Origin: Patescibacteria group bacterium | Lineage (GTDB): Bacteria > Patescibacteriota > Microgenomatia > Levybacterales > UBA12049 | DNA: 40,074 nucleotides | Reading direction: 5' to 3' | NCBI GenBank assembly: GCA_038061125.1 | Contig: JBBTZX010000034.1 | Span: 1 to 40,074 of the forward strand | Shown here: piece by piece, positions 1 to 40,074 of the stretch | Layout of the letters: each line of letters starts with the position of its first letter | Position numbering within the stretch: the stretch's first letter is position 1 | Notes under the pieces: model-generated | Databases searched by the model: none | What the model was told of the DNA's origin: nothing | Seen by the model: the letters and a program-made list of their open reading frames with translations, nothing else | Program-made: the position numbers and the translations under genes

Positions 1-68
1 TTTAGATATAAAATGGATTTACCTCTTAAATCGTACGATAAGAATTACAATATTAATTTATATACAGC

Positions 69-1436
69 CTAATAGCATTTAAAAAAGTTAATTCTGTTTG
101 CAATTCCTTCAGCTTGAACAGGTACGCTAAGTAATACTTTACACGCTTGATATATTTTTTCTTTATTGAATATCCCATCCAAAATATCTTGTTTTACATT
201 AGCTTCAGGATAATTTGCTCCGTGGGCAATGACAATAGTTTTACTTGAAATGGCGTCATTTGTTAAAACTTCTTTATCGTATAACCCTTTTGTAAAAAAA
301 TATTCATGAGCATCTCTAATATTATCTAGAGGAGAAGTGCGGGTTAATATAAGAAGAGCCGGAGTAATGTCGTTAACTCCATAAAGAAATTCCGGTTTTT
401 CTTTTTTAATTACAGCAAGAATTTTATTTACATCGTTAACTTTTTGTAAATTTTTATAAGAAGAAATATACGTATAAAGATTAAAAGTAAGGAAAATAAA
501 AACAATAGTAGGTATTACGAGTTTTTGAATACCAAATTTATTTTTTGAAAATTCAAAAAATTCATACAGGGAAAGGCATAAAAAAGGAATTATGAAGTTA
601 AGATACAAGTAGTATATGTCCTGATAATAGAAGAAGAAAGCAAGTCCCCAGAAAGAAATGGCGGCAAAAAATTTGTTTTTCTTGAAATTTAATAGATTAA
701 AAATTAAAAGAACAAAAAGTGCGAAGTCTTTTGTTATAAAAAACCATCCAACTTCTATTTTGGAAATTCCTGCAGGGCGTATGAGAGAAAAACCAAAAAT
801 ATCATGAAAAAATTGCTTCGGGGCAATAATTAAAGAAGGGATAAGAATAATGGCTAATGCTATAGAGAAGCCGATACCAAACTGGAATAATTTCTTCCAG
901 TTTTTATTTACTAGAAGTATGGTAAAAAAAGATAAGGGTATAGAAATAAAATAGGCTTTAGTTAATAAAGCCAAAGCAATAAAAACGCCCGATATAAAAA
1001 ATTTATTTCTTTGGAATAATAAAAAACCTAATACTGCAAATAAAGAGGCGGTAAAAACGCCAGTTTGATGATCGGAAGTAGATAATACAATAAAAGAAAA
1101 AATGTAGAGCAGAGAACTTAGCGTAGAGATAAAATTACTTTTTGTTGAATGGTAAGTAGTTACGTAGATGATAAAAGTTACGATTATGACTTCTATTGTG
1201 GATGTGAGGTAAAAAAGATTAATATTGCCCCCAGTTATAAAATAATAAAATGATGAAATATATCCAAATAAAGGGAAGTTGGAGAAAAAGAAATCTTTAT
1301 ATAATATTTTTCCGTGGATAATTTGGTATGCGATATTAAAATAAATATTGGTGTCGGAAAGTCTTATCCCCAAATTTGTCACTTTGACTACGAAAAATAT
1401 AAGAAGGAAACTGAAAAGGGGAATCAAGCGTATCAT
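69..1436 (-). CDS. Polytopic membrane protein, GT-C fold (ArnT/PMT-like) glycosyltransferase candidate
   Basis: 455-aa ORF with many hydrophobic helices followed by a soluble C-terminal part. Same build as the other GT-C-like ORFs here. 4-nt overlap with the upstream FemAB-like gene. Confidence 0.5.
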   Translation of the reverse strand: MIRLIPLFSFLLIFFVVKVTNLGIRLSDTNIYFNIAYQIIHGKILYKDFFFSNFPLFGYISSFYYFITGGNINLFYLTSTIEVIIVTFIIYVTTYHSTKSNFISTLSSLLYIFSFIVLSTSDHQTGVFTASLFAVLGFLLFQRNKFFISGVFIALALLTKAYFISIPLSFFTILLVNKNWKKLFQFGIGFSIALAIILIPSLIIAPKQFFHDIFGFSLIRPAGISKIEVGWFFITKDFALFVLLIFNLLNFKKNKFFAAISFWGLAFFFYYQDIYYLYLNFIIPFLCLSLYEFFEFSKNKFGIQKLVIPTIVFIFLTFNLYTYISSYKNLQKVNDVNKILAVIKKEKPEFLYGVNDITPALLILTRTSPLDNIRDAHEYFFTKGLYDKEVLTNDAISSKTIVIAHGANYPEANVKQDILDGIFNKEKIYQACKVLLSVPVQAEGIANRINFFKCY

Positions 1437-2386
1437 TTCTTAATTCTTAAAATAGTCCATCTAATTTTATCCAATAGCTTATATATTTCATAAAAGAATG
1501 AATTAATAACTAAATCAAAACTTCCAATAAATTCAACAAGTTGTCCTCCATAGCCTTCTTTAAACCGATGAAATCCATACCATGGGTCATTTTTATCAGG
1601 ATTAGATCCGAGCGCTCCCCACATATCAAATTTTTTCAAACCAAGTTTTTTGCCAAATTTAATAGCTTCCCACATCATGAGATTTGATGCCATAGTTTCT
1701 CTATAAAGACTTGATGAGGCGCCATAAGGATAATAAAGGGTATCTTTATAAACAAAGAGAATCCAAGCAGTTAATATTTGATTTTTATATTTTGCTAACA
1801 AAAGCCGTGCAGTCAATTTATCGACATTTGAATTTTGAGTTTTTAATGTGTTCCACATCAGCTTATGATAATTTTCTGTGTGTGCATAGAAATTTTGACG
1901 TTTAGTTGTTTCTTTTGTAAGTTTTAGATATTCCTCAAAAGCTTTATCCGAATTATCTTCAATTATTTCAACATTATGTTTTTGAGCTATTTTAATGTTG
2001 TATCGAGTCTTCGGATGCATTGATTTTAATAAATCTTCTTCACTTTTTGTTAAATCCAAAATAAATGTATATTTGGTGAAAAGAGGATGAAAAGAAGGCC
2101 TAATGCCTAAATTTGCCATTTGCCATTTACCATTTGCCATTTGCTTTACGTTTGGTTCAAGTTGGATAAAAATACATTTCTCTTTTTTACCAATCTCACG
2201 AAGTTTAACTACCATTTCTTTTGTTGGCATAGGGCTTTTCGGCAGATATCCTACAGTCCAAGGAGTATGCGGAATTTTATGGATTGTTAGCTGAAATCCC
2301 TTTTCTCTGATAACTTTTAGTCCTGTTTTTTGCCTAAATTCGCCCCATTCTAAAGATTGCATGGGATGAATTGAATTATTGTTCAT
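1433..2386 (-). CDS. FemAB-family peptidoglycan interpeptide-bridge aminoacyltransferase
   Basis: 317 aa. N-terminal QSLEWGEFRQKTG and a C-terminal GFHRFKEGYGG-type segment are typical of the FemABX / lipid II aminoacyltransferase family. Overlaps pcrA stop and start by 4 nt. Confidence 0.7.
   Translation of the reverse strand: MNNNSIHPMQSLEWGEFRQKTGLKVIREKGFQLTIHKIPHTPWTVGYLPKSPMPTKEMVVKLREIGKKEKCIFIQLEPNVKQMANGKWQMANLGIRPSFHPLFTKYTFILDLTKSEEDLLKSMHPKTRYNIKIAQKHNVEIIEDNSDKAFEEYLKLTKETTKRQNFYAHTENYHKLMWNTLKTQNSNVDKLTARLLLAKYKNQILTAWILFVYKDTLYYPYGASSSLYRETMASNLMMWEAIKFGKKLGLKKFDMWGALGSNPDKNDPWYGFHRFKEGYGGQLVEFIGSFDLVINSFFYEIYKLLDKIRWTILRIKK
2112..2144. repeat. Tandem heptanucleotide repeat TTTGCCA x4.7 (one unit TTTACCA) inside the FemAB-like CDS
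   Basis: Read directly: tttgcca tttgcca tttacca tttgcca tttgc. Encodes QMANGKWQMAN on the minus strand. Confidence 0.9.
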
Positions 2387-4254
2387 AGATATTCCGGTAA
2401 ATTTCTATCTAAATTTACAGCATGCAAATTATTCGAAATTACTTCTTCCGGTAGCTCCAAAAGAAATCTGGATATTGTATTGGACGTTCGCTGTCCGAAG
2501 AAAATTCTTCGGGAGGCAAAAGTTAAAAAGAGTTTTTCTTTTGCTCTTGTCATTCCTACATAGCATAAACGTCTTTCTTCCTCCAATTCATTTTTGTCCA
2601 TAAGGCTTCTCTGGTGGGGGAATAATCCTTCTTCCATTCCAACCATAAAAACTATGGGAAACTCAAGTCCTTTAGCCGCATGAAGAGTCATTAAAGTTAT
2701 CGCATCTTTTCTATCGCTATCTTTGGCAGGTTTGTCCGGCATGTATTCTTGTTCAACTAAGGCAATATTTTCCAGAAATTCCGTAAGATTTGGAAAGGCA
2801 ACTGCAACCGAACGAAGTTCTTTAATATTTTCCAGCCTTTCTTTATCTTCCTCCTCGCTTTTATCATATAACGAAAGATAATCAGTTGCTTGTAAGATTT
2901 TATCCAATACCTCAAGAGTTGTAATATTTATTGGATCTTTTATTTTTTCTACCAACTCCAGAAATTTATTCATTCTTCCTTTCCCCAATTTGCCAATCCT
3001 TCTATACGAAACCATATCTTTTGGATTTTCCAAAAATCTAACAAACGCTAGGATATCTTTAATTTCCTTCCTTTCGTAAAACCTAGTACCGCCAACCAGA
3101 ACATAGGGTATGCCTTGATGTAATAATATTTCTTCAATGACTCTGGATTGTGCATTAGTTCTATAAAAAATTGCTACGTCGGTAAATTTCCAGTCAGAGG
3201 TTGGTCCGCCTTTGGCGGAAAAATTTGAGTTTCGAGATTTAAGATTAGCAATCTCTCTAACTATAAATTCTGTTTCATCTTGTTCGTTTCTTGCTTCGTA
3301 GATTATAATATTTTCTCCTTTTGGATTTTTGGTCCAAAGAGATAGGACAGGATGAGTAGTATTATGTGAGATAACCGAAGAAGCAGCATCCAAAATTTTC
3401 TGCGTAGAGCGATAATTCTGTGAAAGAGCAAATGTTTTTGCACCCTTAAAGTCCTCTTTGAATTTCGTAAGATTGGTAAAATCCGCACCCCGCCAACTGT
3501 AAATGCTTTGGGAAAAATCGCCAACAACGCAAATATTTTTCCATTTAAGAGAAAGGGTCTTGGTTAAATAGTATTGTGCATGATTGGTATCCTGATATTC
3601 ATCAACCATAATATATTGAAAGCGATTCTGATATTTCTTAAGGATTTCTTGTTCTTTGTTGAAAAGCTCTATGGTTTTTAGTAAAAGATCATCGAAATCC
3701 AAAGCGTTGTTTTCCGAGAGCTGTTCTTGATATTTAATGTAAATTCTGGCTGCTTGTTCCTGAAAATGTCCTCTTGCATATCTAGGATATTCAAGCGAGG
3801 TTATCAGCTCATTTTTGGCCTGGGAAATTGCGCCTAATATAGAAGAAGGTTTATAATCTTTGGTTGGAATATTTAGTTTTAGCATAGCTTCTTTTATTGC
3901 ATCCAGCTGATCGGTAGTATCGTATATGGCAAATTTTTCCGAAAGGCCGATGTGTTTTCCTTCTATTCTAAGAATTCTGGCACATAAAGAATGAAACGTT
4001 GCGATTAATGGTTTTCCTTTTGTGATAAACTTTCCAATTCTTTCTTTCATTTCATTTGCCGCTTTATTGGTAAACGTTACCATTAATATATTGGACGGAT
4101 CGATACCTTTCTCCTGTATTAAATACACAACTTTATAAGTTAAAACCCTGGTTTTGCCGCTGCCTGCACCCGCAAGTATGACCATCGGACCGTCTGTATT
4201 TATTACTGCTTGTTTTTGTTCCAAATTTAAGTCCTTGAGAAAGGCATCAATCAT
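2383..4254 (-). CDS. pcrA: ATP-dependent DNA helicase PcrA/UvrD (SF1)
   Basis: 623 aa. Walker A AGAGSGKTRVLT, DEYQDT motif II, TLHAAKGLEF and CYVGMTRAKEKL helicase motifs. Confidence 0.9.
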   Translation of the reverse strand: MIDAFLKDLNLEQKQAVINTDGPMVILAGAGSGKTRVLTYKVVYLIQEKGIDPSNILMVTFTNKAANEMKERIGKFITKGKPLIATFHSLCARILRIEGKHIGLSEKFAIYDTTDQLDAIKEAMLKLNIPTKDYKPSSILGAISQAKNELITSLEYPRYARGHFQEQAARIYIKYQEQLSENNALDFDDLLLKTIELFNKEQEILKKYQNRFQYIMVDEYQDTNHAQYYLTKTLSLKWKNICVVGDFSQSIYSWRGADFTNLTKFKEDFKGAKTFALSQNYRSTQKILDAASSVISHNTTHPVLSLWTKNPKGENIIIYEARNEQDETEFIVREIANLKSRNSNFSAKGGPTSDWKFTDVAIFYRTNAQSRVIEEILLHQGIPYVLVGGTRFYERKEIKDILAFVRFLENPKDMVSYRRIGKLGKGRMNKFLELVEKIKDPINITTLEVLDKILQATDYLSLYDKSEEEDKERLENIKELRSVAVAFPNLTEFLENIALVEQEYMPDKPAKDSDRKDAITLMTLHAAKGLEFPIVFMVGMEEGLFPHQRSLMDKNELEEERRLCYVGMTRAKEKLFLTFASRRIFFGQRTSNTISRFLLELPEEVISNNLHAVNLDRNLPEYL

Positions 4255-4260
4255 AAGTAT
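4225..4260 (+). repeat. Left copy of a perfect 36-bp direct repeat (ATTTAAGTCCTTGAGAAAGGCATCAATCATAAGTAT)
   Basis: Identical to 6808-6843. Covers pcrA codons 1-10 plus 6 nt upstream. Confidence 0.95.
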
Positions 4261-4324
4261 TATTATAAGTAAACTACTTTATTAAGTTGAAGGTGTCTTG
4301 TAATTGTAACAGTAGCTTAAGCTC

Positions 4325-4353
4325 TTGACAACCACCTTATAGTGTGATAATAT
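4325..4353 (+). promoter_or_regulatory. Sigma70-like promoter of the DGR target gene
   Basis: TTGACA (4325-4330), 17-nt spacer, TAATAT (4348-4353) preceded by TG at 4345-4346 (extended -10). The in-frame ATG at 4362 follows 8 nt later, so the mRNA is possibly leaderless. Confidence 0.5.
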
Positions 4354-4361
4354 ACGTCATC

Positions 4362-4973
4362 ATGGTGCAGGCTTTAGAAAATTTATCCATACATTATAGA
4401 ATAAAAGGAGATGCTACGAGGGCAGCTCTATATTCAAAGCTAACGGCAGAAGAGCAAGCTAGAGGAACACCTAGAATCCTTTCAGAAGTTCCAGTATTTC
4501 TTCTAGGTATACCGGCTGATGAGGGTCTGACTAACAAGGAAATGGAAGCATTGCTAGATTCTGCAAGAGAAAAAGGTCTTAAGGTCAGCGATTGGGCAAG
4601 AAGAATAATTGGAAGAGCTGATGTTTCCAAAGACCCTCAAGCATCAGAATTGATGGCATTGGATAATCTTACTATGGGACTTCCTGAATACCCAACAACA
4701 ACGCAAGTATGGGAAAAATCGGCTGAATTTGGAAACAAAATTTCCGCGGAACGATTCGTCCGCTTTGCAATAGAGGCTGCGGAAGGAAAGATCCCTGTAG
4801 AAATAGGAAAACCGTTTGTTGCGATTATGGAGCCAGTGGCTGGCACGAGTGGCGGTCCGGGAGTTCTCTGTCTTGGACGCTCCGGGGGTGGATTGTGGTT
4901 GGATGGCCGTTATGCTGATTCTGACGATCAGTGGGGTCCGGTGTTTCGGTTTGTTGTTTCTTCTCGCAAGTAA
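4362..4973 (+). CDS. DGR target (variable) protein with C-terminal variable region
   Basis: The ORF track starts at GTG 4344. I prefer the in-frame ATG 4362 because of the promoter position. The last ~45 codons are the VR. The gene is visibly more GC-rich than its neighbours. No signal peptide or TM helix is visible. Confidence 0.8.
   Translation: MVQALENLSIHYRIKGDATRAALYSKLTAEEQARGTPRILSEVPVFLLGIPADEGLTNKEMEALLDSAREKGLKVSDWARRIIGRADVSKDPQASELMALDNLTMGLPEYPTTTQVWEKSAEFGNKISAERFVRFAIEAAEGKIPVEIGKPFVAIMEPVAGTSGGPGVLCLGRSGGGLWLDGRYADSDDQWGPVFRFVVSSRK
4836..4972 (+). repeat. DGR variable repeat (VR)
   Basis: Gap-free alignment to 5299-5435 (offset 463). All mismatches fall where the TR copy has A. 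Confidence 0.9.
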
Positions 4974-5298
4974 TTAGTTCTTAAATCTTTTGACACTTCG
5001 TTTTTTTTGTTCCTTAGTCTCTTTGATTCTGTTATACTTTGAAATTTCCGTCAAAATTTTTTTGATATACTTTTAATAGAAAGATATTGCTGAACGGCTA
5101 AGGCTTTTCAATATCTCTCCGGCAAATACATATCGGGAATACAAATGGTTAAGGCTTTCTGTAGAGGATTTGTATTTTGTCAAATTAAAAAAGAAAAACT
5201 TGGTGTAATGCGCTGGCTGATTTAAATATCACAAGTAAAATACAGCTTAATCTCTTGTTATTACTAGATAAGCAGTGAATTAGATGGCGTGTTATACG

Positions 5299-5435
5299 AA
5301 AACTGACACGAATGGCAATCCGAAAGTTCTCTATCTTGAACGCAACAAGGATGGATTGTGGTTGAATAGCAATTATGCTAATTCTGACAATCAGTGGAAT
5401 CCGGAAATTCGGTTTGTTGTTTCTTCTCGAAAGAA
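5299..5435 (+). ncRNA. DGR template repeat (TR)
   Basis: The adenine-rich copy of the VR. It has six AAY codons in the target frame at diversified sites. The 5' edge is ambiguous (5299-5303). The A-free 3' block CGGTTTGTTGTTTCTTCTCG is identical in both copies. Confidence 0.9.
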
Positions 5436-5442
5436 GTTCTTT

Positions 5443-5468
5443 CCGCAACTTAACCGTTGCGGTTTTTT
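5443..5468 (+). terminator. Hairpin plus T6 immediately 3' of TR (intrinsic terminator and/or DGR RNA structural element)
   Basis: CCGCAAC (5443-5449) pairs with GTTGCGG (5456-5462), 6-nt loop, then TTTTTT (5463-5468). The avd stop codon lies in the loop on the opposite strand. Confidence 0.6.
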
Positions 5469-5797
5469 ATTGATTCTATCTCTAAACTTTTTCTCCAGCC
5501 GCCAAACATTTTGCCGGTTTCATCAAGCTTTATTGCTATCTCTTCGTATTGCTTATGGGAGATAAGTTTGGCTTCCCAGGTTAAAGAAATCAAGAACTTA
5601 AGAATATCCAGATTAAAGATGCAGTTAGAAATTTTCTCAAGTTTTTTATCCTTACTGCTAAAATAGGCAGTGTAGGTAATTTCCAAAAGATCGAGAAATT
5701 TATTTTCAATTCTGACGCCAAGTGTATAGCGGCTGGTTTTTGGAATATGCGGAACAATAGTAATCCAAATCAAATATCCCTGTTTAATTCTGCTCAA
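5450..5797 (-). CDS. avd: Avd-like four-helix-bundle protein (DGR accessory variability determinant; 23S rRNA IVS protein family)
   Basis: 115 aa, TTG start. PKTSRYTLGVRIE and the C-terminal LDETGKMFGGWRKS match the family pattern (xGKMLxGW). Located between TR and RT but on the opposite strand. Confidence 0.75.
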   Translation of the reverse strand: MSRIKQGYLIWITIVPHIPKTSRYTLGVRIENKFLDLLEITYTAYFSSKDKKLEKISNCIFNLDILKFLISLTWEAKLISHKQYEEIAIKLDETGKMFGGWRKSLEIESIKNRNG

Positions 5798-5812
5798 AAT
5801 AGAACTGCTTTC

Positions 5813-5828
5813 AGAGAGAGAGAGAGAG
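5813..5828. repeat. (AG)8 dinucleotide microsatellite in the divergent avd/RT control region
   Basis: Read directly: agagagagagagagag. Confidence 0.95.
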
Positions 5829-5868
5829 TAAAAGACCGTTTCATATTAAATATAATGATATCATTTCT

Positions 5869-6813
5869 TTGGAAAATTTACTTATTTCATGGCAGGAATT
5901 TTTGAGAGGCAAAAGAGAAAGAAAAGATGTTGCCGAATTTTCACTGCGTTTAATGGACAATATCTTTTTTCTTCGCTTTGAACTATTAAATAAAACATAT
6001 AAACATGGGTTTTATCAGGCTTTTAAAATTAATGATCCGAAACCTCGAGACATCCATAAAGCAAATGTAAGAGATAGATTTCTTCATCACGCAATTTGCA
6101 GAGTTTTATATCCGTATTTTGATAAGAAATTTATCTTTGATTCATATTCCTGCAGATTAGAAAAAGGAACCCATCGAGCAATAAATCGTTTTAGAGATTT
6201 TGCCAGAAAAGCTTCCTGCAATAATGCTCGGACAGCGCGGGTATTGAAATGCGATATTAAAAAATTCTTTGCCAATATTAACCACCGGATTTTACTCAAT
6301 ATTTTAGAGAAAGATATAGAGGATGCTGACGTAATGTGGCTTTTAAAGGAAATTATCGAAAGCTTTTGTACTAAAGGTAAAAAGAGAGTTGGTCTTCCGC
6401 TTGGCAATTTAACCAGTCAATTATTTATTAATATCTATATGAATGAATTTGACCAATTCGTAAAGCGAACACTGAAAGTTAAGTATTATATCCGCTATGC
6501 TGATGATTTTGTGATTTTCCATGAAAGCAAAACATATTTAGAAAAACTTATTCCCAAAATATCGCAATATCTGGAAAAGGAACTAAAACTTTCTCTTCAT
6601 CCCAAAAAAGTCTTTATTAAAACACCTTCTTCAGGTATAGAATTTTTAGGCTGGGTCCATTTTCCTCAGCATCGAATATTAAGAACCGCAACGAAGCGAA
6701 GAATGTTTAGAAATTTAAAGCAAAATAATTCAAAAGAAATACTTGTTTCATATTTAGGTCTACTAAAACACGGAAATACTTATAAATTAGTAAAGAAAAT
6801 ATTAAGGATTTAA
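5869..6813 (+). CDS. DGR-type reverse transcriptase
   Basis: 314 aa, TTG start. KPRDIHKANVRDRFLHHA (RT motifs 1/2), LKCDIKKFF (motif A), LPLGNLTSQLFINIYM ([ILV]GxxxSQ DGR signature), IRYADDFVIF (YxDD). The stop codon lies inside the right 36-bp repeat. Confidence 0.9.
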   Translation: MENLLISWQEFLRGKRERKDVAEFSLRLMDNIFFLRFELLNKTYKHGFYQAFKINDPKPRDIHKANVRDRFLHHAICRVLYPYFDKKFIFDSYSCRLEKGTHRAINRFRDFARKASCNNARTARVLKCDIKKFFANINHRILLNILEKDIEDADVMWLLKEIIESFCTKGKKRVGLPLGNLTSQLFINIYMNEFDQFVKRTLKVKYYIRYADDFVIFHESKTYLEKLIPKISQYLEKELKLSLHPKKVFIKTPSSGIEFLGWVHFPQHRILRTATKRRMFRNLKQNNSKEILVSYLGLLKHGNTYKLVKKILRI

Positions 6814-6843
6814 GTCCTTGAGAAAGGCATCAATCATAAGTAT
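6808..6843 (+). repeat. Right copy of the perfect 36-bp direct repeat
   Basis: Identical to 4225-4260. Carries a decoy pcrA start on the minus strand (MIDAFLKDLN then a stop). Confidence 0.95.
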
Positions 6844-6873
6844 AATAAAAAAGCTGCATTATAATTCTAACAT

Positions 6874-7536
6874 ATGAAAAAGCTTTTTATTGTAGGTAAT
6901 TGGAAGTCAAATAAAACAGCTCTCGAAGCCAAAAACTGGCTTGACGCGTTTAAGGTAAACGATTTAGGAATTACAGACAAAGAAATTATAATTTGTCCTC
7001 CATTTACCCTTTTGTCTTCGATTTCGTTAGAAGTTAGAAGTCAGAAGTTAGAAGCTAGGATTGGCGCGCAGGATATTTCCCCTTTTGATGAGGGTGCATA
7101 TACAGGAGAAATTAATGGGAAGCAAATTAAAGAGTTTGGGGATTATGTTTTGATTGGGCATTCCGAAAGGCGGCAATATCTTAAGGAAGATGACGAAATC
7201 TTAAATAGGAAAGTGATAATGGCTATTAAGTATAATTTGATACCAATTTTTTGCGTACAAGAACGGAATACTGTTATTCCTTCAGGCGTTAGAATAGTAG
7301 CTTACGAACCAATATGGGCAATTGGCACTGGTAATCCGGATACTCCGGATAATGCTGAACAAGTTGCAACAGCGATAAAATCTTCCAATAAAGAAATTAC
7401 ACATATTCTTTATGGCGGAAGCATAACGTCAGCGAATACAAATAGTTTTACAAAAATGTCCCAGATCGATGGGGTTTTGGTAGGAGGCGCAAGTCTAGAT
7501 TCCACGGAATTTTTAAAGATCATTAAAAATGCATAA
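6874..7536 (+). CDS. tpiA: Triosephosphate isomerase (short form)
   Basis: VGNWKSNKT, IGHSERR, AYEPIWAIGTG, LYGGS motifs. TATAAT at 6860-6865 lies 8 nt before the ATG. Confidence 0.9.
   Translation: MKKLFIVGNWKSNKTALEAKNWLDAFKVNDLGITDKEIIICPPFTLLSSISLEVRSQKLEARIGAQDISPFDEGAYTGEINGKQIKEFGDYVLIGHSERRQYLKEDDEILNRKVIMAIKYNLIPIFCVQERNTVIPSGVRIVAYEPIWAIGTGNPDTPDNAEQVATAIKSSNKEITHILYGGSITSANTNSFTKMSQIDGVLVGGASLDSTEFLKIIKNA
7026..7060. repeat. Tandem heptanucleotide repeat GTTAGAA x5 (units 3 and 5 diverged) inside tpiA
   Basis: gttagaa gttagaa gtcagaa gttagaa gctagga. Encodes LEVRSQKLEAR. Confidence 0.9.
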
Positions 7537-8620
7537 AAAAGTACTTATTATTTTTTTAATCCTGCTTTTGATAGTAGTTGGTAAAATAACGATTGAAGCA
7601 GTAAAAATTTCCCCCTTTTTATTTCAGCTAATTTTCACCAAGGATATAAATCTTAATAAATCGGATGATCATTTAAATATATTGCTTTTGGGTATTGGCG
7701 GGGGAACGCATGAAGGACCGGATCTGACAGATACTATAATTTTCGCTAGTATAGATATGAATAACAACAAAGCAATTCTTGCATCTATTCCGAGAGACTT
7801 ATGGAGTCCTGATTTAAACGCAAAAATAAATACAGCCTATTCAGGAGGAGAAGCAATCAGGAAAGGTGGTGGAATTACTTTGGCAAGTAGTGCTGTTTCA
7901 AAAATTCTGGATCAATCTATAAATTATACAGTTAGAATTGATTTTAACGGATTTATAAAAGCCCTGGATATTTTGGAAGGTCTTGATGTAAACGTTGATA
8001 AAAGCTTTGATGATTATGAATATCCAATTTCAGGTAAAGAAAATGATCTTTGTGGACGCACAGAAAAAGAAACACAGGCTCTTGCTACAGCATCTTCGCA
8101 GCTTGAAGCATTTCCCTGCCGTTATACCCATATACATTTCGATAAAGGATTACAGCGTATGGATGGAAAAACTGCTTTGGAATTCGTCAGATCACGCCAT
8201 GCACAAGGAGAAGAAGGTACTGATTTCGCAAGATCCAAAAGACAGGAAATTATTATAAAAGCTCTTAAGGATAAACTATTTTCCCTGCAAGTGCTGGCGA
8301 ATCCAATAAAAGTAATTGGTATTTACAGTACTATTAAGGATAGCATAGACACGAGCATAGAGCAGGATGAACTGGATGATTTTATTCGCCTAGCACAAAA
8401 AATGAAAAACGTAAAAATAGAAAGCGCGGTTTTGGATTACGGTGATGATCTAACAGGAAGATCTGGACTTCTTATGAATCCGCCAATAAGCCAAGAATTT
8501 AATTATGCTTGGGTGCTTATTCCAAGAATAGGAAACGGCAATTTCTCCGAAATCCAGAAATTCGTTAAATGTGAGATAACACAAGGAAACTGTGTGGTTT
8601 TACCAAAACCCGTTTATTAA
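7529..8620 (+). CDS. LytR-CpsA-Psr (LCP) family cell-envelope phosphotransferase
   Basis: N-terminal TM helix. NILLLGIGGG...PDLTDTIIFASID and ASIPRDL are LCP-domain hallmarks, followed by FVRSRH. 8-nt overlap with tpiA. Confidence 0.8.
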   Translation: MHKKVLIIFLILLLIVVGKITIEAVKISPFLFQLIFTKDINLNKSDDHLNILLLGIGGGTHEGPDLTDTIIFASIDMNNNKAILASIPRDLWSPDLNAKINTAYSGGEAIRKGGGITLASSAVSKILDQSINYTVRIDFNGFIKALDILEGLDVNVDKSFDDYEYPISGKENDLCGRTEKETQALATASSQLEAFPCRYTHIHFDKGLQRMDGKTALEFVRSRHAQGEEGTDFARSKRQEIIIKALKDKLFSLQVLANPIKVIGIYSTIKDSIDTSIEQDELDDFIRLAQKMKNVKIESAVLDYGDDLTGRSGLLMNPPISQEFNYAWVLIPRIGNGNFSEIQKFVKCEITQGNCVVLPKPVY

Positions 8621-8629
8621 AAACCCGAT

Positions 8630-10726
8630 CTAATATTTGAATTTATAGATTGTTACTCCTTTGTTTAGATATATTATACTGCCGAGTTGTTTAAATTTAT
8701 CCTCATTTAAATACAAATATTTTTTTCTTTCCAGCTCACCTACATAGACATATGAAATATTGTATTTCTTCAGAAGTTCTTTTGTAACGAGTAAATCTTT
8801 GGATTCGTAAAGGGCTGATACATCATTGATTCTGGGAGCGGGGATATCGTAAGTTCCGCGCCATAACCACTCATGTACTGTCCAACCCAAAACTGTCGGA
8901 AGACCGGTATTCGCAGATATTCTGGCATAATCTGTATAAGAATCTCCTTGCGCTTCCAAAATTACAGGTTGTCCTTTGATATTCTTGTTTATCCATTGAA
9001 TTGCCAAATAGTCATTTGGATAAAGAGAATTTAAATAAGATGTACCGTTAAGCCCTTTGTAGGAATTTAACCCGCCATAATAAGAGTTAATTGCAAAATA
9101 AGGATAAATCCCTACGAGAAATAACCCAATAATGCCAATTCCAAATACTACCAATTTGAAATAAGAAAGTCTAAGATTTGAAAATATTTTAAAAATTATA
9201 TAACCTGAAGAAATAGATAGCATGATGAAAGATTCGTAAACAAGTTTAAACATAGTATTCGCTCTATAATGAGCAGGATAAATGTCCTTTAAATACACAA
9301 ATTCAGGAACAACGATAAGAATCGTAGATAAGATTATTAGAATTCCAATGAAGATATCACTAGCGTTTGGTTTATAACGCTTAGCGTTTAGTTTTAGAAA
9401 AATAATAAATGCTATAACCCAGAAATAAAAAAATCCGTAAAGAATTGCCAGCTGCCAAAGAGGAGATTTTTGACAATGGTTTGGTTCAAAAAGAAAAGGA
9501 CCAAGATGTCCGATATCCGTCAAAAACTTTGGTGCGCAAAGAATTCCGATATTGGAAGCAAAGGGAGTAAAATTTTTAGAAAAAGGTAAAGAGAAAAGAA
9601 ATGCGCCTCCCATAAGAAACAGAAGGTTCATATATATTCCGGATTTAGGCTTAATAAAAAGAATAATAAGAAAGACAAGCAAGAAATAGATAATTGTATC
9701 CCAAACATTTGTCATATACATTATTGCCAATAAAAAGCTTATTAAAAGCAGAGTTGGGATTTTGAAGTTTTTAGAATAGAAAGATGAGAGAAGGATGGCA
9801 ATTGTAAGCAAAACGAAAGGGATATCCAATACATGTCCATGTAAATCCGAAACAACGAAAGAATAAATTGGGAATTCATGGATAGTATTGAAAATAAAAC
9901 GCGTTGCATTGGGGTACCAGTATGCATTTGGGAAATTTTGCGGAGAAAATATAAGCTGCCAAAAGGGAACAGGCGAGCCATTTACATAAGGAGTGAAAAA
10001 TGAATATATAGAGTGGATATTTCCTCCCATAGCTACAAGAAGCGAAGTCAGTAGTCCTCCAAGAAGAATTTTTAATTTTAAATTTTTAATTTTAAATTGA
10101 CTAAGAAGATTTAACCCGATAGAAAAACTGGCGGTAAAGGTTAAAGAAAATAAAGTAGCGATCATAAGGTTATAAGTTATGAAAGAGGGGATTTGAGATA
10201 TTTTCGTCAAAAGAGCAGTCACTAAATGGCCAAAATAATAGTAGTTTATAGGAAATGGTGTAAACCACATATCGCGCGGAGGAAAATAATCAGCCCGCAG
10301 AATGGAATTTACGAATCCAAAATCCATAAATTTTTCCAGCCCATGGATATCAGGCTGAAATCCTCTTACATAAGACCAAAAGAGGAGAGCGGCCAAAAAG
10401 ATTAGCTCTTCGAGAAAATAGATCCCCAAATTTTTCTTAAAATTTAATTTCGATAGAAACTTAGTTTTTTTAGCAACGAATAGATTAACAATTAATAAAA
10501 TTATACAAACAAGAATAATAGTAGGCATTTGGAATGGAAGGATTTTTAATATCCCAAGCAAAAAAACTATATAACTTAAAATTGCAATTCCCAGAATTCT
10601 TGAAAAAATATATCCTCTGTCAAAAAAATTAGAAAAAATGCTGGTAGTCAGCGGCAAAAAAACAATCCCAATAGTAAGAAACATTACCCACCATTTAAAA
10701 ACGTAAGATAAATCAGATAGAAACAT
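8630..10726 (-). CDS. Large polytopic membrane protein, DUF2298 / chlor_Arch_YYY-type (GT-C-like)
   Basis: 698 aa, more than 15 hydrophobic segments, INYYYFGH motif, soluble C-terminal domain. Confidence 0.6.
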   Translation of the reverse strand: MFLSDLSYVFKWWVMFLTIGIVFLPLTTSIFSNFFDRGYIFSRILGIAILSYIVFLLGILKILPFQMPTIILVCIILLIVNLFVAKKTKFLSKLNFKKNLGIYFLEELIFLAALLFWSYVRGFQPDIHGLEKFMDFGFVNSILRADYFPPRDMWFTPFPINYYYFGHLVTALLTKISQIPSFITYNLMIATLFSLTFTASFSIGLNLLSQFKIKNLKLKILLGGLLTSLLVAMGGNIHSIYSFFTPYVNGSPVPFWQLIFSPQNFPNAYWYPNATRFIFNTIHEFPIYSFVVSDLHGHVLDIPFVLLTIAILLSSFYSKNFKIPTLLLISFLLAIMYMTNVWDTIIYFLLVFLIILFIKPKSGIYMNLLFLMGGAFLFSLPFSKNFTPFASNIGILCAPKFLTDIGHLGPFLFEPNHCQKSPLWQLAILYGFFYFWVIAFIIFLKLNAKRYKPNASDIFIGILIILSTILIVVPEFVYLKDIYPAHYRANTMFKLVYESFIMLSISSGYIIFKIFSNLRLSYFKLVVFGIGIIGLFLVGIYPYFAINSYYGGLNSYKGLNGTSYLNSLYPNDYLAIQWINKNIKGQPVILEAQGDSYTDYARISANTGLPTVLGWTVHEWLWRGTYDIPAPRINDVSALYESKDLLVTKELLKKYNISYVYVGELERKKYLYLNEDKFKQLGSIIYLNKGVTIYKFKY
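10068..10098. repeat. 14-nt tandem repeat ATTTTTAATTTTAA x2.2 (two diverged 7-mers per unit) inside the YYY-protein CDS
   Basis: Read directly at 10068-10081, 10082-10095 and a partial third unit. Low-complexity AT sequence. Confidence 0.7.
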
Positions 10727-10731
10727 ATGTT

Positions 10732-11271
10732 CTACATAAACATTTCCGAGAGATCTTTTATGGCAAATAAATTACTTTCCAATTTCCTACTTTCCTTAGC
10801 GTTAAGCCAAAAAAATTTTGTTTTTGAATTTTCCAATAACAAATAATTTAGTAACCTTAAATCATCATCGACGTAAAGATCGATTTTAAGTTTTTCAATA
10901 ACGGCCTTTTTAAAAAAATGGGGTTGCTCATTTCCAAAATTGAAGAATAATCCGTCAAAAAACATATCCAATTCATGCTTTTTAATTAAAGCTTCAGTTT
11001 TATTTCTCAAAAAACTAAACCTACTTGATATAAGATAGTATTTATCTGTATTCTTGCGATGAAGTTTTTTGATAATTTCGATGTTTTTTTTAATTGGGGG
11101 GCGGAAAAGAGGATAATGTGAAATTAATCTTATAATCTGCTCCGCTTTGGATGGTATTCGGTATGAGAGTTCGCCATTTGCCTTTTTTTTGTATAATCTA
11201 TCAATTAGTCCGTCAGGGACAAAAGGAGGATAGTTAATAAAAATTTTATCCAGATCAAAACCAACATTCAT
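10732..11271 (-). CDS. HAD-superfamily hydrolase-like protein
   Basis: 179 aa. GFDLDK (DxD motif I), LISSR (motif II-like), LYVDDD (motif IV-like). Confidence 0.45.
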   Translation of the reverse strand: MNVGFDLDKIFINYPPFVPDGLIDRLYKKKANGELSYRIPSKAEQIIRLISHYPLFRPPIKKNIEIIKKLHRKNTDKYYLISSRFSFLRNKTEALIKKHELDMFFDGLFFNFGNEQPHFFKKAVIEKLKIDLYVDDDLRLLNYLLLENSKTKFFWLNAKESRKLESNLFAIKDLSEMFM

Positions 11272-11310
11272 AGTTTGCTTTACCTTGAATAATATCTTAT
11301 CATTATTTCT

Positions 11311-12351
11311 ATGAAAATTCTCATAACGGGAGGAGCTGGTTTTTTAGGCTTACACCTTGCTTCATTTTTTTCCAAGAAGAATCATAAGCTAATATCATTA
11401 GATGTTCAGAAGTTTGACAAAAGTGAATATGCAAAAGATTTTAGAACAGAAATTTGCGATATTAGAAACAAAAGAAAACTTAATAGCTTAATCAGAGATC
11501 AAGATATTGTTATTCATGCGGCTGCAGCTCTCCCGCTTTGGAAGGAAAAGGATATTTATACTACAAATATCGATGGAACAAGAAATATTTTAGAATTGGC
11601 AAAAAAACACAAAGTAAAAAGAGTTATCTATATCTCATCAACTGCTGTTTATGGTATTCCCAAAAAACATCCTATTCTCGAAAAAGATCCAAGAGTTGGG
11701 GTAGGAGCTTATGGTAAAACGAAAATTTTAGCAGAAGATCTTTGTTTTCAGGCCATTAAGGAAGGATTGAATGTTACGATTATCCGACCAAAAACTTTTG
11801 TTGGTACAGGGCGTTTAGGAGTTTTTGAGATTCTTTTTGATTGGATTCACGATGGTAAAAAAATCCCGGTGTTAGGAAATGGTAACAATAGATATCAATT
11901 ATTAGATGTTGATGATCTCGTTAAGGCAATATATACATTTTGTTTAGAAGACGAAAAGTCTTACAATGACGTTTTTAATATAGGAGCAGAGAACTTTGGT
12001 ACTGTAAGAAATGACTTGCAGGAAGTTTTTGATGTGGATAATTCAGGATCAAGGATTTTTCCAACTCCAGCTTTTTTTCTAAAAAAAGCATTATGGTTTT
12101 TTGAAAAAATTGGAGTGTCCCCTTTATATCAATGGGTATATGATACTGCTGATAAAGATTCATTTGTTTCAATAGAAAAAATTAAAAAAACTTTAAAATG
12201 GAAACCTGAATATTCCAACTCTCAAGCTCTTATTAAATCTTATCGTTGGTATCTTAAAAATTATAAAGAGATAAAATCTAAGACGTCAGGCGTTACGCAT
12301 ACGGTTGGTTGGAAACAAGGAGTGCTTAAGTTATTTAAGTATTTCGCATAA
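11311..12351 (+). CDS. NAD-dependent epimerase/dehydratase (extended SDR)
   Basis: ILITGGAGFLGLHL Rossmann motif, YGKTK catalytic YxxxK, 346 aa. Confidence 0.8.
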   Translation: MKILITGGAGFLGLHLASFFSKKNHKLISLDVQKFDKSEYAKDFRTEICDIRNKRKLNSLIRDQDIVIHAAAALPLWKEKDIYTTNIDGTRNILELAKKHKVKRVIYISSTAVYGIPKKHPILEKDPRVGVGAYGKTKILAEDLCFQAIKEGLNVTIIRPKTFVGTGRLGVFEILFDWIHDGKKIPVLGNGNNRYQLLDVDDLVKAIYTFCLEDEKSYNDVFNIGAENFGTVRNDLQEVFDVDNSGSRIFPTPAFFLKKALWFFEKIGVSPLYQWVYDTADKDSFVSIEKIKKTLKWKPEYSNSQALIKSYRWYLKNYKEIKSKTSGVTHTVGWKQGVLKLFKYFA

Positions 12352-12365
12352 CTTTTCCTTCTTCG

Positions 12366-14051
12366 CTATTGTTTTTTGAAGATCATTACTTTCGGGTGAT
12401 CATATACGGTAAAGGATTCGTCAGCGTTTTGGTCATCAATAGCTATATTTAATAGTGGGATTGTCGGAAGATTTTCAAATTCTGCAACCTTTTCGTATCC
12501 CAAACTTCCGTTAAAAAGATTTTTATAATAGTTTGCCGTTATTGGATAACAATGATAGGGAGGGATTTTCTTGCAATCCGTAAGTTTTTGCAATGGTACA
12601 TATAAGCGGTTTGAGGCGATAATAATATAGTCAATATTAGCAAGGCTTTTATTGATTATTTGCCATTTTTGAAAAGTATCGGGATCATAAAGAGGAAGGG
12701 TTATGGTTTTGTATGAAGATCCTCCAAGAGGCAACTGATCGTCCCAATGTTCAACGGCGATAGTTTTATCCAAAGATATATTTTGGTAGATCCAATTAGA
12801 TGCAAGCACTCGGGTATTGGGTTTTGTATAAATATTCATAAAAGATAAAGGCCAGATGAGTAAGAGAGCTATGAATAACGGTATAGGTATTTTTAGTTTG
12901 CTTTTGAGCAATGTATACAATCTCCAAACAAGTAAAGCAGCAAATAATGAAAATAAGGGATATAGCGGAAGCATATAGCGCATCCATCCAACTGCAAATT
13001 TTCCCACAACGAAGAAATAAGTCCAGAAAAAGACTACTAAGATCAATTCTTGTGCCCACTTAGTTTTCTTTTCTTTTTTTACGGCAACAATAGTGAAATA
13101 TAATGCTCCGATAAAAGACACAGTTGCTAAGATTGGTCCCAATCCCCACATAAAAATGTTTTTAAGTTCATAGAAATATGGAGTTTTATCAACATACTGC
13201 AATGTATAGGGAAATGTAAAAGCATCATAAGTCATTTGACGTTGCTGCATTGTTTGCTGCCAAAATTCACGAAAATCTATAAGAGCATACGGCTCAACAA
13301 TTATAAATACGACAATTGCGGCTATAACAACGACAACACCTTTTAAGATAAGCGTTTTTATAAGTTTCGGTAGATGAGGAAACCATATTTTAGGACGATG
13401 AGGATTTTTTAGAAAAACCAAAATAAAATCTATTGTTAATGTTAGTCCGATGGATACTAAGATTACCGTAGCGCTTATTTTTGTTCCCAAAGCAAAGCCA
13501 AATGCAGCGCCTGTTACAAGAGCATTACGTATAGTTGATTTCTCATAAAAATTTATAAGGAGATAAAGGGTGAGTAAAATAAAAAAATTTAGAAGTGTGT
13601 CAACCGCATAAAAATGAGAAAGCTGAATGGGAAGAACACTTATTGCGTAAAAGAAAGCGGAAAGATTGCCGACACTTTTATTAAACAGTTTTTTCCCCAA
13701 CAAATAAATTAGCAATAAAGTTCCCATATCGAATAACAATGAAAGGAAGCGACCGACAAGATTAACCTTGTCGTATTGTGCAAATAATGGATTAACGTTG
13801 CTTAGCATACTTCCGCTTAATCTCAATAGGTATAGAGGTAAGCTTCCATAGGCAAAAAAATGAGGATTCAATGAACTATTTACGGACAGGAATTCCTGCA
13901 TAGGCATTGGAACTTCAAGGGGTACGGTAAAAAGAGTTATTGCTCTTTCGTCTGGATGCAAATGAAATCCTTGATCCCAATTAAGATTATATGATCTAAG
14001 AATTAAACCAAGAATAAAAATACTCATCAAAAGGTAATTAATTTTCTTCAT
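12366..14051 (-). CDS. GT-C fold glycosyltransferase (GT39/ArnT/PMT-like) membrane protein
   Basis: 561 aa. N-terminal HPDER motif after TM1, many TM helices, soluble C-terminal domain. Paralogue of 14048-15685, with a 4-nt overlap. Confidence 0.6.
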   Translation of the reverse strand: MKKINYLLMSIFILGLILRSYNLNWDQGFHLHPDERAITLFTVPLEVPMPMQEFLSVNSSLNPHFFAYGSLPLYLLRLSGSMLSNVNPLFAQYDKVNLVGRFLSLLFDMGTLLLIYLLGKKLFNKSVGNLSAFFYAISVLPIQLSHFYAVDTLLNFFILLTLYLLINFYEKSTIRNALVTGAAFGFALGTKISATVILVSIGLTLTIDFILVFLKNPHRPKIWFPHLPKLIKTLILKGVVVVIAAIVVFIIVEPYALIDFREFWQQTMQQRQMTYDAFTFPYTLQYVDKTPYFYELKNIFMWGLGPILATVSFIGALYFTIVAVKKEKKTKWAQELILVVFFWTYFFVVGKFAVGWMRYMLPLYPLFSLFAALLVWRLYTLLKSKLKIPIPLFIALLLIWPLSFMNIYTKPNTRVLASNWIYQNISLDKTIAVEHWDDQLPLGGSSYKTITLPLYDPDTFQKWQIINKSLANIDYIIIASNRLYVPLQKLTDCKKIPPYHCYPITANYYKNLFNGSLGYEKVAEFENLPTIPLLNIAIDDQNADESFTVYDHPKVMIFKKQ

Positions 14052-15685
14052 ATTTTCTTAAAGATAAAAACAGTTGGTCTATCAAATACATTAGCAGTTT
14101 GTTCTAATGAAAAAAGCGGATTCCCAAAATAAGAAATTTTACAGAATATATCGCAAGGAGTTTGATAAATTTTAGTAAAACCAATATTCTCATTAAGAAG
14201 TAAATTATAAAATTTATTACCCGATGGAAATTTTTCGCTATTCATAATGCGTGTTTTCATAATACGATTGCTCGGTAGGGCTATGTAATCAGTACGAGCA
14301 AGTAAAAAAGATAGCTCTTCAGTTTTTGTTGGTGCGTTATTATCAAGGTCATAAAAATTAAATAAAGTGATATTTGGGAAAAATGAATTAAAGGGAAGTA
14401 TTCCCAAATCGTAAACTTCACTTAGGATGCGTGCGTTACTGGAAATATTTTGCTTAGCAAATCTTAATGCAGACATTCTGGTGTCTTCATTTATAAAAGC
14501 GGTTTTGAAATAAGAAAAAGTAAAAATTATTGCAGAAATGCTTAATATCAAGAATATAATTTTTGAGAAAATCTTTATCGTATTCTTTCTCGTCTCTAAC
14601 AAGTCTACCATGAACAAGGAGATTGTAAGATAGATAAAAGGTAGGGTTGGTACCATATATCTTGTCCATTTGGCAAACAGAAACGATTGGAGAAGAAATA
14701 GTATTAAGTAGCAAGCATTAAGCATTAAGTATTGGGGATTTTTAGTTTTTATTCCTTTGAAAAGCAAATAAAAAAATGAAAAGATAAAAACAGTTGTTAA
14801 AACGGGATTGAGAAGGAAGGGGTAAATTTTTGTGAATTGGAAAACAACAGGAACAGAACTAAAAAATTCACCAGTGTAAAATACGGGTAAAGTTCCCAAT
14901 GCAACTGAAGATTCGTATTTTAGGCTGGACATAAATGAACCAAAGTCCAAAAATGCAAAAGGAGAAGTTGAAAACAATATAATTATTGTCGGAAGAAAAA
15001 CCATTAATGAATCCGAAATAGAAGCTCTTATTAAATAAAATGGTTTCTGTTTGTTTTTGATATTATTTATTAAGACAAAAAGTAGAATATAGAAAAAAAT
15101 AAAACCTCCTGATATCTTCGTAGATAATAAAAGCCCAAAAATAAGACCTATTATCAAAAGCAGTTTCTTGTTGCCCGAGTTTAAAAATAATAAAGAAAGA
15201 TAAAGGATAGCTAACGATAAAAATGTTATCCATATTTCAAATGTAGAGAAATGGGCGAATTGAATAAGCCCAATACTAAAGGTAGTCATAAAAGCGGAAA
15301 AAATTCCTGTTTTTTTATCTCTTAACGTTTTTCCCGTAGCATAAATTAAGGGAATAATTAGTAAAGAAAGAAAAGCGGAATAAAATCTTCCTATAAAAAT
15401 TGATTTATCAAAGGAGGATTGAGCTATTGGTTTTAAGGAAAAAATTACATTGATCATGATGGAGCTAAGATAATTTAAATATATTGGAAAACTTCCATAT
15501 GCAAAAAAATGAGGGTTCATTTGTAAGGGGAAATTAAGTTGTGAAACTGCAGAAGCAATATTGCGTTCATCCGGGTGGAAATAGAAAGGAGCGCCCCAAT
15601 TAAGATTATAAAATCTCAAAAAACCGCCGATTAAGATTAATATAATTATTATTAATATTTCCTTATTTTTTAATAAATTTTTCAT
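14048..15685 (-). CDS. GT-C fold glycosyltransferase (GT39/ArnT/PMT-like) membrane protein
   Basis: Start moved to the internal ATG at 15685 (MKNLLKNKEIL...), which forms an ATGA overlap with the stop of the upstream oxidoreductase. HPDERN motif, many TM helices. Confidence 0.6.
   Translation of the reverse strand: MKNLLKNKEILIIIILILIGGFLRFYNLNWGAPFYFHPDERNIASAVSQLNFPLQMNPHFFAYGSFPIYLNYLSSIMINVIFSLKPIAQSSFDKSIFIGRFYSAFLSLLIIPLIYATGKTLRDKKTGIFSAFMTTFSIGLIQFAHFSTFEIWITFLSLAILYLSLLFLNSGNKKLLLIIGLIFGLLLSTKISGGFIFFYILLFVLINNIKNKQKPFYLIRASISDSLMVFLPTIIILFSTSPFAFLDFGSFMSSLKYESSVALGTLPVFYTGEFFSSVPVVFQFTKIYPFLLNPVLTTVFIFSFFYLLFKGIKTKNPQYLMLNACYLILFLLQSFLFAKWTRYMVPTLPFIYLTISLFMVDLLETRKNTIKIFSKIIFLILSISAIIFTFSYFKTAFINEDTRMSALRFAKQNISSNARILSEVYDLGILPFNSFFPNITLFNFYDLDNNAPTKTEELSFLLARTDYIALPSNRIMKTRIMNSEKFPSGNKFYNLLLNENIGFTKIYQTPCDIFCKISYFGNPLFSLEQTANVFDRPTVFIFKKI
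14713..14733. repeat. Tandem heptanucleotide repeat AAGCATT x3 (third unit AAGTATT) inside the GT-C CDS
   Basis: aagcatt aagcatt aagtatt read directly. Confidence 0.8.
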
Positions 15686-16938
15686 TTTTCGCTTACTATT
15701 TTTGCAATTTTTTGTCCGAGTTCTACTGCGTAATTTGTTCCTCTGTCCCAAGGGTAAACTTGTTGGATATTGGCAAGATAAACATTTTTAAGCGGAGTTT
15801 CAAAAGGAGGCATTATTTTTGAATAATTAATCGGAATAATGGGTTGCGAAAAAGGAGTTTTGAATAGTTGATAGTTGATAGTTGATAGTTGATAGTTGGG
15901 ATTTATTTTTTTCAAAAAAGGATCATAGATTTTTAATAATTCTTCTGCTGACATTTTCATATGCGGATGGTCATAGGGCAAATAGTTTCCCAAATACACG
16001 ATATGTTCGTTATTATAATATTTTTTATCCATAAAATTTGTATGCTCAACAACAGCCATTACTGACGAGTTTTTTTCGCAGATGCTTAGCCAATAAGTGC
16101 CGTCTTTTAAAAACTGTTTTTTTAAACGCAATACTAAATTTAGAGAACCTAATCCTTTGAGACTTGTTAACTTATCTTTATAATCATTTGGCAGTTGAGG
16201 CGCAATTTTGAGAAATGAAAAAGAAGGTAGGGTAACAACAACTGCGTCGAATTTTAACGTGTTGATTGAAAGTTTTTCATTACTTTTTAGTTCAGTTACT
16301 TCTGTATTAAACAAAACTTTTCCTCCGTTTTGTTTAATTTTTGTAACAAGAGTATTTGCGAAGTTTAGAAATCCTCCTTCAGGATAGGCAAGGGAAGGAG
16401 TTCTTTTTACAAGTCTAGCCCAAAACCAAGCAAGAGATACGCTGTTAGCGTATTTCCCAAATTTATTAATAAGTTGGGGCTCCCAAATTTTTTCGTAAGC
16501 ATTTTTCCCCATTGCTTTACGAAGAAAATTTGCGGCTTTTATTTTTTCAAGAGGTTTCCAGAAAGGATTATAACGAAGCAATCCTAAAACTGCAGCCATT
16601 CTTAACTTTTCGTATAAATTTAATTTCGGGAAAGTAAGAACTTTACTTAAAGAATCAAGTTGGTAGATACTATTATCCAGATAAACAGAAGTCTTTGGTC
16701 TTTTTATTAAAACTTTATAACCAATTTCTTTTGCAAGTCCTAAAATGCTTTTATCGTTGGTAAACCAGTGATGGTAGTGTTTCTCCAAAGACCACTCCCA
16801 GTCTTTTTGAGTAAATCCAACTGCTAGGCCTCCTGGACTATCATCTTTCTCAAAGAGAGTAACTTGATGATTGTTCTTTGTAAGATAATAAGCTGCGGAC
16901 AGGCCTGTAAATCCGGCTCCGATAATTGCTATTTTCAT
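15682..16938 (-). CDS. FAD/NAD(P)-binding oxidoreductase (amine-oxidase / phytoene-desaturase-like fold)
   Basis: MKIAIIGAGFTGLSAAYYL dinucleotide-binding motif followed by FEKDDSPGG. 418 aa. Confidence 0.65.
   Translation of the reverse strand: MKIAIIGAGFTGLSAAYYLTKNNHQVTLFEKDDSPGGLAVGFTQKDWEWSLEKHYHHWFTNDKSILGLAKEIGYKVLIKRPKTSVYLDNSIYQLDSLSKVLTFPKLNLYEKLRMAAVLGLLRYNPFWKPLEKIKAANFLRKAMGKNAYEKIWEPQLINKFGKYANSVSLAWFWARLVKRTPSLAYPEGGFLNFANTLVTKIKQNGGKVLFNTEVTELKSNEKLSINTLKFDAVVVTLPSFSFLKIAPQLPNDYKDKLTSLKGLGSLNLVLRLKKQFLKDGTYWLSICEKNSSVMAVVEHTNFMDKKYYNNEHIVYLGNYLPYDHPHMKMSAEELLKIYDPFLKKINPNYQLSTINYQLFKTPFSQPIIPINYSKIMPPFETPLKNVYLANIQQVYPWDRGTNYAVELGQKIAKIVSEK
15864..15898. repeat. Perfect tandem heptanucleotide repeat ATAGTTG x5 inside the oxidoreductase CDS
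   Basis: Five identical units read directly. Encodes NYQLSTINYQL on the minus strand. Confidence 0.95.
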
Positions 16939-16944
16939 AGAAAC

Positions 16945-18294
16945 CTAATGGGCAAGAAGAAAAAATAATAAGCCAAAAATAGTTGTAGCAGCTGCAGCCA
17001 TACCCAAGAAAATAACAGATGAGTTGCCAGCTGCAGGTAAGGGAATTTTGGTTGGGGCAGGTATTATTGCAGTTGGAACTGGCGATGGAGCAATTGAAAT
17101 AGTTTGAATCGGAGTTGTGGTTGGATTAGGAACGGAAGTTAATATTGGCGTTGCCGATGGAGTTGCTGATTGATTAACTTGAGTACCTGATGCATAAACT
17201 GTAAATGATTGCTGTATTGTTTTTAAGATTCCGGATTTATCTCTGCTAACTATAGATATAGTATGGTTTCCCGGAGAAAGAGGAGTTGATGGGCGATATG
17301 TCCAATTTCCATTCGCATCTGAGGTTACCTCTGTTTGTATTTGCTCATCAGAGTGGATTATAATTTGAACCTTCTCATTAGGAAGCGCACTCCCTTTAAA
17401 TATGGGTTTGTTATCGGTAAAACCTTCATCCTTTTTAGGCGCTAAAATTTGCGGATTTTGATTCGCAGAAGAGGAAGATACTAATTGTGAGGAAAAGGAT
17501 GGAAAACCGCCAATAGGGGTTGCAGATTGCGACGGTATAGGAGAACTTCCTATTGTAAAATCATAATCATTAGAGAGAGTTACCGTTGGGATTGGATTAA
17601 TTTGATCTTTTGATAATAAAACATTTGATTTCAAAGAGTCTCCTACTACGAGTAATTTGATAATAGTATTTTTTTGAAAAGCAAAATATCCGCTTAAATC
17701 CTTATTCAAAAGAGAATTTAGGGGTAATATATAGCTTCCATCCTGTTTGACAAGAGTTGATATAACTTGTGCATTTTCCGCCGTTACATAAATTATCGCC
17801 TCACTTGGCATAGTTCCATTAGGCGAAATTATTTTGCCGCTAAGAGGTGTTTGCTGGGAAGGGGATCCGTCAATTGCTCTTGCCGTGAAAGCTTCAAATA
17901 AATTGCTATTGTTTAAAAATGTGTTTTGTCCCGAAAGTATAGAGAAATAATATTTAGTAGAAGGATTAAGTCCTCTTACGGTAATATTATGTATTTTATG
18001 AGGACTAACAGAACCTGTTTGCTGATCTCTGTCATCCAAAGCGCTTTGCCCCAAATTTTTACTGTCGCCAAAATTAATGGAACCGATTACCTTATCTTCT
18101 GTGGTGTAGGATACGGTAAATGATGATTCCTGGATATTGGAAATTCTGACATCGGTTGGGGTTTGGGATGGACCGGCACGGCTAATAAATATCACTCCGC
18201 TTTTAACAAGTAACGAAGTTATGATTATGCCAATTCCAATCATGCCAATTCCTAGCAATGTAGGGATACGTTTATTCCATATATTATTTTTCAT
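16945..18294 (-). CDS. Secreted/surface protein with FN3/Ig-like repeats, an N-terminal TM anchor and a C-terminal LPAAG plus hydrophobic tail
   Basis: 449 aa. N-terminal helix IPTLLGIGMIGIGIIITSLLV, an FN3-like stretch (HNITVRGLNPSTKYYF), a Pro/Thr/Ser-rich linker, and a C-terminus LPAAGNSSVIFLGMAAAATTIFGLLFFLLAH. Confidence 0.5.
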   Translation of the reverse strand: MKNNIWNKRIPTLLGIGMIGIGIIITSLLVKSGVIFISRAGPSQTPTDVRISNIQESSFTVSYTTEDKVIGSINFGDSKNLGQSALDDRDQQTGSVSPHKIHNITVRGLNPSTKYYFSILSGQNTFLNNSNLFEAFTARAIDGSPSQQTPLSGKIISPNGTMPSEAIIYVTAENAQVISTLVKQDGSYILPLNSLLNKDLSGYFAFQKNTIIKLLVVGDSLKSNVLLSKDQINPIPTVTLSNDYDFTIGSSPIPSQSATPIGGFPSFSSQLVSSSSANQNPQILAPKKDEGFTDNKPIFKGSALPNEKVQIIIHSDEQIQTEVTSDANGNWTYRPSTPLSPGNHTISIVSRDKSGILKTIQQSFTVYASGTQVNQSATPSATPILTSVPNPTTTPIQTISIAPSPVPTAIIPAPTKIPLPAAGNSSVIFLGMAAAATTIFGLLFFLLAH

Positions 18295-18554
18295 AATTTT
18301 ATATTTCCTCCGGATGTTGCTTGTTTGGAAGGGCTAGGCGTAGGAAGAAGCTCATAAATTGGGGCAACTTTATTTCTTGTTTTAAGCCTGTCAATAGTTT
18401 TAGTATCGAACGTAGGATTTATAGATTTGATATCTACGCTTTGCACCTGCGAGATTGTAGATGTTGCCAAATTATGATAAATGCTAAAGCCTATCCAGGC
18501 AATAACAATAATAGATGTCAGCGCCAAAATCAGAATTATATCTTTTTGTTTCAT
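18291..18554 (-). CDS. Small membrane-anchored protein of unknown function (pilus-operon member)
   Basis: 87 aa, a single N-terminal TM helix. ATGA overlap with the downstream gene. Confidence 0.4.
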   Translation of the reverse strand: MKQKDIILILALTSIIVIAWIGFSIYHNLATSTISQVQSVDIKSINPTFDTKTIDRLKTRNKVAPIYELLPTPSPSKQATSGGNIKL

Positions 18555-18558
18555 AAAA

Positions 18559-19143
18559 TCATTTTTTGTAAAAAGCCATACCTCTAAGGGTAAAACGCAA
18601 AGAAGTATTGCTGTCGGTCTGTCTATTAATTGAAAGAGCTTCTATATCAATAAGTCTTTGCATCTTAGCAAGGGAATTAATAAATTGCGAGATATTTTCG
18701 TAAGATCCAAATCCAGAAACGGAAAATTCGAAAGAATAATATTTATTATTAGTTCCATTATTTTTGACAAGTTCTACTTGAAAGTTCTGTAGGCTTTCCA
18801 ATTGAATATTGGACTGTTTAGCGATAGATTGAATTTCCCCCATCACAAGAGGAATTTGGGAATCTTGCGGGATTGTATTTAGGATGATTGGTATATCATT
18901 TTGTAATGTGGAATACTTTTGTTGGAGAATAGAAAGATTTGAAATTTTTTGTCTAAGACTATTGTCGATAAATTGATTATCCTCCAATTCTTTTTGAAGC
19001 CTGGCGATTGTAGATAAAGTTGGATTTATAGCAAATAATCCGAAAAAGGACAAAGCAATTAAAGTCAAAATGATTGTCGTAAATTTCCTCGTATTCTTAT
19101 TCCCAAAATTGGGTAAAAGGACAAAATTTTTGTTTATTTCCAT
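18559..19143 (-). CDS. PilO-like type IV pilus assembly protein
   Basis: 194 aa. N-terminal TM helix, then a coiled-coil (LQKELEDNQ...LQQKYSTLQ) and an alpha/beta C-terminal domain. Directly follows the PilN-like gene. Confidence 0.45.
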   Translation of the reverse strand: MEINKNFVLLPNFGNKNTRKFTTIILTLIALSFFGLFAINPTLSTIARLQKELEDNQFIDNSLRQKISNLSILQQKYSTLQNDIPIILNTIPQDSQIPLVMGEIQSIAKQSNIQLESLQNFQVELVKNNGTNNKYYSFEFSVSGFGSYENISQFINSLAKMQRLIDIEALSINRQTDSNTSLRFTLRGMAFYKK

Positions 19144-19150
19144 ATTTATA

Positions 19151-19690
19151 TTATTTTTGCTTCAAAGATGCAGTAATGCTAACTGCAATAGAACTACTTA
19201 ATGGTTTATTTTCTATGTTGCTAATAGCAACAGTTTTAATCAAAGGATAATTGGTAAGAGAATTTACAAAAGAGCTCAAAGAGGACGTAGTCTGAATGCT
19301 CGCATCTATATTAATCCCATTTTTGTTTAGGGTAAGTGAATTAAATGTCATATCCGAAGGGGCAAATCTAATAACGTCTTGAAAAATCTTAGGCGTGGCA
19401 TTTTCCGAGTTAGAAAAACTGGAAGCTAAAGATAAACGATCTTGAAGATTTCGGTATTTATCTTCGTTATTCTTCAATATAGCAACTATAGCTTGTTCTT
19501 GTTTAATTTTGGAGTGAAGATCAATTAGCTGTCTATCTAAAGAAAATCTATAGAGGAAAGAAGATAAGGCTATTAGTTCGGTTAGTATCACCAGTAGCCG
19601 TCCAACCGTAAGAGCCCAATTTATTACTTTATCTAAAACACTAATCTGCTCATTCCTAAGTAGATTAATAGAAGTAGGCTTATTCGCCAT
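19151..19690 (-). CDS. PilN-like type IV pilus assembly (fimbrial assembly) protein
   Basis: 179 aa. N-terminal SINLLRNEQ (INLL motif), then a TM helix and a coiled-coil. Confidence 0.5.
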   Translation of the reverse strand: MANKPTSINLLRNEQISVLDKVINWALTVGRLLVILTELIALSSFLYRFSLDRQLIDLHSKIKQEQAIVAILKNNEDKYRNLQDRLSLASSFSNSENATPKIFQDVIRFAPSDMTFNSLTLNKNGINIDASIQTTSSLSSFVNSLTNYPLIKTVAISNIENKPLSSSIAVSITASLKQK

Positions 19691-19699
19691 AGTGATTTT

Positions 19700-19728
19700 A
19701 GTCTAGGCGAATTTGGCTTTTTTGTCAA
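19700..19728 (-). promoter_or_regulatory. Promoter of the pilN-like operon (putative leaderless mRNA)
   Basis: Minus strand: TTGACA (19728-19723), 17 nt, TAGACT (19705-19700), then 9 nt to the ATG at 19690. Confidence 0.45.
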
Positions 19729-19738
19729 AGATAATTTT

Positions 19739-20026
19739 CTATTTTTTGGATTTTTTGGGAGATTTTTTTGAAGAAATTATTGTTTTTGCTTTTTTGCCGA
19801 CTAATTTAGAAAGACTAGATTTTAATCTTGCAGCTTTATTTTTATGAATAATGTACTTTTTAACAGCTTTATCTATGAGTTTAGTAGCTTGAATTATATT
19901 TTTTTCCGAAGAAGTTTTTCTCGCTTTTTTAATAGCATCTCTTAAGAGATTTTTTGCTTTTCTATTTTCTAAAGTTCTTTTCTTATCTTGTCGTAACTTT
20001 TTCTTTGCTGATTTTGTTACTGGCAT
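19739..20026 (-). CDS. rpsT: 30S ribosomal protein S20
   Basis: 95 aa, basic. MPVTKSAKKKLRQDKKRTLENRKAKN is typical of the bS20 N-terminus. Confidence 0.85.
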   Translation of the reverse strand: MPVTKSAKKKLRQDKKRTLENRKAKNLLRDAIKKARKTSSEKNIIQATKLIDKAVKKYIIHKNKAARLKSSLSKLVGKKAKTIISSKKSPKKSKK

Positions 20027-20032
20027 AGGTTT

Positions 20033-20050
20033 ATTTTAGCATGCTATACT
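20033..20050. promoter_or_regulatory. Back-to-back extended -10 promoters for rpsT (-) and murJ (+) sharing a GCATGC core
   Basis: Plus strand: TGCTATACT (20042-20050), 12 nt before the murJ ATG. Minus strand: TGCTAAAAT (20041-20033), 6 nt before the rpsT ATG. Confidence 0.45.
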
Positions 20051-20062
20051 ATAAAAAACAAT

Positions 20063-21745
20063 ATGCCTACGGATTTTATTAAGAGGAGTCTTCGGATTTT
20101 GCTTTCCCGCCAAACAAATATTTTGTCTGCGGCGATTGTAATTATGGCAACGATTATTTTTTCCCAGCTTTTGGGATTAGTTCGCCAAAGACTCCTGGTT
20201 AGTATTTTTGGAGCGTCTGACACATTGGGAGTTTATCTTGCTTCGTCTCGTCTTCCAGATTTTCTCTTCCAATTAACTATTGCAGGAGCTTTATCATCGG
20301 CATTCATACCAATCTTTTCCAATTATCTGGAAAAAGGTAAGGAAAAAGATGCTTATAGAGTTGGATCAACATTTCTTATGCTAAGTTCAGTTATTTTTTT
20401 ATTTTTGTCAATAATCCTTTTTATTTTTTCAAAAGAATTATCAAGGCTTATAGCTCCTGGTTTTTCCAAAGAGCAGATAGAGCTTATGGCAGGTCTTATG
20501 AGAATAATAATAGCAGGAGAGTTTTTATTCATAATTGGGAGCTTTTTATCTGCAGTTCTTCAATCTTATAATCATTTTTTCATTCCGGGAATTGCCGCTG
20601 CACTTTATAATTTGGGAATTATCATTGGGATTGTTTTATTGTCGCCGGTTTTGGGCATATATTCTGCAGCATTCGGAGTTATTCTAGGCGCCTTTATCTT
20701 TATCTTGGTTCAATTGCCGCAAATTAAAGCAGTCGGGTTTTCTTTTATCCCGTCCTTCTCTATAAAAACAAGCGGAGTTTTGGATATCTTTAAGCTTATG
20801 TGGCCAAGAACAATTTCCATAGGGGTTTTTCAATTGGGAACAATTGCCACAGTGACCCTTGTTTCTTTTCTGCAGTCCCCAGGCAGGAGCTATGTAATTT
20901 TTGATTACGCGCAAACTTTAGCCTTTGCTCCCGTTGTTCTTTTCGGTCAGGCCATAGCACAGGCCGCTTTCCCGATATTATCAAGAGAAAAAGATAAATT
21001 AGAAGATTTTAAGGTAACTTTTCTAACAAGTTTTAATCAAATAATTTATTTAATCATGCCTGTTTCTGTTTTATTTTTGGTATTAAGAATTCCGGTTGTA
21101 AGATTAATATATGGAGCAGCACAATTTGATTGGCAGGCGACTGTACTTACAGGCAGGACTCTTGCTTTTTTTAGCATTTCTCTTTTTGCCCAAGCCCTTG
21201 TTTATCTAATCTCAAGAGGGTTTTATGCCTTGCATGACACAAAACCCCCTTTGATTATCGGAGCAATAACTACAATCCTTATGATTGGCTTGGGTGCACT
21301 ATCCATATTGGTATATCATCAAGGGATAGAAAGCATAGCGATTGCATATTCTATCGCCAGCATTGTTAATTTTTTGGCGCTTTTTATAATTTTGGATATA
21401 AAAGTTGGCAGTTTTCAAAAATTTACTTTAGCATTATCTCTAATGAAAATTTCCATCGCGACAATTTTTATGGGAATAGCACTTTATGTGCCGATAAAAC
21501 TTTTAGACCAATTGGTTTTTGATACTACGAAGACAATTAACCTTTTGTTACTTACGGGCATATCGAGCGTCATAGGTATCGGGATATATCTTTTTCTGAC
21601 ATGGCTTTTAAACGTGAAGGAAGCATTTACTTTCCTTCTTATTTTTAGAAAAATCGGAAACCTGCCTCGCGGCAAGGCGGGTTGGAAAGAAATTTTAGGA
21701 AAATCCGAAGAAGTTATAGACGGTACGCAAATAAATAAAATTTAG
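20063..21745 (+). CDS. murJ: Lipid II flippase MurJ/MviN
   Basis: 560 aa, about 14 TM helices. N-terminal GLVRQRLLVSIFGASDTLGVYLASSRLPDFLFQL is typical of MurJ. Confidence 0.85.
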   Translation: MPTDFIKRSLRILLSRQTNILSAAIVIMATIIFSQLLGLVRQRLLVSIFGASDTLGVYLASSRLPDFLFQLTIAGALSSAFIPIFSNYLEKGKEKDAYRVGSTFLMLSSVIFLFLSIILFIFSKELSRLIAPGFSKEQIELMAGLMRIIIAGEFLFIIGSFLSAVLQSYNHFFIPGIAAALYNLGIIIGIVLLSPVLGIYSAAFGVILGAFIFILVQLPQIKAVGFSFIPSFSIKTSGVLDIFKLMWPRTISIGVFQLGTIATVTLVSFLQSPGRSYVIFDYAQTLAFAPVVLFGQAIAQAAFPILSREKDKLEDFKVTFLTSFNQIIYLIMPVSVLFLVLRIPVVRLIYGAAQFDWQATVLTGRTLAFFSISLFAQALVYLISRGFYALHDTKPPLIIGAITTILMIGLGALSILVYHQGIESIAIAYSIASIVNFLALFIILDIKVGSFQKFTLALSLMKISIATIFMGIALYVPIKLLDQLVFDTTKTINLLLLTGISSVIGIGIYLFLTWLLNVKEAFTFLLIFRKIGNLPRGKAGWKEILGKSEEVIDGTQINKI

Positions 21746-22043
21746 TCCTCAAAAATAAAATAATTTTCAAAAAAGATTGATAAATTAGTATAATCAAAAA
21801 ATAAATCTCGATAAAATTCCCCAAACCCAAATTATTTTTCATTCCCAATTTGACAAGAAAATAAAAGAAAATAACCTGTAATTCCGGACATTTTTTCATC
21901 TTTATCTACTAAAATAGGCTATATATTTAGCCTCAAAAACCTAAAACACATGATAAAAAATGAAAAGATAGGTTTTATAAGGGTTGTTATTAACTGATTT
22001 AGACCAAAAAATCAAAATCTCTTGGGGGCAAATAAGATTGTAA

Positions 22044-22080
22044 ATGTCATTATATGTCATTAAACGTCTGAAAATGTCAT
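22044..22080 (+). promoter_or_regulatory. Three phased ATGTCAT sites (candidate operator/iterons)
   Basis: ATGTCAT at 22044-22050, 22054-22060 and 22074-22080, so the spacing is 10 and 20 bp. Each site is a near-palindrome (ATGnCAT). Confidence 0.3.
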
Positions 22081-22130
22081 ATTAGCTAGCTATTAATGAT
22101 ATCCATGGTATTAAGGGGCTTTTTTGGGGC

Positions 22131-22158
22131 TTGACATTTCTGGAATAAGTGCTATACT
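22131..22158 (+). promoter_or_regulatory. Promoter of the 22201 gene
   Basis: TTGACA (22131-22136), 16-nt spacer, TGCTATACT extended -10 (22150-22158). Overlapped by the GGGGCTT x2 direct repeat (22115-22121, 22126-22132). Confidence 0.5.
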
Positions 22159-22200
22159 TCTAATACTTAAATAATACTTAAAGTTTTTAAGTTTGGTTTT

Positions 22201-22971
22201 ATGAATTCTTTAAAAGAAGTAAAAAATTTAAGAAAAAGAAATAGAAGCTCGAGATATCCATCTCTTTCGCTAGAATATGCGGTAAAGGTTATTGAAGAAG
22301 CTAGGAAATTTGGAAAAAACGTGACGAGCGCGAATTTGGGCGGTACAGGCGCAAAGAGCGGAGCTTACATACGTAAGAAAGCTTCATTAGGGTATTATGG
22401 TTTATTATCTGGAACAGGCGACAATCTTCAAATAACCGATCTGGCAGATAAAATTGTTTATGCAAAAAGCGAGGAAGAAAAAGCAAACTCACTGAGACAA
22501 GCGTTTCTTTCCCCCGATCTTTTTTCTACGATATGCCAAAAGATTGAAAAAAATACTCCTATTAATCTCGAAGTATTAGGGAATGTTTTTATTAGAGATT
22601 ATGGAATTCAGCCTTCTGCGAAAAAGGCTTTACTCCAAAATTTCGTGAGTTCTGGGATCTTTGCCAATGTGATTAAGTATAGCGGTGAAAACAAAAGAGA
22701 TATTATTTTTTCAGACAATGATAAAGGTAAGGAGGAAAAGACCTCTGTTATAATGTCGCAGCAAGACAATGAAGCTTCTCGGGGAATATCGGGAAATTAT
22801 ACTATTGATCTTCCATCCGGAATAATAATTTCATTTCCAGCAGATATGAAATTTAATGTTAGTGTGGGAGAATTTGCACAACCGATTAGGGATCTGGAAA
22901 AAATAGCATCAAGTTTAAAAGAAAAAAAACAAAAACATGGGGAGCATATCCAAGCGGACGAAGGTAAGTAG
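22201..22971 (+). CDS. Hypothetical protein, possibly with an N-terminal winged-helix-like domain
   Basis: 256-aa ORF. No motif I can name with confidence. First gene of the accessory islet. Confidence 0.35.
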   Translation: MNSLKEVKNLRKRNRSSRYPSLSLEYAVKVIEEARKFGKNVTSANLGGTGAKSGAYIRKKASLGYYGLLSGTGDNLQITDLADKIVYAKSEEEKANSLRQAFLSPDLFSTICQKIEKNTPINLEVLGNVFIRDYGIQPSAKKALLQNFVSSGIFANVIKYSGENKRDIIFSDNDKGKEEKTSVIMSQQDNEASRGISGNYTIDLPSGIIISFPADMKFNVSVGEFAQPIRDLEKIASSLKEKKQKHGEHIQADEGK

Positions 22972-23016
22972 CTTCCAAAACTACTACACATACGGATATA
23001 GCATATTTTTATGTGT

Positions 23017-23047
23017 TCCATCGCAAGTTCAAATCTTGCTCTCTCCA
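23017..23047 (+). pseudogene. tRNA 3'-end relic (T-arm plus acceptor 3' strand), not an intact tRNA
   Basis: GCAAG-TTCAAAT-CTTGC (perfect 5-bp T-stem with a canonical T-loop), then TCTCTCC plus the discriminator A. No complementary GGAGAGA 5' strand within 90 nt upstream. Confidence 0.5.
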
Positions 23048-23067
23048 GTACTAAACGACTTAAGATA

Positions 23068-23097
23068 TTGACCGATTGGCACGAAATGTGTTAAAAT
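23068..23097 (+). promoter_or_regulatory. Orphan promoter upstream of a short terminated transcript
   Basis: TTGACC (23068-23073), 18-nt spacer, TGtTAAAAT extended -10 (23089-23097). Confidence 0.4.
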
Positions 23098-23103
23098 ACT
23101 TAA

Positions 23104-23150
23104 ACACATAAGAATATGCTAGCAAAAACACCTCCTCTGGGAGGTTTTTT
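23104..23150 (+). ncRNA. Candidate ~45-nt small RNA (promoter to terminator, no ORF)
   Basis: The predicted TSS is about 23104. The transcript would end at the hairpin CCTCC-tctg-GGAGG plus T6. No coding potential. Confidence 0.25.
23131..23150. terminator. Intrinsic terminator, probably bidirectional (also serves the convergent methyltransferase gene)
   Basis: CCTCC (23131-23135) pairs with GGAGG (23140-23144), followed by TTTTTT. On the minus strand the hairpin is followed by tgttttt. Confidence 0.6.
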
Positions 23151-23207
23151 GTTGAGAGATTCCTGTCGTATATTCGTAATACGAAAAGAGTAGTTGGATA
23201 TAAACCG

Positions 23208-24713
23208 TCAGTCAAATATAGATAAGTTATCTTCGTTAATTTTTACCCTGTCTGCTTTCTTTCTGTAATCTAACTGGAGGGGGATTGAAGGTTTTTTCGC
23301 ATTTTCCAGAATATCTTTAATTGTTAATATTTGAATTTTGGGAATGCCTGTTTTATAAAATCCAGATTGTATTGCTTCTTCGGTCATGTTTCTTGTAGGT
23401 TCTTCTAGGGTAAGGAAAATTCCTACTAGAGCCTTCTCTTTTTCTACAACAGCTTTTAATTCCCTAATATCTTTTGCTTGAACCTTTCCGCTTTTTACTT
23501 GCACTATGGCTTTTTGATATTCTTTGGGTTTATCTGAATCCATAAAATAAATATATCCATCTATTCCGGTATCTGCTCCTTTTTTCTTGTCTGCCCAAGG
23601 TCTGGCGTTTACTAGGGATAAAGCCCAATACTGAAAATCATATCTATCTTGTCTTTGAGCAAGTTCTATTGCTCCTTGTAAGTCTTCGGGTTCTCCGATA
23701 ACATCGTAATTTTTTCTTTGTTCAAGTCCATATTCATTTTTTAATCGGTACTTCATTAAGTTAATTGCTAAATGAGTAATATCTATGCCAAGCCATGTAA
23801 GATGATAGTCTTCTTTCTGTTTTAAATATTCACAAGCGGATAGGGTAGTGCCGCATCCACAAAAAGGATCTAAAACAATTCCGTTTTTTGGACAGGATGC
23901 TTTTATTATTCTTTCAAGTAATTTACGAGGTTTTTGCGTGTTATATCCAAGTCTCTCGGTTTTGTCTCTTTCTGGGATTTGGGGTACTATCCAAACATCA
24001 TTTGGATTTCTTGGTTCGTCTAGGTAATATTTATAAACTTTTCCTGCTTTCCTTACTTCCCTATACCTTCTTCCGTCTGGATCGGTTCCAAAATATCCGC
24101 CAAAAGTGCCTTCGTTTTGTTCTCTTAAATCTCCAACAGCTTTCCCGTCATAAAAATAGCTTTCGGTCTTGTTATAAACAAGAAGAATATCGTGTCTTTT
24201 GCTAAAAGCAGTTCTGCCTATACTTCCGCTATTCCTAACCCAGACAATCTCATTCATAAAGTTTTTTACTCCAAAAATTGTATCCATAACTACTTTTAAG
24301 TAATGAGAAGCTGTCGGATCGCAGTGAAGATATAGAGTGCCCGTAGATTTCAAAACTCTATGCAACTCTAGTAATCTAATTGTCATCATGGTTAAGTAAG
24401 CCATTACATCGTTTTGCTTAATAAACTTTCTAAAAGCTAAAATCATGTCTACAGCCTCCGAAGGAGCATTGTCAACAATTTCTTTGAATGCTCGTTCCGA
24501 TTCTTCTGTCCAATGCCAAGTGTCATCAAATGCTTCAATTTGGGCTTTTGATTTGTCTCCAGTTAGTTCTTCGAATAGGACATTATAAGAAGCTTTAGAA
24601 TTGAAAGGCGGATCTAAGTAAATTAAGTCAATAGAATTATCAGCGATATGGTTTTTAAGTATCCGAAGGTTATCTCCAAAAAATAGGGTAGACCTGTTAA
24701 TGCCCATACTCAT
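23208..24713 (-). CDS. Beta-class N6-adenine/N4-cytosine DNA methyltransferase fused to a C-terminal Mrr-like (PD-(D/E)xK) nuclease domain
   Basis: 501 aa. DPPF (motif IV) precedes DPFCGCGTT (motif I), which is the beta permutation. The C-terminal ~140 aa carry GADTGIDGYIYF ... VQVKSGK, matching the Mrr_cat pattern (GDGGIDG ... QCK). Confidence 0.8.
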   Translation of the reverse strand: MSMGINRSTLFFGDNLRILKNHIADNSIDLIYLDPPFNSKASYNVLFEELTGDKSKAQIEAFDDTWHWTEESERAFKEIVDNAPSEAVDMILAFRKFIKQNDVMAYLTMMTIRLLELHRVLKSTGTLYLHCDPTASHYLKVVMDTIFGVKNFMNEIVWVRNSGSIGRTAFSKRHDILLVYNKTESYFYDGKAVGDLREQNEGTFGGYFGTDPDGRRYREVRKAGKVYKYYLDEPRNPNDVWIVPQIPERDKTERLGYNTQKPRKLLERIIKASCPKNGIVLDPFCGCGTTLSACEYLKQKEDYHLTWLGIDITHLAINLMKYRLKNEYGLEQRKNYDVIGEPEDLQGAIELAQRQDRYDFQYWALSLVNARPWADKKKGADTGIDGYIYFMDSDKPKEYQKAIVQVKSGKVQAKDIRELKAVVEKEKALVGIFLTLEEPTRNMTEEAIQSGFYKTGIPKIQILTIKDILENAKKPSIPLQLDYRKKADRVKINEDNLSIFD

Positions 24714-24720
24714 TTTATGC

Positions 24721-24736
24721 TACTTATAGTCCCAAT
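24721..24736. promoter_or_regulatory. C-box-like site 1 (TACTTATAGTCCCAAT)
   Basis: One mismatch to the GACTnnnAGTC C-box core. Shares AGTCCCAAT with site 2. Lies 8 nt upstream of the methyltransferase start. Confidence 0.3.
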
Positions 24737-24776
24737 ATAGCACATTTTAATAAATAAATGCTACAAGGAGAAGCTG

Positions 24777-24792
24777 GTCTGTCAGTCCCAAT
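24777..24792. promoter_or_regulatory. C-box-like site 2 (GTCTGTCAGTCCCAAT)
   Basis: One mismatch to GACTnnnAGTC. About 23 nt upstream of the HTH gene ATG at 24815. Confidence 0.3.
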
Positions 24793-24814
24793 TAGCTTAA
24801 TCTTTGGGGTAGTT

Positions 24815-25036
24815 ATGGATGTTGTATCGGTTATCCATAAAAGGTTAGGGCAGAGAATTTATCAGTTAAGGAAAGAAAGGGAAATGACTCAAGAAGATTT
24901 AGCTTTTAAGGTTGGTGTTGATAGAAGCTATATGGGTTTTGTAGAAAGGGGAGAGAAAAATGCTACCGTTAAAATTCTTGCCAAAATAGCATTTGCTCTT
25001 AAAGTTTCTCTATCCGAACTTTTCCGCTCGGTTTAG
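24815..25036 (+). CDS. XRE-family HTH regulator, controller (C) protein-like
   Basis: Start moved to ATG 24815 (MDVVSVIHKRLGQRIYQLRKEREMTQEDLAFKVGVDRSYMGFVERGEKN). 73 aa, divergent from the methyltransferase. Size and position are typical of R-M controller proteins. Confidence 0.7.
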   Translation: MDVVSVIHKRLGQRIYQLRKEREMTQEDLAFKVGVDRSYMGFVERGEKNATVKILAKIAFALKVSLSELFRSV

Positions 25037-25059
25037 ATAATTTATTCTGCTTCACGTTT

Positions 25060-25076
25060 TTCTGCTATAATCTTCA
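25060..25076 (+). promoter_or_regulatory. Promoter module TTCTGCTATAATCTTCA, copy A (upstream of 25111)
   Basis: TGCTATAAT is a consensus extended -10. A GAAGG Shine-Dalgarno sequence (25094-25098) lies 12 nt before the ATG at 25111. Confidence 0.55.
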
Positions 25077-25110
25077 CAAATCTATTGTATTCTTCTTCAC
25101 GAAGGCAATT

Positions 25111-25848
25111 ATGAAACCTACATTAAATAGTTTACTTAAGGATCAAAATAGAAATATTAAAGTTTTTCTAAAGAGTCTACCTACTGAAAAGAAAATTATA
25201 AATAGGATAATAAGCTTATATTTTAATTTTCATAAATCCTTCAATAAGAAGATCCCAAGGGAGAGAATACCTGAGCTTCATCTTTTTTGGATCACTCTTA
25301 GAGGATTTTTTATAAGTATAGAATTAATGTTACAAGGGCATGTATCGGAATCGTATTCAATTGTTAGTACATCAGTGGAAGCTGCTGGTTATGTATTTAA
25401 AATCTGCAAAAATCCTTCAAAATCAATAGTTTGGATAAAGAAAAAAGATTATAGCTACAGAGAATTTAAATCAAAATTTGGTGAACCTTTTCCTCGGGAG
25501 TTCTTTAAGCGATTTCCAGAACTATCTCAATTATATGATATTTACAATTTAACTAGAGATTATGGTATTCATTCAAACTTAGAAAAGACAATTTTCTTCA
25601 AGAAAAAGGATGAAAAGAATTCAAATGAATACGCTTTTAAATTCAGCGAGTTAGACAATTTTCCATTAGTGCAATCAAACCTAAATTATTTAATTCACGC
25701 AAATATAAAAATATTAAAGATATTTAAAATTTGTTTTGAAGATATGTTAGACAAAAAATGGAAGTCAAAATTAACACACGTAGAAAAAACCTTCGACAAA
25801 CATAGATCCTCAATCCCAAGTATGCTGAATGCGTTAGGTTATAAATAA
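25111..25848 (+). CDS. Hypothetical helical protein with an Rx4H motif (HEPN-like candidate, or a novel restriction/effector subunit)
   Basis: 245 aa. LTRDYGIHSN contains R-D-x3-H, matching the HEPN R[NDHQ]xxxH signature. It occupies the position of the R gene in a C-R operon. No PD-(D/E)xK motif is recognisable by eye. Confidence 0.3.
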   Translation: MKPTLNSLLKDQNRNIKVFLKSLPTEKKIINRIISLYFNFHKSFNKKIPRERIPELHLFWITLRGFFISIELMLQGHVSESYSIVSTSVEAAGYVFKICKNPSKSIVWIKKKDYSYREFKSKFGEPFPREFFKRFPELSQLYDIYNLTRDYGIHSNLEKTIFFKKKDEKNSNEYAFKFSELDNFPLVQSNLNYLIHANIKILKIFKICFEDMLDKKWKSKLTHVEKTFDKHRSSIPSMLNALGYK

Positions 25849-25855
25849 TTAATGC

Positions 25856-25872
25856 TTCTGCTATAATTTTCA
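25856..25872 (+). promoter_or_regulatory. Promoter module TTCTGCTATAATTTTCA, copy B (orphan)
   Basis: 16 of 17 nt identical to copies A and C. An ATG at 25876 follows the -10 box by 8 nt. Confidence 0.45.
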
Positions 25873-25875
25873 GAG

Positions 25876-25968
25876 ATGAGTTTGACCTTTGACTCCGCCA
25901 GGTACCAGTCGGTACCTGACTTTACTCAGGGTAAATCAGTGGGGATATTTGGAATAAAACTTCAGTAA
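25876..25968 (+). other. 30-codon sORF or short transcript containing a GC-rich perfect hairpin
   Basis: MSLTFDSARYQSVPDFTQGKSVGIFGIKLQ. CAGGTACC (25899-25906) pairs with GGTACCTG (25911-25918). The transcript runs head-on toward the 3' end of the PIN gene. Confidence 0.2.
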
Positions 25969-25973
25969 AACTT

Positions 25974-26375
25974 TTAGTCTTTCAATAGTTTTAAAAAATC
26001 TTTTGGTGAGAGGATTTTCGTTTTATTATATTGCTTGAGTTTTAGCACGAGTTTGTCTCCGCTTATTAAATAATCTGCCTGAGCTTCACCAGCAAGCTCC
26101 AAAAGAAAATTGTCAGTTGGGTCTTTGCATATAAGAATCTTTTTTTTAGGAATATATTTTTCTGTTTTTGTTTCTAACGCTTCTTCGACAGTTTGAAGAG
26201 TATATATAGAAATCAAAAATTTTCCTTGTAACTTATTAAGAATTTCTGCTTTTAGTTCTGGAGATAAGCAAAATATATATTTTTTGTTAAGCCATGCTTC
26301 GATTACTTTTTGAGGATTTCCGCCAAACAGAACGCCGGAAATAAATACATTCGTATCTACAACGATCTTATGCAT
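25974..26375 (-). CDS. PIN-domain toxin (type II TA system)
   Basis: 133 aa. An N-terminal VVDTNVFISG acidic motif and a later ISGD. 8-nt overlap with the upstream antitoxin gene. Confidence 0.75.
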   Translation of the reverse strand: MHKIVVDTNVFISGVLFGGNPQKVIEAWLNKKYIFCLSPELKAEILNKLQGKFLISIYTLQTVEEALETKTEKYIPKKKILICKDPTDNFLLELAGEAQADYLISGDKLVLKLKQYNKTKILSPKDFLKLLKD

Positions 26376-26661
26376 TTTTTATGATTGAGTAAGCATCCTT
26401 TTCGGAGCGGGGAGCTTTTATTGATTTCTTTTGAAGATATTTCTTAAAGGATTTTTTTCCTTCACTGAAAATTTCCTGGAACTTGAGTTCAAAAAGCTGA
26501 TTCATTTCTTCCTCCTGTTTTTTTATCTCACTATAAGGATAAATAACTACAGAAGGAGAACTATCTTGCACTATAACGATAGGTTGTCTTGTTGTTTTCA
26601 CCTTCTGAACAAGTTTGCCTAAATTGTTTCTTGCATCAGTAACGCTTACTATCTGTAACAT
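26368..26661 (-). CDS. Phd/YefM-family antitoxin
   Basis: 97 aa. VSVTDARNNLGKLVQKV...QPIVIVQDSSPSVVIYPYSE matches the Phd/YefM N-terminal fold pattern. Confidence 0.75.
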   Translation of the reverse strand: MLQIVSVTDARNNLGKLVQKVKTTRQPIVIVQDSSPSVVIYPYSEIKKQEEEMNQLFELKFQEIFSEGKKSFKKYLQKKSIKAPRSEKDAYSIIKNA

Positions 26662-26670
26662 ACATAGTAC

Positions 26671-26699
26671 ATTATATAGTACTTGTCACTGTCTGTCAA
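26671..26699 (-). promoter_or_regulatory. Consensus promoter of the TA operon with embedded ATAGTAC x2 repeat (putative leaderless mRNA)
   Basis: Minus strand: TTGACA (26699-26694), 17 nt, TATAAT (26676-26671), 9 nt, ATG (26661). ATAGTAC occurs at 26664-26670 and 26676-26682. Confidence 0.6.
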
Positions 26700-26722
26700 G
26701 GGGAACTTTGCCGTGTTCCAAT

Positions 26723-26739
26723 TTCTGCTATAATCTTCA
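26723..26739 (+). promoter_or_regulatory. Promoter module TTCTGCTATAATCTTCA, copy C (lepA)
   Basis: TGCTATAAT, with the lepA ATG 10 nt after the -10 box. Confidence 0.55.
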
Positions 26740-26744
26740 GGATC

Positions 26745-28472
26745 ATGAACAATCAAAATAACATCAGGAATTTTGCCATCATCGCCCATGTGGATCACGG
26801 CAAATCAACTCTTGCAGACAGGTTTTTGGAAATTACAAATACGATTCCCAAAGAAAAAATGCGGGAACAGTTTTTAGACCAAAATCCAATCAGTAGGGAA
26901 AGAGGAATTACAATAAAACTAGCCCCGGTTAGAATGAACTACACGCTAAACGCTATTAACTATACGTTAAATTTAATTGATACTCCGGGGCATGTAGATT
27001 TTTCTTATGAGGTGTCTCGTACTTTGGCTGCATGCGAAGGCGCGATACTGCTGATAGATGCTACGCAAGGAATTCAAGCACAAACCGTAGCCCATTTAAA
27101 TTCTGCAAGAGAAGAAAAACTAACGATAATTCCGGTTATAAATAAGATAGATTTGGATATCGCCAAGCCCGAAGAAGTGGCAGTTGCACTAATCGAAAAA
27201 TTTGGATTTACAAAAGACGAAATAATTTATATTTCCGCAAAAACAGGCAAAAATGTCGAGGATCTTCTTAAAGCTGTAATTGCAAGAATCCCAGCCCCGC
27301 AAGGATTGGATTCTCCTTTAAAAGCTCTCATTTTTGATGCTTTTTATGATGAGTATAAAGGAGTAATCGTTTATGTAAAGATAAGGGATGGAAAAGTTAA
27401 AAAGACCGATAGAATAAAATTTCTGCAAAGTAGCGCAGAAGGAGAAGTTACGGAAGTTGGATATTTTTCTCCATTTCTTGCAGCCAAAAACGAATTAACA
27501 ACAGGAGAAATAGGCTATATTATCACAGGGGTTAAAGACATTCGGCTTGCTCGAGTCGGAGATACTATAGCTTTTGCCAATCACCAAACTTTACCATTAC
27601 CTGGCTACAGACAATCAAAACCCTTAGTGTTTTTCGGTGTATATCCGAAAGCCTCAAATGAATTGGTTCACCTTAAAGAGTCTCTTAATGCCTTGGCATT
27701 AAATGATACGTCCTTAACAATTGCGGAGGAACATTCGGCCTTTTTAGGATCGGGTTTCAGGGTGGGATTTTTGGGATTACTGCATGCGGAAATAGTCAAA
27801 GAAAGACTAAAAAAAGAGAAAGAAATTGATGCAATTTTTACAACACCATCGGTTTTATATAAAAAGGAAAAAGAAACAATGTTTGAACCATACATAAGAT
27901 TAACAGTATATTCGCCAAATGAGTATGTGGGACAGATAATAACTGTATGTCAAAATAAAAAAGGAGAGCTTGTAGATATGTCCTATCAGGGTAATAATGT
28001 TATTTTTACCTATAATATGCCATACAGTATGCTTATCCGCGGACTTTCGTCAGAGATTAAAACCGCATCGTCGGGATTTGCCAGCATAGATTATACGCTT
28101 ACTGATTATAGACAAGCAGATCTTGTTAATCTTGAAATACGAGTCAATGATGTTTCAATAGATGTTCTATCGGAATTTGTCTATAGAGATGAAATAAATA
28201 TAGAGGCAAGAAAAAAAGTAGAGAAATTAAAAAATTCATTGCCAAAGCAGCAATTTAGACAGATTATTCAGGCCGTTGCCGACTCAAGAATATTAGCCAA
28301 AGAAGAGATAGCACCTTTTAGGAAAGACGTTTTAGCCAAAATGTCTGGAGGAGATAGAGGGCGAAAAGATAAGCTTTTGGATAAACAAAAGAAAGGCAAA
28401 AAGCGTCTTATGTCGCAAGCAAAAATTACTATTCCACAGGAAGCATTGCTTTCTTTAATAGGAAATAGTTAA
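26745..28472 (+). CDS. lepA: Translation elongation factor 4 (LepA)
   Basis: IRNFAIIAHVDHGKSTLADR G1 motif, DTPGHVDF, NKID, and a LepA-type C-terminal domain. 575 aa. Confidence 0.9.
   Translation: MNNQNNIRNFAIIAHVDHGKSTLADRFLEITNTIPKEKMREQFLDQNPISRERGITIKLAPVRMNYTLNAINYTLNLIDTPGHVDFSYEVSRTLAACEGAILLIDATQGIQAQTVAHLNSAREEKLTIIPVINKIDLDIAKPEEVAVALIEKFGFTKDEIIYISAKTGKNVEDLLKAVIARIPAPQGLDSPLKALIFDAFYDEYKGVIVYVKIRDGKVKKTDRIKFLQSSAEGEVTEVGYFSPFLAAKNELTTGEIGYIITGVKDIRLARVGDTIAFANHQTLPLPGYRQSKPLVFFGVYPKASNELVHLKESLNALALNDTSLTIAEEHSAFLGSGFRVGFLGLLHAEIVKERLKKEKEIDAIFTTPSVLYKKEKETMFEPYIRLTVYSPNEYVGQIITVCQNKKGELVDMSYQGNNVIFTYNMPYSMLIRGLSSEIKTASSGFASIDYTLTDYRQADLVNLEIRVNDVSIDVLSEFVYRDEINIEARKKVEKLKNSLPKQQFRQIIQAVADSRILAKEEIAPFRKDVLAKMSGGDRGRKDKLLDKQKKGKKRLMSQAKITIPQEALLSLIGNS
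26937..26978. repeat. Diverged 21-nt tandem duplication inside lepA (NYTLNAI / NYTLNLI)
   Basis: aactacacgctaaacgctatt / aactatacgttaaatttaatt, 15 of 21 identical. Lies just before DTPGH. Confidence 0.7.
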
Positions 28473-28483
28473 TTTTCTGAAAT

Positions 28484-29677
28484 TTAAAGGGCGAAAAGTA
28501 AAATAGCACCGATAATCGATAAAATACCACCCATTGCTCCAATTTTCAAGAATGTTTCTGAAGGTCCAGGAGCTGCTATTGGAGAAACTTTAGGAGTAGG
28601 AGATAAGATTTGTCCTACGACAAGAGTTAGTGTTGGAGTAAGCCCTGCGGAAATACTAGAGCTTGGTTGTCCTGCTACTGCAGGAGTGCCGGTTACAATT
28701 GCCCCTGTAGCGGTTTTTACCGTAACCGTTTGCGTGCAGCTGGTTGGGCTGTTGGTTGTTCCATTATTGTCCGTAAACATTGCCGAAGCAGTGAAATTTC
28801 CCGCATTGTGATACGTATGAAATGTTTGTACACTTACAGAACTTGAGCCAATACCTCCGCCTTGAATAACATCCTGTATGGGACCGTCTCCAAAATTAAA
28901 ACTAACCTTAGATATAGTTCCGTTAACTTTTCTGCCATTTGCAGTAAAATTAAGAGAGAAAGGAACGTTGCCTGATGCTGTGCGATCTACGCTTAAACTA
29001 TCACAAACTGGAGGAGAATTGGTTGTAGCAGCAGCGCCGGGCTGGGATGTCGGAGTTGGAGTTAATAATGCGGTTGAGGAGATTTCAATAGTAGCAGGAA
29101 GAGAACTTATGGTTCCCGTAGAATCTGTTTTTAAAACATTTTCGCTTGACTTATCGGTTCCTGCCACAGAGAAAGCTTGGCTATCATTCGCAAAACTTAT
29201 TTTCGTTGTCCCGGTTTTTAACGGAGCAAATGCGACATAGGCAACTGTAACAGGCGATGATATTTTTGCAGTTGCCGCTGTTATTGAAATAGAGATAGCT
29301 ATGTTATTGCCACCGGGCGTTGGACCTTCAACAGTTTGTAAATTGGAATTTCCTTTATCAGGACAAAGACTATCTTGAGGATTTGAGCATACGGAACCGG
29401 CAGGAGCTGTCTTAAGGAAAGCAGGATCATAATTTATACTTAATTTCAAGAAAGAAAGTTGATTGTCTTTAGGGTCGACATTAATTTTAAATAATAACAC
29501 TTCGGAAGAATTAGTAGTTTTGGAAGAAGGATCAAAAGAGAAAATTGTTGTTGGAGCTGCTTTGCTCCTTAATTCCTGCTGCTTTTGTACGACGTAAACA
29601 GTTAAGGGGATAGCGACAAGAATGACGACAATAAACATTAGGAGAATTACCTTTTTGATTAAGGATAAAGAAGCCAT
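28484..29677 (-). CDS. Secreted surface protein with a cohesin-like domain, a PKD-like domain and a C-terminal hydrophobic anchor
   Basis: 397 aa. N-terminal signal/anchor helix, PKD-like FNFGDGP...HTYHNAGNFTA, a Pro/Thr-rich linker, and a C-terminal helix GAMGGILSIIGAILLFAL. Confidence 0.5.
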   Translation of the reverse strand: MASLSLIKKVILLMFIVVILVAIPLTVYVVQKQQELRSKAAPTTIFSFDPSSKTTNSSEVLLFKINVDPKDNQLSFLKLSINYDPAFLKTAPAGSVCSNPQDSLCPDKGNSNLQTVEGPTPGGNNIAISISITAATAKISSPVTVAYVAFAPLKTGTTKISFANDSQAFSVAGTDKSSENVLKTDSTGTISSLPATIEISSTALLTPTPTSQPGAAATTNSPPVCDSLSVDRTASGNVPFSLNFTANGRKVNGTISKVSFNFGDGPIQDVIQGGGIGSSSVSVQTFHTYHNAGNFTASAMFTDNNGTTNSPTSCTQTVTVKTATGAIVTGTPAVAGQPSSSISAGLTPTLTLVVGQILSPTPKVSPIAAPGPSETFLKIGAMGGILSIIGAILLFAL

Positions 29678-29747
29678 AAATTAATTAATCTGAATTTATC
29701 GTATAGGAGAAATAAGTTTATGTCAACTCTTTCTAAACTATAGGATA

Positions 29748-29776
29748 TTGACATAGTTTTGGTTTTACTGTATAAA
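29748..29776 (+). promoter_or_regulatory. groES-groEL promoter
   Basis: TTGACA (29748-29753), 17 nt, TATAAA (29771-29776) with TG immediately upstream. Confidence 0.55.
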
Positions 29777-29803
29777 TTATCAGTCACTTTCAACGAGTGA
29801 TAT
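29777..29803. promoter_or_regulatory. Degenerate CIRCE-like inverted repeat (TTATCAGTC-N9-GAGTGATAT)
   Basis: The 9-nt spacer and position (between the promoter and groES) match CIRCE, TTAGCACTC-N9-GAGTGCTAA. There are 2 mismatches per half-site to that consensus. Confidence 0.4.
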
Positions 29804-29829
29804 TTTTTACTCCAAGATTTGAGATTACA

Positions 29830-30129
29830 ATGACAAAAACATCAGACATAAGACCATTATTTGATAACGTATTGATAAAACCGCTTGAAGCAGAAACAAA
29901 AACCTCAAGTGGAATAATTCTTCCTGATAGCGCAAAAGAAAAACCACAAGTAGGTTTAATTATGGCAGTTGGGCAGGGAAGAAAAGATGATAATGGTAAA
30001 ATTATTCCCATAAGCGTTAAAGTTGGACAAAAAGTTATGTACAAGAAATGGGGAGGGAATGAAGTAAAAGTTGGAACAGAAGAATGGTTGTTGGTAGAAG
30101 AAAAAGATATCTTGGCAGTTGTTGGTTAA
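29830..30129 (+). CDS. groES: Co-chaperonin GroES
   Basis: Start moved to ATG 29830 (MTKTSDIRPLFDNVLIKPLE...). 99 aa, immediately upstream of groEL. Confidence 0.9.
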   Translation: MTKTSDIRPLFDNVLIKPLEAETKTSSGIILPDSAKEKPQVGLIMAVGQGRKDDNGKIIPISVKVGQKVMYKKWGGNEVKVGTEEWLLVEEKDILAVVG

Positions 30130-31788
<1,659 letters not shown>

Positions 31789-31823
31789 AATAAATTAAAA
31801 ATAAAAAGTAAAAAATCATTAGA

Positions 31824-31844
31824 CCCCGCTATGCGGGGTTTTTT
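31824..31844 (+). terminator. Intrinsic terminator after groEL
   Basis: CCCCGC (31824-31829), loop tat, GCGGGG (31833-31838), then TTTTTT. Confidence 0.8.
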
Positions 31845-31876
31845 ATTATATAATAATACTACTTTAGATATTTTTT

Positions 31877-32713
31877 ATGAAAAAAATTATTCTGCTTTTA
31901 GTCCCCGTATTTATTGCCATTATAGTTTTCCTAGTGGTTACATTTTTTCTAGATCCAAGTTTTGGCAAGGGAGCTTTACAAGTTACCTCAATACCTGAAA
32001 GCAATGTCTATCTGGATGGTAAATTATTAGGCAAAACTCCGCTTTGCAAATGTGAATTACAAAATATGCTGCCAAGCGGAGTACACGAGATTAAGCTTAT
32101 TCCAACTTCAGGAGATCTAAAGCCATACGAGGAGCGCATAACAATTACCAAATCAACACTTACGGTTGTAGACAGAACATTTAATAATTCATCGTCAGAA
32201 GGCAGTGTGATAAATTTAACCCCTCTTGAAAATAAAAACTCAATGGAACTTTCCATAATATCGTTTCCTGATAAATCAGGTGTATTGTTAGACAACAATA
32301 TAGTTGGGAATACCCCTCTCTTATTAAAAGACATAACTCAATCAGATCATGACTTAATTCTTAAAAAAGACGGATATAAAGATAAGTCAATCAAGATTAG
32401 AACGGCATTGGGATATAGGCTTAATGTTTTAATCTCTCTTGGTATAAATTTGGCAGTTTCTGAAGCATCCGCTGTGTCAAGTCCGTCCGCAGTACCCAAA
32501 CCGGCTGTTGCTATTCAAAAAGTAGTTATTCTTCAGACTCCAACAGGAGACTTAAATGTTAGAGAAAGCGGATCTTTAGACTCGCCAAAGGTTAGTAAAG
32601 TTTATCCCGGAGACAGTTTTGACCTTGTTAGCGAAAAAGATAACTGGTTTGAAATAAAGCTGCAAGATGGAAAAACAGGTTGGATTAGTGCTATCTATGC
32701 CAAAAAAGAGTAA
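31877..32713 (+). CDS. Membrane-anchored PEGA-domain and SH3b-domain protein
   Basis: N-terminal TM helix. Two PEGA-like segments (SIPESNVYLDGKLLGKTPL; FPDKSGVLLDNNIVGNTPL). A C-terminal SH3_3-like segment (LNVRESGSLDSPKVSKVYPGDSFDLVSEKDNWFEIKLQDGKTGWI). Confidence 0.65.
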   Translation: MKKIILLLVPVFIAIIVFLVVTFFLDPSFGKGALQVTSIPESNVYLDGKLLGKTPLCKCELQNMLPSGVHEIKLIPTSGDLKPYEERITITKSTLTVVDRTFNNSSSEGSVINLTPLENKNSMELSIISFPDKSGVLLDNNIVGNTPLLLKDITQSDHDLILKKDGYKDKSIKIRTALGYRLNVLISLGINLAVSEASAVSSPSAVPKPAVAIQKVVILQTPTGDLNVRESGSLDSPKVSKVYPGDSFDLVSEKDNWFEIKLQDGKTGWISAIYAKKE

Positions 32714-32716
32714 TAA

Positions 32717-33661
32717 TTAGGGACCTATAAAATAGATGATTATTATGACTAAAATTATCCACGTAATTACAGTTATAAATAAAGGTTTATCTGAAGTTAA
32801 GACTCTTTCCGGACTTTCCCCTTCATGTTTTTCATAGATGTCTTGTAGGTATCGCATTAAACCATAGACAACGGGGGCAATGGTAATCATAAGCCATTTT
32901 CTCTGGAAGAAACTCGGCAAGAAATCCGGCAAGAATGCATCAAGACCCAACTTAAATCCTTTTGGATTTTCCAAAAATGTAAAAAGCGAATAGGAAATAA
33001 AGGTTGAAGTTGCGAAGATCGAGCTGTACACATCTAAAAGCCTTTCCGAGTAATGAGATAAAGATTTTCTTATATTAGTTATATTTACATCTTTTATTTG
33101 GGAAACAAGCGTTAATTCCGATCTTCGTTTGCCAATAGCCAGAAACAAAGAAAGAGAAATGGTTGTTAATAAAAGCCAAACTGAAATATGAAATCCACTT
33201 GCAACTTCTCCGGCATAAACTCTTAAAATATAACCGGCCGCTATAAGCAGGATATCCAGAATAGCAATAGATTTTAAAAATACGGAATATGATAATTGCA
33301 TTAAGAAATAGACAACAGCTAAAAGAAAGAAAGCAGGAGTTACATAAAATCCTACGAATAGGGAGATAGCTACTAAAAAAATAGCCAATATTAGCGCAAG
33401 TTTTACTGATAAGTCACCATGTGCCAAGGGCCTAAATCTTTTGAATGGATGGAGTTTATCTTTCTCAATGTCAAAAACATCGTTTATTATGTATGCGGCA
33501 GAGGAAAGAACACAAAATACAAGAAATGCGATTGCTACTTTTTGGAATATTGCAGCATTAAATAATTGTCCGGAAAAAGTTATAGCTCCAAAAAGCGCAA
33601 AATTTTTTATCCATTGTCTAGGGCGTAATAGTTTTATTAAGCTAATTATTTTTTTTGTCAT
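32717..33661 (-). CDS. UbiA-family prenyltransferase, decaprenyl-phosphate phosphoribosyltransferase-like
   Basis: 314 aa. LLRPRQWIKNFALF N-terminus and NDVFDIEKDKLHPFKRFRPLA (NDxxDxxxD motif), about 8 TM helices. The pattern is typical of the DPPR-synthase subfamily. Confidence 0.65.
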   Translation of the reverse strand: MTKKIISLIKLLRPRQWIKNFALFGAITFSGQLFNAAIFQKVAIAFLVFCVLSSAAYIINDVFDIEKDKLHPFKRFRPLAHGDLSVKLALILAIFLVAISLFVGFYVTPAFFLLAVVYFLMQLSYSVFLKSIAILDILLIAAGYILRVYAGEVASGFHISVWLLLTTISLSLFLAIGKRRSELTLVSQIKDVNITNIRKSLSHYSERLLDVYSSIFATSTFISYSLFTFLENPKGFKLGLDAFLPDFLPSFFQRKWLMITIAPVVYGLMRYLQDIYEKHEGESPERVLTSDKPLFITVITWIILVIIIIYFIGP

Positions 33662-34712
33662 TATTGTTATTTAAAGCAAGATGAAGAGAAAAAATAACTC
33701 CCCCTACTATCAGTATAACCATAATAATAACAAAAAGTTTACCTTTGCTTGTTAAAACTAAAGCAAGCGCCCCTAATATAGCAGAAAATATCCAATAAAA
33801 CAACGCAATGCTTCTTTGTTTAAAACCAATACTTAAAAGAAGATGGTGTAAGTGTTTTTTGTCATGCCAGAAAGGAGAACGTCCTGTTAGAAAGCGGCGG
33901 AAAATTGTAAATACGCCGTCTATCATCGGCACACCCATAACTAAAATTGCAGTTGCCACCTTAGCGCTGGACAAGATGGAGACAGCAGCAAGAAGAAGGT
34001 AAGCAGCAGTTGCGCCATAACCTGGAAAAATTTTCGCAGGATGAAAATTAAATATCAGAAATCCTAATGCCGCACCGGCTATTATAAAGGAAAGCTGCGA
34101 GCTAATAAGAGTAGATTGATCAAAAGGCTGAAATTTAAGGCTTACTATTCCAATTACAATAGCAGATATTGCCACTACCCCTGGCATTTGTCCGTCAACA
34201 CCTTTACTCCAATTTAACATATTCATTACCCAGACGATCCAGATTAATGCGATAAGGTCGGAAAATACCAAAATAGAATGATGTCCAAGAAAATCAAAAG
34301 ACACTCTTAAAGTATCTAGGTATAGTATGCCGCCGAATGGATTGGTTATAAACGGAATGCTTAATCCGCTTCCAACTACTATTAAAGCGCTGATAATATT
34401 TATTAAAAAGCGCAGGTACGGAGAGATATCGAATTTATCATCCAAAACCCCGACTACAAGAGATATAAATGCTGCTATGAAAAGAGCAATAACGATCTTA
34501 GTGAACGGTAAAAATATAATACTTGCTACGAAAATTCCTATAAAAAGAGGTATTCCTCCGCCTCTTGGTATTGGTTTTTTATGAATTACAGCAGGATGTT
34601 TATGAAGTTTAGGATTATCCATGATCCCTAATTTTTTGATAAAGATTAGAGCAATAGGAGTTGCCATAACAGTTGCTACAAAGGATATTATAAGAGGGGA
34701 AATGACATTCAT
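33642..34712 (-). CDS. Polyprenyl-phosphate N-acetylhexosamine-1-phosphate transferase (GT4, WecA/MraY family)
   Basis: 356 aa. DNPKLHKHPAVIHKKPIPRGGG, GVLDDKFDISP and NMLNWSKGVDG motifs, polytopic. Confidence 0.75.
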   Translation of the reverse strand: MNVISPLIISFVATVMATPIALIFIKKLGIMDNPKLHKHPAVIHKKPIPRGGGIPLFIGIFVASIIFLPFTKIVIALFIAAFISLVVGVLDDKFDISPYLRFLINIISALIVVGSGLSIPFITNPFGGILYLDTLRVSFDFLGHHSILVFSDLIALIWIVWVMNMLNWSKGVDGQMPGVVAISAIVIGIVSLKFQPFDQSTLISSQLSFIIAGAALGFLIFNFHPAKIFPGYGATAAYLLLAAVSILSSAKVATAILVMGVPMIDGVFTIFRRFLTGRSPFWHDKKHLHHLLLSIGFKQRSIALFYWIFSAILGALALVLTSKGKLFVIIMVILIVGGVIFSLHLALNNNNDKKNN

Positions 34713-34713
34713 A

Positions 34714-35112
34714 TTAAATAATTAGCTGAAACACTTTTATTATAAAAAGAAATATTAAAATTTCTGCTAATAAACTTACAGTAGCGAGCATACGTGACAC
34801 AAGAGGGATTTTTTCATATGCTAATTCGGCAATTATTATATTACAGATGAATACAAGAAAGGCAATTAAAGGAGGAATAAATATTGTCGCTGTTGATCCT
34901 AATCTTTGCTCTCCCCAGGGCAATTGATTGAAGATGGGAATAAAAGGAGGCAAATTACGATAGTAAAACCCTATTAACGCAAAAGTAAAAATTATTAACA
35001 ATAAATTAGCTATGAATATTCTTTTTGTAGTTTGGTCCTGCAGAATATTTTTAAAAAAATCTTTCATAAATTGAAGCATTGTCGATATTGATTTTATGAA
35101 AATAATTAGCAA
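34714..35112 (-). CDS. Small integral membrane protein, unknown function
   Basis: 132-aa ORF with 3-4 TM helices. The true start is probably an internal Met (35079 or 35067), because the ORF overlaps the 3' end of the upstream gene. Confidence 0.4.
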   Translation of the reverse strand: MLIIFIKSISTMLQFMKDFFKNILQDQTTKRIFIANLLLIIFTFALIGFYYRNLPPFIPIFNQLPWGEQRLGSTATIFIPPLIAFLVFICNIIIAELAYEKIPLVSRMLATVSLLAEILIFLFIIKVFQLII

Positions 35113-36538
35113 GCGAAAAAGGTATAGGAGCTTGATCGGGCATTGTGATAATAAATTTAGGTTTCTTTTTCTCTAAAGCAATTTTTGTATTTATAAGTCC
35201 ATCATGGTAGTTTACCATGTGATAAGCTACTAGATATTTTCCCGGCGGTACAGCACCTATTAACTTATAAACTTGAGCATTATTTCCCCAGATAAATATA
35301 GAATCCGTAGTTTTAACTCTTGGTTTAATGAATTGTGCAATCTCGTAATCTATAGGAGTTTTTTTATCAAAAAAAGATTGATAGGAAATAAGATTTTGTT
35401 TCCCAGTTATGAAAGAAAAAATATTTACATAATAAAGGACATTTTTCTCAAGCGGATAAAAAGAAAAATTTTTCAAAATTAGAAGAAGAGAACTAAGAAT
35501 AAAAACTAAATATATTTGTTTAAATTTATTACTGGTAATAAATAGTCCTAAGAGAAGGGAAAAACTTGGTAGCAAAACTAGTAAATAATGACCGTAAGGA
35601 CGTTCGGAAAAAAATGCATTAAACAGCGAAAAAGAAAACCAGAGTAGTACGAAAATAGAAGTTAATCCCAATCTCTCCTTTTTGATAAAAATAATAACAG
35701 AGAATATCGCAAGTGCTAAAAATTTTACAACAAGAAGCCCTTGGGGAATTCCAAAAAGCTTATTGCCATACCCAACATATCCGACATTTGTAGATAAGGT
35801 AGCATTTAAAAAATCAGAAAATGCGCCTCTTAATAAGAAGAATAAGCAAGTTAAGCCTATTGGTAACAAAAAACCAAAAGCGAATGGAAATAATTGTTTC
35901 CCTAATGCTTTAGCGGCCTCTTTAATTTTTAAATGTTTTTGTAAATTGTTAAGAAAGACAAAGGATATGAATAAAAATAGTGCTGCAAAATCAAAAACAG
36001 CAACTACTTTAAAAAGGAAAGCTATTCCTAATAATAAACCCGCAAGGAAGGAATTTTTGGACTGTTTTTGATTAACAATCAAAAGAGCGGAAAGTATAAT
36101 CGGCAGCAGCATAAAGTTTTCTGCATTCGCGATATTTCCCTCTATCAAAGGAAGGCCAAAAACAAAAGAGAAAAAGGCAGTCGAAAGATAGCAGGCAAAC
36201 CTATTATTTGTTTTAAATTTTGAAAAGAGTTTTCTAGCAAGTAGGAAAAAAGCGATAACGGATAATACTCCAAATATTACTGAAACAAGCCGTATTGTAA
36301 ATTGATCGGAATTAAATAATGAATACAAAAGATAAATTAAGGGAGGTTTATTATCAAAAATATCTCTATATAAAAGCTTTCCTTGACTAAGTGCAATTCC
36401 TATTGTTTGATAAATCCCTTCATCTCCGTACCAATAGGGTTCAAATAGGGATGGCAATCTAAGAAGAAAAAAGATGAATGAAGTAATTAAAGCAAACCAA
36501 AAATCTTTGCTTTTTTCAAGACGGCCAAGAATCTTCAT
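35051..36538 (-). CDS. GT-C fold (ArnT/PMT-like) membrane glycosyltransferase candidate
   Basis: 495 aa, EPYWYGDEGIY after TM1, many TM helices, soluble C-terminal domain. 4-nt overlap with the upstream GT2. Confidence 0.55.
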   Translation of the reverse strand: MKILGRLEKSKDFWFALITSFIFFLLRLPSLFEPYWYGDEGIYQTIGIALSQGKLLYRDIFDNKPPLIYLLYSLFNSDQFTIRLVSVIFGVLSVIAFFLLARKLFSKFKTNNRFACYLSTAFFSFVFGLPLIEGNIANAENFMLLPIILSALLIVNQKQSKNSFLAGLLLGIAFLFKVVAVFDFAALFLFISFVFLNNLQKHLKIKEAAKALGKQLFPFAFGFLLPIGLTCLFFLLRGAFSDFLNATLSTNVGYVGYGNKLFGIPQGLLVVKFLALAIFSVIIFIKKERLGLTSIFVLLWFSFSLFNAFFSERPYGHYLLVLLPSFSLLLGLFITSNKFKQIYLVFILSSLLLILKNFSFYPLEKNVLYYVNIFSFITGKQNLISYQSFFDKKTPIDYEIAQFIKPRVKTTDSIFIWGNNAQVYKLIGAVPPGKYLVAYHMVNYHDGLINTKIALEKKKPKFIITMPDQAPIPFSLANYFHKINIDNASIYERFF

Positions 36539-38028
36539 AGCTTTTCGGTAACTTTATATTCAAGTCTTTTCCCAAGCATAAGTTGGGTATGGGAAATAAG
36601 AGCTGGAATTACGGAAAGAAAAAAACTTACAACAGGCAAAAGTATGAACTCCAGAGGAAAAAGGAACTCTCTGATTTTGGGTAAGGAATGATTCTTTGGT
36701 CTATTGCGGAAATCAATAGCAATCATTATGAGAAACGCGAACGTACAAAGAGTTAGTATGGATCCAGCCAAACTTGCAAGACTATATCCAAGAGTTGTCC
36801 TTTGAAAAACAGGGTTTACGAAAGCGATTATATTTGCAGAAACTGTTAAGATGAACCAATTGACAGGCCAAAGGAAATGATCCAGTAAAACGTTATAAAG
36901 AAGTATAGTTTTTCTGAAAAAAGGTACATTGGGAACAGTAAACCACCATTTTATAAATAGGGGGTCATCGGATACTCCCCAAGACCATCGTCTTTCCTGT
37001 TGATACTTATTTTTTAAGCTTCCGATATAGCTATAAGACAATGGAGCATCCATAGAGGTTTTTAAGAAAATTGGCTCTACAAAGACATGTCCTGACAATT
37101 TATAGAAAGCTTTGAAGAAGATTCTGTAATCTTCAGGAATTACATCGCAGTCCCAAAAATCGATTTTCTTAAGTAGAGAAAAAGACAAGGAATAAGTAGA
37201 GTTAGCAATTAATCTATCTTTTTGGACAAGAACACCTGTTCTCCAAAGGCTGCCAAAAAATGCAATGATTCTAATTGGAGCAGGAACATTCCAGAAATTA
37301 TTGTAATTTACATTAGCTGATTGCCAAAATTTATTATAGGGATTAGTGTCGCTTAAAAATTTGAAAGCCAGATAGGAGAAATATTGTCTATCAAATATAG
37401 AATCAGCATCTACAGATGAGACAGTCGCAAAGTTTATATCAATAGGTCCATTTTCAATTAATTTTTTGTAAACAATACGGCCTGCAAATGCCTCATTTGA
37501 AGATTTTCCTTTTACTTCATTTGGAACATCAGGGTGATATGTCGCAAAAATTTGTCCAAAATTTACTTTAAATTCATCAATAAGAGCATTTGCTTTTGTT
37601 ATTGCATCTTCTTCTCTTTTTTCCATAGCCAGAACTACAATAATTTTCCTTTTTGGGAAGGTTTGCGATGCAATAGCCTTGAGTGTTTGACGCAATTTAC
37701 TTACAGTCTCTTTGTAGTTTGGAATAATTATAACATGGTAAACTCGATTCCAATTTTTTAATGTTTTCGTTCTTTCCAGCCAATCTATGCCTTCAGCCTT
37801 TTTTATTTTTCTGGAGGCGATAAATGCTGTTGCCGACAAAGAAAAAGATTTATACAGCCAATAAATATCAAAAAATACGATAAAATAGGCAACAATGTAG
37901 GGTATAACTAAAGATCCCCAAACAGGAAATAGAATAAGCGCCCAAGAAACAAAACCGGGAAGCAATTCCAAAGACCTTTTAGTTTTGATTGGATATCTGC
38001 TAAAGACAGTCTGAAAAAATTTTGTCAT
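36535..38028 (-). CDS. Membrane-embedded processive family-2 glycosyltransferase
   Basis: 497 aa. IIIPNYKE (GT2 start), SVDADS (DxD), QQERRWSWG (QxxRW), and flanking TM helices. Confidence 0.75.
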   Translation of the reverse strand: MTKFFQTVFSRYPIKTKRSLELLPGFVSWALILFPVWGSLVIPYIVAYFIVFFDIYWLYKSFSLSATAFIASRKIKKAEGIDWLERTKTLKNWNRVYHVIIIPNYKETVSKLRQTLKAIASQTFPKRKIIVVLAMEKREEDAITKANALIDEFKVNFGQIFATYHPDVPNEVKGKSSNEAFAGRIVYKKLIENGPIDINFATVSSVDADSIFDRQYFSYLAFKFLSDTNPYNKFWQSANVNYNNFWNVPAPIRIIAFFGSLWRTGVLVQKDRLIANSTYSLSFSLLKKIDFWDCDVIPEDYRIFFKAFYKLSGHVFVEPIFLKTSMDAPLSYSYIGSLKNKYQQERRWSWGVSDDPLFIKWWFTVPNVPFFRKTILLYNVLLDHFLWPVNWFILTVSANIIAFVNPVFQRTTLGYSLASLAGSILTLCTFAFLIMIAIDFRNRPKNHSLPKIREFLFPLEFILLPVVSFFLSVIPALISHTQLMLGKRLEYKVTEKL

Positions 38029-38822
38029 AGGTTAAAAACAGCATTGGCGTTTCTCGTAGTTTGATCTTCAACTAAAGAAAAAGAAACACCTTTTATTTCG
38101 GCAATTTTTGCTGCTACGATTATAACATAAGAGGGTATGTTTAGGCTACCTCGATGAGGCTCCGGCGTAAGGAAAGGGCTGTCGGTTTCAGCTACAATTC
38201 TATCAAGAGGGGCATAGTTCACTAAATCTTTTAAATGGATATTCTCTCCCGGTGCAAAACCTTGATATGTAATATTGCCATCAAAACCAACATAAAATCC
38301 AAGATTAAGCACTTGTTTTAGAAATTGTATATCTCCGGACATACAGTGGAACATTCCCGGAGGGCTTAAGAGATACGATTTATGGCTTGAAAGTATCTCC
38401 AAAATATCTTTTCCTGCATGACGATTATGAATTTGAAGGGGCAATTTGAGCTTGAAAGCAAGCTCTATCTGTTTTATAAATATGTCTTTTTGGAGTTTTG
38501 GATCCACAATTGAGTTCGATTTATACGAATAATAATCCATGCCAATTTCCCCAATTGCGACAACTTTTTTCGCATTTTTCGCGAGTTTTTCAAGGGTAAT
38601 TTCCCATCCCTTTTCAAGTTTATCCGCATGATGAGGATGGATACCAACTATAGCAAAAAGGTTTTCGTAATCTTTTGCGAGCCCTATTGCTTTTTGACTT
38701 GAATCTATTTTCGTTCCGACATTTATAATCTTTTCTACGCCGTCTTTCTTAGCCTTTTTAATAACTTCATCATAGTTTTTTTCGAACGAATGGAAGTTGA
38801 GGTGGCAATGAACATCTATCAT
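38025..38822 (-). CDS. tatD: TatD-family metal-dependent hydrolase/DNase
   Basis: MIDVHCHLNF, GEIGMDYY, and a later ETDSPFL. 265 aa. Confidence 0.85.
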   Translation of the reverse strand: MIDVHCHLNFHSFEKNYDEVIKKAKKDGVEKIINVGTKIDSSQKAIGLAKDYENLFAIVGIHPHHADKLEKGWEITLEKLAKNAKKVVAIGEIGMDYYSYKSNSIVDPKLQKDIFIKQIELAFKLKLPLQIHNRHAGKDILEILSSHKSYLLSPPGMFHCMSGDIQFLKQVLNLGFYVGFDGNITYQGFAPGENIHLKDLVNYAPLDRIVAETDSPFLTPEPHRGSLNIPSYVIIVAAKIAEIKGVSFSLVEDQTTRNANAVFNL

Positions 38823-38918
38823 AGTAGTATTATACGATATATACTCTATAATTATGATAAGAAATCCTTGACAAAGTTATTGTGTCAGGACTATCATAAG
38901 TTTTTCTAGAGGGTATTT

Positions 38919-40074
38919 ATGAAGGTAAACTTCTTTTTAACAAGATATATTGACAAATTGTCTGCTTCTGTTTTTAAAATATCCGTCAACAACGTTAAAC
39001 CCAAAATCAATACCACATCACAGCTATTTGAAGATGCTTATAGGAATATAAATGAATTATTTCTGGAATTGCATACATCTACAGAGGGTTTGATAAACGG
39101 ACAAGGCAGAAAATTGCTCAAACAGTATGGATTAAATGAAGTAGCCCATGAAAAAAGAAAGTTTTGGCTGATACGTCTTCTATCCAGTTTTAATAATCCA
39201 TTAGTTTTCCTTCTCTTATTCTTGGCAATAATCTCTTTGGTTACGAAAGATGTTTCCACATCGGGCATTATATTCATAATGGTTCTTTTAAGCGTATTAA
39301 TAAGATTTTTTGAAGAGAATCAAGCCTATAATGCTGCGGAAAGTTTAAGGTCTATGGTGAGGACAACATGTACGGTAATAAGAAAAGGTAATCCTAAGGA
39401 GATCGATCTTAAATTAGTTGTCCCCGGAGATATTGTTAGGCTTTCGGCAGGAGATCTTGTTCCTGCGGACGTAAGAATGATTCAAAGTAAAGATTTATTC
39501 GTTAATCAATCATTATTAACCGGAGAATCTTTGCCTGTTGAGAAACATGCAATTTTGCCCAAAGAAAAAGAACGGGACAATATCTTTGAATTGCAAAATA
39601 TGTGTTTTATGGGTACCAATGTTGAAAGCGGAGTAGCGACAGCGCTTGTTTTACATACGGGGCGAAATACCTACTTTGGAACTCTAGCTCAAAGTATAGT
39701 TGGGCAAAGAAGTCTTACGAGTTTTGATAAAGGAATAGACCAATTTACCTGGCTTATGATCAGATTTATGCTGGTTATGGCTCCGATTGTATTTCTTATT
39801 AACGGATTGGGTAAGGGCAATTGGTGGGAAGCCTTACTTTTCGCAATATCGGTTGCTGTCGGTTTAACTCCGGAAATGCTTCCGGCAATCGTAACGGTTA
39901 ATCTTTCAAAAGGTGCAATTGCAATGGCAAAGAAAAAAGTTATAGTAAAAAGATTAAGCGCAATTCAAAATTTTGGAGCTATGAATATTTTGTGTACGGA
40001 TAAAACAGGCACTCTTACCCAAAATAGAATAGTTTTAATCAAAAACATCAATATTAGCGGAGAAACGGATTACA
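38919..40074 (+). CDS. mgtA: Mg2+-importing P-type ATPase (MgtA-like), 5' part only; runs off the window
   Basis: Not in the ORF track because there is no stop codon in the window. I translated it by hand from ATG 38919, which is preceded by AGAGGG. VVPGDIVRLSAGDLVPADVRM, LTGESLPVEK, AVGLTPEMLP, ILCTDKTGTLTQNR (DKTGT phosphorylation site). Confidence 0.85.
   Translation, partial: MKVNFFLTRYIDKLSASVFKISVNNVKPKINTTSQLFEDAYRNINELFLELHTSTEGLINGQGRKLLKQYGLNEVAHEKRKFWLIRLLSSFNNPLVFLLLFLAIISLVTKDVSTSGIIFIMVLLSVLIRFFEENQAYNAAESLRSMVRTTCTVIRKGNPKEIDLKLVVPGDIVRLSAGDLVPADVRMIQSKDLFVNQSLLTGESLPVEKHAILPKEKERDNIFELQNMCFMGTNVESGVATALVLHTGRNTYFGTLAQSIVGQRSLTSFDKGIDQFTWLMIRFMLVMAPIVFLINGLGKGNWWEALLFAISVAVGLTPEMLPAIVTVNLSKGAIAMAKKKVIVKRLSAIQNFGAMNILCTDKTGTLTQNRIVLIKNINISGETDY

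Follow-up and report, generated by a model that had tools for sequence, protein, structure and literature searches.

A chromosomal diversity-generating retroelement of the CPR type in a Patescibacteria genome from Hainich groundwater

We analyzed a DNA stretch of 40,074 nucleotides (the window) from a Patescibacteria MAG of Hainich groundwater, which carries a genuine but ordinary CPR-type diversity-generating retroelement (DGR) whose action rewrites a small protein over its last 45 codons. Positions 4261-6807 very probably represent a complete chromosomal DGR of the CPR/Patescibacteria type (B3 of Wu et al., clade 2 of Roux et al.), working by the mechanism proposed below. The locus lies in a chromosomal context with housekeeping genes around it, and its gene order is target, TR, avd (reversed) and RT. 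All defining DGR parts were found, and all are intact.

4261-6807, plus strand: inserted DGR cassette, 2547 nt, not present at the orthologous uvrD/tpiA junction in two related genomes
4325-4353, plus strand: target promoter-like site, TTGACA-17-TAATAT with TG extension, in a region conserved in L008 and L014
4362-4973, plus strand: DGR target gene, 203 aa, an intact ORF with VR as its 3' end
4836-4972, plus strand: VR, the last 45 codons of the target, unambiguous core 4840-4970
4974-5010, plus strand: candidate homing-site (IMH-like) determinant, non-coding and nearly invariant, directly after the VR stop codon (alignment columns 8-49)
5299-5435, plus strand: TR, 137 nt, core 5303-5433, A-free 3' block 5408-5429
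5450-5797, minus strand: avd (bAvd four-helix-bundle protein), ORF from a TTG start at 5797
5869-6813, plus strand: DGR RT, 314 aa

Mismatch pattern, reverse transcriptase and class

Pairwise alignment of TR with VR, the check proposed in an earlier note on this DNA, was ungapped (TR 5303-5433 against VR 4840-4970, offset 463) and reproduced the reported pattern. All 25 mismatches in the core fall on TR adenines (19 A>G, 3 A>T and 3 A>C), 13 of the 38 core adenines are unchanged (about a dozen had been noted), and none of the 93 non-A positions differs. The probability that 25 mismatches would all fall by chance on the 38 adenines among 131 positions is 1.1e-17. The wider span 5299-5435 contains 30 mismatches, every one at an A, and the first non-A mismatches occur from 5436 onward. 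Substituted adenines occupy codon position 1 or 2 in 23 of 25 cases, and the sole synonymous substitution is CGA>CGC at 5430, all others being non-synonymous. The TR and VR translations given earlier are correct, and every AAY (Asn) codon is indeed substituted in VR, but the full TR has eight such codons rather than six (8/8 changed, one of them to Arg). As claimed, VR (4945-4966) and TR (5408-5429) carry the A-free block TTCGGTTTGTTGTTTCTTCTCG without a difference.

The RT contains the reported LGNLTSQ and YADD motifs, and its kinship is with DGR enzymes: among PDB entries it matches the Bordetella phage DGR RT best (8ub7, E 1.8e-39), compared with about 1e-21 for group II intron and retron RTs. 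The adjoining accessory ORF, previously proposed to be Avd, scores 61 bits with the Pfam bAvd family (PF22296, cut-off 40), and falls below the cut-off of the NCBIfam Avd equivalog (71.6 against 80). Its GKMFGGW motif is present, but 15 residues before the C-terminus rather than at the end, and the gene lies on the minus strand, a correction to the earlier note.

It is extremely unlikely that the element is something other than a DGR, with the RT of a retron, group II intron or defence system beside an ordinary diverged duplication. The top NCBIfam match of the RT is a group II intron RT/maturase model (144 bits, under its cut-off of 300; the listed models include no DGR RT), and NCBI labels the protein 'reverse transcriptase/maturase family'. 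The likeness to group II intron and retron RTs extends to the RT fold (RVT_1), and solved group II and retron-type RTs are hit at E about 1e-21. However, the element has no intron or msr/msd RNA, and has instead the [ILV]GxxxSQ signature, Avd and a TR/VR pair; a search by Rfam found no intron or retron RNA, the Bordetella RT is by far the best solved relative, and a bAvd gene adjoins. The ungapped TR/VR alignment, the adenine-only probability of about 1e-17 and the RT match to 8ub7 refute this reading for practical purposes.

The identification as a DGR thus stands, on the adenine-only TR/VR pair, an RT closest to the Bordetella enzyme, bAvd, a VR at the 3' end of an intact ORF, and 10 related loci (L007-L011, L014, L017-L020) with the same layout and adenine-biased TR/VR pairs, of which seven are adenine-only and three have one non-A mismatch each. 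The B3 arrangement, TR-(avd)-RT, accounts for 90% of CPR DGRs (Wu et al. 2018, PMC5758913), and clade 2 DGRs are limited to Patescibacteria and have targets without known domains (Roux et al. 2021, PMC8144416). The element shares with the DGRs of these studies its gene order, Patescibacteria groundwater host and chromosomal site, a small target without recognisable domain or membrane anchor, and an RT 66-76% identical to many CPR RTs. Since no essential difference separates them, we regard it as a member of the CPR group. The target protein has no Pfam or NCBIfam family match and no signal peptide, and no tie of its fold to the C-type lectin fold was obtained; its variable domain is common to other CPR DGR targets. 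The literature searched had no description, for CPR DGRs, of three features presented below: a structured RNA 5' of TR, the (CT)n tract of avd, and a matched pair of filled and empty sites showing a 36-bp duplication.

Insertion at the uvrD/tpiA junction

The earlier note placed the limits of the element at 4225 and 6843 without mentioning that a perfect 36-nt direct repeat (R) has its outer ends there.

4225-4260, no strand assigned: left copy of the 36-bp target duplication (R), within which the first 10 codons of uvrD and its start codon (4254) lie on the minus strand
6808-6843, no strand assigned: right copy of R, with a tpiA promoter-like TTGAGA-17-TATAAT and a relic uvrD start

In one related genome (L021), uvrD and tpiA lie 36 nt apart with a single copy of R, identical at 36/36 positions; the junction is also empty in a second (L022), and the flanks of filled and empty sites are 85-89% identical. 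Because uvrD and tpiA are adjacent in both genomes and one carries a single identical R, 4261-6807 is an insertion with a 36-bp target duplication. The whole cassette entered a compact divergent junction, and the duplication kept both the uvrD start and the tpiA promoter. Together with 4261-4263, the left copy also forms a plus-strand promoter-like TTGAGA-17-TATTAT pointing into the cassette. On the right, the last codon and the stop codon of RT lie inside R, the RT tail having been replaced by duplicated host sequence, with 0-8 residues of non-conserved tail missing.

We consider it very unlikely that the flanking repeat is an assembly artefact, in which case the chromosomal site would really be empty and its 36 nt would be shared by a second molecule, either a circle or DNA of another strain. 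Logan contigs at k=31 do break exactly within the repeat, the related DGR L025 assembles as a 2,672-bp circle, and an apparent 103-nt flanking repeat in L018 proved to be a scaffolding artefact. Nevertheless, both cassette junctions are contiguous in two independent assemblies, which run gap-free through uvrD-R-cassette-R-tpiA, and 36 nt is well under read length and under the larger k values of metagenome assemblers.

A structured RNA 5' of TR and the proposed mechanism

Directly 5' of TR lies an RNA domain of about 215 nt (5083-5297) that is conserved across 11 loci with covariation support.

5063-5071, plus strand: putative TR RNA promoter, conserved extended -10 (TGATATACT)
5083-5181, plus strand: RNA domain A, 5' of TR, helices H1-H5
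5203-5297, plus strand: RNA domain B, three-way junction, H6-H8
5429-5443, plus strand: small conserved hairpin at the TR 3' end, GAAAG - variable loop - CUUUC
5443-5470, plus strand: G+C-rich hairpin then T-run, intrinsic terminator-like, overlapping the avd stop codon

The domain comprises 60 pairs in 8 helices, with 95.7% of cells paired; 30 pairs are changed on both sides, compared with 6-7 in slid controls, and none of 500 shuffles reached the observed values. H6 is a 12-bp helix (5203-5214 with 5286-5297) that ends 1-5 nt before TR. A model of the domain (R1) also finds it near more distant RTs, strongly in L023, L024 and L025 and weakly in L026 and L031. The domain is absent from Rfam. 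Downstream of TR no hidden RNA was detected, the avd 3' end lacking excess third-position conservation. Among relatives, one pair of the terminator hairpin has changed in a compensatory way and others on one side; the hairpin could correspond to the Avd-binding stem-loop as well.

In the mechanism that we propose, the dedicated promoter at 5063-5071 would give an RNA of about 390 nt; covariation and sequence scans show that this RNA consists of the 5' structured domain, the 137-nt TR, the small hairpin and the terminator. By analogy with the Bordetella phage system, RT and Avd would reverse-transcribe TR and misincorporate opposite adenines, and the cDNA would replace VR 4836-4972, so that the C-terminal domain of the target is recoded at as many as about 20 codons. 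In the Bordetella RNA, the elements for RT/Avd binding and for stopping are found 3' of TR; here they would lie 5' of it, a placement proposed because of the position of the domain and because no conserved RNA was found downstream. H6, abutting the TR 5' end, may be the positional counterpart of the 'cPRT Stop' duplex. Roles are assigned to these RNA elements from position and analogy only.

Like our element, the Bordetella phage BPP-1 DGR (mtd-avd-TR-brt; Handa et al., 10.1101/2023.10.23.563531) shows adenine-specific change from TR to VR and has an RT of the same family, an Avd partner, a VR at the target C-terminus and a duplex abutting the TR 5' end at the 'cPRT Stop' position. It differs in several respects. 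The avd gene is inverted here and lies downstream of TR; the conserved structured RNA is 5' of TR, whereas Bordetella has a spacer of about 140 nt 3' of TR; and a terminator follows within 35 nt after TR. The G+C-rich inverted repeat that follows VR in Bordetella was not found, leaving our element without a G+C-rich IMH or hairpin there. The element is cellular rather than phage-borne, and its target is not recognisably of the Mtd/C-type lectin kind.

The avd repeat tract and homing activity

Upstream of the Avd body, a conserved ATG is followed by a perfect dinucleotide repeat.

5794-5844, minus strand: conserved upstream ATG (5844) and repeat tract, out of frame with the Avd body, reading MKRSFTLSLSLKAVLF then stop
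5813-5828, no strand assigned: (AG)8 as read on the plus strand and (CT)8 on the minus; no other dinucleotide repeat in the 40-kb window reaches 5 units

The tract is present in 11/11 close loci, with 8 units here and 6-18 in relatives, and no other such repeat occurs in 146 kb. The ATG sits 14-24 nt upstream of it in every locus compared (11-12 loci), and is in frame with the Avd body in 4 of 11. These features suggest a possible on/off phase switch of avd, in which the tract would gate Avd production. The arrangement resembles the simple-sequence-repeat contingency loci (phase-variable genes) of Neisseria, Haemophilus and Campylobacter: within the 5' coding region, a perfect repeat of short units separates a conserved start codon from the protein body, and its repeat number varies among relatives to give in-frame and out-of-frame states. 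Those loci gate surface or restriction-modification genes, whereas the gene gated here would encode the accessory factor of a mutagenic retroelement. Unlike at contingency loci, no variation of tract length within a population has been seen so far among near-identical assemblies. Since the tract is out of frame in this genome, the element may currently be quiet, although the internal TTG start could still allow Avd production.

We lean only slightly against a different account, in which the role of the tract is transcriptional or structural (for example within an untranslated leader, as a polypurine/polypyrimidine structure or as an upstream RT promoter element) and Avd starts downstream of it. 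Four of 11 in frame is also the chance expectation (1/3) for an untranslated tract under no frame constraint, tract length is identical in all available assemblies of this strain and likewise among near-identical assemblies of a second, the bAvd domain of Pfam starts after the tract, and L023 and L024 have no tract at all. A translational switch is favored by the retention of the ATG in 12 loci although the surrounding bases vary, by several loci without a canonical in-frame start between tract and Avd domain, by gene callers that pick the upstream ATG where it is in frame (L008, 133 aa), by a C8 homopolymer at the same place in L025, and by the perfection of the tract, the sole such repeat in 146 kb, across lineages diverged by about 30%.

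The earlier suggestion of recent or ongoing homing was not supported: the VR consensus is identical in three independent assemblies (the window, ERZ1292645 and ERR3858139), so that ongoing homing is not shown, and the conserved avd ATG is out of frame. We therefore weighed whether the DGR is a fossil or switched off, with parts that look intact, no homing in this population and an adenine-only pattern left by past activity, and we consider this rather unlikely. The identical VR, the ATG out of frame with (CT)8 and the replacement of the RT tail by duplicated host sequence speak for it. On the other side, the absence of any non-A mismatch at 93 positions implies little decay since the last homing; the ORFs, catalytic YADD, TR promoter and RNA helices are all intact; the RT is short of only 0-8 residues of non-conserved tail; and the TTG start for Avd is still there.

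The TR/VR pair, its proteins and its host

A repeat search of the window returned the TR/VR pair of the putative diversity-generating retroelement (DGR) at a spacing of 463 nt, and the two copies were aligned without gaps and tabulated by TR base. The core of the alignment (TR 5303-5433 against VR 4840-4970) contains 25 mismatches, comprising 19 A>G, 3 A>T and 3 A>C changes. All of them lie at TR adenines (25/25, or 30/30 with the ambiguous edges of TR 5299-5435 included), confirming the claim of the earlier note that the copies align ungapped at this offset and differ only where the TR has an adenine. The two copies agree at 13 of the 38 core adenines and at all 93 C, G or T positions; the hypergeometric probability of such an all-adenine pattern arising by chance is 1.1e-17. 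The substituted adenines fall mostly at codon position 1 or 2 (23/25), and the substitutions from TR to VR include a single synonymous change, the rest being non-synonymous. The statement that every Asn codon of the TR is substituted in the VR was correct, with a count of six that has to be revised: the TR holds eight AAY codons, and 8/8 are recoded.

The VR (4836-4972) occupies codons 159-203, at the 3' end of the intact target ORF (4362-4973), in agreement with the last ~45 codons assigned to it at first reading. The A-free 3' block that had been described as identical in both copies measures 22 nt; the flanks diverge beyond it, TR/VR homology stops at 5436, and no further copy of the block is present in the window. 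The TR lies 326 nt downstream of the VR and ~430 nt upstream of the RT, and no additional VRs were found within the window.

The RT (5869-6813) matches RVT_1. In a comparison with solved structures, its closest match by far was the Bordetella phage DGR RT (8ub7, E = 1.8e-39, 139 bits), whereas group II intron and retron-type RTs reached at most 80 bits (~1e-21). Its translation carries LGNLTSQ, an instance of the [ILV]GxxxSQ signature of DGR RTs, together with YADD, both as first reported. The reverse-strand ORF at 5450-5797, which had been taken for Avd, matches PF22296 (bAvd) with 61 bits over a cut-off of 40 and comes just under the cut-off of the NCBIfam equivalog NF033474 (71.6 bits, cut-off 80). 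With a DGR-type RT, an Avd, an adenine-only TR/VR pair and a VR ending an intact ORF, the interpretation as a complete DGR is supported; the element is genuine, has all its parts and is typical of the Patescibacteria DGRs.

The core order of TR, avd on the reverse strand and RT corresponds to architecture B3, TR-(avd)-RT, which is found in 90% of CPR DGRs (Wu et al., PMC5758913), and cellular clade 2 is confined to Patescibacteria and has targets without recognisable domains (Roux et al., PMC8144416). An inverted avd and an anonymous target are thus what one would expect here, and as a DGR the element is of low novelty, one more among many catalogued in CPR genomes. Six loci with close homologues of the target (L007-L011 and L014) all share the order target(+), spacer of ~330 nt, TR(+), avd(-) and RT(+); TR/VR mismatches are adenine-only in four of them, and L008 and L011 have one non-A mismatch each. 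Four further loci reached through RT homologues (L017-L020) share this layout and have adenine-only mismatches, with targets of 235-662 aa that end in the variable domain of the window target.

The RT family is large, with at least 8000 proteins scoring below 1e-30. The best 120 of these are 63-100% identical to the window RT, all but two of them at 66-76%, and the few with a named source are from CPR (Daviesbacteria, Giovannonibacteria, Paceibacter and Patescibacteria), a grouping made by pairwise identity among these 120 homologues. The cassette proteins are on record as MEK7450543-45 from the MAG 'Patescibacteria group bacterium', with further copies in Hainich groundwater assemblies; a search for an exact match to the UvrD protein gave no record. 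The neighbouring genes in the window are those of a housekeeping chromosome (UvrD, TIM, LytR, MurJ, LepA, GroEL and TatD). The DGR is encoded by a Patescibacteria cell, not by a virus. No tRNA or Rfam families were detected within the window. Also on this contig, a single ORF of 501 aa (23208-24713, minus strand) fuses an N6/N4 DNA methylase domain with an Mrr-type restriction endonuclease domain.

The 203-aa target matched no family in Pfam or NCBIfam. In each of its 13 close homologues, a conserved scaffold carries some 45 hypervariable residues at the C-terminus, and a profile search returned 854 remote relatives, many of which have the domain at the C-terminus of a larger protein; in ten large remote relatives that were scanned, no Pfam match covered the variable domain. 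An AlphaFold2 model based on 101 sequences was confident (pLDDT 89.8). Foldseek comparison of this model with PDB and BFVD gave no significant match (best E 0.8), several C-type lectins appearing among the weak top PDB matches, none of them significant, and a profile search of PDB sequences was empty. A very divergent C-type lectin fold is what Roux et al. (PMC8144416) expect for such targets. The variable domain is widespread in CPR and has no detectable structural relative. The target gene has a promoter-like site of its own, TTGACA-17-TAATAT, at 4325-4353.

The uvrD-tpiA junction with and without the cassette

The DGR cassette (4261-6807) is bracketed by a perfect 36-nt direct repeat, R, at 4225-4260 and 6808-6843. 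On the minus strand, R includes the uvrD start codon and 10 codons; on the plus strand, a promoter-like site that faces tpiA takes its -35 hexamer and half of its -10 hexamer from R. Two related genomes with the same synteny and no DGR were reached through the closest TIM homologues: L021 (TIM 86% identical) and L022 (Levybacteria, 76%), the latter with its empty junction at 5880-5920. In L021, the flanks are 85-89% identical to those of the window, the gap between uvrD and tpiA is 36 nt, and there is a single copy of R (2094-2129), identical at 36/36 positions and followed by the same 30 nt as in the window up to the tpiA ATG. Since R occurs twice in the window and once in L021 between the same flanks, 4261-6807 is an insertion with a 36-bp target duplication.

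Through the duplication, this compact junction retains an intact uvrD start as well as an intact tpiA promoter. On the right, the junction falls within the non-conserved C-terminal tail of the RT, whose stop codon is supplied by R, and two independent assemblies read unbroken across both cassette junctions. A promoter-like TTGAGA-17-TATTAT (4235-4263), directed towards the target gene, is also formed where the left copy of R meets the first 3 nt of the cassette.

The target, Avd and RT are the only proteins encoded in the cassette, with no recombinase, transposase or integrase among them; no terminal inverted repeats were found, nor any flanking repeats at 14 other loci. That R might be an attachment site borne by the cassette itself was considered and rejected, because it is missing from cassettes that have targets of this family but sit in different contexts. 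The filled and the empty site differ by the cassette and a 36-bp duplication, neither more nor less, and no recombinase is encoded; the pair constitutes a clean specimen for how DGR cassettes spread.

A related DGR occupies the same junction in L008, from a more distant host, with an R-like sequence on the left only. There (L008 244-1140), a relic uvrD start (MNYDFLKDLN) abuts the DGR and is separated by a free-standing LAGLIDADG endonuclease gene from uvrD, whose N-terminus is a different one. The history of the two loci may involve one old insertion with later precise losses, or two independent insertions.

Two other loci were considered in connection with insertion. An apparent 103-nt repeat in L018 (GCA_001780645.1; 1249-1381 and 5038-5140) proved to be a scaffolding artefact and was rejected as a target duplication: its left copy abuts a 29-N scaffold gap, and that copy is absent from L078, a contig without gaps that was assembled independently from the same strain. 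The left copy is most likely an empty-site haplotype that was scaffolded in, in which a PDDEXK gene directly precedes the upstream region of an RRM gene, a hint of presence/absence polymorphism of the L018 DGR. L025 (IMGVR_UViG_3300031215_001417, 1-2797), a locus with a more distant RT, has ends that overlap exactly over at least 119 nt and thus closes into a 2,672-bp circle with only an RT, a promoter, a target, the RNA domain described below, a TR and an avd. The circle may be real, or may reflect either a tandem copy or a long flanking repeat.

Predicted RNA structure around the TR and VR

The non-coding stretch between VR and TR is well conserved, with 83% mean column identity compared with ~50% identity for the target proteins. 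RNAalifold analysis of an alignment of the 11 close loci, that is, the window and ten relatives (alignment A4), predicted eight helices 5' of the TR, with the following domains:

5083-5181: RNA domain A, 5' of the TR, with predicted helices and covariation
5203-5297: RNA domain B, a predicted three-way junction with a 12-bp helix, H6, that stops immediately ahead of the TR

Across the 11 loci, 95.7% of the cells in these helices are paired. Compensatory changes on both sides occur in 30/60 pairs, compared with 6-7 when the 3' partners were slid by 1-3 columns, and none of 500 shuffles matched the observed values. Folding of the single sequence gives the same helices (z = -2.3), and domain A is preceded by a conserved TGNTATACT. 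When domain B was searched for with a covariance model, strong matches were obtained at L023, L024 and L025, where the RTs are 55-67% identical, and weak matches at L026 and L031 (50%); no match was obtained next to RTs of 35% identity or less, or in the DGR-free L021 and L022. Searches of the VR-TR spacer against Rfam returned no hit at gathering thresholds and nothing meaningful up to E 5, and the RNA motif, searched for as an exact pattern in viral contigs, gave no matches.

The 3' end of the TR carries a conserved GAAAG-loop-CUUUY hairpin. A terminator-like G+C hairpin followed by a T-run begins 8 nt past the TR, and its stem shows one compensatory pair change and further one-side changes among relatives. 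In the Bordetella DGR RNA, the Avd-binding, priming, stop and RT-binding elements are located in a ~140-nt spacer 3' of the TR, and the comparative survey in the same work extended no further than 40 nt before and 100 nt after the TR (10.1101/2023.10.23.563531). The essential structure of the Bordetella-type RNA lies 3' of the TR, whereas the covarying structure here lies 5' of it. A Bordetella-like spacer RNA hidden in the antisense avd was also considered, and was rejected on the grounds that conservation at third codon positions and synonymous sites is not raised in the 3' end of avd. From its position, the 5' structure would serve as a protein-binding RNA scaffold in this Patescibacteria DGR clade, and by analogy we infer that H6 may be the positional counterpart of the Bordetella stop duplex. 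A covariation-supported 5' domain in place of the 3' spacer would add to the view of DGR RNA outside the Bordetella phage.

On the 3' side of the VR, no G+C-rich hairpin was found, unlike in the Bordetella phage and Legionella, where an IMH/IMH* pair goes with a G+C-rich inverted repeat; such repeats occur in 34% of DGRs only (Wu et al., PMC5758913). Directly after the VR stop codon, a non-coding stretch of ~40 nt (4974-5010) is almost invariant among seven loci. Judged from this conservation, it may be a target-recognition (IMH-like) element or part of a terminator.

A dinucleotide tract between avd and RT, and the state of homing

An (AG)8 tract at 5813-5828, between avd and RT, is the sole dinucleotide repeat of at least 5 units in the window. 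It is present at the same place in 11/11 close loci, with 6-18 units, and nowhere else in the 146 kb examined. Read on the minus strand, the tract sits between an ATG (5844-5842) and the Avd body. In 12/12 loci, this ATG precedes the tract by 14-24 nt, and in L025 the tract is replaced by a C8 run. The upstream ATG is in frame with Avd in L007, L008, L009 and L017, and gene callers start avd at it when the frames agree. The frames disagree in the window and six further loci; several of the out-of-frame loci lack any canonical start that could replace the ATG, and in the window a TTG is found at 5797.

A repeat placed between a start codon and a protein body, with in-frame and out-of-frame states among relatives, is common to this arrangement and to slipped-strand contingency loci, and the tract is a possible slipped-strand phase switch of Avd. 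The conservation of the upstream ATG, the perfection of the tract and the varied repeat numbers that yield both frames are in favour of such a switch, but an in-frame share of about one third is also the chance expectation, and L023 and L024 have no tract. Tract length is moreover constant within strains (8 units in 4 assemblies of the window strain and 7 units in 4 of the L018 strain, with no differences between assemblies of the same strain), a comparison of consensus sequences, in which minority variants are invisible. If the tract does gate Avd, mutagenesis would be phase-variable, giving a phase-variable 'diversifier' with which a lineage could freeze a useful variant.

A literature search found no work linking DGRs to repeat-mediated phase variation, and the conserved hypermutable repeat in avd provides a concrete hypothesis on DGR regulation. 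In its widest form, the proposal for this clade is that (CT)n slippage would switch mutagenesis on and off, with this genome in the OFF state, that the TR scaffold would lie 5' of the template, and that the 2.5-kb cassette would be mobile as a unit; as a whole we consider it tentative and somewhat doubtful.

The VR consensus is identical in three assemblies of the window strain, and no VR differences were seen when consensus assemblies were compared within a strain; across 6,980 nt, such differences as there are fall outside the VR. That no mismatch lies away from TR adenines speaks against an ancient date for the last homing event, and the out-of-frame position of the conserved avd ATG suggests that the DGR may at present be quiet.

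Follow-up and report, generated by a model that had tools for sequence, protein, structure and literature searches.

Duplicated pcrA start sequences bracket a DGR inserted between pcrA and tpiA in a groundwater Patescibacteria genome

The SXT/R391 elements, which insert in prfC, and the dusA-specific islands restore the gene into whose 5' end they integrate. The insertion described here resembles them in lying at the 5' end of a housekeeping gene, in being flanked by direct repeats and in bringing a substitute upstream region with a predicted promoter, the old 5' end being left as a decoy. Those elements, however, are tens of kb long and have a tyrosine integrase and a short, defined core, whereas this insert of 2.5 kb has no recombinase. 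CIMEs and other non-autonomous elements flanked by att sites are likewise cargo bounded by direct repeats and devoid of recombination genes, and can be compared with the tandem arrays present at one site in two of our loci (L081 and L067), but no helper element or integrase was identified here, and the repeats vary in length and share no motif. In homology-facilitated illegitimate recombination and Campbell-type insertion-duplication, as proposed for the present locus, one join is homologous and the other illegitimate, the homology is duplicated, the imported flank is a diverged homolog of the resident one and no enzyme of the element is required; the cases described mostly delete recipient DNA, whereas a duplication is found here. 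This kind of recombination is known from laboratory systems in transformable bacteria, and we know of no report of it as a route of DGR spread. The direct duplications of target sequence left by transposons and LINEs also flank their inserts, but 36 bp far exceeds the lengths made by transposases, and terminal inverted repeats, transposase, poly-A and endonuclease domain are all lacking here.

DGRs carried by prophages, plasmids, and ICEs are transferred horizontally as a cohesive unit consisting of target, TR, avd, and RT, as proposed for the present case. With ICEs, such as the DGR-carrying ones found at tRNA-Lys in Bacteroides (bioRxiv 10.1101/2024.11.15.621889), the vehicle is a large mobile element to which the repeats belong, whereas here the bare DGR makes up the whole insert. 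The mobility of DGRs aimed at bacterial proteins is relatively unexplored (bioRxiv 10.1101/2024.11.15.621889), and no long target-site duplications were found around bacterial RTs (Simon and Zimmerly, 2008; PMC2602772).

The pcrA-tpiA locus in the window

The window, i.e., the whole stretch of DNA analyzed (40,074 nucleotides), corresponds to positions 1-40,074 of JBBTZX010000034.1 in the groundwater Patescibacteria assembly GCA_038061125.1. The original prediction that a DGR is bracketed here by perfect 36-bp direct repeats was borne out: the 36-mer ATTTAAGTCCTTGAGAAAGGCATCAATCATAAGTAT (R) occurs exactly twice in the window (R-left and R-right, Table 1), even with 3 mismatches allowed, and none of 100 shuffles gave a match. 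The bases next to the two copies differ (a versus g on the left side, t versus a on the right), as had been stated. R-left does hold the real start of pcrA (start codon on the - strand, 4254-4252), and the stop codon of the RT (TAA, 6811-6813) does fall within R-right. The decoy start attributed to R-right is present, although its peptide is one codon longer than had been announced.

Table 1. Features of the pcrA-tpiA region, in window coordinates
Feature	Position	Strand	Remarks
pcrA/uvrD-type helicase gene	2383..4254	-	Pfam UvrD-helicase 8.7e-92; first 10 codons in R-left
R-left, left copy of the 36-bp repeat	4225..4260		Real start of pcrA (codons 1-10 and the 6 nt preceding them); contiguous with pcrA
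Promoter-like TTGAGA-17-TATTAT	4235..4263	+	Duplicated tpiA promoter, now facing the DGR; 10/12 matches; putative function
Diverged copy of native pcrA-tpiA spacer	4261..4312		21/30 match to 6844-6873 plus 22-nt extra segment
Outward promoter-like TTGTCA-17-TACAAT	4303..4331	-	TG extension; facing pcrA; 10/12; putative function
Target-gene promoter-like TTGACA-17-TAATAT	4325..4353	+	Conserved upstream of homologous L095 targets
DGR target gene	4362..4973	+	203 aa from ATG; GTG at 4344 also possible
Template repeat TR	5303..5435 (approx.)	+	26/26 VR differences at TR adenines
avd accessory gene	5450..5797	-	Pfam bAvd PF22296, 1.7e-16
DGR reverse transcriptase	5869..6813	+	Pfam RVT_1 PF00078, 5.2e-23
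R-right, right copy of the 36-bp repeat	6808..6843		Decoy pcrA start on - strand, MIDAFLKDLNP followed by a stop
Promoter-like TTGAGA-17-TATAAT, near consensus	6818..6846	+	Reads into tpiA; 11/12, best site in region; putative function
Native pcrA-tpiA spacer	6844..6873		28/30 identical to L007 empty site
tpiA, triosephosphate isomerase	6874..7536	+	Pfam TIM 6.5e-64

The segment between the two copies contains a complete DGR of about 2.5 kb, located between two housekeeping genes, both of which are intact. The VR (about 4840-4972) occupies the 3' end of the target gene and ends at its stop codon. All the mismatches between VR and TR are confined to TR adenines, 26 of the 40 adenines being substituted, and the Avd gene is accompanied by a DGR-clade RT with the LGNLTSQ motif and a C-terminal tail of normal length. 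The RT ORF probably begins 5' of the TTG at 5869. Many CPR RTs share 70-76% identity with this RT, and the loci fetched for these homologs contain bAvd genes and TR/VR-like repeats. The VR consensus does not differ between the window, L004, L005, and L149. The DNA between the repeats had been described as DGR and nothing else. This is the case of the target, TR, avd, and RT, but the first ~52 nt are a diverged copy of the native spacer: the likeness between the two junctions, which is perfect within the 36-bp block, continues past the left copy.

The predicted absence of integrase and transposase was confirmed in the cassette, which encodes only target, Avd, and RT. No recombinase or transposase was detected among the 27 window ORFs scanned directly with Pfam profiles, or among the precomputed Pfam hits of the orthologs of the remaining window ORFs. 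There is no tRNA in the 40-kb window, none of the 17 inverted pairs is a terminal inverted repeat, and neither a terminal A-tract nor an endonuclease domain was found in the insert. A DNA transposon or IS was rejected on the basis of the absence of transposase and terminal inverted repeats and the 36-bp duplication. Nothing in the data shows autonomous movement of the DGR driven by an integrase, a transposase, or the RT.

R appears to be a dual-function segment in which pcrA codons 1-10 overlap the predicted tpiA promoter; in R-right, this promoter-like site overlaps the decoy codons. The left spacer copy contains CTTGTAATTGTA, which recurs exactly in the spacers of L009 and L095 and is absent from the window's own native spacer; its similarity to the L009 spacer is supported by shuffling (p = 0.0005). 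The L009 and L095 spacers have the outward promoter-like motif at the equivalent position. On visual inspection, the targets of L093 and L094 are also preceded by a TTGACA-containing counterpart of the predicted target-gene promoter.

Empty and occupied sites at related loci

In the closest relative, L007 (GCA_041643115.1, TpiA 86% identical), pcrA and tpiA are divergent neighbors, their start codons are separated by 36 nt, and the 36-mer is present in a single exact copy: this is the empty-site allele that the original prediction proposed to look for. The DGR site is also empty in L008 and L009. The homology between the window and L007 stops at 4260 and resumes at 6807, and the region adjoining R-right matches the L007 spacer, as expected of an ancestral intergenic region. 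Since the closest relatives have an unoccupied site, these comparisons indicate that the DGR at pcrA-tpiA is a real insertion. Both flanks form a single L007-like block extending from ~4156, about 70 nt to the left of R-left, to ~7600, and the DGR therefore entered an empty site. Positions that the window shares solely with L008 and solely with L007 number, respectively, 120 and 107 in pcrA, 0 and 17 in R plus spacer, 28 and 84 in tpiA, and 105 and 55 in lytR (chi-square p = 2e-10). This mosaic similarity shows that recombination is frequent among these lineages around the pcrA-tpiA locus.

A homologous DGR occupies the same locus in a distant lineage, L095 (71.7% nucleotide identity over 2302 nt; 69% identity between the RTs). 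The order there is an R-like segment, a spacer, the conserved target promoter, the DGR, and tpiA. The R-like decoy ends within 3 nt of the right breakpoint observed in the window between pcrA codons 10 and 11, and no repeat was found 3' of the RT at the L095 locus. L095 thus provides the case that had been named in advance as speaking against a cleanly bounded cassette, namely a DGR at this locus without the repeat. It also carries, at the codon 10/11 breakpoint, a LAGLIDADG gene with its own pcrA 5' end, which is reminiscent of free-standing homing endonuclease genes; the window, by contrast, has no endonuclease gene, and cleavage of pcrA is putative.

DGRs bracketed by similar duplications occur in three other CPR lineages. 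At other CPR DGR loci the duplications measure 41, 81-105, and 144 nt, and such duplications were found at 6 of the 56 DGR loci versus 3% of the control positions. Relatives of the present DGR at other loci (L093, L010, and L011) have no bracketing repeats. Since an AbiEii cassette of L081, which has no RT, also carries a bracketing duplication, these duplications are not DGR-specific. L067 has repeated decoy gene starts at ychF, as does L081 at leuS. A large serine recombinase adjoins the DGR of L045.

Possible origins of the insertion

The explanation we prefer, with moderate confidence, is that the DGR is horizontally acquired cargo, not mobile by itself: a related lineage where it already lay beside pcrA would have supplied the DNA that recombined into the empty site. 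This DNA would have brought its own pcrA start and version of the spacer, with target, TR, avd, and RT after them. On the left, the join would have been a homologous one within or at R, the conserved 36-bp segment. On the right, it would have been illegitimate, fusing the last RT codons to a point between codons 10 and 11 of the resident pcrA; as this point would fall leftward of where the left-hand homology ends, the resident R would have been retained as a second copy. This outcome would survive because R holds pcrA codons 1-10 and the predicted -35/-10 promoter of tpiA together: R-left would preserve pcrA, R-right would preserve the expression of tpiA from its predicted promoter, and the imported spacer would provide a predicted outward promoter for pcrA. 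With pcrA codons 1-10 overlapping the predicted tpiA promoter, only a duplicating insertion could keep both genes working. The comparisons establish the insertion, the empty site, the breakpoints, the diverged spacer copy, and the homologous DGR at the L095 locus; how the DNA recombined, which way it was transferred, and the promoter functions are what we infer.

The differing lengths of the bracketing duplications at other CPR DGR loci speak in favor of this explanation, making a fixed enzymatic stagger less plausible. A further argument is the uneven divergence at the junctions. The repeats match at 36/36 positions and the adjoining spacer copies at 21/30 with a 22-nt indel, which does not fit a single duplication followed by neutral decay and does fit a spacer of other origin; a diverged copy of the target flank beside a block of identity is what homology-facilitated insertion-duplication leaves. 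On the other side, the candidate ATTT microhomology at the right join comes from a single comparator, the RT tail of L067, which shares ATATTAAGGATTT. Searches of the protein collection, JGI metagenomes, GTDB genomes, and IMG/VR revealed no donor and no closer filled allele. The nearest filled allele, that of L095, is only 72% identical, and the donor would need an identical R and this version of the spacer. Conservation of R within the group is unremarkable (about 9 of the 36 positions differ in L008), so that an identical R next to a 70%-identical spacer is a demanding requirement. The position of the L095 decoy end is not predicted by a random illegitimate join and points to a site-specific break or recombinase, and the repeated decoy starts at ychF and leuS, which also speak against our preferred explanation, look like repeated use of one site.

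These last observations favor an unlikely alternative, in which R is the attL/attR-like core of an attachment site and a circle consisting of R, spacer, and DGR integrates at the pcrA start via a recombinase encoded elsewhere, in the manner of CIME-like elements, or a single host RecA Campbell-type crossover on the 36 bp. The recurrence of the codon 10/11 breakpoint in L095 and decoy starts resembling tandem accretion would then be expected, and the perfect block flanked by a diverged substitute of the displaced region, the termination of the RT ORF within R, and the single copy of the repeat in empty-site genomes are all in keeping with islands restoring gene ends. The analogy originally drawn with tRNA islands implies, however, a site-specific integrase, and no tyrosine or serine recombinase is encoded by the element, nor was any recombinase found in the 40-kb window or at the other bracketed loci examined. 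The repeats range from 26 to 144 nt among loci and have no common motif, R read by eye has no convincing dyad symmetry, and the same element with the same repeats was not found elsewhere at the site, the second R being absent after the L095 RT. The 36 bp of R barely exceed the minimum length for RecA-dependent exchange.

A de novo target-site duplication, in which a staggered break or replication template switching led to the capture of a foreign DGR fragment, 36 nt or originally ~66 nt were duplicated, and only insertions preserving both neighbors survived, is quite improbable. The clean direct duplication, the existence of the empty site, and the overlap between promoter and start codon in R, on which selection could act, are consistent with it, as are lengths differing from locus to locus. 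It leaves unexplained the homology of the insert's left end to the native spacer and the homologous DGR of L095, and if 66 nt were duplicated, the 36/36 match next to 21/30 plus an indel would also need explaining, about 10 differences being expected in R at the divergence of the spacer.

That the change occurred in the reverse direction, the DGR and both R copies being ancestral and L007, L008, and L009 having lost the DGR by precise R x R deletion, is very unlikely. Long residence at the locus is shown by L095, the DGR having diverged (72% nucleotide identity) about as much as the tpiA 5' end (72%), and recombination between the 36-bp repeats would restore exactly the L007 sequence. Two or three independent precise losses would be required, though, and the three R lineages (two in the window and that of L007) would have stayed identical despite a flank divergence of 10-12%; in addition, L095 itself lacks the right-hand R, and the L008 and L009 spacers are of the wrong type for R x R excision from a window-like allele.

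Retrotransposition of the whole cassette by the RT, target-primed reverse transcription leaving a long, variable duplication, is highly improbable. The right boundary abuts the 3' end of the RT here and lies 23 nt past it in L081, bracketing duplications are more frequent at DGR loci than at control positions, and the insert has no other mobility gene. Its own predicted promoters, antisense avd gene, and host-spacer homology, along with the missing A-tract and endonuclease domain, led us to reject a target-primed retrotransposon; the bracketed segments of L067 and L036 include extra genes or sequence, and the AbiEii cassette has the same type of duplication. The cDNAs that DGR RTs are known to make are short and templated by the TR.

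Lastly, the Logan k=31 contigs break exactly at the 36-bp repeat, so that the integrated form and other arrangements cannot be distinguished there, but the probability of a mis-join in the assembly graph is practically negligible, given that two further independent assemblies built with k-mers longer than 36 cross the junctions (both in L004, ENA ERZ1292645, 99.96% identical over 6980 nt; the right one in L092, ERZ1292644).

Gene boundaries in compact CPR genomes

A more general idea, which is speculative and rather improbable at present, is that a few gene boundaries of very compact CPR genomes may receive small DGR, toxin-antitoxin/Abi, and homing-endonuclease cassettes one after another, with no cassette-encoded recombinase, the boundary element (a promoter with the start codon, or a stop codon with the terminator) being duplicated or replaced each time. 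The events at pcrA would use a common breakpoint between codons 10 and 11, which could be cut by a LAGLIDADG endonuclease such as that encoded at this position in L095. If this is true, serial cassette addition would give rise to integron-like arrays recognizable by their decoy gene starts.

A repeat at the overlap of the pcrA start and a predicted tpiA promoter

The 36-bp direct repeat (R, ATTTAAGTCCTTGAGAAAGGCATCAATCATAAGTAT) occurs twice in the window, once on either side of the DGR located between pcrA and tpiA, and no further copies were found at up to 3 mismatches; none of 100 shuffles gave a match, and the two-copy arrangement put forward in the original prediction therefore stands. The left copy (R-left) consists of pcrA codons 1-10 and the 6 nt upstream. 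The right copy (R-right) includes the RT stop codon (6811-6813) and a decoy pcrA start, which reads MIDAFLKDLNP before its stop codon and is thus one codon longer than previously described.

In the native arrangement, the start codons of pcrA and tpiA lie 36 nt apart, and the -35 element and the spacer of the best promoter-like site directed toward tpiA fall within pcrA codons 1-7. R would therefore be the stretch in which a coding start and a divergent putative promoter overlap. Because of this overlap, an insertion on either side of R without any duplication would destroy one of the two genes, whereas both survive an insertion that duplicates R. In the filled site, R-left carries a promoter-like sequence aimed into the DGR, and predicted promoters stand back to back at the left end of the insert. 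Nothing convincing was found in the way of dyad symmetry in R (inspected by eye) or of terminal inverted repeats at the ends of the cassette. A tandem repeat that keeps the reading frame was also observed in tpiA.

Features of the window at and around the pcrA-tpiA locus (promoter-like sites are predictions)
Feature	Position	Strand or direction	Remarks
pcrA	2383-4254	-	UvrD-helicase family match, 8.7e-92
R-left	4225-4260		start of pcrA; promoter-like TTGAGA-17-TATTAT into the DGR
Diverged spacer copy	4261-4312		aligns with the native spacer up to the tpiA ATG position: 21/30 plus a 22-nt extra segment
Promoter-like site	insert left end	toward target gene	TTGACA-17-TAATAT
Promoter-like site	insert left end	toward pcrA	TTGTCA-17-TACAAT, TG extension
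avd	5450-5797	-	PF22296; strand opposite to the rest of the DGR
(AG)8 tract	within 5813-5868		between avd and RT
RT	5869-6813		PF00078
R-right	6808-6843		decoy pcrA start
Promoter-like site	6818-6846	toward tpiA	TTGAGA-17-TATAAT, 11/12 matches, best of the region
Native pcrA-tpiA spacer	6844-6873		
Tandem 14-nt repeat in tpiA	7026-7053		GTTAGAAGTTAGAA / GTCAGAAGTTAGAA
Accessory-type genes	22201-26375		among housekeeping genes

The structure is not an assembly artefact, an explanation to which we give practically no weight, since both junctions are spanned, at 99.96% identity, by an independent contig of the SPAdes type (ERZ1292645, Hainich well H14) and a third assembly (ERZ1292644) contains the RT-R-tpiA junction. 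The Logan contigs (k=31) end exactly at R, one of them corresponding to window positions 4231-6837, and therefore cannot distinguish between arrangements. A metagenome scan with a 26-mer from R yielded only one additional contig, that of the third assembly, which belongs to the same population, and no new alleles; an exact look-up of PcrA returned no record. One contig (L002) whose first base is the first base of R was considered as a hint of an empty allele and was dropped, as another contig (L149) represents the cassette in that sample at low, fragmented coverage.

The unoccupied site and the origin of the insert

In the three closest relatives in terms of TpiA, L007 (GCA_041643115.1, 86%), L008 (Levybacteria, 76%) and L009 (73%), pcrA and tpiA are divergent neighbors without any DGR. 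The empty-site allele that had been predicted was found in L007, where a single exact 36-mer is followed by a spacer identical at 28 of 30 positions to the native spacer of the window (6844-6873); the alignments between the two genomes stop at 4260 and restart at 6807. We counted the sites at which the window shares its base with either L007 or L008 but not with both. Agreement with L008 only and with L007 only was observed at 120 and 107 sites, respectively, in pcrA, 0 and 17 in R and the spacer, 28 and 84 in tpiA, and 105 and 55 in lytR, and the affinity is heterogeneous among segments (chi-square p = 2e-10). The window is closer to L007 in the first ~100 nt of pcrA, in R, in the spacer and in tpiA, and to L008 in lytR; the L007-like block extends from ~70 nt left of R-left (4156) to ~7600. 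The fact that a single L007-like block runs across both flanks indicates that these flanks were once contiguous and hence that the DGR entered a site of the empty type. Judging from these mosaic affinities, homologous exchange around the locus appears to be frequent among these Levybacteria lineages. L008 has another small indel at this hot spot: the spacer of its empty site (8837-8929) measures 93 nt and includes an inserted segment that can form a hairpin, TGACCCTTCGACGTTGCTCAGGGTCA.

The repeats had been taken to be clean boundaries of the cassette, which proved not to be the case, since a diverged copy of the native spacer lies beyond R-left. The 12-mer CTTGTAATTGTA in this copy occurs exactly in the spacer of L009 (shuffle p = 0.0005; one other equal match in the 40-kb window, both strands scanned) and in L095, a contig carrying a homologous DGR at the same locus, while the native spacer of the window has CATTATAATTCTA at that place. 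A single duplication followed by neutral decay does not fit an R identical at 36/36 positions beside a spacer matching at 21/30 with an indel. Nor is R unusually conserved (L008 differs at ~9 of the 36 positions). Most simply, the copy of the spacer on the left would have come with the DGR from another lineage.

The DGR between the two copies of R is a canonical, ordinary CPR DGR; DGRs are unusually common in CPR/Patescibacteria. The target gene encodes 203 aa and carries the VR at its 3' end, all 26 differences between VR and TR being at TR adenines, and the RT is 70-76% identical to many CPR RTs. Truncation of the RT by the insertion was ruled out, since its tail after the HGN motif measures 14 aa (range 12-35 among 85 loci); the difference in length from its homologs is mostly N-terminal and stems from ORF calls that run on through the GA tract. 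Read in frame, the sequence preceding the TTG at 5869 encodes ...ESKRPFHIKYNDIIS, in agreement with N-terminal extensions (ERERE...H.Y..IIS) present in many homologous RTs; the RT therefore probably starts farther upstream or at a non-canonical codon. Across CPR DGRs, the nucleotide sequence of the GA tract is conserved, and the tract may be functional. The G+C content of the target gene (window 4400-5000) is 43-46% vs. ~30-36% elsewhere in the window, and A-to-G changes in the VR account for only part of this increase.

DGRs at the same locus and at other loci

L095, a Logan contig of 3.8 kb, belongs to a distant lineage, the PcrA N-terminus of which is 63% identical to that of the window. 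In this contig pcrA is followed by a LAGLIDADG gene (PF14528) and, after 46 nt, by an R-like decoy; next come a spacer with the 12-mer and a conserved putative target promoter, then target, TR, avd, RT, a 72-nt spacer and tpiA. The target shows 53% amino acid identity with that of the window, the RT 69%, and the DGR regions 71.7% over 2302 nt. The decoy (MNYDFLKDLN) is 82-87% identical to R, and no copy of R follows the RT; a search by eye for a decayed copy gave ~14/30, which is not significant. The presence of the DGR at pcrA-tpiA is thus independent of the 36-bp duplication, the case named in the original prediction as counting against its reading. The insertion and its empty site are upheld, and the clean repeat-bounded unit is not; the locus is no evidence for DGRs as autonomous mobile cassettes, its boundaries are less clean than supposed, and the same DGR is present in L095 without the repeat. 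The pcrA homology of the L095 decoy ends within 3 nt of the R-right boundary, which makes pcrA codon 10/11 a recurrent breakpoint. In L095 this point is occupied by the endonuclease gene, which brings a pcrA 5' end of its own that is very different: this homing-endonuclease-like gene (L095 244-1137) adjoins pcrA on the upstream side and extends over its start, and the old start persists as the decoy 46 nt beyond. LAGLIDADG homologs were also seen within ~3 kb of the DGR RT at two other loci (L076 and L065).

Homologous DGRs at other loci (L093, L010, L011) have only the putative target promoter or nothing in common with the window and no bracketing repeats; upstream of those of L093 and L094, R-like and spacer-like sequences are absent and the common part is this putative promoter only. 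We screened 83 loci for repeats (80 from GTDB, 2 from metagenomes, and the window), 56 of which had enough flank on both sides. Direct repeats bracket the RT at 6 of these 56 loci, compared with 3% of the control positions taken within them; one (L038) is a multicopy palindrome, and the others amount to four independent events. Apart from the window, these are L081 (Parcubacteria), which carries the leuS start with its upstream region in three copies, with 81 nt 90% identical around the DGR; L067 (Yanofskybacteria), where a 144-nt, 94%-identical repeat of ychF codons 1-6 and upstream sequence surrounds the DGR and three more genes; and L036 and L044 (Uhrbacteria), where a 41-nt repeat made up of the gyrA stop codon and terminator hairpin surrounds a DGR between gyrA and nusB. 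The bracketing repeats measure 26 to 144 nt and have no common motif, and each covers a functional gene boundary. A separate AbiEii cassette in L081 is likewise bracketed by the leuS-start repeat (35 nt, 97%), and L067 has two additional decayed ychF-start decoys between further toxin-like cassettes. Most other repeat pairs 1.5-6 kb apart in the 83 loci were rejected as insertion duplications, being paralogous genes or palindromic intergenic repeats. L045 provides the classical contrast: a large serine recombinase and a tRNA-Arg gene adjoin its DGR.

Several further observations were made at these loci. In L045 (5702-11141), the serine recombinase is made up of Resolvase, Recombinase and Zn_ribbon_recom domains and the DGR is bracketed by a repeat of 92 nt (76% identical), so that the region resembles an ordinary integrative element with a DGR as cargo. 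The accessory island upstream of leuS in L081 (1-5000) contains HicB/HicA, the DGR and the two-gene AbiEii cassette with leuS-start copies between the units, and a further partial copy is possible at 620-644. In L067 (10929-14284), three copies (60-74% identical) of a ~130-nt module, which start like the RT 3' end (CTAAGGATTACCAAATAA) and end in a ychF-start decoy, separate a TPR/PBECR2-nuclease cassette from a Fic cassette. REP-like palindromic intergenic repeats (40-100 nt) occur in CPR loci (L058 8095-8194 and 9784-9883; L067 114-200 and 4592-4678; L017 5247-5288 and 10806-10847), even inside a ribosomal-protein operon. A 42-nt exact repeat (L053 96-137 and 8804-8845) reaches the very end of an 8.8-kb DGR contig, which may be a circular or terminally redundant element.

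Possible routes of insertion and their significance

The locus is confirmed as a genuine insertion, for which the empty site is documented and in which a dual-function segment is duplicated. As had been stated, no integrase or transposase was found in the cassette, among the scanned window ORFs, or in the precomputed Pfam hits of orthologs for the remaining ORFs, and the window has no tRNA gene. We give about even chances to the possibility that a filled allele from a related lineage recombined with the resident empty allele. The left join would be homologous, within R, and the right join illegitimate, linking the last RT codons to the pcrA codon 10/11 point; the resident R would be retained as the decoy and tpiA promoter, and the imported spacer would supply the pcrA promoter. 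This model accounts for the block of identity, the foreign-looking spacer, the contiguous L007-like flanks, the lack of a recombinase and the arrangement in L095, and the arrangement of the window resembles laboratory insertion-duplication and homology-facilitated illegitimate recombination. Its weak points are that a donor allele was not found, that the donor R must equal the resident one, and that two observations, the breakpoint shared with L095 and the decoy arrays at other loci, speak for a site-specific recombinase or cut.

It is less likely that a circular unit integrated in an att-like or Campbell-type manner. The arrangement is like that of 5'-end-integrating, gene-restoring elements (SXT in prfC, dusA islands) and of non-autonomous att-flanked elements, but it differs from integrase-borne islands in lacking the recombinase that defines them. 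A phage vehicle is unsupported, since scans of viral contigs revealed neither a close relative of the RT (best match 67%) nor the left-end sequence. De novo target duplication at a staggered break is rather unlikely; the insert also differs from transposons, having no transposase and no terminal inverted repeats, with a duplication of 36 bp. Ancestral presence of the DGR with precise losses in the relatives is improbable. RT-mediated retrotransposition is very improbable, as the insert holds predicted promoters, an antisense gene and homology to the host spacer, and the RT-less AbiEii cassette bears the same signature.

Elsewhere in the window, the accessory-type genes consist of a DNA methylase-Mrr-like restriction domain fusion, two ORFs without any Pfam match and a PIN toxin; this region may be another insertion hot spot, and no flanking repeats were seen around it.

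The spread of DGRs targeting cellular proteins has been described as relatively unexplored (bioRxiv 10.1101/2024.11.15.621889), and a 2008 survey did not find long target-site duplications around bacterial RTs (PMC2602772). Literature searches on DGR target-site duplications and on Patescibacteria islands with direct repeats brought up no earlier account of a bare DGR inserted between flanking duplications. For such a bare DGR, the present locus combines an occupied site, the exact empty counterpart in a sister species and breakpoints defined to the nucleotide, which makes the question of DGR spread testable with existing Hainich groundwater reads. It also illustrates how an insertion can be tolerated where a predicted promoter overlaps the start codon of a divergent gene, namely by duplication of the overlapping segment; decoy starts of genes in other compact genomes may have the same explanation. 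Should a single mechanism lie behind both the recurrent breakpoint and the decoy arrays, this would be a new route of cassette acquisition.

Follow-up and report, generated by a model that had tools for sequence, protein, structure and literature searches.

The window (the whole stretch of DNA that was analysed, 40,074 nucleotides long) contains a DGR cassette between a UvrD/PcrA-like helicase gene and tpiA in a CPR host (Candidatus Levybacteria). The features of this locus are listed below, positions being those of the window and residues those of the target protein.

2383-4254, minus strand: UvrD/PcrA-like helicase gene
4225-4260: left copy of a 36-nt direct repeat, corresponding to the first 10 codons of the helicase gene plus 6 nt upstream, and identical to 6808-6843
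4303-4331, minus strand: promoter-like site (TTGTCA-17-TACAAT with TG) aimed at the helicase gene; consensus match, putative function
4314-4323: perfect 10-bp palindrome AGCTTAAGCT, 1 nt from the TTGACA at 4325-4330
4325-4353, plus strand: target-gene promoter, TTGACA, 17 nt and the extended -10 TGaTAATAT (4345-4353), ending 8 nt before the ATG
4362-4973, plus strand: DGR target gene, 203 aa (ATG at 4362, stop at 4971-4973; start backed by homologue alignments)
4494-4619, plus strand: "RHH-like" (ribbon-helix-helix-like) strand-loop-helix-strand-helix module, residues 45-86 (AF2: strands 45-47 and 73-75, helices 58-69 and 77-85)
4635-4973, plus strand: predicted C-type-lectin-like beta-alpha-alpha-beta4 domain, residues 92-203 (AF2, Foldseek)
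4838-4973, plus strand: variable region (VR), residues 159-203 (last 45 codons), with mismatches to the TR only at TR adenines
5063-5071, plus strand: conserved extended -10 (TGaTATACT), candidate promoter of the TR RNA (alignments of loci; putative function)
5075-5300, plus strand: conserved leader upstream of the TR, non-coding and possibly a structured segment of the DGR RNA (locus comparison)
5301-5436, plus strand: template region (TR), the 136-nt repeat partner of the VR, with a constant shift of 463 nt
5429-5468, plus strand: hairpin GAAAG..CTTTC at the 3' end of the TR, followed by the intrinsic-terminator hairpin CCGCAAC..GTTGCGG and a T-run
5450-5797, minus strand: avd (accessory variability determinant), 115 aa
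5869-6813, plus strand: DGR reverse transcriptase (RT), 314 aa
6808-6843: right copy of the 36-nt repeat, carrying a promoter-like TTGAGA-17-TATAAT upstream of tpiA
6874-7536: tpiA

The RT was assigned from its matches to RVT_1 (5.2e-23) and phrog_1423 (2.4e-103), and its translation shows the LGNLTSQ and YADD motifs; its start codon is uncertain and its stop codon lies within the right repeat. The avd product matched Pfam bAvd (1.7e-16, 61 bits, over the 40-bit cut-off), NCBIfam DivGenRetAVD (5.6e-20, 71.6 bits, just under the 80-bit cut-off) and the PHROG "Avd protein of DGR". Each of the 28 mismatches between VR and TR is at an adenine of the TR (21 A>G, 4 A>T and 3 A>C), so that 28 of the 42 TR adenines are changed in the VR. 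Adenine-confined TR/VR differences were also found in four homologous loci, and pooling the five loci gave 104 mismatches, 103 of them at TR adenines, of which 70 are A>G. The identification of 4362-4973 as a DGR target, which had been proposed from the sequence, is borne out by this TR/VR pair together with Avd and RT, and the open reading frame is as described (203 aa, C-terminal VR, FRFVVSSRK at the C-terminus).

Across the target family, VR codons whose TR counterpart has an adenine in its first or second position show an entropy of 2.27 bits, the remaining VR codons one of 0.65 (p=1.6e-7). The 16 most variable VR positions (at least 2 bits, residues 163-195) all belong to the 24 VR codons of the former kind, and, from analogy with other DGR targets, these 16 positions are assumed to make up the ligand-binding surface. 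In the only other assembly with the target protein the VR is identical, the sole difference (F135C) being outside it.

A related syntenic genome (Candidatus Levybacteria), reached via a member of the 90% cluster of the helicase, has an empty site, and this comparison therefore shows that the whole 2.6-kb DGR was inserted and is flanked by a 36-nt duplication. Since no flanking direct repeats were found at the homologous cassettes L003, L005, L009 and L016, the repeat is specific to the insertion in the window. A search with the exact sequence of the helicase gave no record of it in another context. The filled/empty pair shows a minimal DGR cassette, made up of promoter, target, TR, avd and RT, to have gone into a housekeeping intergenic region in one piece, and could guide work on the spread of DGRs.

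The promoter TTGACA-17-TGnTAACAT, 8-10 nt before the ATG, is found in most of 12 homologous loci; because the promoter of the window ends 8 nt before the ATG, the target mRNA is probably leaderless, its start site being placed from the promoter. The spacer between VR and TR looks like a conserved structured RNA: the leader is 74-80% identical between loci, compensatory changes occur in its helices at 5079-5119 and 5121-5181, and the terminator stem changes between loci yet keeps its pairing (GCAAC/GTTGC in the window, GCCAA/TTGGC in L003). The leader had no match in Rfam, and neither did any other part of the window at gathering thresholds; tRNAs were likewise not found in the window. By analogy with characterised DGRs, a discrete TR RNA would be made, composed of the conserved leader (~225 nt), the TR (136 nt) and the 3' hairpins with the terminator. 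An Avd-RT complex would then copy this RNA with misincorporation at template adenines, the outcome in this clade being mostly A>G, and the resulting cDNA would substitute for the 45 terminal codons of the target. The presence, in this architecture, of a conserved leader upstream of the TR that looks structured could guide work on the priming of CPR-type DGR RNAs.

The order along the locus (target, TR, reversed avd, RT) is the B3 layout, TR-(avd)-RT, which is that of 90% of CPR DGRs (PMC5758913) and is the same at the homologous loci L003 and L016. With the B3 systems and "unknown VR" target classes of Wu et al. 2018 (PMC5758913) the cassette shares this order, the CPR host and the C-terminal VR, and PcfJ-like N-terminal domains are found in some relatives in both cases. 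Targets of the CPR clade typically have no TM segment, signal peptide or conserved domain (clade 2 of Roux et al. 2021, PMC8144416), as here. The target had been presented as atypical; given that B3 is common in CPR DGRs and that signal-less, domain-less CPR targets are already documented as the norm, it has to be regarded as typical, and in that form the finding leaves existing knowledge unchanged. Nothing essential distinguishes the cassette from these CPR-type DGRs, the AF2 model and the C-type-lectin-like (CLec-like) assignment being the additions of the present analysis.

Profile searches gave 33 relatives of the target; at E<=1e-3 the family extends to 854 cluster representatives, the proteins being uncharacterised and of about 200 aa. 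The host was assigned to Candidatus Levybacteria because a member of the 90% cluster of the helicase bears that name; family members are likewise present in Levybacteria/Levyibacteriota MAGs, and none was found in the IMG/VR viral contigs scanned. Among the superfamily members, some have a PcfJ-like domain and one has an HNH nuclease domain. Three proteins consisting of the N-terminal module alone (P0131, P0032 and P0033) were considered as evidence of a stand-alone domain and were rejected, as they look like truncated ORFs. The target belongs to no NCBIfam or PHROGs family, and its one Pfam match (NikA-like, 15.9 bits versus a cut-off of 27) is sub-threshold. No Pfam match to the CLec sequence families (FGE-sulfatase, DUF1566, Mtd-type) was obtained for the window protein, 31 relatives or 140 superfamily representatives. 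Being without an accepted Pfam match, the target stands outside the named CLec families that cover DGR targets, such as FGE-sulfatase and DUF1566. Its terminal FRFVVS strand may resemble the GFR(V/C)(V/A) ending of CLec VRs.

The structure of the target was predicted with AF2 (full-length monomer: pLDDT 90.1, pTM 0.78; separate model of residues 92-203: pLDDT 90.6). Residues 1-91 form a family-specific, amphipathic helical hairpin at the N-terminus, followed by the alpha/beta module. The C-terminal 110 residues are, in this model, a compact C-type-lectin-like domain, with strands at 97-100, 152-154, 166-174, 177-184 and 196-201 and helices at 113-120 and 129-140, which matches the CLec order beta1-alpha1-alpha2-beta2-5, the VR occupying the strands and loops at the C-terminal end. 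When the domain was modelled in isolation, three of five models had a pLDDT of about 60, and its folding may thus depend on the N-terminal part. In Foldseek searches with the domain model, CTLDs made up 7 of the top 8 matches, all non-significant (best E 0.088, TM 0.37-0.49); with the full-length model they outnumbered every other kind of top match, none of these matches being significant. Mtd, TvpA, TaqVP or any other solved DGR variable protein was absent from the top matches, the search against BFVD gave nothing, and the profiles of the family, the superfamily and the module retrieved no relatives from the PDB sequences. The structure prediction that had been recommended thus points to a CLec-like C-terminus.

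Like the CLec-fold DGR proteins (Mtd of phage BPP-1, TvpA, AvpA and TaqVP; PMC6328139), the target has a C-terminal VR derived from AAY-rich TR codons and the beta-alpha-alpha-beta4 order, and its nearest matches in structure are C-type lectin domains. It differs from them in the lack of sequence-family membership (Pfam and PDB profile searches), in the non-significance of its Foldseek matches, in its much smaller domain (about 110 aa) and in a 90-residue N-terminal extension of its own kind. For one "unknown VR" target type, the locus gives a confident structural model and a family of 854 clusters.

The locus is, with good probability, a chromosomal CPR-type DGR target whose protein is a soluble ligand-binding module with a CLec-like C-terminal domain, and not a DNA-binding repressor, its palindrome being incidental and its GC excess a matter of composition. 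No export signal or TM helix was detected in the target by Kyte-Doolittle hydropathy: the maximal 19-residue mean is 1.21 and lies in a core beta-strand, so that the earlier description of a small target devoid of signal peptide or TM helix holds as regards classical export signals. The target is most likely a soluble ligand-binding module that is intracellular or leaves the cell by a non-classical route.

A cell-surface or secreted adhesin like those of classical DGR systems, exported without an N-terminal signal and serving the episymbiotic CPR cell in attachment to host cells or phage, is an unlikely alternative. Among the targets of cellular DGRs, surface proteins predominate (PMC8144416), and the CLec-like variable domain would suit such a role. 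A hydrophobic N-terminal segment occurs in 2 of the 140 superfamily representatives, one of which (...GAVMTGC) is seemingly lipobox-like, but it is absent from the other 138, the window protein included. Moreover, gene context differs at each homologous locus, with no conserved secretion gene nearby, and the PcfJ-like and HNH nuclease domains of superfamily members are read as normally cytoplasmic.

Residues 45-86 correspond to the peptide VFLLG...IIGRA, which the sequence-only reading had likened to an RHH (CopG/Arc-like) unit; the target would then be an intracellular DNA-binding protein acting on the promoter palindrome, whose C-terminal, ligand-sensing end is diversified by the DGR. The lack of an export signal agrees with this model, which is nevertheless judged very improbable. 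The NikA-like Pfam match in its favour (E=0.015 with the whole protein, 0.0047 with the segment alone) is the sub-threshold one given above; it occurs in 1 of 31 close family members, and a single CcdA match is the lone RHH-type match at E<=0.01 among the 140 superfamily representatives, so that the matches are all sub-threshold and sporadic. The profile of the module matched no RHH chain in the PDB. With hhalign, the N-terminal RHH of NikR was aligned with a probability of 52% using the superfamily profile but of 2.8% using the close-family profile, and the two helices only were aligned. The superfamily profile restricted to residues 40-90 scored 19.9 against the NikR helix A-turn-helix B, versus 7.1 +/- 1.4 for shuffled NikR (0 of 200 shuffles reached 19.9), and this module may have descended from an RHH. 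Comparison of the module with the CopG profile gave 0.6% or less (0.6% for the close family); this is an insensitive test, because genuine RHH controls scored as low as 0.3% (range 0.3-86%, with NikR at 86%, CcdA at 25% and Arc at 11%), the top alignments of the controls MetJ (4.7%) and Mnt (0.3%) being outside their RHH domains.

In common with the RHH domains of the NikR N-terminus, NikA, CopG and CcdA, the module has the pattern of helix A, G-x-x-x-S turn and helix B, preceded by a hydrophobic strand (family consensus "IRLP"), and a weak profile similarity; the family consensus AIRLPD...EEMERLADSTRGLNVGDWGRDILKRA resembles an RHH with an insert. It differs from them by a 10-residue insert between strand and helix A, by a short strand between the helices, by its acidity (pI 4.9) and by a strand arginine that is unconserved in the window's sub-clade, and it has no conserved operator. 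The strand stays outside every alignment, and in the window protein (VFLLG) it contains no basic or polar base-contacting residue. Since residues 45-47 and 73-75 are already assigned as strand by DSSP in the monomer model, their partner strands are inferred to lie within the same chain, which argues against the RHH model. A tandem RHH arisen by internal duplication (beta-loop-alpha-G.K(V/I)S-alpha, residues 43-86 versus 96-140) was rejected (hhalign probability 0.3%). The RHH resemblance thus appears to be a helix-turn-helix sequence pattern only, and the claim of an RHH DNA-binding unit, opposed by the sporadic sub-threshold matches, the absence of a PDB match, the acidic module, its strand and its insert, was not retained.

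The palindrome is real, perfect and 1 nt from the -35 box, as had been reported, but it occurs at chance frequency (39 perfect 10-bp palindromes in the window versus 64 +/- 8 in shuffles) and is unconserved: the search upstream of homologous targets that had been suggested was run on 11 loci, which share neither its sequence nor its position. A palindrome of at least 8 bp lies upstream of the -35 box at 3 of 11 loci, versus a background of 6.4% (p=0.03, post hoc); as sequence and position differ at every locus, these were rejected as an operator. An inverted repeat, TCATAgTATGA, is conserved in the promoter spacer of several homologues and would fit the RHH model, but it is degenerate in the window (TTATAgTGTGA). 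The palindrome at 4314-4323, which sits in the spacer of the minus-strand promoter-like site at 4303-4331, is most simply taken as incidental.

Very improbable, too, is a reading of the ~200-aa family as a two-part sensor of the cytoplasm that combines an RHH-derived module (residues 45-86) with a DGR-diversified, CLec-like ligand-binding domain. Were this the case, hypermutation would retune the input of an intracellular nucleic-acid-binding or signalling protein, e.g. towards phage components, in genome-reduced CPR bacteria, and the signal-less CPR targets, on which Roux et al. 2021 did not decide, would prove to be true non-membrane targets.

The GC content of the target was computed with and without the VR. 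The whole gene has 45.4% GC (z=3.5), and its non-VR part, at 4362-4835, has 42.2%, compared with an average of 34.1% over the window (z=2.3, within the highest 2.3% of 474-nt windows), which confirms that the GC excess extends beyond the VR. This excess is confined to codon positions 1 and 2 (GC1 0.557 and GC2 0.424 in the non-VR target, 0.416 and 0.328 in host genes), with a GC3 of 0.285 that is that of the host (0.269 +/- 0.025), and is therefore due to protein make-up: Gly, Ala, Arg and Pro account for 30.4% of the target versus 18.7 +/- 3.5% of the other proteins of the window. The GC excess is thus that of a Gly/Ala/Arg/Pro-rich protein, plus the A>G rewriting of the VR. Recent acquisition from a GC-richer donor, which the insertion of the cassette relative to the syntenic relative and the GC content of the non-VR target might suggest, is scarcely credible, as GC3 is within the host range, avd (34.8% GC) and RT (31.1% GC) are host-like though in the same inserted cassette, and the excess follows amino-acid composition. 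Two other long genes of the window are nearly as GC-rich, at 28484-29677 (40.9%) and 30136-31788 (39.3%), which from their size and position we take to be EF-Tu and GroEL, respectively.

The locus is a genuine DGR and the 203-aa gene is its target: all 28 differences between VR and TR fall at TR adenines (21 A>G, 4 A>T and 3 A>C), and 28 of the 42 TR adenines are changed in the VR. The features of the locus are the following (nucleotide positions in the window):

4225-4260 and 6808-6843: 36-nt direct repeat bracketing the whole DGR cassette
4331-4303, - strand: promoter-like site TTGTCA-17-TACAAT, facing the helicase gene, with the palindrome AGCTTAAGCT in its spacer
4362 (ATG) to 4971-4973 (stop), + strand: target ORF, 203 aa, C-terminus FRFVVSSRK
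4838-4973, + strand: VR, the terminal 136 nt of the target, with a second copy 463 nt downstream at constant offset
5063-5071: conserved extended -10 element in the VR-TR spacer
5301-5436, + strand: TR, the downstream copy of the VR
5450-5797, - strand: avd (Pfam bAvd, 1.7e-16)
5869-6813, + strand: reverse transcriptase (RVT_1, 5.2e-23; phrog_1423, 2.4e-103), with LGNLTSQ and YADD motifs

The order target, TR, avd (reversed), RT was also found at two homologous loci (L003 and L016). It corresponds to architecture B3, 'TR-(avd)-RT', which represents 90% of the CPR set of Wu et al. (PMC5758913) and whose targets were mostly assigned there to 'unknown VR' classes without motifs. The 203-aa gene is thus an ordinary CPR B3-type target of a known kind, and the traits for which the sequence-only reading had called it atypical are the published norm in this lineage (PMC5758913; PMC8144416). 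As regards the host, one member of the 90%-identity cluster of the flanking helicase is annotated as Candidatus Levybacteria, and the three species-representative genomes carrying family members are two Levybacteria/Levyibacteriota MAGs and one MAG labelled as uncultured Gammaproteobacteria. A>G changes strongly predominate from TR to VR in all five loci compared (window, L003, L005, L009 and L016: 70 A>G, 18 A>T, 15 A>C; for the 21 of 28 in the window, p=8e-6 versus equal thirds), a bias due either to the RT misincorporation spectrum or to selection. Most probably the gene is diversified by standard mutagenic retrohoming, and what is rewritten would be the outward-facing surface of a small binding domain of CLec-like type, in a protein without classical export signals.

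The full-length AlphaFold2 model of the target (31-sequence alignment; pLDDT 90.1, pTM 0.78) contains helices at residues 2-14, 18-34, 58-69, 77-85, 113-120 and 129-140, and strands at residues 45-47, 73-75, 97-100, 152-154, 166-174, 177-184 and 196-201. Residues 92-203 modelled alone gave the same elements (pLDDT 90.6, but about 60 in three of five models); residues 97-100 are still a strand in this model devoid of the N-terminal part, which suggests that they belong to the C-terminal sheet. Foldseek searches of the models against PDB and BFVD returned no significant match. Among the non-significant PDB matches, C-type lectin domains (rhodocetin, EMS16, ZK002, BDCA2 and CLEC4D) accounted for seven of the top eight for the domain model and outnumbered every other kind for the full-length model; the best E was 0.088, with TMq 0.37-0.49 and about 129 aligned columns. 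On the evidence of these models, residues 92-203 likely form a compact CLec-like domain. Family-wide VR entropy is 2.27 bits at codons with a TR adenine at position 1 or 2, versus 0.65 bits elsewhere (p=1.6e-7), and the invariant residues (G164, L169, R173, G177-L178, L180, A185, W191 and F197-V-V-S) form a scaffold.

It had been proposed that residues 45-86, a strand-loop-helix-strand-helix module, may constitute an RHH unit; that the target is a DNA-binding RHH protein is now considered very improbable. The target matches no NCBIfam or PHROG family, and its one Pfam match, to NikA-like at residues 56-90, is sub-threshold (E=0.015, 15.9 bits for a cut-off of 27) and occurs in only one of 31 close relatives; domain scans of the relatives gave sporadic matches only, and CcdA was matched in one of 140 superfamily members. 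With hhalign, a superfamily profile of residues 40-90 aligned residues 59-85 with the N-terminal helixA-turn-helixB of E. coli NikR (probability 52%; score 19.9 versus 7.1 +/- 1.4 for shuffled NikR, n=200), but for the close-family profile the probability was 2.8% with NikR and 0.6% with a CopG-family profile, and searching the PDB with the module profile brought up no RHH chain, even at E<=10. The module strand lies outside every alignment, 10 residues away from helix A, and its sequence in the window (VFLLG) lacks basic residues; the family consensus AIRLP includes an arginine, which is missing throughout the window's sub-clade. The module pI is 4.9, and in L007, a diverged Levybacteria homologue, the strand and most of helix A are absent. 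DSSP assigned residues 45-47 and 73-75 to strands in a monomer model, which argues for pairing partners within the same chain. The sensitivity of the hhalign comparison is low (true RHH proteins run as controls scored 0.3-86% against the CopG profile, and MetJ and Mnt aligned best outside their RHH domain), so a remote RHH ancestry of the module is possible. A tandem duplication of the unit (residues 43-86 versus 96-140) was rejected (hhalign 0.3%).

For the B3-type target with its probable CLec-like domain, the earlier statement that signal peptide and TM helix are lacking was borne out at the level of hydropathy: a hydrophobic core is absent from the N-terminus MVQALENLSIHYRIKGDATRAALYSKLTAEEQARG, and the Kyte-Doolittle mean over 19 residues peaks at 1.21, within a core strand. 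An N-terminal hydrophobic segment was present in only 2 of 140 superfamily representatives. We infer that the target is probably cytoplasmic. Two distant superfamily members (P0058 and P0130) carry a PcfJ-like domain fused N-terminally to the variable domain, matching category g of Wu et al., and a third (P0119) has an HNH endonuclease domain (HNH_3) C-terminal to the variable domain; these fusions hint that part of the superfamily has cytoplasmic roles connected with nucleic acids.

A profile search of a 90%-clustered collection yielded 33 relatives of the target, and an exhaustive HMMER search 854 cluster representatives at E<=1e-3, the best 140 of which are mostly about 160-290 aa long; no family relative was found in IMG/VR viral contigs. 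Family members are placed in unrelated housekeeping contexts. Those of L001, L014, L018, L020 and L007 lie near ribosomal-protein or tRNA-synthetase genes, and neither TR nor avd nor RT occurs within 3.5-6 kb of them. L001 (6001-6780) retains 160 nt from the start of the VR-TR spacer, which marks it as a DGR remnant. It appears that the target gene either persists after its DGR is lost or is served in trans.

The GC excess of the target beyond drift in the VR was confirmed by windowed GC, the non-VR part having 42.2% versus 34.1% for the window (z=2.3). This excess is real and results from protein composition, since GC1 and GC2 of the non-VR part are raised (0.557 and 0.424, versus 0.416 +/- 0.055 and 0.328 +/- 0.053 in host genes), GC3 is host-like (0.285 versus 0.269 +/- 0.025), and Gly+Ala+Arg+Pro content is the highest of the window (30.4% versus 18.7 +/- 3.5%). 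Phe+Tyr+Met+Ile+Asn+Lys content is the window's lowest. Codon-position GC and amino-acid content both speak against foreign origin or mutational drift as the cause. Two other long genes of the window are similarly GC-rich (28484-29677 at 40.9% and 30136-31788 at 39.3%), which from their sizes and positions we take to be EF-Tu and GroEL, respectively. The VR has 56.6% GC versus 39.7% for the TR because of its A>G-dominated substitution spectrum.

The palindrome AGCTTAAGCT exists as described, but it is non-significant (39 perfect 10-bp palindromes in the window versus 64 +/- 8 in shuffles) and non-conserved. DNA immediately 5' of the -35 box is variable among 12 homologous loci, close relatives carrying AGCTTAAACT and AGCTCGAAGT at this position and the others nothing resembling it; palindromes of at least 8 bp occur there in 3 of 11 loci, each different (p=0.03, post hoc). 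What is conserved instead, in most of the 12 loci, is a promoter (TTGACA, 17 nt, TGnTAACAT) ending 8-10 nt 5' of the ATG, so that the target mRNA is probably leaderless or nearly so. This family promoter (window 4325-4364) is common to L001, L003, L005, L010, L011, L013, L014, L016 and L017, and its conservation among family members exceeds that of the protein's first 50 residues. Its spacer AACTCATAGTATGA is unusually conserved, including in copies without DGR, and holds an inverted repeat, TCATAgTATGA, which is degenerate in the window.

The minimal DGR (about 2.6 kb) was inserted whole, and a duplication flanks it. A related Levybacteria MAG, GCA_030651475.1 (locus L025; also L026), shares with the window the synteny LytR, TIM, helicase, FemAB, PMT_2, aligns with positions 1-4284 at 88% and 6873-8770 at 83% nucleotide identity, and has 62 nt in place of 4285-6872; its tpiA-helicase gap is 93 nt, without DGR (L025 4880-5060; L026 2680-2850). 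The left repeat copy comprises the helicase's first 10 codons plus 6 nt, and the right copy contributes the RT stop codon and a tpiA promoter-like site. No flanking repeats were found around the homologous cassettes of L003, L005, L009 and L016, and a full-text literature search retrieved no report of target-site duplications for DGRs. Three short-read contigs with identical tpiA from other samples (L022, L023 and L024) all start within the 36-nt repeat (first 70 nt). Such starts are expected where a repeat exceeds the assembler k-mer, and they imply that those samples also carry the repeat and probably the DGR insertion.

No DNA of the cassette is better conserved than the VR-TR spacer, which is 74-80% identical between loci (RT DNA, 70-72%). 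Helices predicted by RNAalifold at 5079-5119 and 5121-5181 (alignments A7 and A8 between loci) show compensatory changes, 7 pairs being changed on both sides versus 3.1 +/- 1.2 after shuffling and 0-1 in slid controls. At the TR 3' end there is a conserved hairpin, and after it an intrinsic terminator with a stem that co-varies between loci. No Rfam family matches this region. In the six sequences compared, 5060-5470 is a suggestive candidate for a structured leader of the DGR RNA in B3 loci, the extent of the TR RNA being as we infer it. Two other repeats were observed in the window: an (AG)8 dinucleotide run at 5813-5828, between the divergent avd and RT, and a 7-nt tandem repeat (GTTAGAA GTTAGAA GTCAGAA GTTAGAA GCTAGG) at 7026-7059, in the tpiA CDS, encoding SLEVRSQKLEARI.

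Follow-up and report, generated by a model that had tools for sequence, protein, structure and literature searches.

How is the TR RNA of a DGR made, and where does it end, when avd lies antisense between TR and RT and a GC-rich hairpin followed by a run of T comes almost directly after TR? We addressed this question for a DGR locus in a 40,074-nt stretch of Patescibacteria DNA (hereafter the window) by comparing it with related Patescibacteria loci. The features of the locus are collected in Table 1. Every sequence feature on which the original prediction had been built was found in its place. That prediction left two readings side by side, a TR RNA made separately from the RT mRNA, possibly as read-through of the target gene, or a long transcript running from TR to RT. 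The evidence given below points to the former in a specific shape: the DGR RNA is probably a self-contained transcript of about 390 nt which has its own promoter and leader and ends at the hairpin, the counterparts of the BPP-1 spacer elements appearing to lie upstream of TR.

Table 1. Positions of the DGR features in the window.
Feature	Position	Strand	Remarks
44-nt direct repeat, left copy	4225-4268	+	Right copy at 6808-6851; the pair brackets the whole cassette
Target gene	4362-4973	+	From ORF list; VR forms the 3' end of the gene; protein C-terminus SSRK, then stop
VR	4840-4973	+	79% identical to TR, offset 463 nt
VR 3' flank	4974-5050	+	Array of CTTnG units, period about 8 nt
Extended -10 promoter of DGR RNA	5063-5071	+	TGaTATACT with a T-run in front; predicted start near 5078
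5' leader of DGR RNA	5078-5298	+	About 220 nt; RNAalifold and pair counts
Leader P1	5079-5119	+	RNAalifold
Leader P2	5121-5181	+	RNAalifold
A-rich leader strand with invariant CTTGG	5186-5202	+	Proposed primer strand
Leader P3	5203-5214 paired with 5286-5297	+	Closes directly before TR
Leader P3a	5218-5231	+	Core checked on 53 loci
Leader A-rich single strand	5232-5240	+	Between P3a and P3b
Leader P3b	5241-5277	+	Core checked on 53 loci
TR	5303-5436	+	Repeat comparison with VR; also delimited as 5299-5435
Linker GTTCTTT	5436-5442	+	Between TR and hairpin; proposed template strand of primer duplex
GC-rich stem-loop	5443-5462	+	7-bp stem with 5 G-C pairs, loop TTAACC; predicted intrinsic terminator hairpin
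T6 tract	5463-5468	+	Predicted terminator U-tract
avd	5450-5797	-	Pfam bAvd; convergent with DGR RNA
Divergent avd/RT control region	5798-5868		(AG)8 repeat at 5813-5828
DGR RT	5869-6813	+	RVT_1

An adenine-specific TR/VR pair, a DGR-type RT and Avd are all present at the locus. Thirty of the 31 mismatches between TR and VR fall at TR adenines, and the same pattern was seen in 57 related loci. The sequence [ILV]GxxxSQ in motif 4 together with YxDD is diagnostic for RTs of the DGR clade; LGNLTSQ and YADD were read in the translation of the RT ORF, which matched RVT_1 with an E-value of 5e-23 and is 60-71% identical to 80 Patescibacteria DGR RTs from loci with TR/VR pairs. The antisense ORF, predicted to be Avd-like, was confirmed as such by profile search (Pfam bAvd PF22296, E 1.7e-16, 61 bits as compared to a cut-off of 40); an exact look-up of the Avd protein gave no record. 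The target gene was called as a 203 aa protein on the near-identical ENA contig L084 (ERZ1292645, Hainich H14), and no Pfam family exceeded the cut-off for its product. Promoter scan placed a strong TTGACA-17-TAATAT promoter with TG at 4325-4353 ahead of it. The 40-kb window contained no further VR, TR, RT or avd, the single TR being accompanied by a single VR.

The last three TR/VR differences (5430, 5434 and 5436) were considered as products of mutagenesis and probably are not, as the difference between CGAAA in TR and CGCAA in VR recurs in at least 24 loci. When CGCTA in VR was also counted, at least 26 of the 58 loci were included, and the three differences look like a fixed difference of the IMH/IMH* type. 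The array of CTTnG units behind VR (in the window CTTTTGAC ACTTCG ... CTCTTTGA TTCTGTTA TACTTTGA) is a common feature as well. In the 90 nt after VR, 289 CTT were counted over 58 loci as compared to 151 ± 9 in shuffles, with a sharp peak of spacing at 7-8 nt, and the array accompanies VR even when VR lies downstream of RT. Three further assemblies with the same RT, compared at the assembly level as ENA and Logan contigs, carry identical VR, (GA)n tract and hairpin; two of these are identical throughout, and L084 differs at two positions in 5,112 nt, 3260 and 4765, neither of them in VR. The two copies of the 44-nt direct repeat share 93% identity overall with an exact core of 36 nt, and the Logan unitigs break exactly at this repeat.

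The layout had been called non-canonical. It does differ from that of BPP-1, yet it is the dominant published form in CPR: "Architecture B3, TR-(avd)-RT" makes up 90% of the CPR DGR set of Wu et al. 2018 (NAR 46:11, PMC5758913), who also state that DGRs of B3 type require at least two transcription units (PMC5758913). By its coordinates, the window locus has the TR, the reverse-strand avd and the RT that define B3. Comparison of gene order with related CPR loci, as had been suggested, revealed avd antisense to and immediately upstream of RT in 73/73 Patescibacteria loci, and TR on the RT strand with its end adjoining the avd stop codon in all 57 loci with a detected TR. The window locus is thus an ordinary CPR/Patescibacteria DGR of the order VR-TR-(avd)-RT, a standard layout that is already catalogued. 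Paul et al. 2017 is said to be the main paper on CPR DGRs and the one on which the B3 architecture of Wu et al. is based. Loci L002, L006 and L038 carry VR and the target gene behind RT, on the other strand, with leader, TR, hairpin, avd and RT unchanged.

The hairpin with its T6 tract, 6-7 nt past the end of the TR/VR homology, was confirmed. Its free energy is -11 kcal/mol as compared to -2.6 ± 1.5 kcal/mol for shuffled sequences (z = -5.6; 0/200 shuffles as good), and it ranks first among the terminator-like sites in the first 20 kb of the window. A strict search found a terminator-like hairpin within 60 nt after TR in 35 of the 58 related loci and a relaxed one in about 53-55. Dinucleotide shuffles and random windows from these loci, taken as controls, gave 0.4%. 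No locus of the 58 had such a hairpin in the 60 nt after VR. Covariation of the stem, proposed earlier as a check, was seen: the 6-nt stem arms occur in 29 distinct versions among 53 hairpins, with compensatory pair types at every stem position. The 9 nt after the stem contain 7-8 T in 49 of 53 loci; conservation of the T-tract is partly confounded with coding, since in nearly every locus the tract falls within the Lys/Asn-rich C-terminal tail of avd. The comparison of loci supports the view that hairpin and T-run form a conserved element selected for its structure. A GC-rich stem-loop with an immediate U-tract on the transcribed strand is the form of an intrinsic terminator, and termination is the most likely role of the element judging from its sequence, although intrinsic terminators are only marginally enriched in this genome (17 vs 11.3 ± 4.4 expected; 20 vs 14.4 ± 3.9). 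The alternative role suggested for the hairpin, that of an RNA element for the RT, is plausible by analogy for the RT-Avd complex. In BPP-1 this position belongs to the Avd-binding stem-loop (Sp 3-33), so that the stem-loop of the window probably serves also as a 3' protein-binding handle.

The stop codon of avd (TAA, + strand 5450-5452) sits inside the hairpin loop, as predicted, and in most loci it lies in or beside the hairpin. The hairpin might therefore serve avd, as a terminator or 3'-end stabiliser of the avd mRNA, with its closeness to TR being a result of tight packing. Read on the minus strand, the stem folds just as well (-12.3 kcal/mol). We consider this explanation unlikely, because the minus-strand stem is followed by purine/A-rich sequence without a U-tract, looks terminator-like on that strand in just 1 of 58 loci, and the T-tract belongs to the strand of TR. 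Moreover, the distance from hairpin to TR and linker is fixed, whereas the avd stop codon drifts: 32 loci have it inside the hairpin, 18 ahead of the hairpin, and 3 within or past the T-tract. A secondary stabilising role of the hairpin at the 3' end of the avd mRNA is compatible with these data.

At least 38 of 58 loci carry the motif TGnTAnnnT at a distance of 228-254 nt ahead of the TR start, as compared to 0.033 expected by chance per 27-nt window. The start near 5078 and the end near 5468 of the RNA are predictions from these motifs. The earlier suggestion that the TR RNA is separate from the RT mRNA fits the data, since a conserved extended -10 box lies about 240 nt upstream of TR and the 3' end has the shape of a terminator. 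RNA polymerase would start at this box, transcribe a structured leader with P1, P2 and the P3 domain, then TR and the short linker, and stop at the stem-loop and U-tract. By ending the TR transcript there, the terminator would prevent antisense transcription of the convergent avd. At least three transcription units appear to exist: the target gene, the non-coding DGR RNA of about 390 nt, and the divergent avd and RT.

The leader of this RNA is conserved in structure. Among 16 loci analysed by RNAalifold and pair counts, 92.7% of the cells were paired as compared to 42-50% in slid controls, and compensatory changes were found at 50 pairs as compared to 18-24 in slid controls; these values were reached in 0/500 shuffles. 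The core of P3, P3a and P3b was confirmed on 53 loci, with P3 pair types such as UA 23 / CG 23 and GC 21 / AU 21, and folding of the window RNA alone recovered P1, P2 and P3. Rfam gave no relevant match at E <= 10 for positions 4200 to 6900 of the window, and the matches above gathering score in 16 related loci were tRNAs only. The covariance models of the RT-associated motifs RT-1 to RT-19, described in PMC5737381 and including RT-10 from the BPP-1 spacer, also gave no match.

The long TR-to-RT transcript corresponds to a mode of action like that of BPP-1, in which the hairpin would bind Avd without causing termination, the RNA would continue antisense to avd, maybe as far as RT, and a spacer located there would prime. 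Such an arrangement has its precedent in BPP-1, the primer and RT-binding elements of which come from the spacer downstream of TR, and it would suit the RT of the window, which has neither a convincing promoter of its own nor a canonical start codon. We nevertheless regard it as improbable. The synonymous sites of avd are unconstrained and its codon use is as expected, apart from the final ~5 codons, where avd overlaps with hairpin and T-tract. Thus, avd holds no conserved antisense RNA element except in these codons, and a functional long transcript is not supported by its sequence. Avd proteins are down to 30% identical among the loci, whereas the leader shows conservation together with covariation. 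The pairing partner of the 40 nt in front of TR is in the leader (P3; 12 bp with massive covariation) and not in downstream sequence, the strand that co-varies with the linker 3' of TR is likewise in the leader, and the U-tract after the hairpin is conserved. That target-gene read-through is the sole source of TR RNA, the conserved block upstream of TR belonging to the 3' UTR of the target mRNA as one of its elements, is very improbable: terminator-like sites are rare behind VR (none of 58 loci within 60 nt, 4 within 205 nt by the strict search) and the window has no obvious stop for a transcript from 4362 to TR, but an extended -10 box conserved in position lies ahead of the leader, many loci have by eye a hairpin between the VR-flank repeats and the promoter, and the leader/TR/hairpin unit is unchanged in the three loci where VR lies downstream of RT on the other strand, which makes such read-through impossible there. 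Read-through from the target gene, as originally proposed, is therefore not required; it may add a longer isoform.

We return to the self-contained DGR RNA and the question of how its leader may act. The sequence AAAGAA (5190-5195) pairs with TTCTTT (5437-5442), thereby joining the A-rich leader strand to the linker. Duplexes between cognate leaders and linkers had a mean of -5.28 kcal/mol as compared to -3.39 kcal/mol for non-cognate ones, and 0/20,000 permutations were as good, a figure uncorrected for phylogeny. Compensatory leader/linker sets were AAATGAAGA/TCTTCATTT, AAATGAAAA/TTTTCATTT, AAATAAAGA/TCTTTATTT, AATGAAGC/GCTTCATT and AACGAAGA/TCTTCGTT. The duplex of the window itself has just 6 bp and -3.6 kcal/mol, and it is formed by low-complexity sequences, A-rich against T-rich. 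RNAalifold had proposed another pairing, of the A-tract in the leader (5191-5195) with the terminator U-tract (5463-5467), which was rejected in favour of the leader-linker pairing because it showed no two-sided changes and no cognate advantage (-3.81 vs -3.80 kcal/mol).

By analogy with BPP-1, the A-rich leader strand may have the priming role. Its pairing with the linker 3' of TR would present the priming nucleotide, and the P3 helix at the 5' end of TR would stop cDNA synthesis. Upstream of TR, the elements would then follow in the BPP-1 order: primer strand, stop-duplex strand, short stem-loop, A-rich single strand and long stem-loop. As elements found 3' of TR in BPP-1 are thus seen 5' of TR in the same order, the DGR RNA of the window could be described as a circular permutation of the BPP-1 DGR RNA.

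Between avd and RT lies a shared control region of 60-90 nt, and 71 of 73 loci have a (GA)n or poly-G tract at this position. Translational phase variation through (GA)n was considered: with the loss of one GA unit, upstream ATGs of the window would come in frame, both for avd (5844) and in the RT direction (5747). The (GA)n is open in every reading frame, however, and of the 18 (GA)n loci whose upstream frame is open only about 3 are in frame with that ATG. The upstream peptide is simply the antisense of conserved Avd codons, and frame analysis showed that the conserved coding of the RT N-terminus begins already at ~5842. A TATAAT had been assigned to RT as its own promoter. The hexamer is indeed present at 5851-5856, but a promoter role is unsupported: it most likely represents Tyr-Asn codons of the RT motif H-x-Y-[DN]-x-I-I-S, and only 11 of 80 relatives have a TATAAT in the 30 nt ahead of the aligned RT start. 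We tentatively put forward as quite possible that B3 DGRs combine a circularly permuted RNA, with the priming nucleotide, stop-duplex strand and RT-binding elements in a 5' leader of about 220 nt, its own promoter, and a terminator that is at the same time the Avd-binding stem-loop, with avd and RT gated by a mutable (GA)n/poly-G tract, so that hypermutation would be phase-variable.

What may be new with respect to published CPR DGRs is that TR appears to be made as a small structured RNA of its own, with promoter, conserved 5' leader and terminator hairpin. Promoter, leader, leader-linker pairing and terminator-shaped 3' end are unmentioned in the descriptions of CPR DGRs consulted here. A large part of the DGRs known to date belongs to CPR bacteria and DPANN archaea, and the self-contained RNA of about 390 nt offers a concrete, directly testable model for the CPR type. 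For the engineering of CPR-type DGRs, the model specifies a minimal RNA.

The closest known systems are the B3 DGRs of CPR and DPANN, in which gene order and strands (target/VR, TR, reverse avd, RT) are identical to those of the window locus. They come from the same host group, Patescibacteria groundwater MAGs, and the window locus is a member of this class with no difference in layout. The retron msr-msd ncRNA is also self-contained and structured. Its priming nucleotide lies 5' of the template, and pairing of 5' and 3' segments brings the template's 3' end to that nucleotide. This topology is like that proposed here for the DGR RNA. Retrons differ in their RT clade, in their product, a multicopy single-stranded DNA, in their role in defence, and in having neither a VR/TR pair nor Avd. 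A discrete TR RNA is known from Trichodesmium erythraeum, where TR is an abundant ncRNA with a main species of 265 nt (Pfreundt et al. 2014, Sci Rep 4:6187, PMC4143802), made from its own promoter and separate from RT (PMC4143802), as proposed for the TR RNA of the window. The ncRNA of T. erythraeum was demonstrated by TSS mapping and northern blots, whereas that of the window is predicted.

Bordetella phage BPP-1 shares with the window locus an Avd, a DGR-type RT and adenine-specific TR/VR differences. Its DGR RNA consists of the 3' end of avd, TR and a 140-nt spacer (Handa et al. 2018 NAR; Handa et al. bioRxiv 10.1101/2023.10.23.563531), and the spacer, downstream of TR, supplies the primer and RT-binding elements (Handa et al. 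bioRxiv 10.1101/2023.10.23.563531). The latter work reports putative stop duplexes formed with the 100 nt downstream of TR for DGRs that include CPR members, which counts against the upstream location proposed here. In the window, past the hairpin and T-tract, we found no conserved signal antisense to avd for primer, stop-duplex or RT-binding elements downstream of TR; the partners co-varying with the TR 3' linker and the TR 5' flank are both upstream, in the leader. The two RNAs are unrelated in sequence, with no match of Rfam RT-10. Several likenesses in structure and position can be drawn. A stem-loop stands immediately 3' of the template in both, that of the window being conserved in its predicted fold. 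In BPP-1, the template is paired at its 3' end to a primer strand that is contiguous with a stop-duplex strand, a likeness that we propose for the window leader; the other stop-duplex strand abuts the 5' end of TR (cPRT Stop), as P3 does in the window; and a short stem-loop and an A-rich single strand come next, again in the order of the window leader. The accessory RNA elements of BPP-1 are located 3' of TR except for one stop-duplex strand, and avd, TR and brt are co-directional, whereas in the window the elements are 5' of TR, the RNA appears to end at the U-tract after the stem-loop, and avd is antisense.

A single DGR was found in the 40-kb window, where a search for a second TR, VR, RT or avd found none. 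All the sequence features named in the original prediction (TR/VR pair, avd, RT, hairpin with T6, and TATAAT) were there, the avd stop codon does lie in the hairpin loop, and the minus-strand ORF was identified as Avd-like by profile search.

Positions of the DGR components and associated signals in the window
Feature	Position	Strand	Remarks
VR	4840-4973	+	3' end of 203-209-aa ORF
Extended -10 box	5063-5071	+	TGATATACT
TR	5303-5436	+	TR adenines account for 30/31 TR/VR differences
Hairpin	5443-5449/5456-5462	+	7-bp stem, 5 G-C pairs, loop TTAACC
T6	5463-5468	+	directly 3' of hairpin stem
avd	5450-5797	-	bAvd protein, PF22296, E 1.7e-16
TATAAT	5851-5856	+	hexamer confirmed at this position
RT	5869-6813	+	RVT_1, E 5e-23; LGNLTSQ and YADD motifs

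The layout had been regarded as non-canonical. Searching a single genome from each species with the RT protein, we recovered 80 loci of 60-71% identity, nearly all from Patescibacteria MAGs. The avd gene lay on the opposite strand, immediately 5' of RT, in all 73 loci having upstream DNA, and the TR lay on the RT strand with its end adjoining the avd stop in 57/57 loci with a TR/VR pair, overlapping that stop in a few. This arrangement has been described as Architecture B3, "TR-(avd)-RT", which makes up 90% of the CPR set of that study and is nearly absent elsewhere (Wu et al. 2018, PMC5758913). Therefore, the locus is typical of a class already known, and its layout is the norm for the lineage. 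Four contigs with a Patescibacteria-type DGR (L002, L007, L028 and L034) carry Gammaproteobacteria or Bacteroidota MAG labels, likely because the source assemblies were misbinned or mislabelled. The entire 2.6-kb cassette of the window is flanked by a 44-nt direct repeat (36 nt exact; 4225-4268 and 6808-6851), which includes the upstream region and first 10 codons of a UvrD-like helicase gene (2383-4254, minus strand) as well as a strong plus-strand promoter (TTGAGA-17-TATAAT), the RT stop codon lying inside the right copy. Repeats also flank the cassette in L027 (47 nt, 83%) and L029 (26 nt). Such bracketing repeats suggest that the cassette was inserted with target duplication.

The hairpin with T6 is the best terminator-like site within the first 20 kb of the window, with a folding free energy of -11 kcal/mol (z = -5.6). 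In about 53-55 of 58 loci, a GC-rich stem-loop begins 0-19 nt past the TR and leads into T4-6 (usually TTTTnTTTT). Under strict criteria, a hairpin plus T-run followed the TR in 35/58 loci, against 0.4% in dinucleotide shuffles and likewise in random windows of the same loci; such a hairpin was seen on the minus strand in 1/58 loci, and within 60 nt past the VR in none of the 58. Covariation of the 5443-5462 stem, proposed earlier as a check, was evident among 53 homologous hairpins (median stem 8 bp, median loop 6 nt), which carry 29 distinct 6-nt stem arms and compensatory pair types, for example at position 2 (CG 22, TA 30) and position 5 (CG 23, GC 12, AT 8, TA 5). The 9 nt after the stem hold 7-8 T in 49 of these 53 loci. 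In 32 loci the hairpin element contains the avd stop, in 18 the stop precedes it, and in 3 the stop lies within the T-tract or past it. Since the stop wanders in this manner and about 11 residues separate the end of the Pfam Avd domain from the Avd C-terminus, the constrained feature seems to be the RNA element and not the Avd tail, coding and RNA constraint being only partly separable because the T-tract encodes Lys/Asn of the tail in most loci. The hairpin 3' arm and T-tract (5455-5470) also form a 16-nt inverted repeat (88% complementary) with a site in the RT gene (6678-6693), probably a chance match.

The 325 nt between VR and TR is more than a convenient spacer. At least 38 of 58 loci carry an extended -10 box (TGnTAnnnT), in most cases preceded by a T-run, at a distance of 228-254 nt before the TR, where chance would give 0.033 per window. 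Conserved RNA extends from this box to the TR, and helices P1, P2 and a P3 domain were predicted in it by RNAalifold from 16 close loci; the window sequence alone refolds to P1, P2 and P3. In the full-length alignment of these 16 loci, 92.7% of the leader cells were paired, as compared to 42-50% when partners were slid by 1-3 columns, and compensatory changes were seen in 50 pairs as compared to 18-24 in the slid controls. None of 500 shuffles came up to these observed values. When the leader core was re-aligned for 53 loci across the whole clade, the 12-bp P3 showed covariation (e.g. UA 23/CG 23, GC 22/AU 19, GC 21/AU 21), as did the stem-loops P3a and P3b. The P3 3' strand (5286-5297) adjoins the first TR nucleotides. 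No Rfam 15 family, the RT-associated motifs described by Weinberg et al. (2017) among them, matched in the window (4200-6900) at E <= 10, and none matched in 16 relatives at gathering score.

The leader carries an A-rich single strand directly 5' of the invariant (A)CTTGG (5186-5203), which is complementary to the linker between TR and hairpin. Leader and linker change together between lineages (AAATGAAGA/TCTTCATTT; AAATGAAAA/TTTTCATTT; AAATAAAGA/TCTTTATTT), with further co-varying sets being AATGAAGC/GCTTCATT, AACGAAGA/TCTTCGTT, AAGAAAATA/TATTTTCTT, AAACAGA/TCTGTTT and AAATACA/TGTATTT. The mean duplex energy was -5.28 kcal/mol for cognate and -3.39 kcal/mol for non-cognate combinations. None of 20,000 random re-pairings was as good as the observed mean, and since this test ignores shared ancestry and the sequences are of low complexity, the leader-linker helix is considered probable only. 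The same test of the leader with the U-tract gave no cognate advantage. In the window, this candidate primer duplex comprises only AAAGAA (5190-5195) with TTCTTT (5437-5442).

The conserved promoter motif, the leader and the hairpin with its T-run make a separate TR transcript with its 3' end at the hairpin, one of the readings offered by the original prediction, the best-supported inference. Discrete, separately transcribed TR RNA has been shown by experiment in Trichodesmium (PMC4143802), and a DGR whose components are split between strands requires a minimum of two transcription units (Wu et al. 2018, PMC5758913). We aligned 69 avd genes by codon and compared synonymous-codon homozygosity at conserved residues with the gene-wide expectation. 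No excess was found along avd except in the ~5 codons at its end (Asn 1.00 vs 0.51; Arg 0.89 vs 0.21); these coincide with the hairpin and T-tract and served as an internal positive control. Thus, there was no sign of a conserved RNA element antisense within avd. The further suggestion, that TR RNA may arise by read-through of the target gene, was not supported: in L002, L006 and L038 the VR is on the other strand, downstream of RT, with the promoter-leader-TR-hairpin unit unchanged, and read-through therefore cannot be the general source.

The RT had also been credited with its own TATAAT promoter. This was not supported. The hexamer constitutes the Tyr-Asn codons of HIKYNDIIS, the form taken in the window by a motif conserved at the RT N-terminus; where relatives have an upstream ATG, this motif is plainly part of the coding sequence. 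Only 11/80 loci have TATAAT in the 30 nt preceding the aligned RT start. The RT frame upstream of the listed TTG start (5869) already encodes this motif; no in-frame ATG, GTG or TTG was present between the stop at 5800 and this TTG. A simple purine tract separates the divergent avd and RT starts in 71/73 loci (window 5813-5828), with (GA)4-18 in the subgroup that includes the window and G6-13 in the remaining loci. Removal of one GA unit would place ATG 5747 in frame with RT and, on the other strand, ATG 5844 in frame with avd; at present the latter frame ends at a TGA overlapping the avd TTG start. In poly-G loci with an upstream RT ATG, this ATG lies 4-76 nt (mostly 13-31 nt) past the tract, often after a TAnnnT hexamer, and an RT start so placed looks leaderless. 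The avd TTG start, where it follows poly-C on the other strand, is usually 5-10 nt off. Such a tract could act as a switch prone to slippage, form H-DNA or resemble a Shine-Dalgarno element; its length did not vary among three further assemblies of this strain.

The promoter of the target gene is close to consensus (4325-4353; TTGACA, 17 nt, TG-extended TAATAT), and the mRNA is probably leaderless since the -10 box ends 8 nt before ATG 4362. The TR has CGAAA where the VR has CGCAA in at least 24 of 58 loci (window 5428-5436 vs 4965-4973), Arg being encoded on both sides, which looks like a fixed IMH/IMH*-type difference and not adenine mutagenesis. The VR nearly always ends in CGCAAG/C and a stop codon (58 loci), after which comes a tandem array of 3-7 units, each about 8 nt long and containing CTTnG, most often CTTTGA (window 4974-5050). 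CTT was counted 289 times in the 90 nt after the VR, as compared to 151 ± 9 in shuffles (58 loci), with 8 nt (88 cases) and 7 nt (33 cases) as the most frequent spacings. The array stays with the VR even where the VR is downstream of RT and is therefore a target-site feature, perhaps corresponding to the hairpin that flanks the IMH in BPP-1.

An RNA with its own promoter, a 5' leader that covaries and probably pairs with the linker, and a 3' stem-loop shaped like a terminator appears, provisionally, to be undescribed in the literature covered here. In the BPP-1 RNA (Handa et al., bioRxiv 10.1101/2023.10.23.563531), the upstream strand of the stop-duplex leads to the TR, the 3' end of which serves as template strand in the primer duplex. 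Next come the stem-loop bound by Avd (Sp 3-33), the primer strand with the priming A56 as its last nucleotide, two nucleotides, the second stop-duplex strand (Sp 59-70), a short stem-loop, unpaired adenosines, the single-stranded "thumb ring" and the long RT-binding stem-loop. The window RNA runs from P1 and P2 through a primer-like strand, about 5 nt, the P3 5' strand, the short stem-loop P3a, an A-rich single strand (consensus AAATAAAATACAG), the stem-loop P3b and the P3 3' strand to the TR, the linker as template strand, the stem-loop and the U-tract. Apart from the additional P1 and P2, the same order results if the BPP-1 RNA is opened after its Avd-binding stem-loop, ahead of the primer strand, and its original end is joined to its original start. 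In the connectivity of its predicted elements, the window RNA is thus a circular permutation of the BPP-1 RNA, and we infer that the permuted elements may do the same jobs as in BPP-1.

Follow-up and report, generated by a model that had tools for sequence, protein, structure and literature searches.

Heptanucleotide tandem arrays inside protein-coding genes of a Levybacteria genome: period, turnover and probable origin

A tandem repeat whose unit is not a multiple of three nucleotides is the kind expected to be least tolerated in coding DNA. How, then, does an enzyme gene come to carry five identical heptamers in a row? This question is raised by one locus of the window (the whole stretch of 40,074 nucleotides that we have analyzed) and extends to the entire genome, in which 7-nt units, with their multiples 14 and 21, are the sole enriched kind. 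Such arrays occupy housekeeping genes of a groundwater CPR genome with almost no spare DNA. The array in question and its host gene are the following.

15864 to 15898, minus strand: focal heptamer array, perfect ATAGTTG x5, 35 nt (CAACTAT x5 on the coding strand)
15682 to 16938, minus strand: gene of a FAD-dependent oxidoreductase (amine-oxidase / protoporphyrinogen-oxidase-like, 418 aa) that hosts the focal array

A preliminary description of this DNA had reported five identical ATAGTTG units encoding NYQLSTINYQL at this place, and both TRF (period 7, 5.0 copies, 100% matches, zero indels, score 70) and the translation bear it out. The array spans codons 347-359 (PNYQLSTINYQLF), with NYQLSTINYQL as residues 348-358 of 418, and sits at 83% of the gene length. 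The protein contains the Pfam domains Amino_oxidase, DAO and NAD_binding_8, and its homologues are annotated as FAD-dependent oxidoreductases of Candidatus Levybacteria. In the AF2 model (pLDDT 90.5) the array region is predicted to form a helix (349-352) followed by a strand (353-366), an ordered and conserved element with a pLDDT of about 94-96. The protein collection contained no strain-level homologue of the oxidoreductase (the nearest are 92% and 89% identical), and a search of metagenome contigs for the flanks of the array with a variable gap between them returned two matches, both by chance and in unrelated sequence.

Five further tracts with a similar period had been described in the window.

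2111 to 2144, minus strand: GCAAATG x4.9 array in a FemAB-family gene, residues 81-92 (KQMANGKWQMAN) (TRF, Pfam)
7026 to 7058, plus strand: GTTAGAA x4.7 array in the gene of triosephosphate isomerase (TIM), residues 51-62 (SLEVRSQKLEAR) (TRF, Pfam)
10067 to 10098, minus strand: AATTTAA/AATTAAA array, 4.6 heptamers, perfect at period 14, in a DUF2298 membrane-protein gene, residues 210-220 (TRF, Pfam)
14713 to 14733, minus strand: AATGCTT x3 with one mismatch, 3.0 copies, in a PMT_2 / GT-C glycosyltransferase gene (TRF score 35, Pfam)
26937 to 26978, plus strand: diverged 21-nt duplication in lepA (NYTLNAI / NYTLNLI), 15/21 matches

The first three, originally assigned to FemAB-like, tpiA and YYY membrane-protein genes, are all recovered by TRF with 4.9, 4.7 and 4.6 copies, respectively. 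The last two could be retained only in part. TRF does find the 3.0 copies of the glycosyltransferase tract, but at a score that is chance-level: since chance gives about 30-50 period-7 tracts per genome at score 35, this tract is weak when taken alone. In lepA the diverged 21-nt duplication exists, but its internal 7-periodicity is weak (CGCTAAA CGCTATT) and it falls under a TRF score of 30. The unit sequences, which had been called unrelated, are so within the window but not genome-wide, where unit families recur.

Throughout the 819-kb genome TRF detected about 100 heptamer arrays, with housekeeping genes among their carriers. Period-7 arrays with a score of at least 40 number 69, against 0.2-1.4 expected from Markov-1/3/5 shuffles, and those inside CDS number 57, against 0.1 expected when codons are shuffled within each CDS (a check that had been proposed at the outset). 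Exact period-7 runs of at least 2.5 copies occur 36 times (vs 1.5) and those of at least 3 copies 14 times (vs 0). The excess is limited to 7 and its multiples: periods 14 and 21 are enriched too, periods 5, 6, 8, 9 and 10 are near background, and at TRF scores of at least 50 the counts are 35 for period 7, 27 for period 14, 12 for period 21 and at most 3 for each of the others. Among the strong arrays, 86/104 (83%) lie wholly within ORFs and a further 9 overlap one, in a genome that is 94% coding. Intergenic and genic arrays are of equal size, and their positions along genes are uniform, without concentration at the 5' end. The carriers include the genes of TIM (tpiA), LepA, RecJ, FemAB and the FAD oxidoreductase, together with glycosyltransferase and envelope genes.

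The 69 genic arrays use 34 canonical units, the commonest being AAGAATY (14 arrays), AAGTTAG (5), AATTCAT (5), AAATGGC (4) and AAAAATC (4). Array units are 77% A+T and 11% G and contain no G-tracts. A stop is present in some rotation of 38/69 (55%) consensus units, against 48% expected, so the units are blind to coding; of the stop-free ones, 68% rank in the top 5% by the product of their codon frequencies. Survival of stop-free, codon-compatible heptamers was tried as the source of unit recurrence and accounts for it only partially, given the 55% of stop-containing units and a frequency of AAGAATY beyond the codon-usage model.

Could the products of the arrays be what is selected? Peptides with a 7-residue period (two helical turns), or else a 7/21-bp motif in DNA or RNA, might be useful in themselves. 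Three heptamers make 21 nt, or 7 residues, so that the peptides resemble heptads; homologues share the consensus NYxLSxINYxLF at the focal site; and 21 bp correspond to about two turns of B-DNA. We nevertheless give this explanation very little credence. The encoded peptides are chemically unrelated (KSKIKNQ, GKWQMAN, IIHNSLF, NYQLSTI), stop-containing units are not avoided, and close relatives of similar composition are array-free. Selection on the protein can yield a 21-nt period, but not the identity of three 7-nt sub-units across three frames, and the nucleotide periodicity cannot stem from it.

The excess of heptamers in itself has already been described, chiefly for intergenic DNA, as far as it is recounted in PMC4679880 and PMC4692102. 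The heptanucleotide LSSRs of prokaryotes (Mrazek, Guo and Shah 2007, PNAS 104:8472, as related in the same two articles) are also head-to-tail tandem units, phylogenetically scattered, and in particular genomes no other unit length is nearly as over-represented as 7 nt. The arrays found here likewise have a tandem unit within the 5-11-nt range, are longer than composition predicts and are dominated by heptamers. By these secondary accounts, however, LSSR hosts have mainly large or GC-rich genomes (Burkholderia, Xanthomonas, cyanobacteria, actinobacteria), in contrast to the 0.8-Mb Patescibacteria genome studied here, and LSSRs are mainly extragenic, only units divisible by 3 being favoured in coding DNA, whereas 83% of the strong arrays found here are in ORFs. 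They also differ in being translated in three frames, with a length quantised by the frame, and in persisting at orthologous sites. We regard the present arrays as a variant, tolerated in coding DNA, of the prokaryotic excess of heptanucleotide simple repeats.

More specific relatives can be sought among single-unit families. The GGGAATC arrays of Xanthomonas and the GGGGAYT arrays of Nostoc/Anabaena (PMC4692102), and likewise the cyanobacterial STRR, resemble ours in having a 7-nt unit, hundreds of dispersed arrays and a marked preference for about four units. The Xanthomonas and Nostoc arrays, though, are built from one G-rich, G-quadruplex-capable unit, as opposed to at least 34 AT-rich units here, and lie between ORFs and are scarce in coding DNA (PMC4692102), while ours are mostly genic; neither a small set of G-rich consensus units nor an intergenic location near ORF ends describes the present arrays. 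The TAACTGA repeats of marine Beggiatoaceae are abundant heptamers as well, patchy by lineage, and a few of them in ORFs are read as a 7-residue peptide, but they consist of a single unit with stops in three frames in one orientation, their in-ORF copies are at protein ends, and most are in 5' leaders, for which a role in translation has been proposed (PMC4679880). The tandem repeats of Borgs are similarly perfect, recently homogenised and of independent in-ORF origin, and remodel protein segments (PMC9879509). Their in-ORF units are multiples of 3 nt, in longer arrays and in disordered regions (PMC9879509), whereas here the unit has 7 nt, the arrays about 32 nt, and the focal one codes for an ordered helix-strand element.

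A comparison with relatives indicates how the arrays change. The focal site aligns without gaps in 11 relatives and in 2 closer ones, with equal length and nearly identical residues. It is a perfect x5 array in L073, has two mismatches in G001, is a period-14 variant in L074 and an AAATTAT-type array in G019. Five lineages that diverge by 8-20% in nucleotide sequence all have five units, and at position 4 of the unit L074 has T in 5/5 units where G000 has C. Orthologues with the same residues and no nucleotide periodicity had been named as an outcome that would speak against a repeat-generating process; the result is mixed: G001, G010 and G019 have a periodic site, whether the unit is the same or a different one, and in G003, G004, G011 and G016 the site is non-periodic. 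Given gap-free alignments with almost unchanged residues throughout the order, the focal array is, judging from these alignments, the product of concerted substitution and not of a seeded insertion.

The other sites of the window behave in diverse ways. The FemAB site is 7-periodic and of equal length in both G002 (AAATTTA-type) and G019 (ATCTAAG-type), with unrelated units; the TIM site is gap-free in both, with the same unit family in G002 and non-periodic sequence in G019; and at the lepA site the sequence of G002 is identical, while G019 has a far longer, unrelated loop. At the DUF2298 site G002 has another heptamer tract interrupted by a 22-24-nt GC-rich hairpin core (+8 aa).

This last case brings to mind mobile mini-repeats, that is, heptamer cassettes, perhaps with a GC-rich hairpin core, that would land in frame at permissive sites like the Rickettsia palindromic elements or the small dispersed repeats of cyanobacteria. 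Unit families do recur over loci and genera, 4/23 copies of the conserved hairpin core are within arrays, which is above chance for arrays that make up <1% of the genome, and at two sites it adds 8 aa to G002 relative to G000. Still, length equals that of the orthologues for the focal array and for roughly half of the arrays compared, the units at one orthologous site vary between genomes, and recurrence comes largely from A-rich, codon-compatible heptamers. The period is all that the arrays have in common: they lack terminal repeats, target duplications and conserved flanks, and none of the relatives aligned at the focal site has an empty site there. The hairpin core, moreover, is distributed unlike the arrays (28 copies in G004, with zero (AAATCAA)x4 matches) and is an element separate from them. 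Mobile insertion is accordingly a most improbable origin.

Arrays of this kind offer a natural experiment on mutation bias vs selection, in which the frame filter appears as a gap in the distribution of lengths, and in which it is also visible that stops are edited out and orthologous protein segments rewritten in concert. When G000, G002, G019 and G120 are pooled, the perfect arrays in ORFs measure 15-19 nt in 48 cases, 20-30 nt in 2 and 31-35 nt in 18, and none is longer than 35 nt. For arrays with at least 80% matches, lengths of 22-29 nt account for 23/101 in ORFs vs 17/31 outside them (OR 0.24, p=0.0014). The longer arrays of G019, at 52, 53 and 55 nt, correspond to a further 21-nt step. 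Arrays of the AAGTTAG type have GTCAG at the position of the would-be in-frame TAG in 6/6 cases; in the TIM array of the window unit 3 is GTCAGAA, precisely where this stop would occur. The birth of an array could be recognized in the oxidoreductase gene of G002: at a site with just one GCGCTA in three relatives, G002 reads CGCTAGA CGCTAAA CGCTATA CGCTA, an in-frame gain of 21 nt plus 3 nt.

We consider heptamer-specific slipped-strand turnover in repair-poor lineages of Levybacteria, filtered by selection on frame and stops, to be the probable explanation. Replication slippage specific for 7 nt would make the arrays and continually homogenise them in lineages without post-replicative repair functions. 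Whole units would be gained or lost at partly similar neighbouring heptamers, and genic alleles whose net change is not divisible by 3 nt would be purged, leaving only two states to be seen, a seed with about 2 copies and an array three units longer, with about 4.4-5 copies over 31-35 nt. One variant unit would be kept where the repeat would create an in-frame stop, and repeated gain and loss, or misaligned copying, would spread unit variants within the array, so that orthologous sites would remain equal-length arrays while the unit drifts. As a two-copy seed cannot gain three units in one simple slip, out-of-frame intermediates or reiterated slippage have to be assumed. A proposed origin of the excess of heptamer SSRs is polymerase slippage with a contact of about 7 nt (Mrazek et al. 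2007, according to PMC4679880).

Simple expansion does not predict arrays that replace sequence rather than lengthening it. Against the array-free G013 the median net change is only +1 aa, which rules out arrays as +7-aa insertions relative to that genome and implies that most of them replace sequence instead of adding 21 nt. When 44 array sites of G000 were aligned to G002, 21 were gap-free, and several were periodic in both with unrelated units; the length differences are of 1-5, 8 and 11-14 aa and never exactly 7, which runs counter to slippage. Arrays outside ORFs likewise do not exceed about 34 nt, so the length ceiling is not purely an effect of the frame.

These features would be accommodated by constant-length overwriting, in which a template switch or misaligned repair at an offset of exactly 7 nt copies a heptamer over its neighbour. 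Coding sequence would turn periodic without any indel, and the 7-nt register would come from an enzyme or replisome feature peculiar to the lineage. The focal array and many others are as long as their non-periodic orthologues (for example C78:1181, a perfect 32-nt array that is gap-free vs G013), orthologous tracts are both about 30-34 nt long despite unrelated units, and the L074-G000 difference at a single position of all five focal units and the small net change vs G013 point the same way. Overwriting leaves unexplained, however, the clean +21(+3)-nt birth in G002, and the ORF-limited depletion of 20-30-nt arrays is what unit steps plus a frame filter predict and pure overwriting does not. 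The search for a candidate enzyme gave none, and array-free relatives may hold decayed ancient arrays of equal length. We regard overwriting as possible and clearly less likely than slippage under frame selection. A broader proposal, to be held slightly more tentatively, is that in repair-poor lineages of Patescibacteria a reiterative copying with a fixed 7-nt register, replisome-intrinsic or enzyme-driven and unlike ordinary microsatellite slippage, overwrites at constant length and continuously rewrites segments of about 11 residues in about 7% of the ORFs (69/929), ordered parts of essential enzymes included. If true, it would represent an undescribed mutational engine for the turnover of protein segments in minimal genomes, and comparative genomics could find its genetic determinant.

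The preliminary description had offered contingency loci as an alternative, the arrays being kept since gain or loss of one unit would toggle genes in part of the population. The arithmetic allows it (7 is not a multiple of 3, so a one-unit change frameshifts), some of the carriers are glycosyltransferase and envelope genes, and heptanucleotide switches operate in other bacteria. Those at the hmw1A promoter of H. influenzae (PMC8262952) and in neuO of E. coli K1 (PMC13001214) also have an out-of-frame 7-nt unit that can switch, but they concern few loci per genome, whose genes act at the surface or in the interaction with the host, and whose many units vary in copy number between clones, as has been documented. 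Here about 100 loci are involved, core metabolism and translation factors included, with 4-5 units and a length fixed among relatives. The focal array is neither in a surface, host-interaction or restriction-modification gene nor at a 5' end or promoter, and it keeps five units in five lineages within a confidently modelled, ordered element. Nor do the housekeeping carriers (tpiA, lepA, recJ, FemAB, oxidoreductase), the even positions along genes or the equal size of arrays outside genes fit a set of switches. At the 190 arrays of G000 there was no convincing split (frameshifted OFF) gene: a unit change would fuse two ORFs at 0-4 of them, the four candidates all being boundaries of co-oriented genes. 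We therefore regard this alternative as improbable for the focal locus. An excess of arrays at contig ends (11 vs 4.3 expected) was also considered as a sign of polymorphism and discarded as weak, assembly forks from strain mixture being everywhere. In practical terms, these tracts can mislead the annotation and alignment of CPR proteins and be mistaken for phase-variation switches.

The distribution of the arrays is that of a patchy lineage trait for which composition does not account. Per 100 kb there are 35 arrays in G120, 25.5 in G019, 8.4 in G000 and 8.1 in G002, and none in G013, G016, G024, G018 and G006. The repeat (AAATCAA)x4 is found in 85/245 genomes of the order, in many genera, and in 26/400 across the phylum. 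The original suggestion of a mutational process peculiar to the lineage, which would place heptamer arrays in coding DNA, agrees well with an excess that is period-7-specific, genome-wide, blind to coding and patchy among relatives of similar G+C; the idea that it "seeds" them does not agree with the focal array, whose orthologues are of equal length and differ by concerted substitution.

Among replication and repair functions, DinB, RecJ (present in G000) and the 5' nuclease of Pol I (present in all) show no association with the trait, and neither the array-rich nor the array-free genomes have ExoVII, MutL, NucS or Smr/MutS2. Comparison of 12 genomes, some rich in arrays and others free of them, showed every proofreading ligand of the DnaE PHP domain to be conserved throughout, an observation that also runs counter to slippage. 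In this uncultivated phylum the repeat load is tied to two losses, that of MutS and that of a DEDDh-GIY-YIG nuclease, which makes the question of why seven approachable by comparative genomics and replicase biochemistry. Loss of repair may contribute causally; MutS is missing from 80% of the order, and the MutS-negative G013 and G024 are nonetheless array-free. MutS is found in 0/34 genomes with at least four (AAATCAA)x4 matches vs 50/245 overall (p=3.6e-4, a value that ignores phylogeny and genome size). The (AAATCAA)x4 load is graded with both genes, the mean number of matches being 0.19, 1.14, 0.99 and 2.17 over the four classes of presence or absence of MutS and the DEDDh-GIY-YIG nuclease (uncorrected for phylogeny and genome size).

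The array ATAGTTG x5 at positions 15864-15898 of the window carries no mismatch (TRF: period 7, 5.0 copies, score 70), and the perfect repeat that the preliminary description placed inside the coding sequence of a FAD oxidoreductase is borne out by both the sequence and TRF. The protein (Pfam Amino_oxidase/DAO/NAD_binding_8) has homologues named FAD-dependent oxidoreductase of Candidatus Levybacteria in public records. Read on the coding strand, the array is CAACTAT x5; codons 347-359 (PNYQLSTINYQLF) lie wholly or partly within it. In a confident structure model of the oxidoreductase (pLDDT 90.5, about 94-96 in the array region), residues 349-352 form a short helix and residues 353-366 a long strand, and the focal array thus codes for an ordered, conserved element rather than a loose linker. 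Five more tracts had been pointed out in other genes of the window; four were recovered by TRF, and the one in lepA turned out to be merely a diverged duplication.

Array-related features of the window
2111-2144, heptamer tract in the FemAB gene, found by TRF
7026-7058, heptamer tract in the triosephosphate isomerase gene, found by TRF
10067-10098, heptamer tract in the DUF2298 membrane protein gene, found by TRF
14713-14733, heptamer tract in the PMT_2/GT-C gene, found by TRF, three copies only
15682-16938, minus strand, ORF of the focal array, 418-residue protein
26937-26978, lepA tract, diverged 21-nt duplication only (15/21 matches)

The LepA loop (window 26745-28472 aligned to locus L061 of G019, a genome of another family) reads NYTLNAINYTLN in the genome of the window (G000); G019 is 37 residues longer, and its extra segment is of low complexity and directly precedes the conserved LNLIDTPGH. 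LepA, although a highly conserved GTPase, tolerates large changes at that loop. At the end of the ORF 30136-31788 there is also an A-rich low-complexity tract (31787-31816; AAAATA / AAATAAA, 3.6-4.7 imperfect copies) that is probably intergenic and is outside the class of clean heptamer arrays.

G000 (819 kb, 106 contigs, 36.6% G+C) gave 171 period-7 TRF rows. Over the whole genome 69 period-7 arrays scored at least 40, compared to 0.2-1.4 in Markov-1/3/5 shuffles, and the excess was upheld in the control that the preliminary description called for, in which codons were shuffled within each CDS (57 observed vs. 0.1 at score ≥40, 32 vs. 0.0 at ≥50). Exact period-7 runs behaved similarly (178 vs. 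92 with at least 2 copies, 36 vs. 1.5 with at least 2.5 and 14 vs. 0 with at least 3). The proposed excess over other periods was likewise confirmed: only periods 14 and 21 were also enriched, every other period being close to background, and there were no exact runs of period 5, 6, 8, 9 or 10 of 3.5 copies or more in G000. Merging left 104 strong arrays. Of these, 86 fall within ORFs, 9 run across an ORF end and 9 are intergenic; our ORF calls make 94% of the genome coding. At least one array was found in 69 of the 929 ORFs, and two or three in 12 ORFs, with a uniform placement along the genes. Copy number ranges from 2.7 to 6.6, mostly 4.3-5.0 (mean 4.65 inside ORFs and 4.64 outside), and the median length is 32 nt. 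Coding-strand units are A-rich (48% A vs. 34% overall). The view that the units are unrelated did not extend to the whole genome, where the 69 genic arrays are accounted for by 34 canonical units, the most frequent being AAGAATY (14), AAGTTAG (5), AATTCAT (5), AAATGGC (4) and AAAAATC (4).

The focal array could be aligned gap-free in the orthologues of 11 relatives, drawn from the same genus, family and order, with nearly identical residues, e.g., NPNYQLSIINSQLFK in G010 and NPNYKLSIINYKLFK in G019, and this rules out that it is an insertion. Nucleotide periodicity is present in some relatives and absent from others.

State of the focal site in G000 and its relatives
G000: CAACTAT x5, perfect
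Locus L073 (92% nucleotide identity to G000): CAACTAT x5, perfect
G001 (same genus): two mismatches
Locus L074 (86% nucleotide identity to G000): TAATTAT CAATCAT CAATTAT CAATCAT CAGTTAT
G002 (same genus): largely degraded
G019 (another family): AAATTAT-type array
G003, G004, G011, G016 (same family): no periodicity

Unit position 4 is T in every unit of L074 and C in G000, which is concerted evolution at constant length.

For 44 array sites of G000 an alignment to the congener G002 was possible; 21 of these are gap-free, and several are 7-periodic in both genomes with equal total length (both tracts about 30-34 nt) and unrelated units, such as GGCAAAT/GGAAAAT in G000 vs. AAATCAA in G002, or, at the FemAB site, GCAAATG vs. 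AAATTTA (ATCTAAG in G019). Against the array-free G013 the median difference over 27 sites was +1 aa (range -6 to +19), so that arrays mostly sit in variable segments, replacing sequence and not adding seven residues. A mechanism that overwrites sequence at constant length is the main rival explanation, although we regard it as rather improbable. True array births do occur: at a place in the oxidoreductase gene of the focal array where three relatives show one GCGCTA, G002 carries CGCTAGA CGCTAAA CGCTATA CGCTA, an in-frame gain of 21 nt plus 3 nt, and its only variable position is such that no TAA falls in frame.

Every one of the seven rotations of a 7-nt unit is translated within an array. 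A stop was nevertheless present in some rotation of 38 of the 69 consensus units, against 48% expected if heptamers were random with the composition of the coding strand. The arrays in question owe their survival to a change in one unit, placed precisely where the stop would otherwise be read in frame (GTCAG in 6/6 of the AAGTTAG-type arrays, that of tpiA included). Therefore, the process that makes the arrays is blind to coding and selection edits its product.

Array lengths bear the mark of a reading-frame filter acting on whole-unit length changes. Pooling G000, G002, G019 and G120, perfect period-7 arrays in ORFs numbered 48 at 15-19 nt, 2 at 20-30 nt, 18 at 31-35 nt and 0 beyond; at ≥80% matches, lengths of 22-29 nt made up 23/101 in ORFs vs. 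17/31 outside (odds ratio 0.24, p=0.0014). The populated state corresponds to three units, the smallest in-frame step, added to a seed of about 1.4-2 copies, and arrays of 52, 53 and 55 nt in G019 to one more 21-nt step. This is what whole-unit slippage with purging of out-of-frame alleles would leave, but it does not account for the similar limit (below about 35 nt) on arrays outside ORFs. The best explanation, and a fairly probable one, is a heptamer-specific slipped-strand turnover in repair-poor Levybacteria: tracts would gain and lose whole 7-nt units, frame selection would purge the out-of-frame alleles and stop selection would edit the units.

A mutational process had been suggested as one alternative and contingency loci as the other; the former is supported, the latter is not supported at this locus. 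At none of 190 arrays is a gene convincingly broken. The focal array keeps five units in five lineages at 8-20% nucleotide divergence, 5-7 kb of aligned flanks show few, small indels (the 24-nt birth excepted), and the carriers include tpiA, lepA, recJ and FemAB, all of which argues against switching. Metagenome contigs scanned with the flanks of the focal array gave chance matches only.

Mrazek et al. (2007), as summarised in PMC4679880 and PMC4692102, are the source for the excess of heptanucleotide simple repeats in certain prokaryotic genomes and for the idea that the polymerase touches a stretch of about 7 nt in slippage. The heptamers of Xanthomonas (GGGAATC), Nostoc (GGGGAYT) and Beggiatoaceae (TAACTGA) differ in having a single consensus unit each and in being mostly intergenic and under-represented in coding DNA, while the four-unit preference in Xanthomonas and Nostoc recalls the 4.3-5 copies of G000. 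In the literature searched, we found no account of arrays of this type from Patescibacteria or within housekeeping genes; the present arrays belong to a known kind of repeat, of which they are a coding-tolerant variant.

Array density varies widely among genomes of similar G+C (0.35-0.40, except G006 with 0.45).

Strong period-7 arrays per 100 kb (TRF on sampled DNA)
G120: 35
G019: 25.5
G000: 8.4
G002: 8.1
G007: 3.3
G025: 1.7
G013, G016, G024, G018, G006: 0

The diagnostic pattern (AAATCAA)x4, with at most two mismatches, was found in 85/245 genomes and 50/103 genera of the order and in 26/400 evenly sampled genomes of the phylum. The reversed control (AACTAAA)x4 had 15 and 13 matches in G376 and G336, Patescibacteria outside the order; these are arrays of another unit, indicating that other lineages of the phylum carry their own heptamer loads. 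MutS is present in 50/245 genomes of the order and in 0/34 of those with at least four pattern matches (p=3.6e-4), and a DnaQ-like DEDDh exonuclease fused to a GIY-YIG nuclease in 121/245 and only 7/34 (odds ratio 0.22).

Mean pattern matches by repair genotype (correlations, uncorrected for phylogeny or genome size)
MutS +, exonuclease +: 43 genomes, 0.19
MutS +, exonuclease −: 7 genomes, 1.14
MutS −, exonuclease +: 78 genomes, 0.99
MutS −, exonuclease −: 117 genomes, 2.17

Since these are correlations and G013 and G024 are MutS-negative yet array-free, repair loss is at most permissive for arrays. DinB, RecJ, Pol I 5' nuclease, ExoVII, MutL, NucS, Smr and the DnaE PHP proofreading ligands did not discriminate between array-rich and array-free genomes.

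Some observations on repair and replication genes can be added. The fusion is represented in G090 by a 474-aa protein with a 3'-5' exonuclease domain (L097 589-2013, minus strand) and is absent from G000. The RecJ single-strand exonuclease stabilises tandem repeats in E. coli, and the RecJ gene of G000 (C44:1813-3498) itself holds heptamer arrays at C44:2124-2163 and 3328-3361. DnaE of G016 is a single 1512-aa open frame (G016:C1:210703-215079; L112, L113) matched by the polymerase model in two pieces (1-752 and 747-1022) about 1.3 kb apart, a layout suggestive of an in-frame insertion, for instance an intein.

Many contig ends of G000 share exactly 55 identical nt with another contig, and many others overlap over 100-340 nt at 85-95% identity (e.g., C57 end vs. 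C65 start, C103 end = C79 start, window start = C87 end); the bin is broken at k-mer junctions and has at least two related strains inside. The 60 nt next to contig ends hold 2.5 times as many heptamer arrays as expected (11 vs. 4.3).

A GC-rich hairpin core of 19-23 nt, YCCTTCG-N5-9-CTCAGGR, with covarying stem ends (CCCT/AGGG, TCCT/AGGA, CACT/AGTG), has about 890 exact matches in 169/245 genomes of the order vs. about 1 for a reversed control. G000 has 23 copies; 4/23 are inside heptamer arrays and some others adjoin tRNA genes. Sites include C45:79-97, C22:1074-1093, C49:11427-11446 and C6:4407-4426 in G000, none of them in the window, and L039:~12553 and L016:~7659 in G002. Two of the G002 copies are in-frame 8-aa insertions where the G000 arrays are unsplit.

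Follow-up and report, generated by a model that had tools for sequence, protein, structure and literature searches.

Composite SCC/SCCmec islands at rlmH/orfX include pseudo-SCC units that have no recombinase. Such islands grow as units insert one after another at the end of a single, conserved housekeeping gene, with a short direct repeat at each joint. Some units lack a large serine recombinase and would need one in trans, and the cargo includes restriction-modification and toxin-antitoxin genes. All these features recur in a 5-kb patch between murJ and lepA (positions 21746-26744) of the window, the whole 40,074-nt stretch of Patescibacteria group bacterium DNA analyzed here (contig JBBTZX010000034.1). 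In contrast to SCCmec, the insertions lie at the promoter and 5′ start of lepA (of ychF elsewhere) and not at a 3′ end, the repeat at the joints is a promoter that drives the displaced gene anew, and the cassettes are very small (~0.8 kb). Moreover, no recombinase is encoded in the islet, the large serine recombinase family PF07508 was not found anywhere in the 85%-complete assembly, and recombination is suggested here by the sequence of the joints. Integron arrays and CALINs likewise consist of co-oriented cassettes of one or two genes with a short, conserved repeat between them, and toxin-antitoxin cargo is common in them. However, the islet ORFs were assigned to other families or left unassigned, none as intI, and the repeat does not have the imperfect palindrome of attC sites. 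Furthermore, each cassette of the islet is equipped with a promoter, while most integron cassettes have none.

We interpret the 5 kb, with a probability of roughly 0.72, as a mosaic in which debris of mobile elements and small self-promoted cassettes are stacked at the lepA start, and not as one defence system. The stack would consist of five pieces: (1) decayed remains of the old murJ-lepA spacer and of the lepA start, with half a joint module; (2) the gene of a winged-helix-like protein, unk256, with a tRNA-like scar at its end; (3) a methyltransferase-nuclease fusion with a divergent Xre-type regulator, whose relatives lie in elements that also encode a large serine recombinase and an excisionase-like HTH; (4) a cassette with the single gene of a DUF5677-like helical protein, unk245; and (5) a PIN/Phd cassette. 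Cassettes 4 and 5 would start or finish at the module TTCTGCTATAAT(C/T)TTCA. This module is an extended -10 promoter, and its last copy would now drive lepA. The features are listed in Table 1.

Table 1. Features of the murJ-lepA region (coordinates of the window; a dot marks features without strand).
Feature	Position	Strand	Evidence or remark
murJ (lipid II flippase), left core flank	20063-21745	+	Pfam MurJ 1.2e-69
Decayed copy of ancestral murJ-lepA spacer and first lepA codons (displaced old lepA start)	21746-21790	+	
Truncated joint module (TCGATAAAATTCCCCAAACCC...TTCCCAATTT), without -10 half	21808-21845	+	
Three ATGTCAT repeats, 10- and 20-bp spacing, 5′ of unk256 promoter	22044, 22054, 22074 (22044-22080)	+	
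Promoter-like site of unk256, TTGACA-16-TATACT with TG	22131-22158	+	11/12 consensus positions
unk256, probable tandem winged-helix DNA-binding protein, 256 aa	22201-22971	+	
tRNA-like element, 108 nt, overlaps unk256 3′ end	22940-23047	+	
Bidirectional intrinsic terminator between convergent unk256 and methyltransferase genes	23130-23155	.	6-bp G+C-rich stem, T runs on both strands
Beta-class N6/N4 DNA methyltransferase with C-terminal Mrr-type (PD-QxK) nuclease-fold domain	23208-24713	-	N6_N4_Mtase 2.5e-41; Mrr_cat 3.9e-9; NA-iREase1 2.5e-9; PADLOC MTase_II match
Divergent regulatory region, operator-like boxes ATGCTACTTATAGTCCCAAT and ...CAGTCCCAAT	24714-24814	.	
Xre/C-protein-like HTH regulator, 73 aa	24815-25036 (long ORF from 24758)	+	HTH_3 2.5e-13; PADLOC Control_protein 2.9e-16
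Module copy A (TTTTTCTGCTATAATCTTCAC), left edge of unk245 cassette	25056-25076	+	
unk245, all-helical protein, 245 aa; sparse family with a distant link to DUF5677	25111-25848	+	
Module copy B, followed only by a 30-codon ORF; faces 3′ end of PIN gene	25852-25872	+	
Perfect 8-bp palindrome CAGGTACC-AGTC-GGTACCTG, between unk245 and PIN	25899-25918	.	unique in genome
PIN-domain toxin (predicted)	25974-26375	-	PIN_3 2.9e-18; TIGR00305 1.3e-18
Phd/YefM-type antitoxin (predicted), 8-nt overlap with toxin gene	26368-26661	-	PhdYeFM 1.9e-10; TIGR01552 1.5e-11
Toxin-antitoxin operon promoter, TTGACA-17-TATAAT	26671-26699	-	12/12 consensus matches
Module copy C, present lepA promoter: TGCTATAAT, 10 nt, ATG	26719-26739	+	
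lepA (EF4), right core flank, insertion target	26745-28472	+	GTP_EFTU 1.4e-53; LepA_C 1.1e-30

A synteny search of the family genomes revealed that the order pilO-pilN-rpsT-murJ-lepA is kept and that murJ lies beside lepA in most of them. In one genome of the same genus (G001) the site is empty, with the lepA ATG 14 nt past the murJ stop codon. A second congener (G002) carries another insert of 3.2 kb at the junction and G008 a 1.2-kb MazE-like/PIN insert; murJ is 92-96% identical in two congeners. With an empty site in one relative and other content in two, the segment is accessory and strain-variable, as the first-pass annotation had proposed, and the ORF positions described there were reproduced. 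G+C content does not distinguish the islet. The start of lepA is a recurrent insertion site in the family, and as metabolic genes occupy the junction in other genera (purN-like in G021, GalT-like in G009), it represents a general insertion hot spot rather than a dedicated defence island. The proposed defence island was not borne out by PADLOC either, which recognized no complete defence system and only the MTase_II and Control_protein models.

At the left border, blastn similarity between the window and G001 extends to 21786, past the lepA ATG of G001, but is weak and AT-rich. A clear parallel exists in G008, where the start of lepA is duplicated over 62 nt with 79% identity; a copy of the lepA promoter and ~25 codons is kept at the far side of the insert. 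The copy in the window is weaker. The shortness and AT-richness of this lepA-start remnant are a point against an explanation by stacked cassettes. In sequence, the adjacent truncated module corresponds to the upstream half of a composite module that occurs on contig C84 of the same genome (G000), in genus g63 and in G192. Its extended motif was found only at this position and four times on C84.

The 819-kb genome contains three copies of the 17-nt module GCTATAAT[CT]TTCA, all of them in the islet and on the same strand. Around copy A, homology to the metagenome contigs L072 and L073 and to G002 stops at 25037-25051, and homology to L109 starts at TTCTGCTATAAT. L109 encodes a 92% identical unk245 and aligns from the TTCTGCTATAAT of copy A through copy B, which is kept behind the gene, plus ~20 nt; it is unrelated to the window upstream of this TTCTGCTATAAT. 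The PIN stop codon of G161 and G192 is directly adjacent to a comparable orphan copy. Homology breakpoints thus coincide with modules. The same joints were present in small-gene arrays upstream of ychF (G000:C84, G165 and G159). The small ORF preceding the module elsewhere cannot be recognized as a recombinase tail, which counts against the stacked-cassette explanation. A search for the composite module in 194 family genomes gave seven forward, no reverse and no control matches.

The repeats might instead have arisen independently, each as a copy of the strong consensus promoter of the lineage, in an islet that grew by illegitimate or homologous recombination and needed no dedicated cassette mechanism. 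As the module is a good extended -10 promoter and TGCTATAAT, a general promoter form, is found at 35 sites genome-wide, most without the module flanks, the repeat pattern could in part be due to convergence of promoters or to homologous recombination between them. The ATG located 6-7 nt downstream of many modules, as expected of leaderless mRNAs, and the lack of a recombinase in the islet fit this explanation. However, the flanks of the -10 region, AATTYTGCTATAATCTTY and an upstream AAAATTCCCCAAACCC box, are conserved as well, in the arrays only and not at other promoters. Modules of 43-44 nt match at ~40 of 44 positions across genera whose LepA proteins are just ~65% identical, and the homology breaks fall at the module edge. 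We regard growth without a cassette mechanism as unlikely to account for the islet, although it deserves some weight.

The PIN/Phd pair named in the first-pass annotation passes both Pfam and NCBIfam models, as do VapBC-like type II pairs. It also shares with VapBC-like pairs carrying a Phd/YefM antitoxin the upstream position of the antitoxin gene, the 8-nt overlap with the PIN gene and the strong promoter before the pair. While the pair itself is ordinary, its packaging as a mobile cassette and the second, outward-facing promoter are unusual. Cassette DNA is 65-79% identical in ~12 genomes of other genera, and a TTGTCAAG box is kept in all ten cassette homologues compared. Seven of the ten have no modules, a further point against stacked cassettes. 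In G161 and G192, which represent two other genera, TGCTATAAT modules stand on both sides of the cassette, which is located immediately before ychF and remains homologous through module copy C. The cassette moves between lepA-proximal and ychF-proximal sites.

Both unassigned proteins of the islet had been put forward as candidate defence components. The family of unk256 has 12 homologues and occurs in 5 of the 245 genomes from the order; Pfam, NCBIfam, PADLOC and PHROGs gave no above-threshold match. The AlphaFold model has a mean pLDDT of 58. Residues ~20-170 form two helix/hairpin units (pLDDT 70-89 in most blocks, with dips to 55-66), and fold searches gave only weak MarR-type matches (E >= 0.04). 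Judged by this model, unk256 is probably a tandem winged-helix DNA-binding protein. ATGTCAT-like repeats were not found upstream of two unk256 homologues. The neighborhood check of unk256 homologues showed no association with defence genes or mobile elements, which did not bear out the proposed enrichment beside defence genes.

The element at the unk256 3′ end, described at first as the relic of a tRNA 3′ end, is indeed tRNA-like but near full-length. It has a perfect T arm, an acceptor stem, a D arm and a 33-nt extra insertion, and covers positions 1-71 of the Rfam tRNA model at a sub-threshold 22.6 bits (gathering score 29). ARAGORN detected it only at a lowered threshold (-ps80). No similar tRNA exists in G000, and the T-arm/acceptor sequence was not found in 193 other family genomes. 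The supposed orphan promoter-terminator unit downstream turned out to be the bidirectional terminator of two convergent genes next to a promoter-like match; such matches are not enriched in the region compared with shuffled sequences (14 found, 20.4 expected).

The protein unk245 has 67 representative relatives (E<=1e-3). Its family is sporadic, with members in 4 of the 245 genomes from the order and in 9 of the 401 that make up the phylum sample. The protein has no above-threshold match in Pfam, NCBIfam, PADLOC or PHROGs. DUF5677 (PF18928) is matched by 8 of 46 relatives (best E 4e-6) but not by the window protein (E>10). Proteins of the two families are similar in size and both are associated with serine recombinases; a preprint reported that DUF5677 is enriched beside these enzymes (PMC12632615). 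AlphaFold predicted a confident all-alpha fold (pLDDT 93.5) without a match at E<0.09 in PDB and BFVD. Neither a nuclease motif nor a nuclease fold match was detected, and unk245 does not resemble a restriction enzyme. A HEPN identity was dismissed: the Rx4H motif pointed out in the first-pass annotation exists in the protein, but its R149 is found in just 5 of 46 relatives, none of the 46 matches a HEPN Pfam family, and the best HEPN fold match was Csm6 (6tug_B, E 0.23, TM 0.32). Among 141 neighboring proteins at 14 loci, Resolvase (5), Recombinase (4) and Zn_ribbon_recom (3) were the commonest, and a serine recombinase lay within 6 kb of the unk245 homologue at four of these loci. The expected proximity to defence genes held for type I and II restriction-modification genes and AbiEii-like ATPases at some loci, while the association is mainly one with mobile elements. 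unk245 is probably mobile-element cargo.

An undescribed stand-alone anti-phage or abortive-infection effector, unk245 and perhaps unk256, would make the islet functionally a defence island despite its piecemeal assembly. The sporadic distribution and the company of recombinase elements, restriction-modification genes and AbiEii-like ATPases are in line with such a role. The invariant H154 and the conserved glutamate (E90 in 43 of 46 relatives) and arginine could form an active site, and an independent pipeline chose DUF5677 as a defence candidate (PMC12632615). On the other hand, the DUF5677 gene tested in that preprint lies outside the five ORFs reported to be protective, PADLOC gave no matches, Arg86 (replaced by Ser in unk245) and Arg75, both common in the family, have been lost in the unk245 clade, and the visible neighbors of unk256 homologues are housekeeping or signalling genes. 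Moreover, cargo of mobile elements is compatible with many non-defence roles. An effector function of this kind appears improbable.

The assignments of the methyltransferase-nuclease fusion and the C-protein-like HTH were confirmed (Table 1). The methyltransferase contains DPPF followed by FCGCGTT, and at least 8000 homologues were found at E<1e-30. Nearly all of the best 120 have both domains, and D382, D386 and Q405-V-K407 are conserved across 120 homologues. The 1.84-kb methylase and HTH block (23210-25046) shares 83-84% DNA identity with L072 and L073, in which 90-91% identical methyltransferases reside within serine-recombinase elements and the HTH heads a gene run ending in HTH_17 and Resolvase+Recombinase. 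This block comes from a mobile element. HTH homologues in G002, L072 and L073 have 73-75 aa and start at the equivalent of M20, which points to the conserved start at 24815. DNA common to G002 and the window is limited to 24706-25051. The regulatory region is near-invariant at four loci, a 146-nt aligned stretch having a mean column identity of 88% compared with 84% for the coding block.

C-regulated type II restriction-modification systems (PvuII, Esp1396I, AhdI; PMC3488213, PMC2175313) have the same divergent M and C genes with a small HTH_3 protein, and in Esp1396I the C protein represses M too. The C-box consensus GACT(N3)AGTC (PMC3488213) is matched at 7/8 positions by ACTTATAGTC, which lies 9 nt from the methylase start with a consensus TAT spacer and occurs twice in the genome, both strands counted. 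The islet could be a working system of this type (M <- -> C-R), with unk245 as a new endonuclease licensed by the HTH and the toxin-antitoxin pair and unk256 as bystanders. The gene order M(-), C(+), X(+) of PvuII and Esp1396I, the best scores of the HTH against PADLOC control-protein models and a regulatory region more conserved than the genes speak for it. In contrast to those systems, no recognizable restriction endonuclease follows C, the next gene belongs to a separate cassette set off by a homology break and its own promoter module, and the HTH of intact relatives heads a mobile-element operon. It precedes unrelated genes of 494-544 aa in L072 and L073 and no gene before lepA in G002. 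With only one of two C-box pairs recognizable, conserved HTH-X or M-X pairing at 0 of 14 homologue loci and the all-alpha fold of unk245, we consider a working system very improbable.

In the mosaic stack favored here, the cassettes would have been inserted by site-specific recombination at the promoter and first-codon region. Since none is encoded in the islet, the likely agent would be a large serine recombinase acting in trans. Under control of the HTH, the methylase would protect element and host DNA, and the PIN/Phd pair would stabilize the patch. The unk245 cargo may act in conflicts with phages or other elements.

The 5-kb gap between murJ and lepA, with the genes listed for it in the first-pass annotation, was confirmed in the window, which is contig C34 of a small genome of 819 kb at 85% completeness (G000). 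Six credible genes lie in the gap (see table). The PIN toxin (PIN_3, 67.2 bits vs a cut-off of 27) and the Phd antitoxin (PhdYeFM, 40.8 bits vs 29.8) both exceeded the curated cut-offs, and their genes are adjacent with an overlap of 8 nt, which classifies them as a type II toxin-antitoxin pair. The two unassigned proteins, unk256 (256 aa) and unk245 (245 aa), displayed no meaningful match in Pfam, NCBIfam, PADLOC and PHROGs. The islet does not stand out by its G+C content, and an Rfam search over 21500-27000 gave nothing above threshold.

Features of the islet and its flanks, and content of the murJ-lepA junction in other genomes
Feature	Genome (locus)	Coordinates	Strand	Remark
murJ, left flank	G000	20063-21745		Pfam MurJ 1.2e-69
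unk256	G000	22201-22971	+	
Methyltransferase, 501 aa	G000	23208-24713	-	
HTH gene, long ORF	G000	24758-25036	+	
Module copy A	G000	25056-25076	+	
unk245	G000	25111-25848	+	
Module copy B	G000	25852-25872	+	
PIN gene	G000	25974-26375	-	
Phd/YefM gene	G000	26368-26661	-	
Module copy C	G000	26719-26739	+	
lepA, right flank	G000	26745-28472		
Junction, same genus	G001			Empty site; lepA ATG 14 nt from murJ stop
Junction, same genus	G002			Different 3.2-kb insert: MazF-like toxin and partner, two more small genes, Excalibur-domain secreted protein, HTH copy
Junction	G008			MazE-like/PIN pair
Junction	G021 (L042)	11163-11861		Formyltransferase (purN-like) gene
Junction	G009 (L040)	1373-2647		424-aa protein; faint, sub-threshold GalT-like match (E 0.0095)

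PADLOC matches in the islet were limited to the MTase_II/III models and Control_protein. Neither a REase nor another defence system was found in the islet with this tool, and the toxin-antitoxin pair, unk256 and unk245 remained without a PADLOC match. A cluster of at least two complete defence systems recognised by PADLOC is not present. The earlier interpretation as a defence island holds in part: conflict-type genes are present at an accessory locus, but this locus is a mosaic of independently acquired pieces without a complete system recognised by PADLOC. Annotation of the region as a defence operon is not warranted.

Most same-family genomes examined share the gene order pilO-pilN-rpsT-murJ-lepA-surface protein. 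Synteny comparison of the murJ-lepA junction showed the islet to be accessory, as the site is empty in G001 and occupied by other inserts in G002 and G008. The HTH gene copy in the G002 insert is 85% identical to the window HTH gene and adjoins lepA. The varied content in G001, G002, G008, G021 and G009 identifies the junction as a general insertion hot spot. Its content is often, but not always, of the toxin-antitoxin or defence type, and metabolic genes in genomes of other genera (G009, G021) demonstrate that the hot spot is not confined to conflict genes. A literature search for lepA as integration site yielded nothing pertinent. In G008 the lepA promoter and the first ~25 codons are duplicated at the murJ-side boundary of the insert (62 nt, 79% identity, E 6e-9), and the duplicate still encodes the recognisable peptide ITNFAIIAHVDHDKSTLA. 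The window sequence following the murJ stop codon (21746 to ~21790) aligns with the G001 spacer and the first lepA codons over only ~40 nt, in degenerate form. This probable remnant of an old lepA start behind murJ suggests that the present lepA start and promoter arrived with the inserted DNA.

In the methyltransferase, DPPF (residues 34-37) precedes FCGCGTT (283-289), and the protein matches PF01555 (N6_N4_Mtase) at 2.5e-41; motif order and profile place it among the beta-class N6A/N4C DNA methyltransferases. The C-terminal domain matches Mrr_cat (3.9e-9) and also the 'inactive' NA-iREase1 model. Its nuclease-fold residues D382, D386 (GIDG) and Q405-V-K407 are conserved across 120 homologues, and D386 with Q405-V-K407 matches the D...(E/Q)xK catalytic motif of an Mrr-type PD-(D/E)xK domain, here a putative nuclease. 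The fusion is widespread: at least 8000 homologues were found at E<1e-30, and nearly all of the best 120, from many phyla, contain both domains; literature searches on methylase-Mrr fusions gave nothing pertinent. Another G000 contig (C105:11459-11584) holds 126 nt with 74% identity to a portion of the window methyltransferase gene; G000 therefore contains a further, related methylase gene.

Two metagenome contigs, L072 and L073, encode methylases 90-91% identical to that of the window and show the same arrangement, with a 73-aa HTH gene divergent from the methylase gene. There, the HTH gene is followed by an unassigned protein of 494-544 aa, DUF5659, several small genes, HTH_17 (excisionase-type) and Resolvase+Recombinase. 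DNA identity to the window amounts to 83-84% over 23210-25046 and ends at both block edges, while G002 shares only 24706-25051 of the methylase and HTH block. PHROGs and Pfam searches with the element genes beside the methylase in L072 and L073 gave nothing. The methylase and HTH block is a fragment of a serine-recombinase mobile element.

The HTH protein matches HTH_3 (2.5e-13), and its best PADLOC matches are R-M control-protein models (2.9e-16). Alignment places its true start at the ATG at 24815, resulting in 73 aa. The divergent control region of ~100 nt is nearly invariant; an aligned stretch of 146 nt has a mean column identity of 88% vs 84% in the genes. It contains ATGCTACYTATAGTCCCAAT and a second ...AGTCCCA box. 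ACTTATAGTC, which occurs twice in the genome with both strands counted, is a 7/8 match to one C-box of the consensus GACT(N3)AGTC (PMC3488213) and has the consensus TAT spacer. The C-box-like tACTTATAGTC at 24721-24731 is conserved in four loci with one C/T change, and the second box is not recognisable. The HTH protein is read as putatively controlling both divergent promoters, and it may be either a C protein or a Cro/CI-type switch of the element.

As in C-protein type II R-M systems, a methyltransferase gene in the cognate position lies adjacent to the HTH gene and divergent from it. In contrast to these systems, no co-transcribed restriction endonuclease gene follows directly after the HTH gene. 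That unk245 is the restriction enzyme was judged unlikely, as the protein is all-alpha without a nuclease match. Furthermore, a break in homology and a separate promoter module lie between the two genes, and their pairing is not conserved at other loci, the arrangement being repeated at none of those carrying unk245 homologues. A cassette of its own supplies the gene in the 'R position', next to a methylase/HTH pair that represents the mobile-element fragment.

A word-indexed search for relatives of unk245 found one protein (92% identical), whereas exhaustive HMMER searching produced 67 representative relatives. In 46 aligned relatives H154 is invariant; E90 and E/D80 are each conserved in 43, H77 in 33 and R86 in 36, with Ser at the last position in the clade of the window protein. 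R149, the arginine of the Rx4H motif on which the HEPN-like assignment in the first-pass annotation was based, occurs in only 5 of the 46 and is replaced by Ser in 25. None of these relatives matched a HEPN Pfam family, and the best HEPN structure in Foldseek was Csm6 (6tug_B; E 0.23, TM 0.32/0.21). With motif conservation (Rx4-6H), profiles and fold all against it, the HEPN assignment was rejected. The AlphaFold model of unk245 is all-helical (pLDDT 93.5, pTM 0.90), and Foldseek searches against PDB or BFVD (viral models) gave nothing below E 0.09. DUF5677 (PF18928) was matched by 8 of the 46 relatives at E<=0.01 (best 4e-6) and not by the window protein, which had no match at E<=10 and did not reach the gathering cut-off; the link is therefore distant and transitive only.

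The unk245 family is sporadic; within the order, 4 of 245 genomes have a member, and a sample of 401 genomes from the phylum gave 9. A Pfam scan of 141 neighbouring proteins within 6 kb at 14 loci revealed Resolvase (5), Recombinase (4) and Zn_ribbon_recom (3) as the commonest families, besides type I and II R-M genes, AAA_21 and PIF1 helicases. At four loci (L058, L064, L085 and L089) a large serine recombinase lies within 6 kb of the homologue. A preprint describes enrichment of DUF5677 beside serine recombinases; the one such gene tested there was not among the five reported protective (PMC12632615). unk245 therefore counts as cargo of mobile elements. It represents a structurally confident, unmatched helical family travelling with serine-recombinase elements and is a reasonable candidate for functional testing.

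Twelve relatives of unk256 were found; of the 245 genomes in the order, five carry the gene. The protein is poorly modelled (pLDDT 58), with two helix/hairpin units at residues ~20-170 whose matches to MarR-type folds are weak. Neighbours of the homologues, partly judged by eye, look like housekeeping or signalling genes, and no defence association was seen for unk256. The tandem winged helices, three ATGTCAT repeats upstream of the gene and an AT-rich tract would fit a Rep-type initiator with iterons. The repeats are real, yet they are absent upstream of two homologues and no Rep profile or fold matched, so this possibility found no support.

The unk256 ORF runs into a tRNA-like element of 108 nt (22940-23047) with a perfect T arm, an acceptor stem of 6-7 bp, a D arm and an extra insertion of 33 nt. 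It scored 22.6 bits vs an Rfam cut-off of 29 and was detected by ARAGORN only at -ps80, the default setting reporting no tRNA in the window. An origin as att site of a resident tRNA found no support: no tRNA in G000 resembles the element, none of 193 other family genomes contains its 25-nt T-arm/acceptor sequence even when up to 2 mismatches are allowed, and no tRNA genes lie beside unk256 homologues. The serine recombinase genes of L058, L085 and L089 have tRNA-encoded tails or abut tRNA genes, which makes it reasonable to regard the element as a putative foreign att scar. The tails also suggest that attachment sites in these loci overlap the 3' end of the recombinase gene itself. Examples of the ORF tails are GWDSNPR, GGDSNSR and RVDSNHEP (L058:13800-13960 and the 3' ends in L085 and L089); peptides of this kind are what the antisense strand of a tRNA T arm typically encodes. 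In L085, a tRNA gene is located ~200 nt downstream of the recombinase gene.

A short repeat in the form of an extended -10 promoter marks the cassette joints of the islet. Across the assembly, the pattern GCTATAAT[CT]TTCA has three copies (25064, 25860 and 26727), all on the plus strand. Copy A lies 10-20 nt past the end of homology to L072, L073 and G002, copy B after the unk245 stop codon, and copy C is the lepA promoter. The alignment with L109, a contig that carries a 92% identical unk245 gene, starts at TTCTGCTATAAT in copy A, spans the gene and copy B and ends ~20 nt further on; upstream of it the contig is unrelated. A half module, cut before the -10 box, is found at the left border of the islet (21808-21845). 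TGCTATAAT promoters elsewhere in the G000 genome are without the module flanks.

The ATG behind copy B opens an ORF of 30 codons (25876-25968) with the perfect palindrome CAGGTACC-AGTC-GGTACCTG. Copy B points antisense into the PIN/Phd operon, and G161 and G192 have the same orphan arrangement minus the palindrome; the toxin-antitoxin operon may therefore have an antisense transcript. A split module follows the HTH gene in G002 (L033 14072-14215), with TTTTTCTGCTATA and TATAATCTTCA ~135 bp apart; the spacer holds an 11-nt inverted repeat (GCAATCATTTT / AAAATGATTGC) and may be a miniature insertion. At many cassette genes (window, contig C84 of G000, loci L101 and L106-L108) the -10 box is followed by the start codon within 6-10 nt, as would fit frequent expression of the cassettes from leaderless mRNAs.

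DNA homologues of the PIN/Phd cassette, 65-79% identical, were detected in ~12 genomes of other genera. In G161 and G192, TGCTATAAT modules bracket the cassette, which sits immediately before ychF; seven other genomes have the cassette without modules. The same toxin-antitoxin cassette can therefore sit before either GTPase gene, lepA or ychF. Arrays of small genes (NYN, toxin-antitoxin-like and others) with the same module upstream of ychF were found in C84, G165 and G159. Array modules often have an upstream TAAAATTCCCCAAACCC box starting at the preceding stop codon, and the ATG follows 6-7 nt after the -10 box. The composite module gave 7 forward, 0 reverse and 0 control matches in 194 family genomes, confined to G000 and the genus g63. 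The C84 array (C84:20500-25600, L105), immediately upstream of ychF (C84:24358), encodes proteins of 173, 173, 117, 222 and 171 aa separated by the same TAAAATTCCCCAAACC / TGCTATAAT joint modules. Its 171-aa gene is a homologue of the NYN-domain cassette gene of G161.

An ORF of 82-84 aa (MPKLSKKRKEEIMKQFGG...) is shared by three genera with 82-90% identity (G000 C84:5229-5468, L102:1489-1737 and L107:4222-4476). The joint module begins exactly where this ORF stops, and the last codons of the ORF, KSR*, are recognisable at 21805-21816 in the window. The ORF had no family match, and the idea of a severed serine-recombinase tail was rejected, as no similarity was found.

How the cassettes insert is inferred, and one far-reaching reading of the mechanism is given a probability of about one in four. 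The TTCTGCTATAAT(C/T)TTCA module, which a AAAATTCCCCAAACCC box often precedes, would be the attachment site of a cassette system in these Patescibacteria, in which tiny promoter-carrying cassettes insert immediately ahead of translational GTPase genes (lepA, ychF) or within their first codons. The displaced gene would gain a replacement promoter from each cassette, large serine recombinases of related elements would mobilise the cassettes in trans, and the DUF5677-like protein would be one recurrent conflict-related cargo. The arrangement resembles SCC-like stacks in its direct-repeat joints at unit boundaries, with three co-oriented copies restricted to the window and breakpoints at the modules. 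The duplicate of the displaced gene end is clear in G008, whereas the window retains only the short degenerate remnant. In contrast to SCC-like stacks, the large serine recombinase acting on the joints is missing: neither the islet nor the rest of the assembly, which is 85% complete, yielded one, and the link of the islet to such enzymes is indirect, via L072, L073, L064 and L058. In ultra-small (CPR) bacteria, the lepA start is a site at which foreign mini-cassettes accumulate although no recombinase is encoded locally, with a joint module that doubles as promoter of the essential downstream gene.
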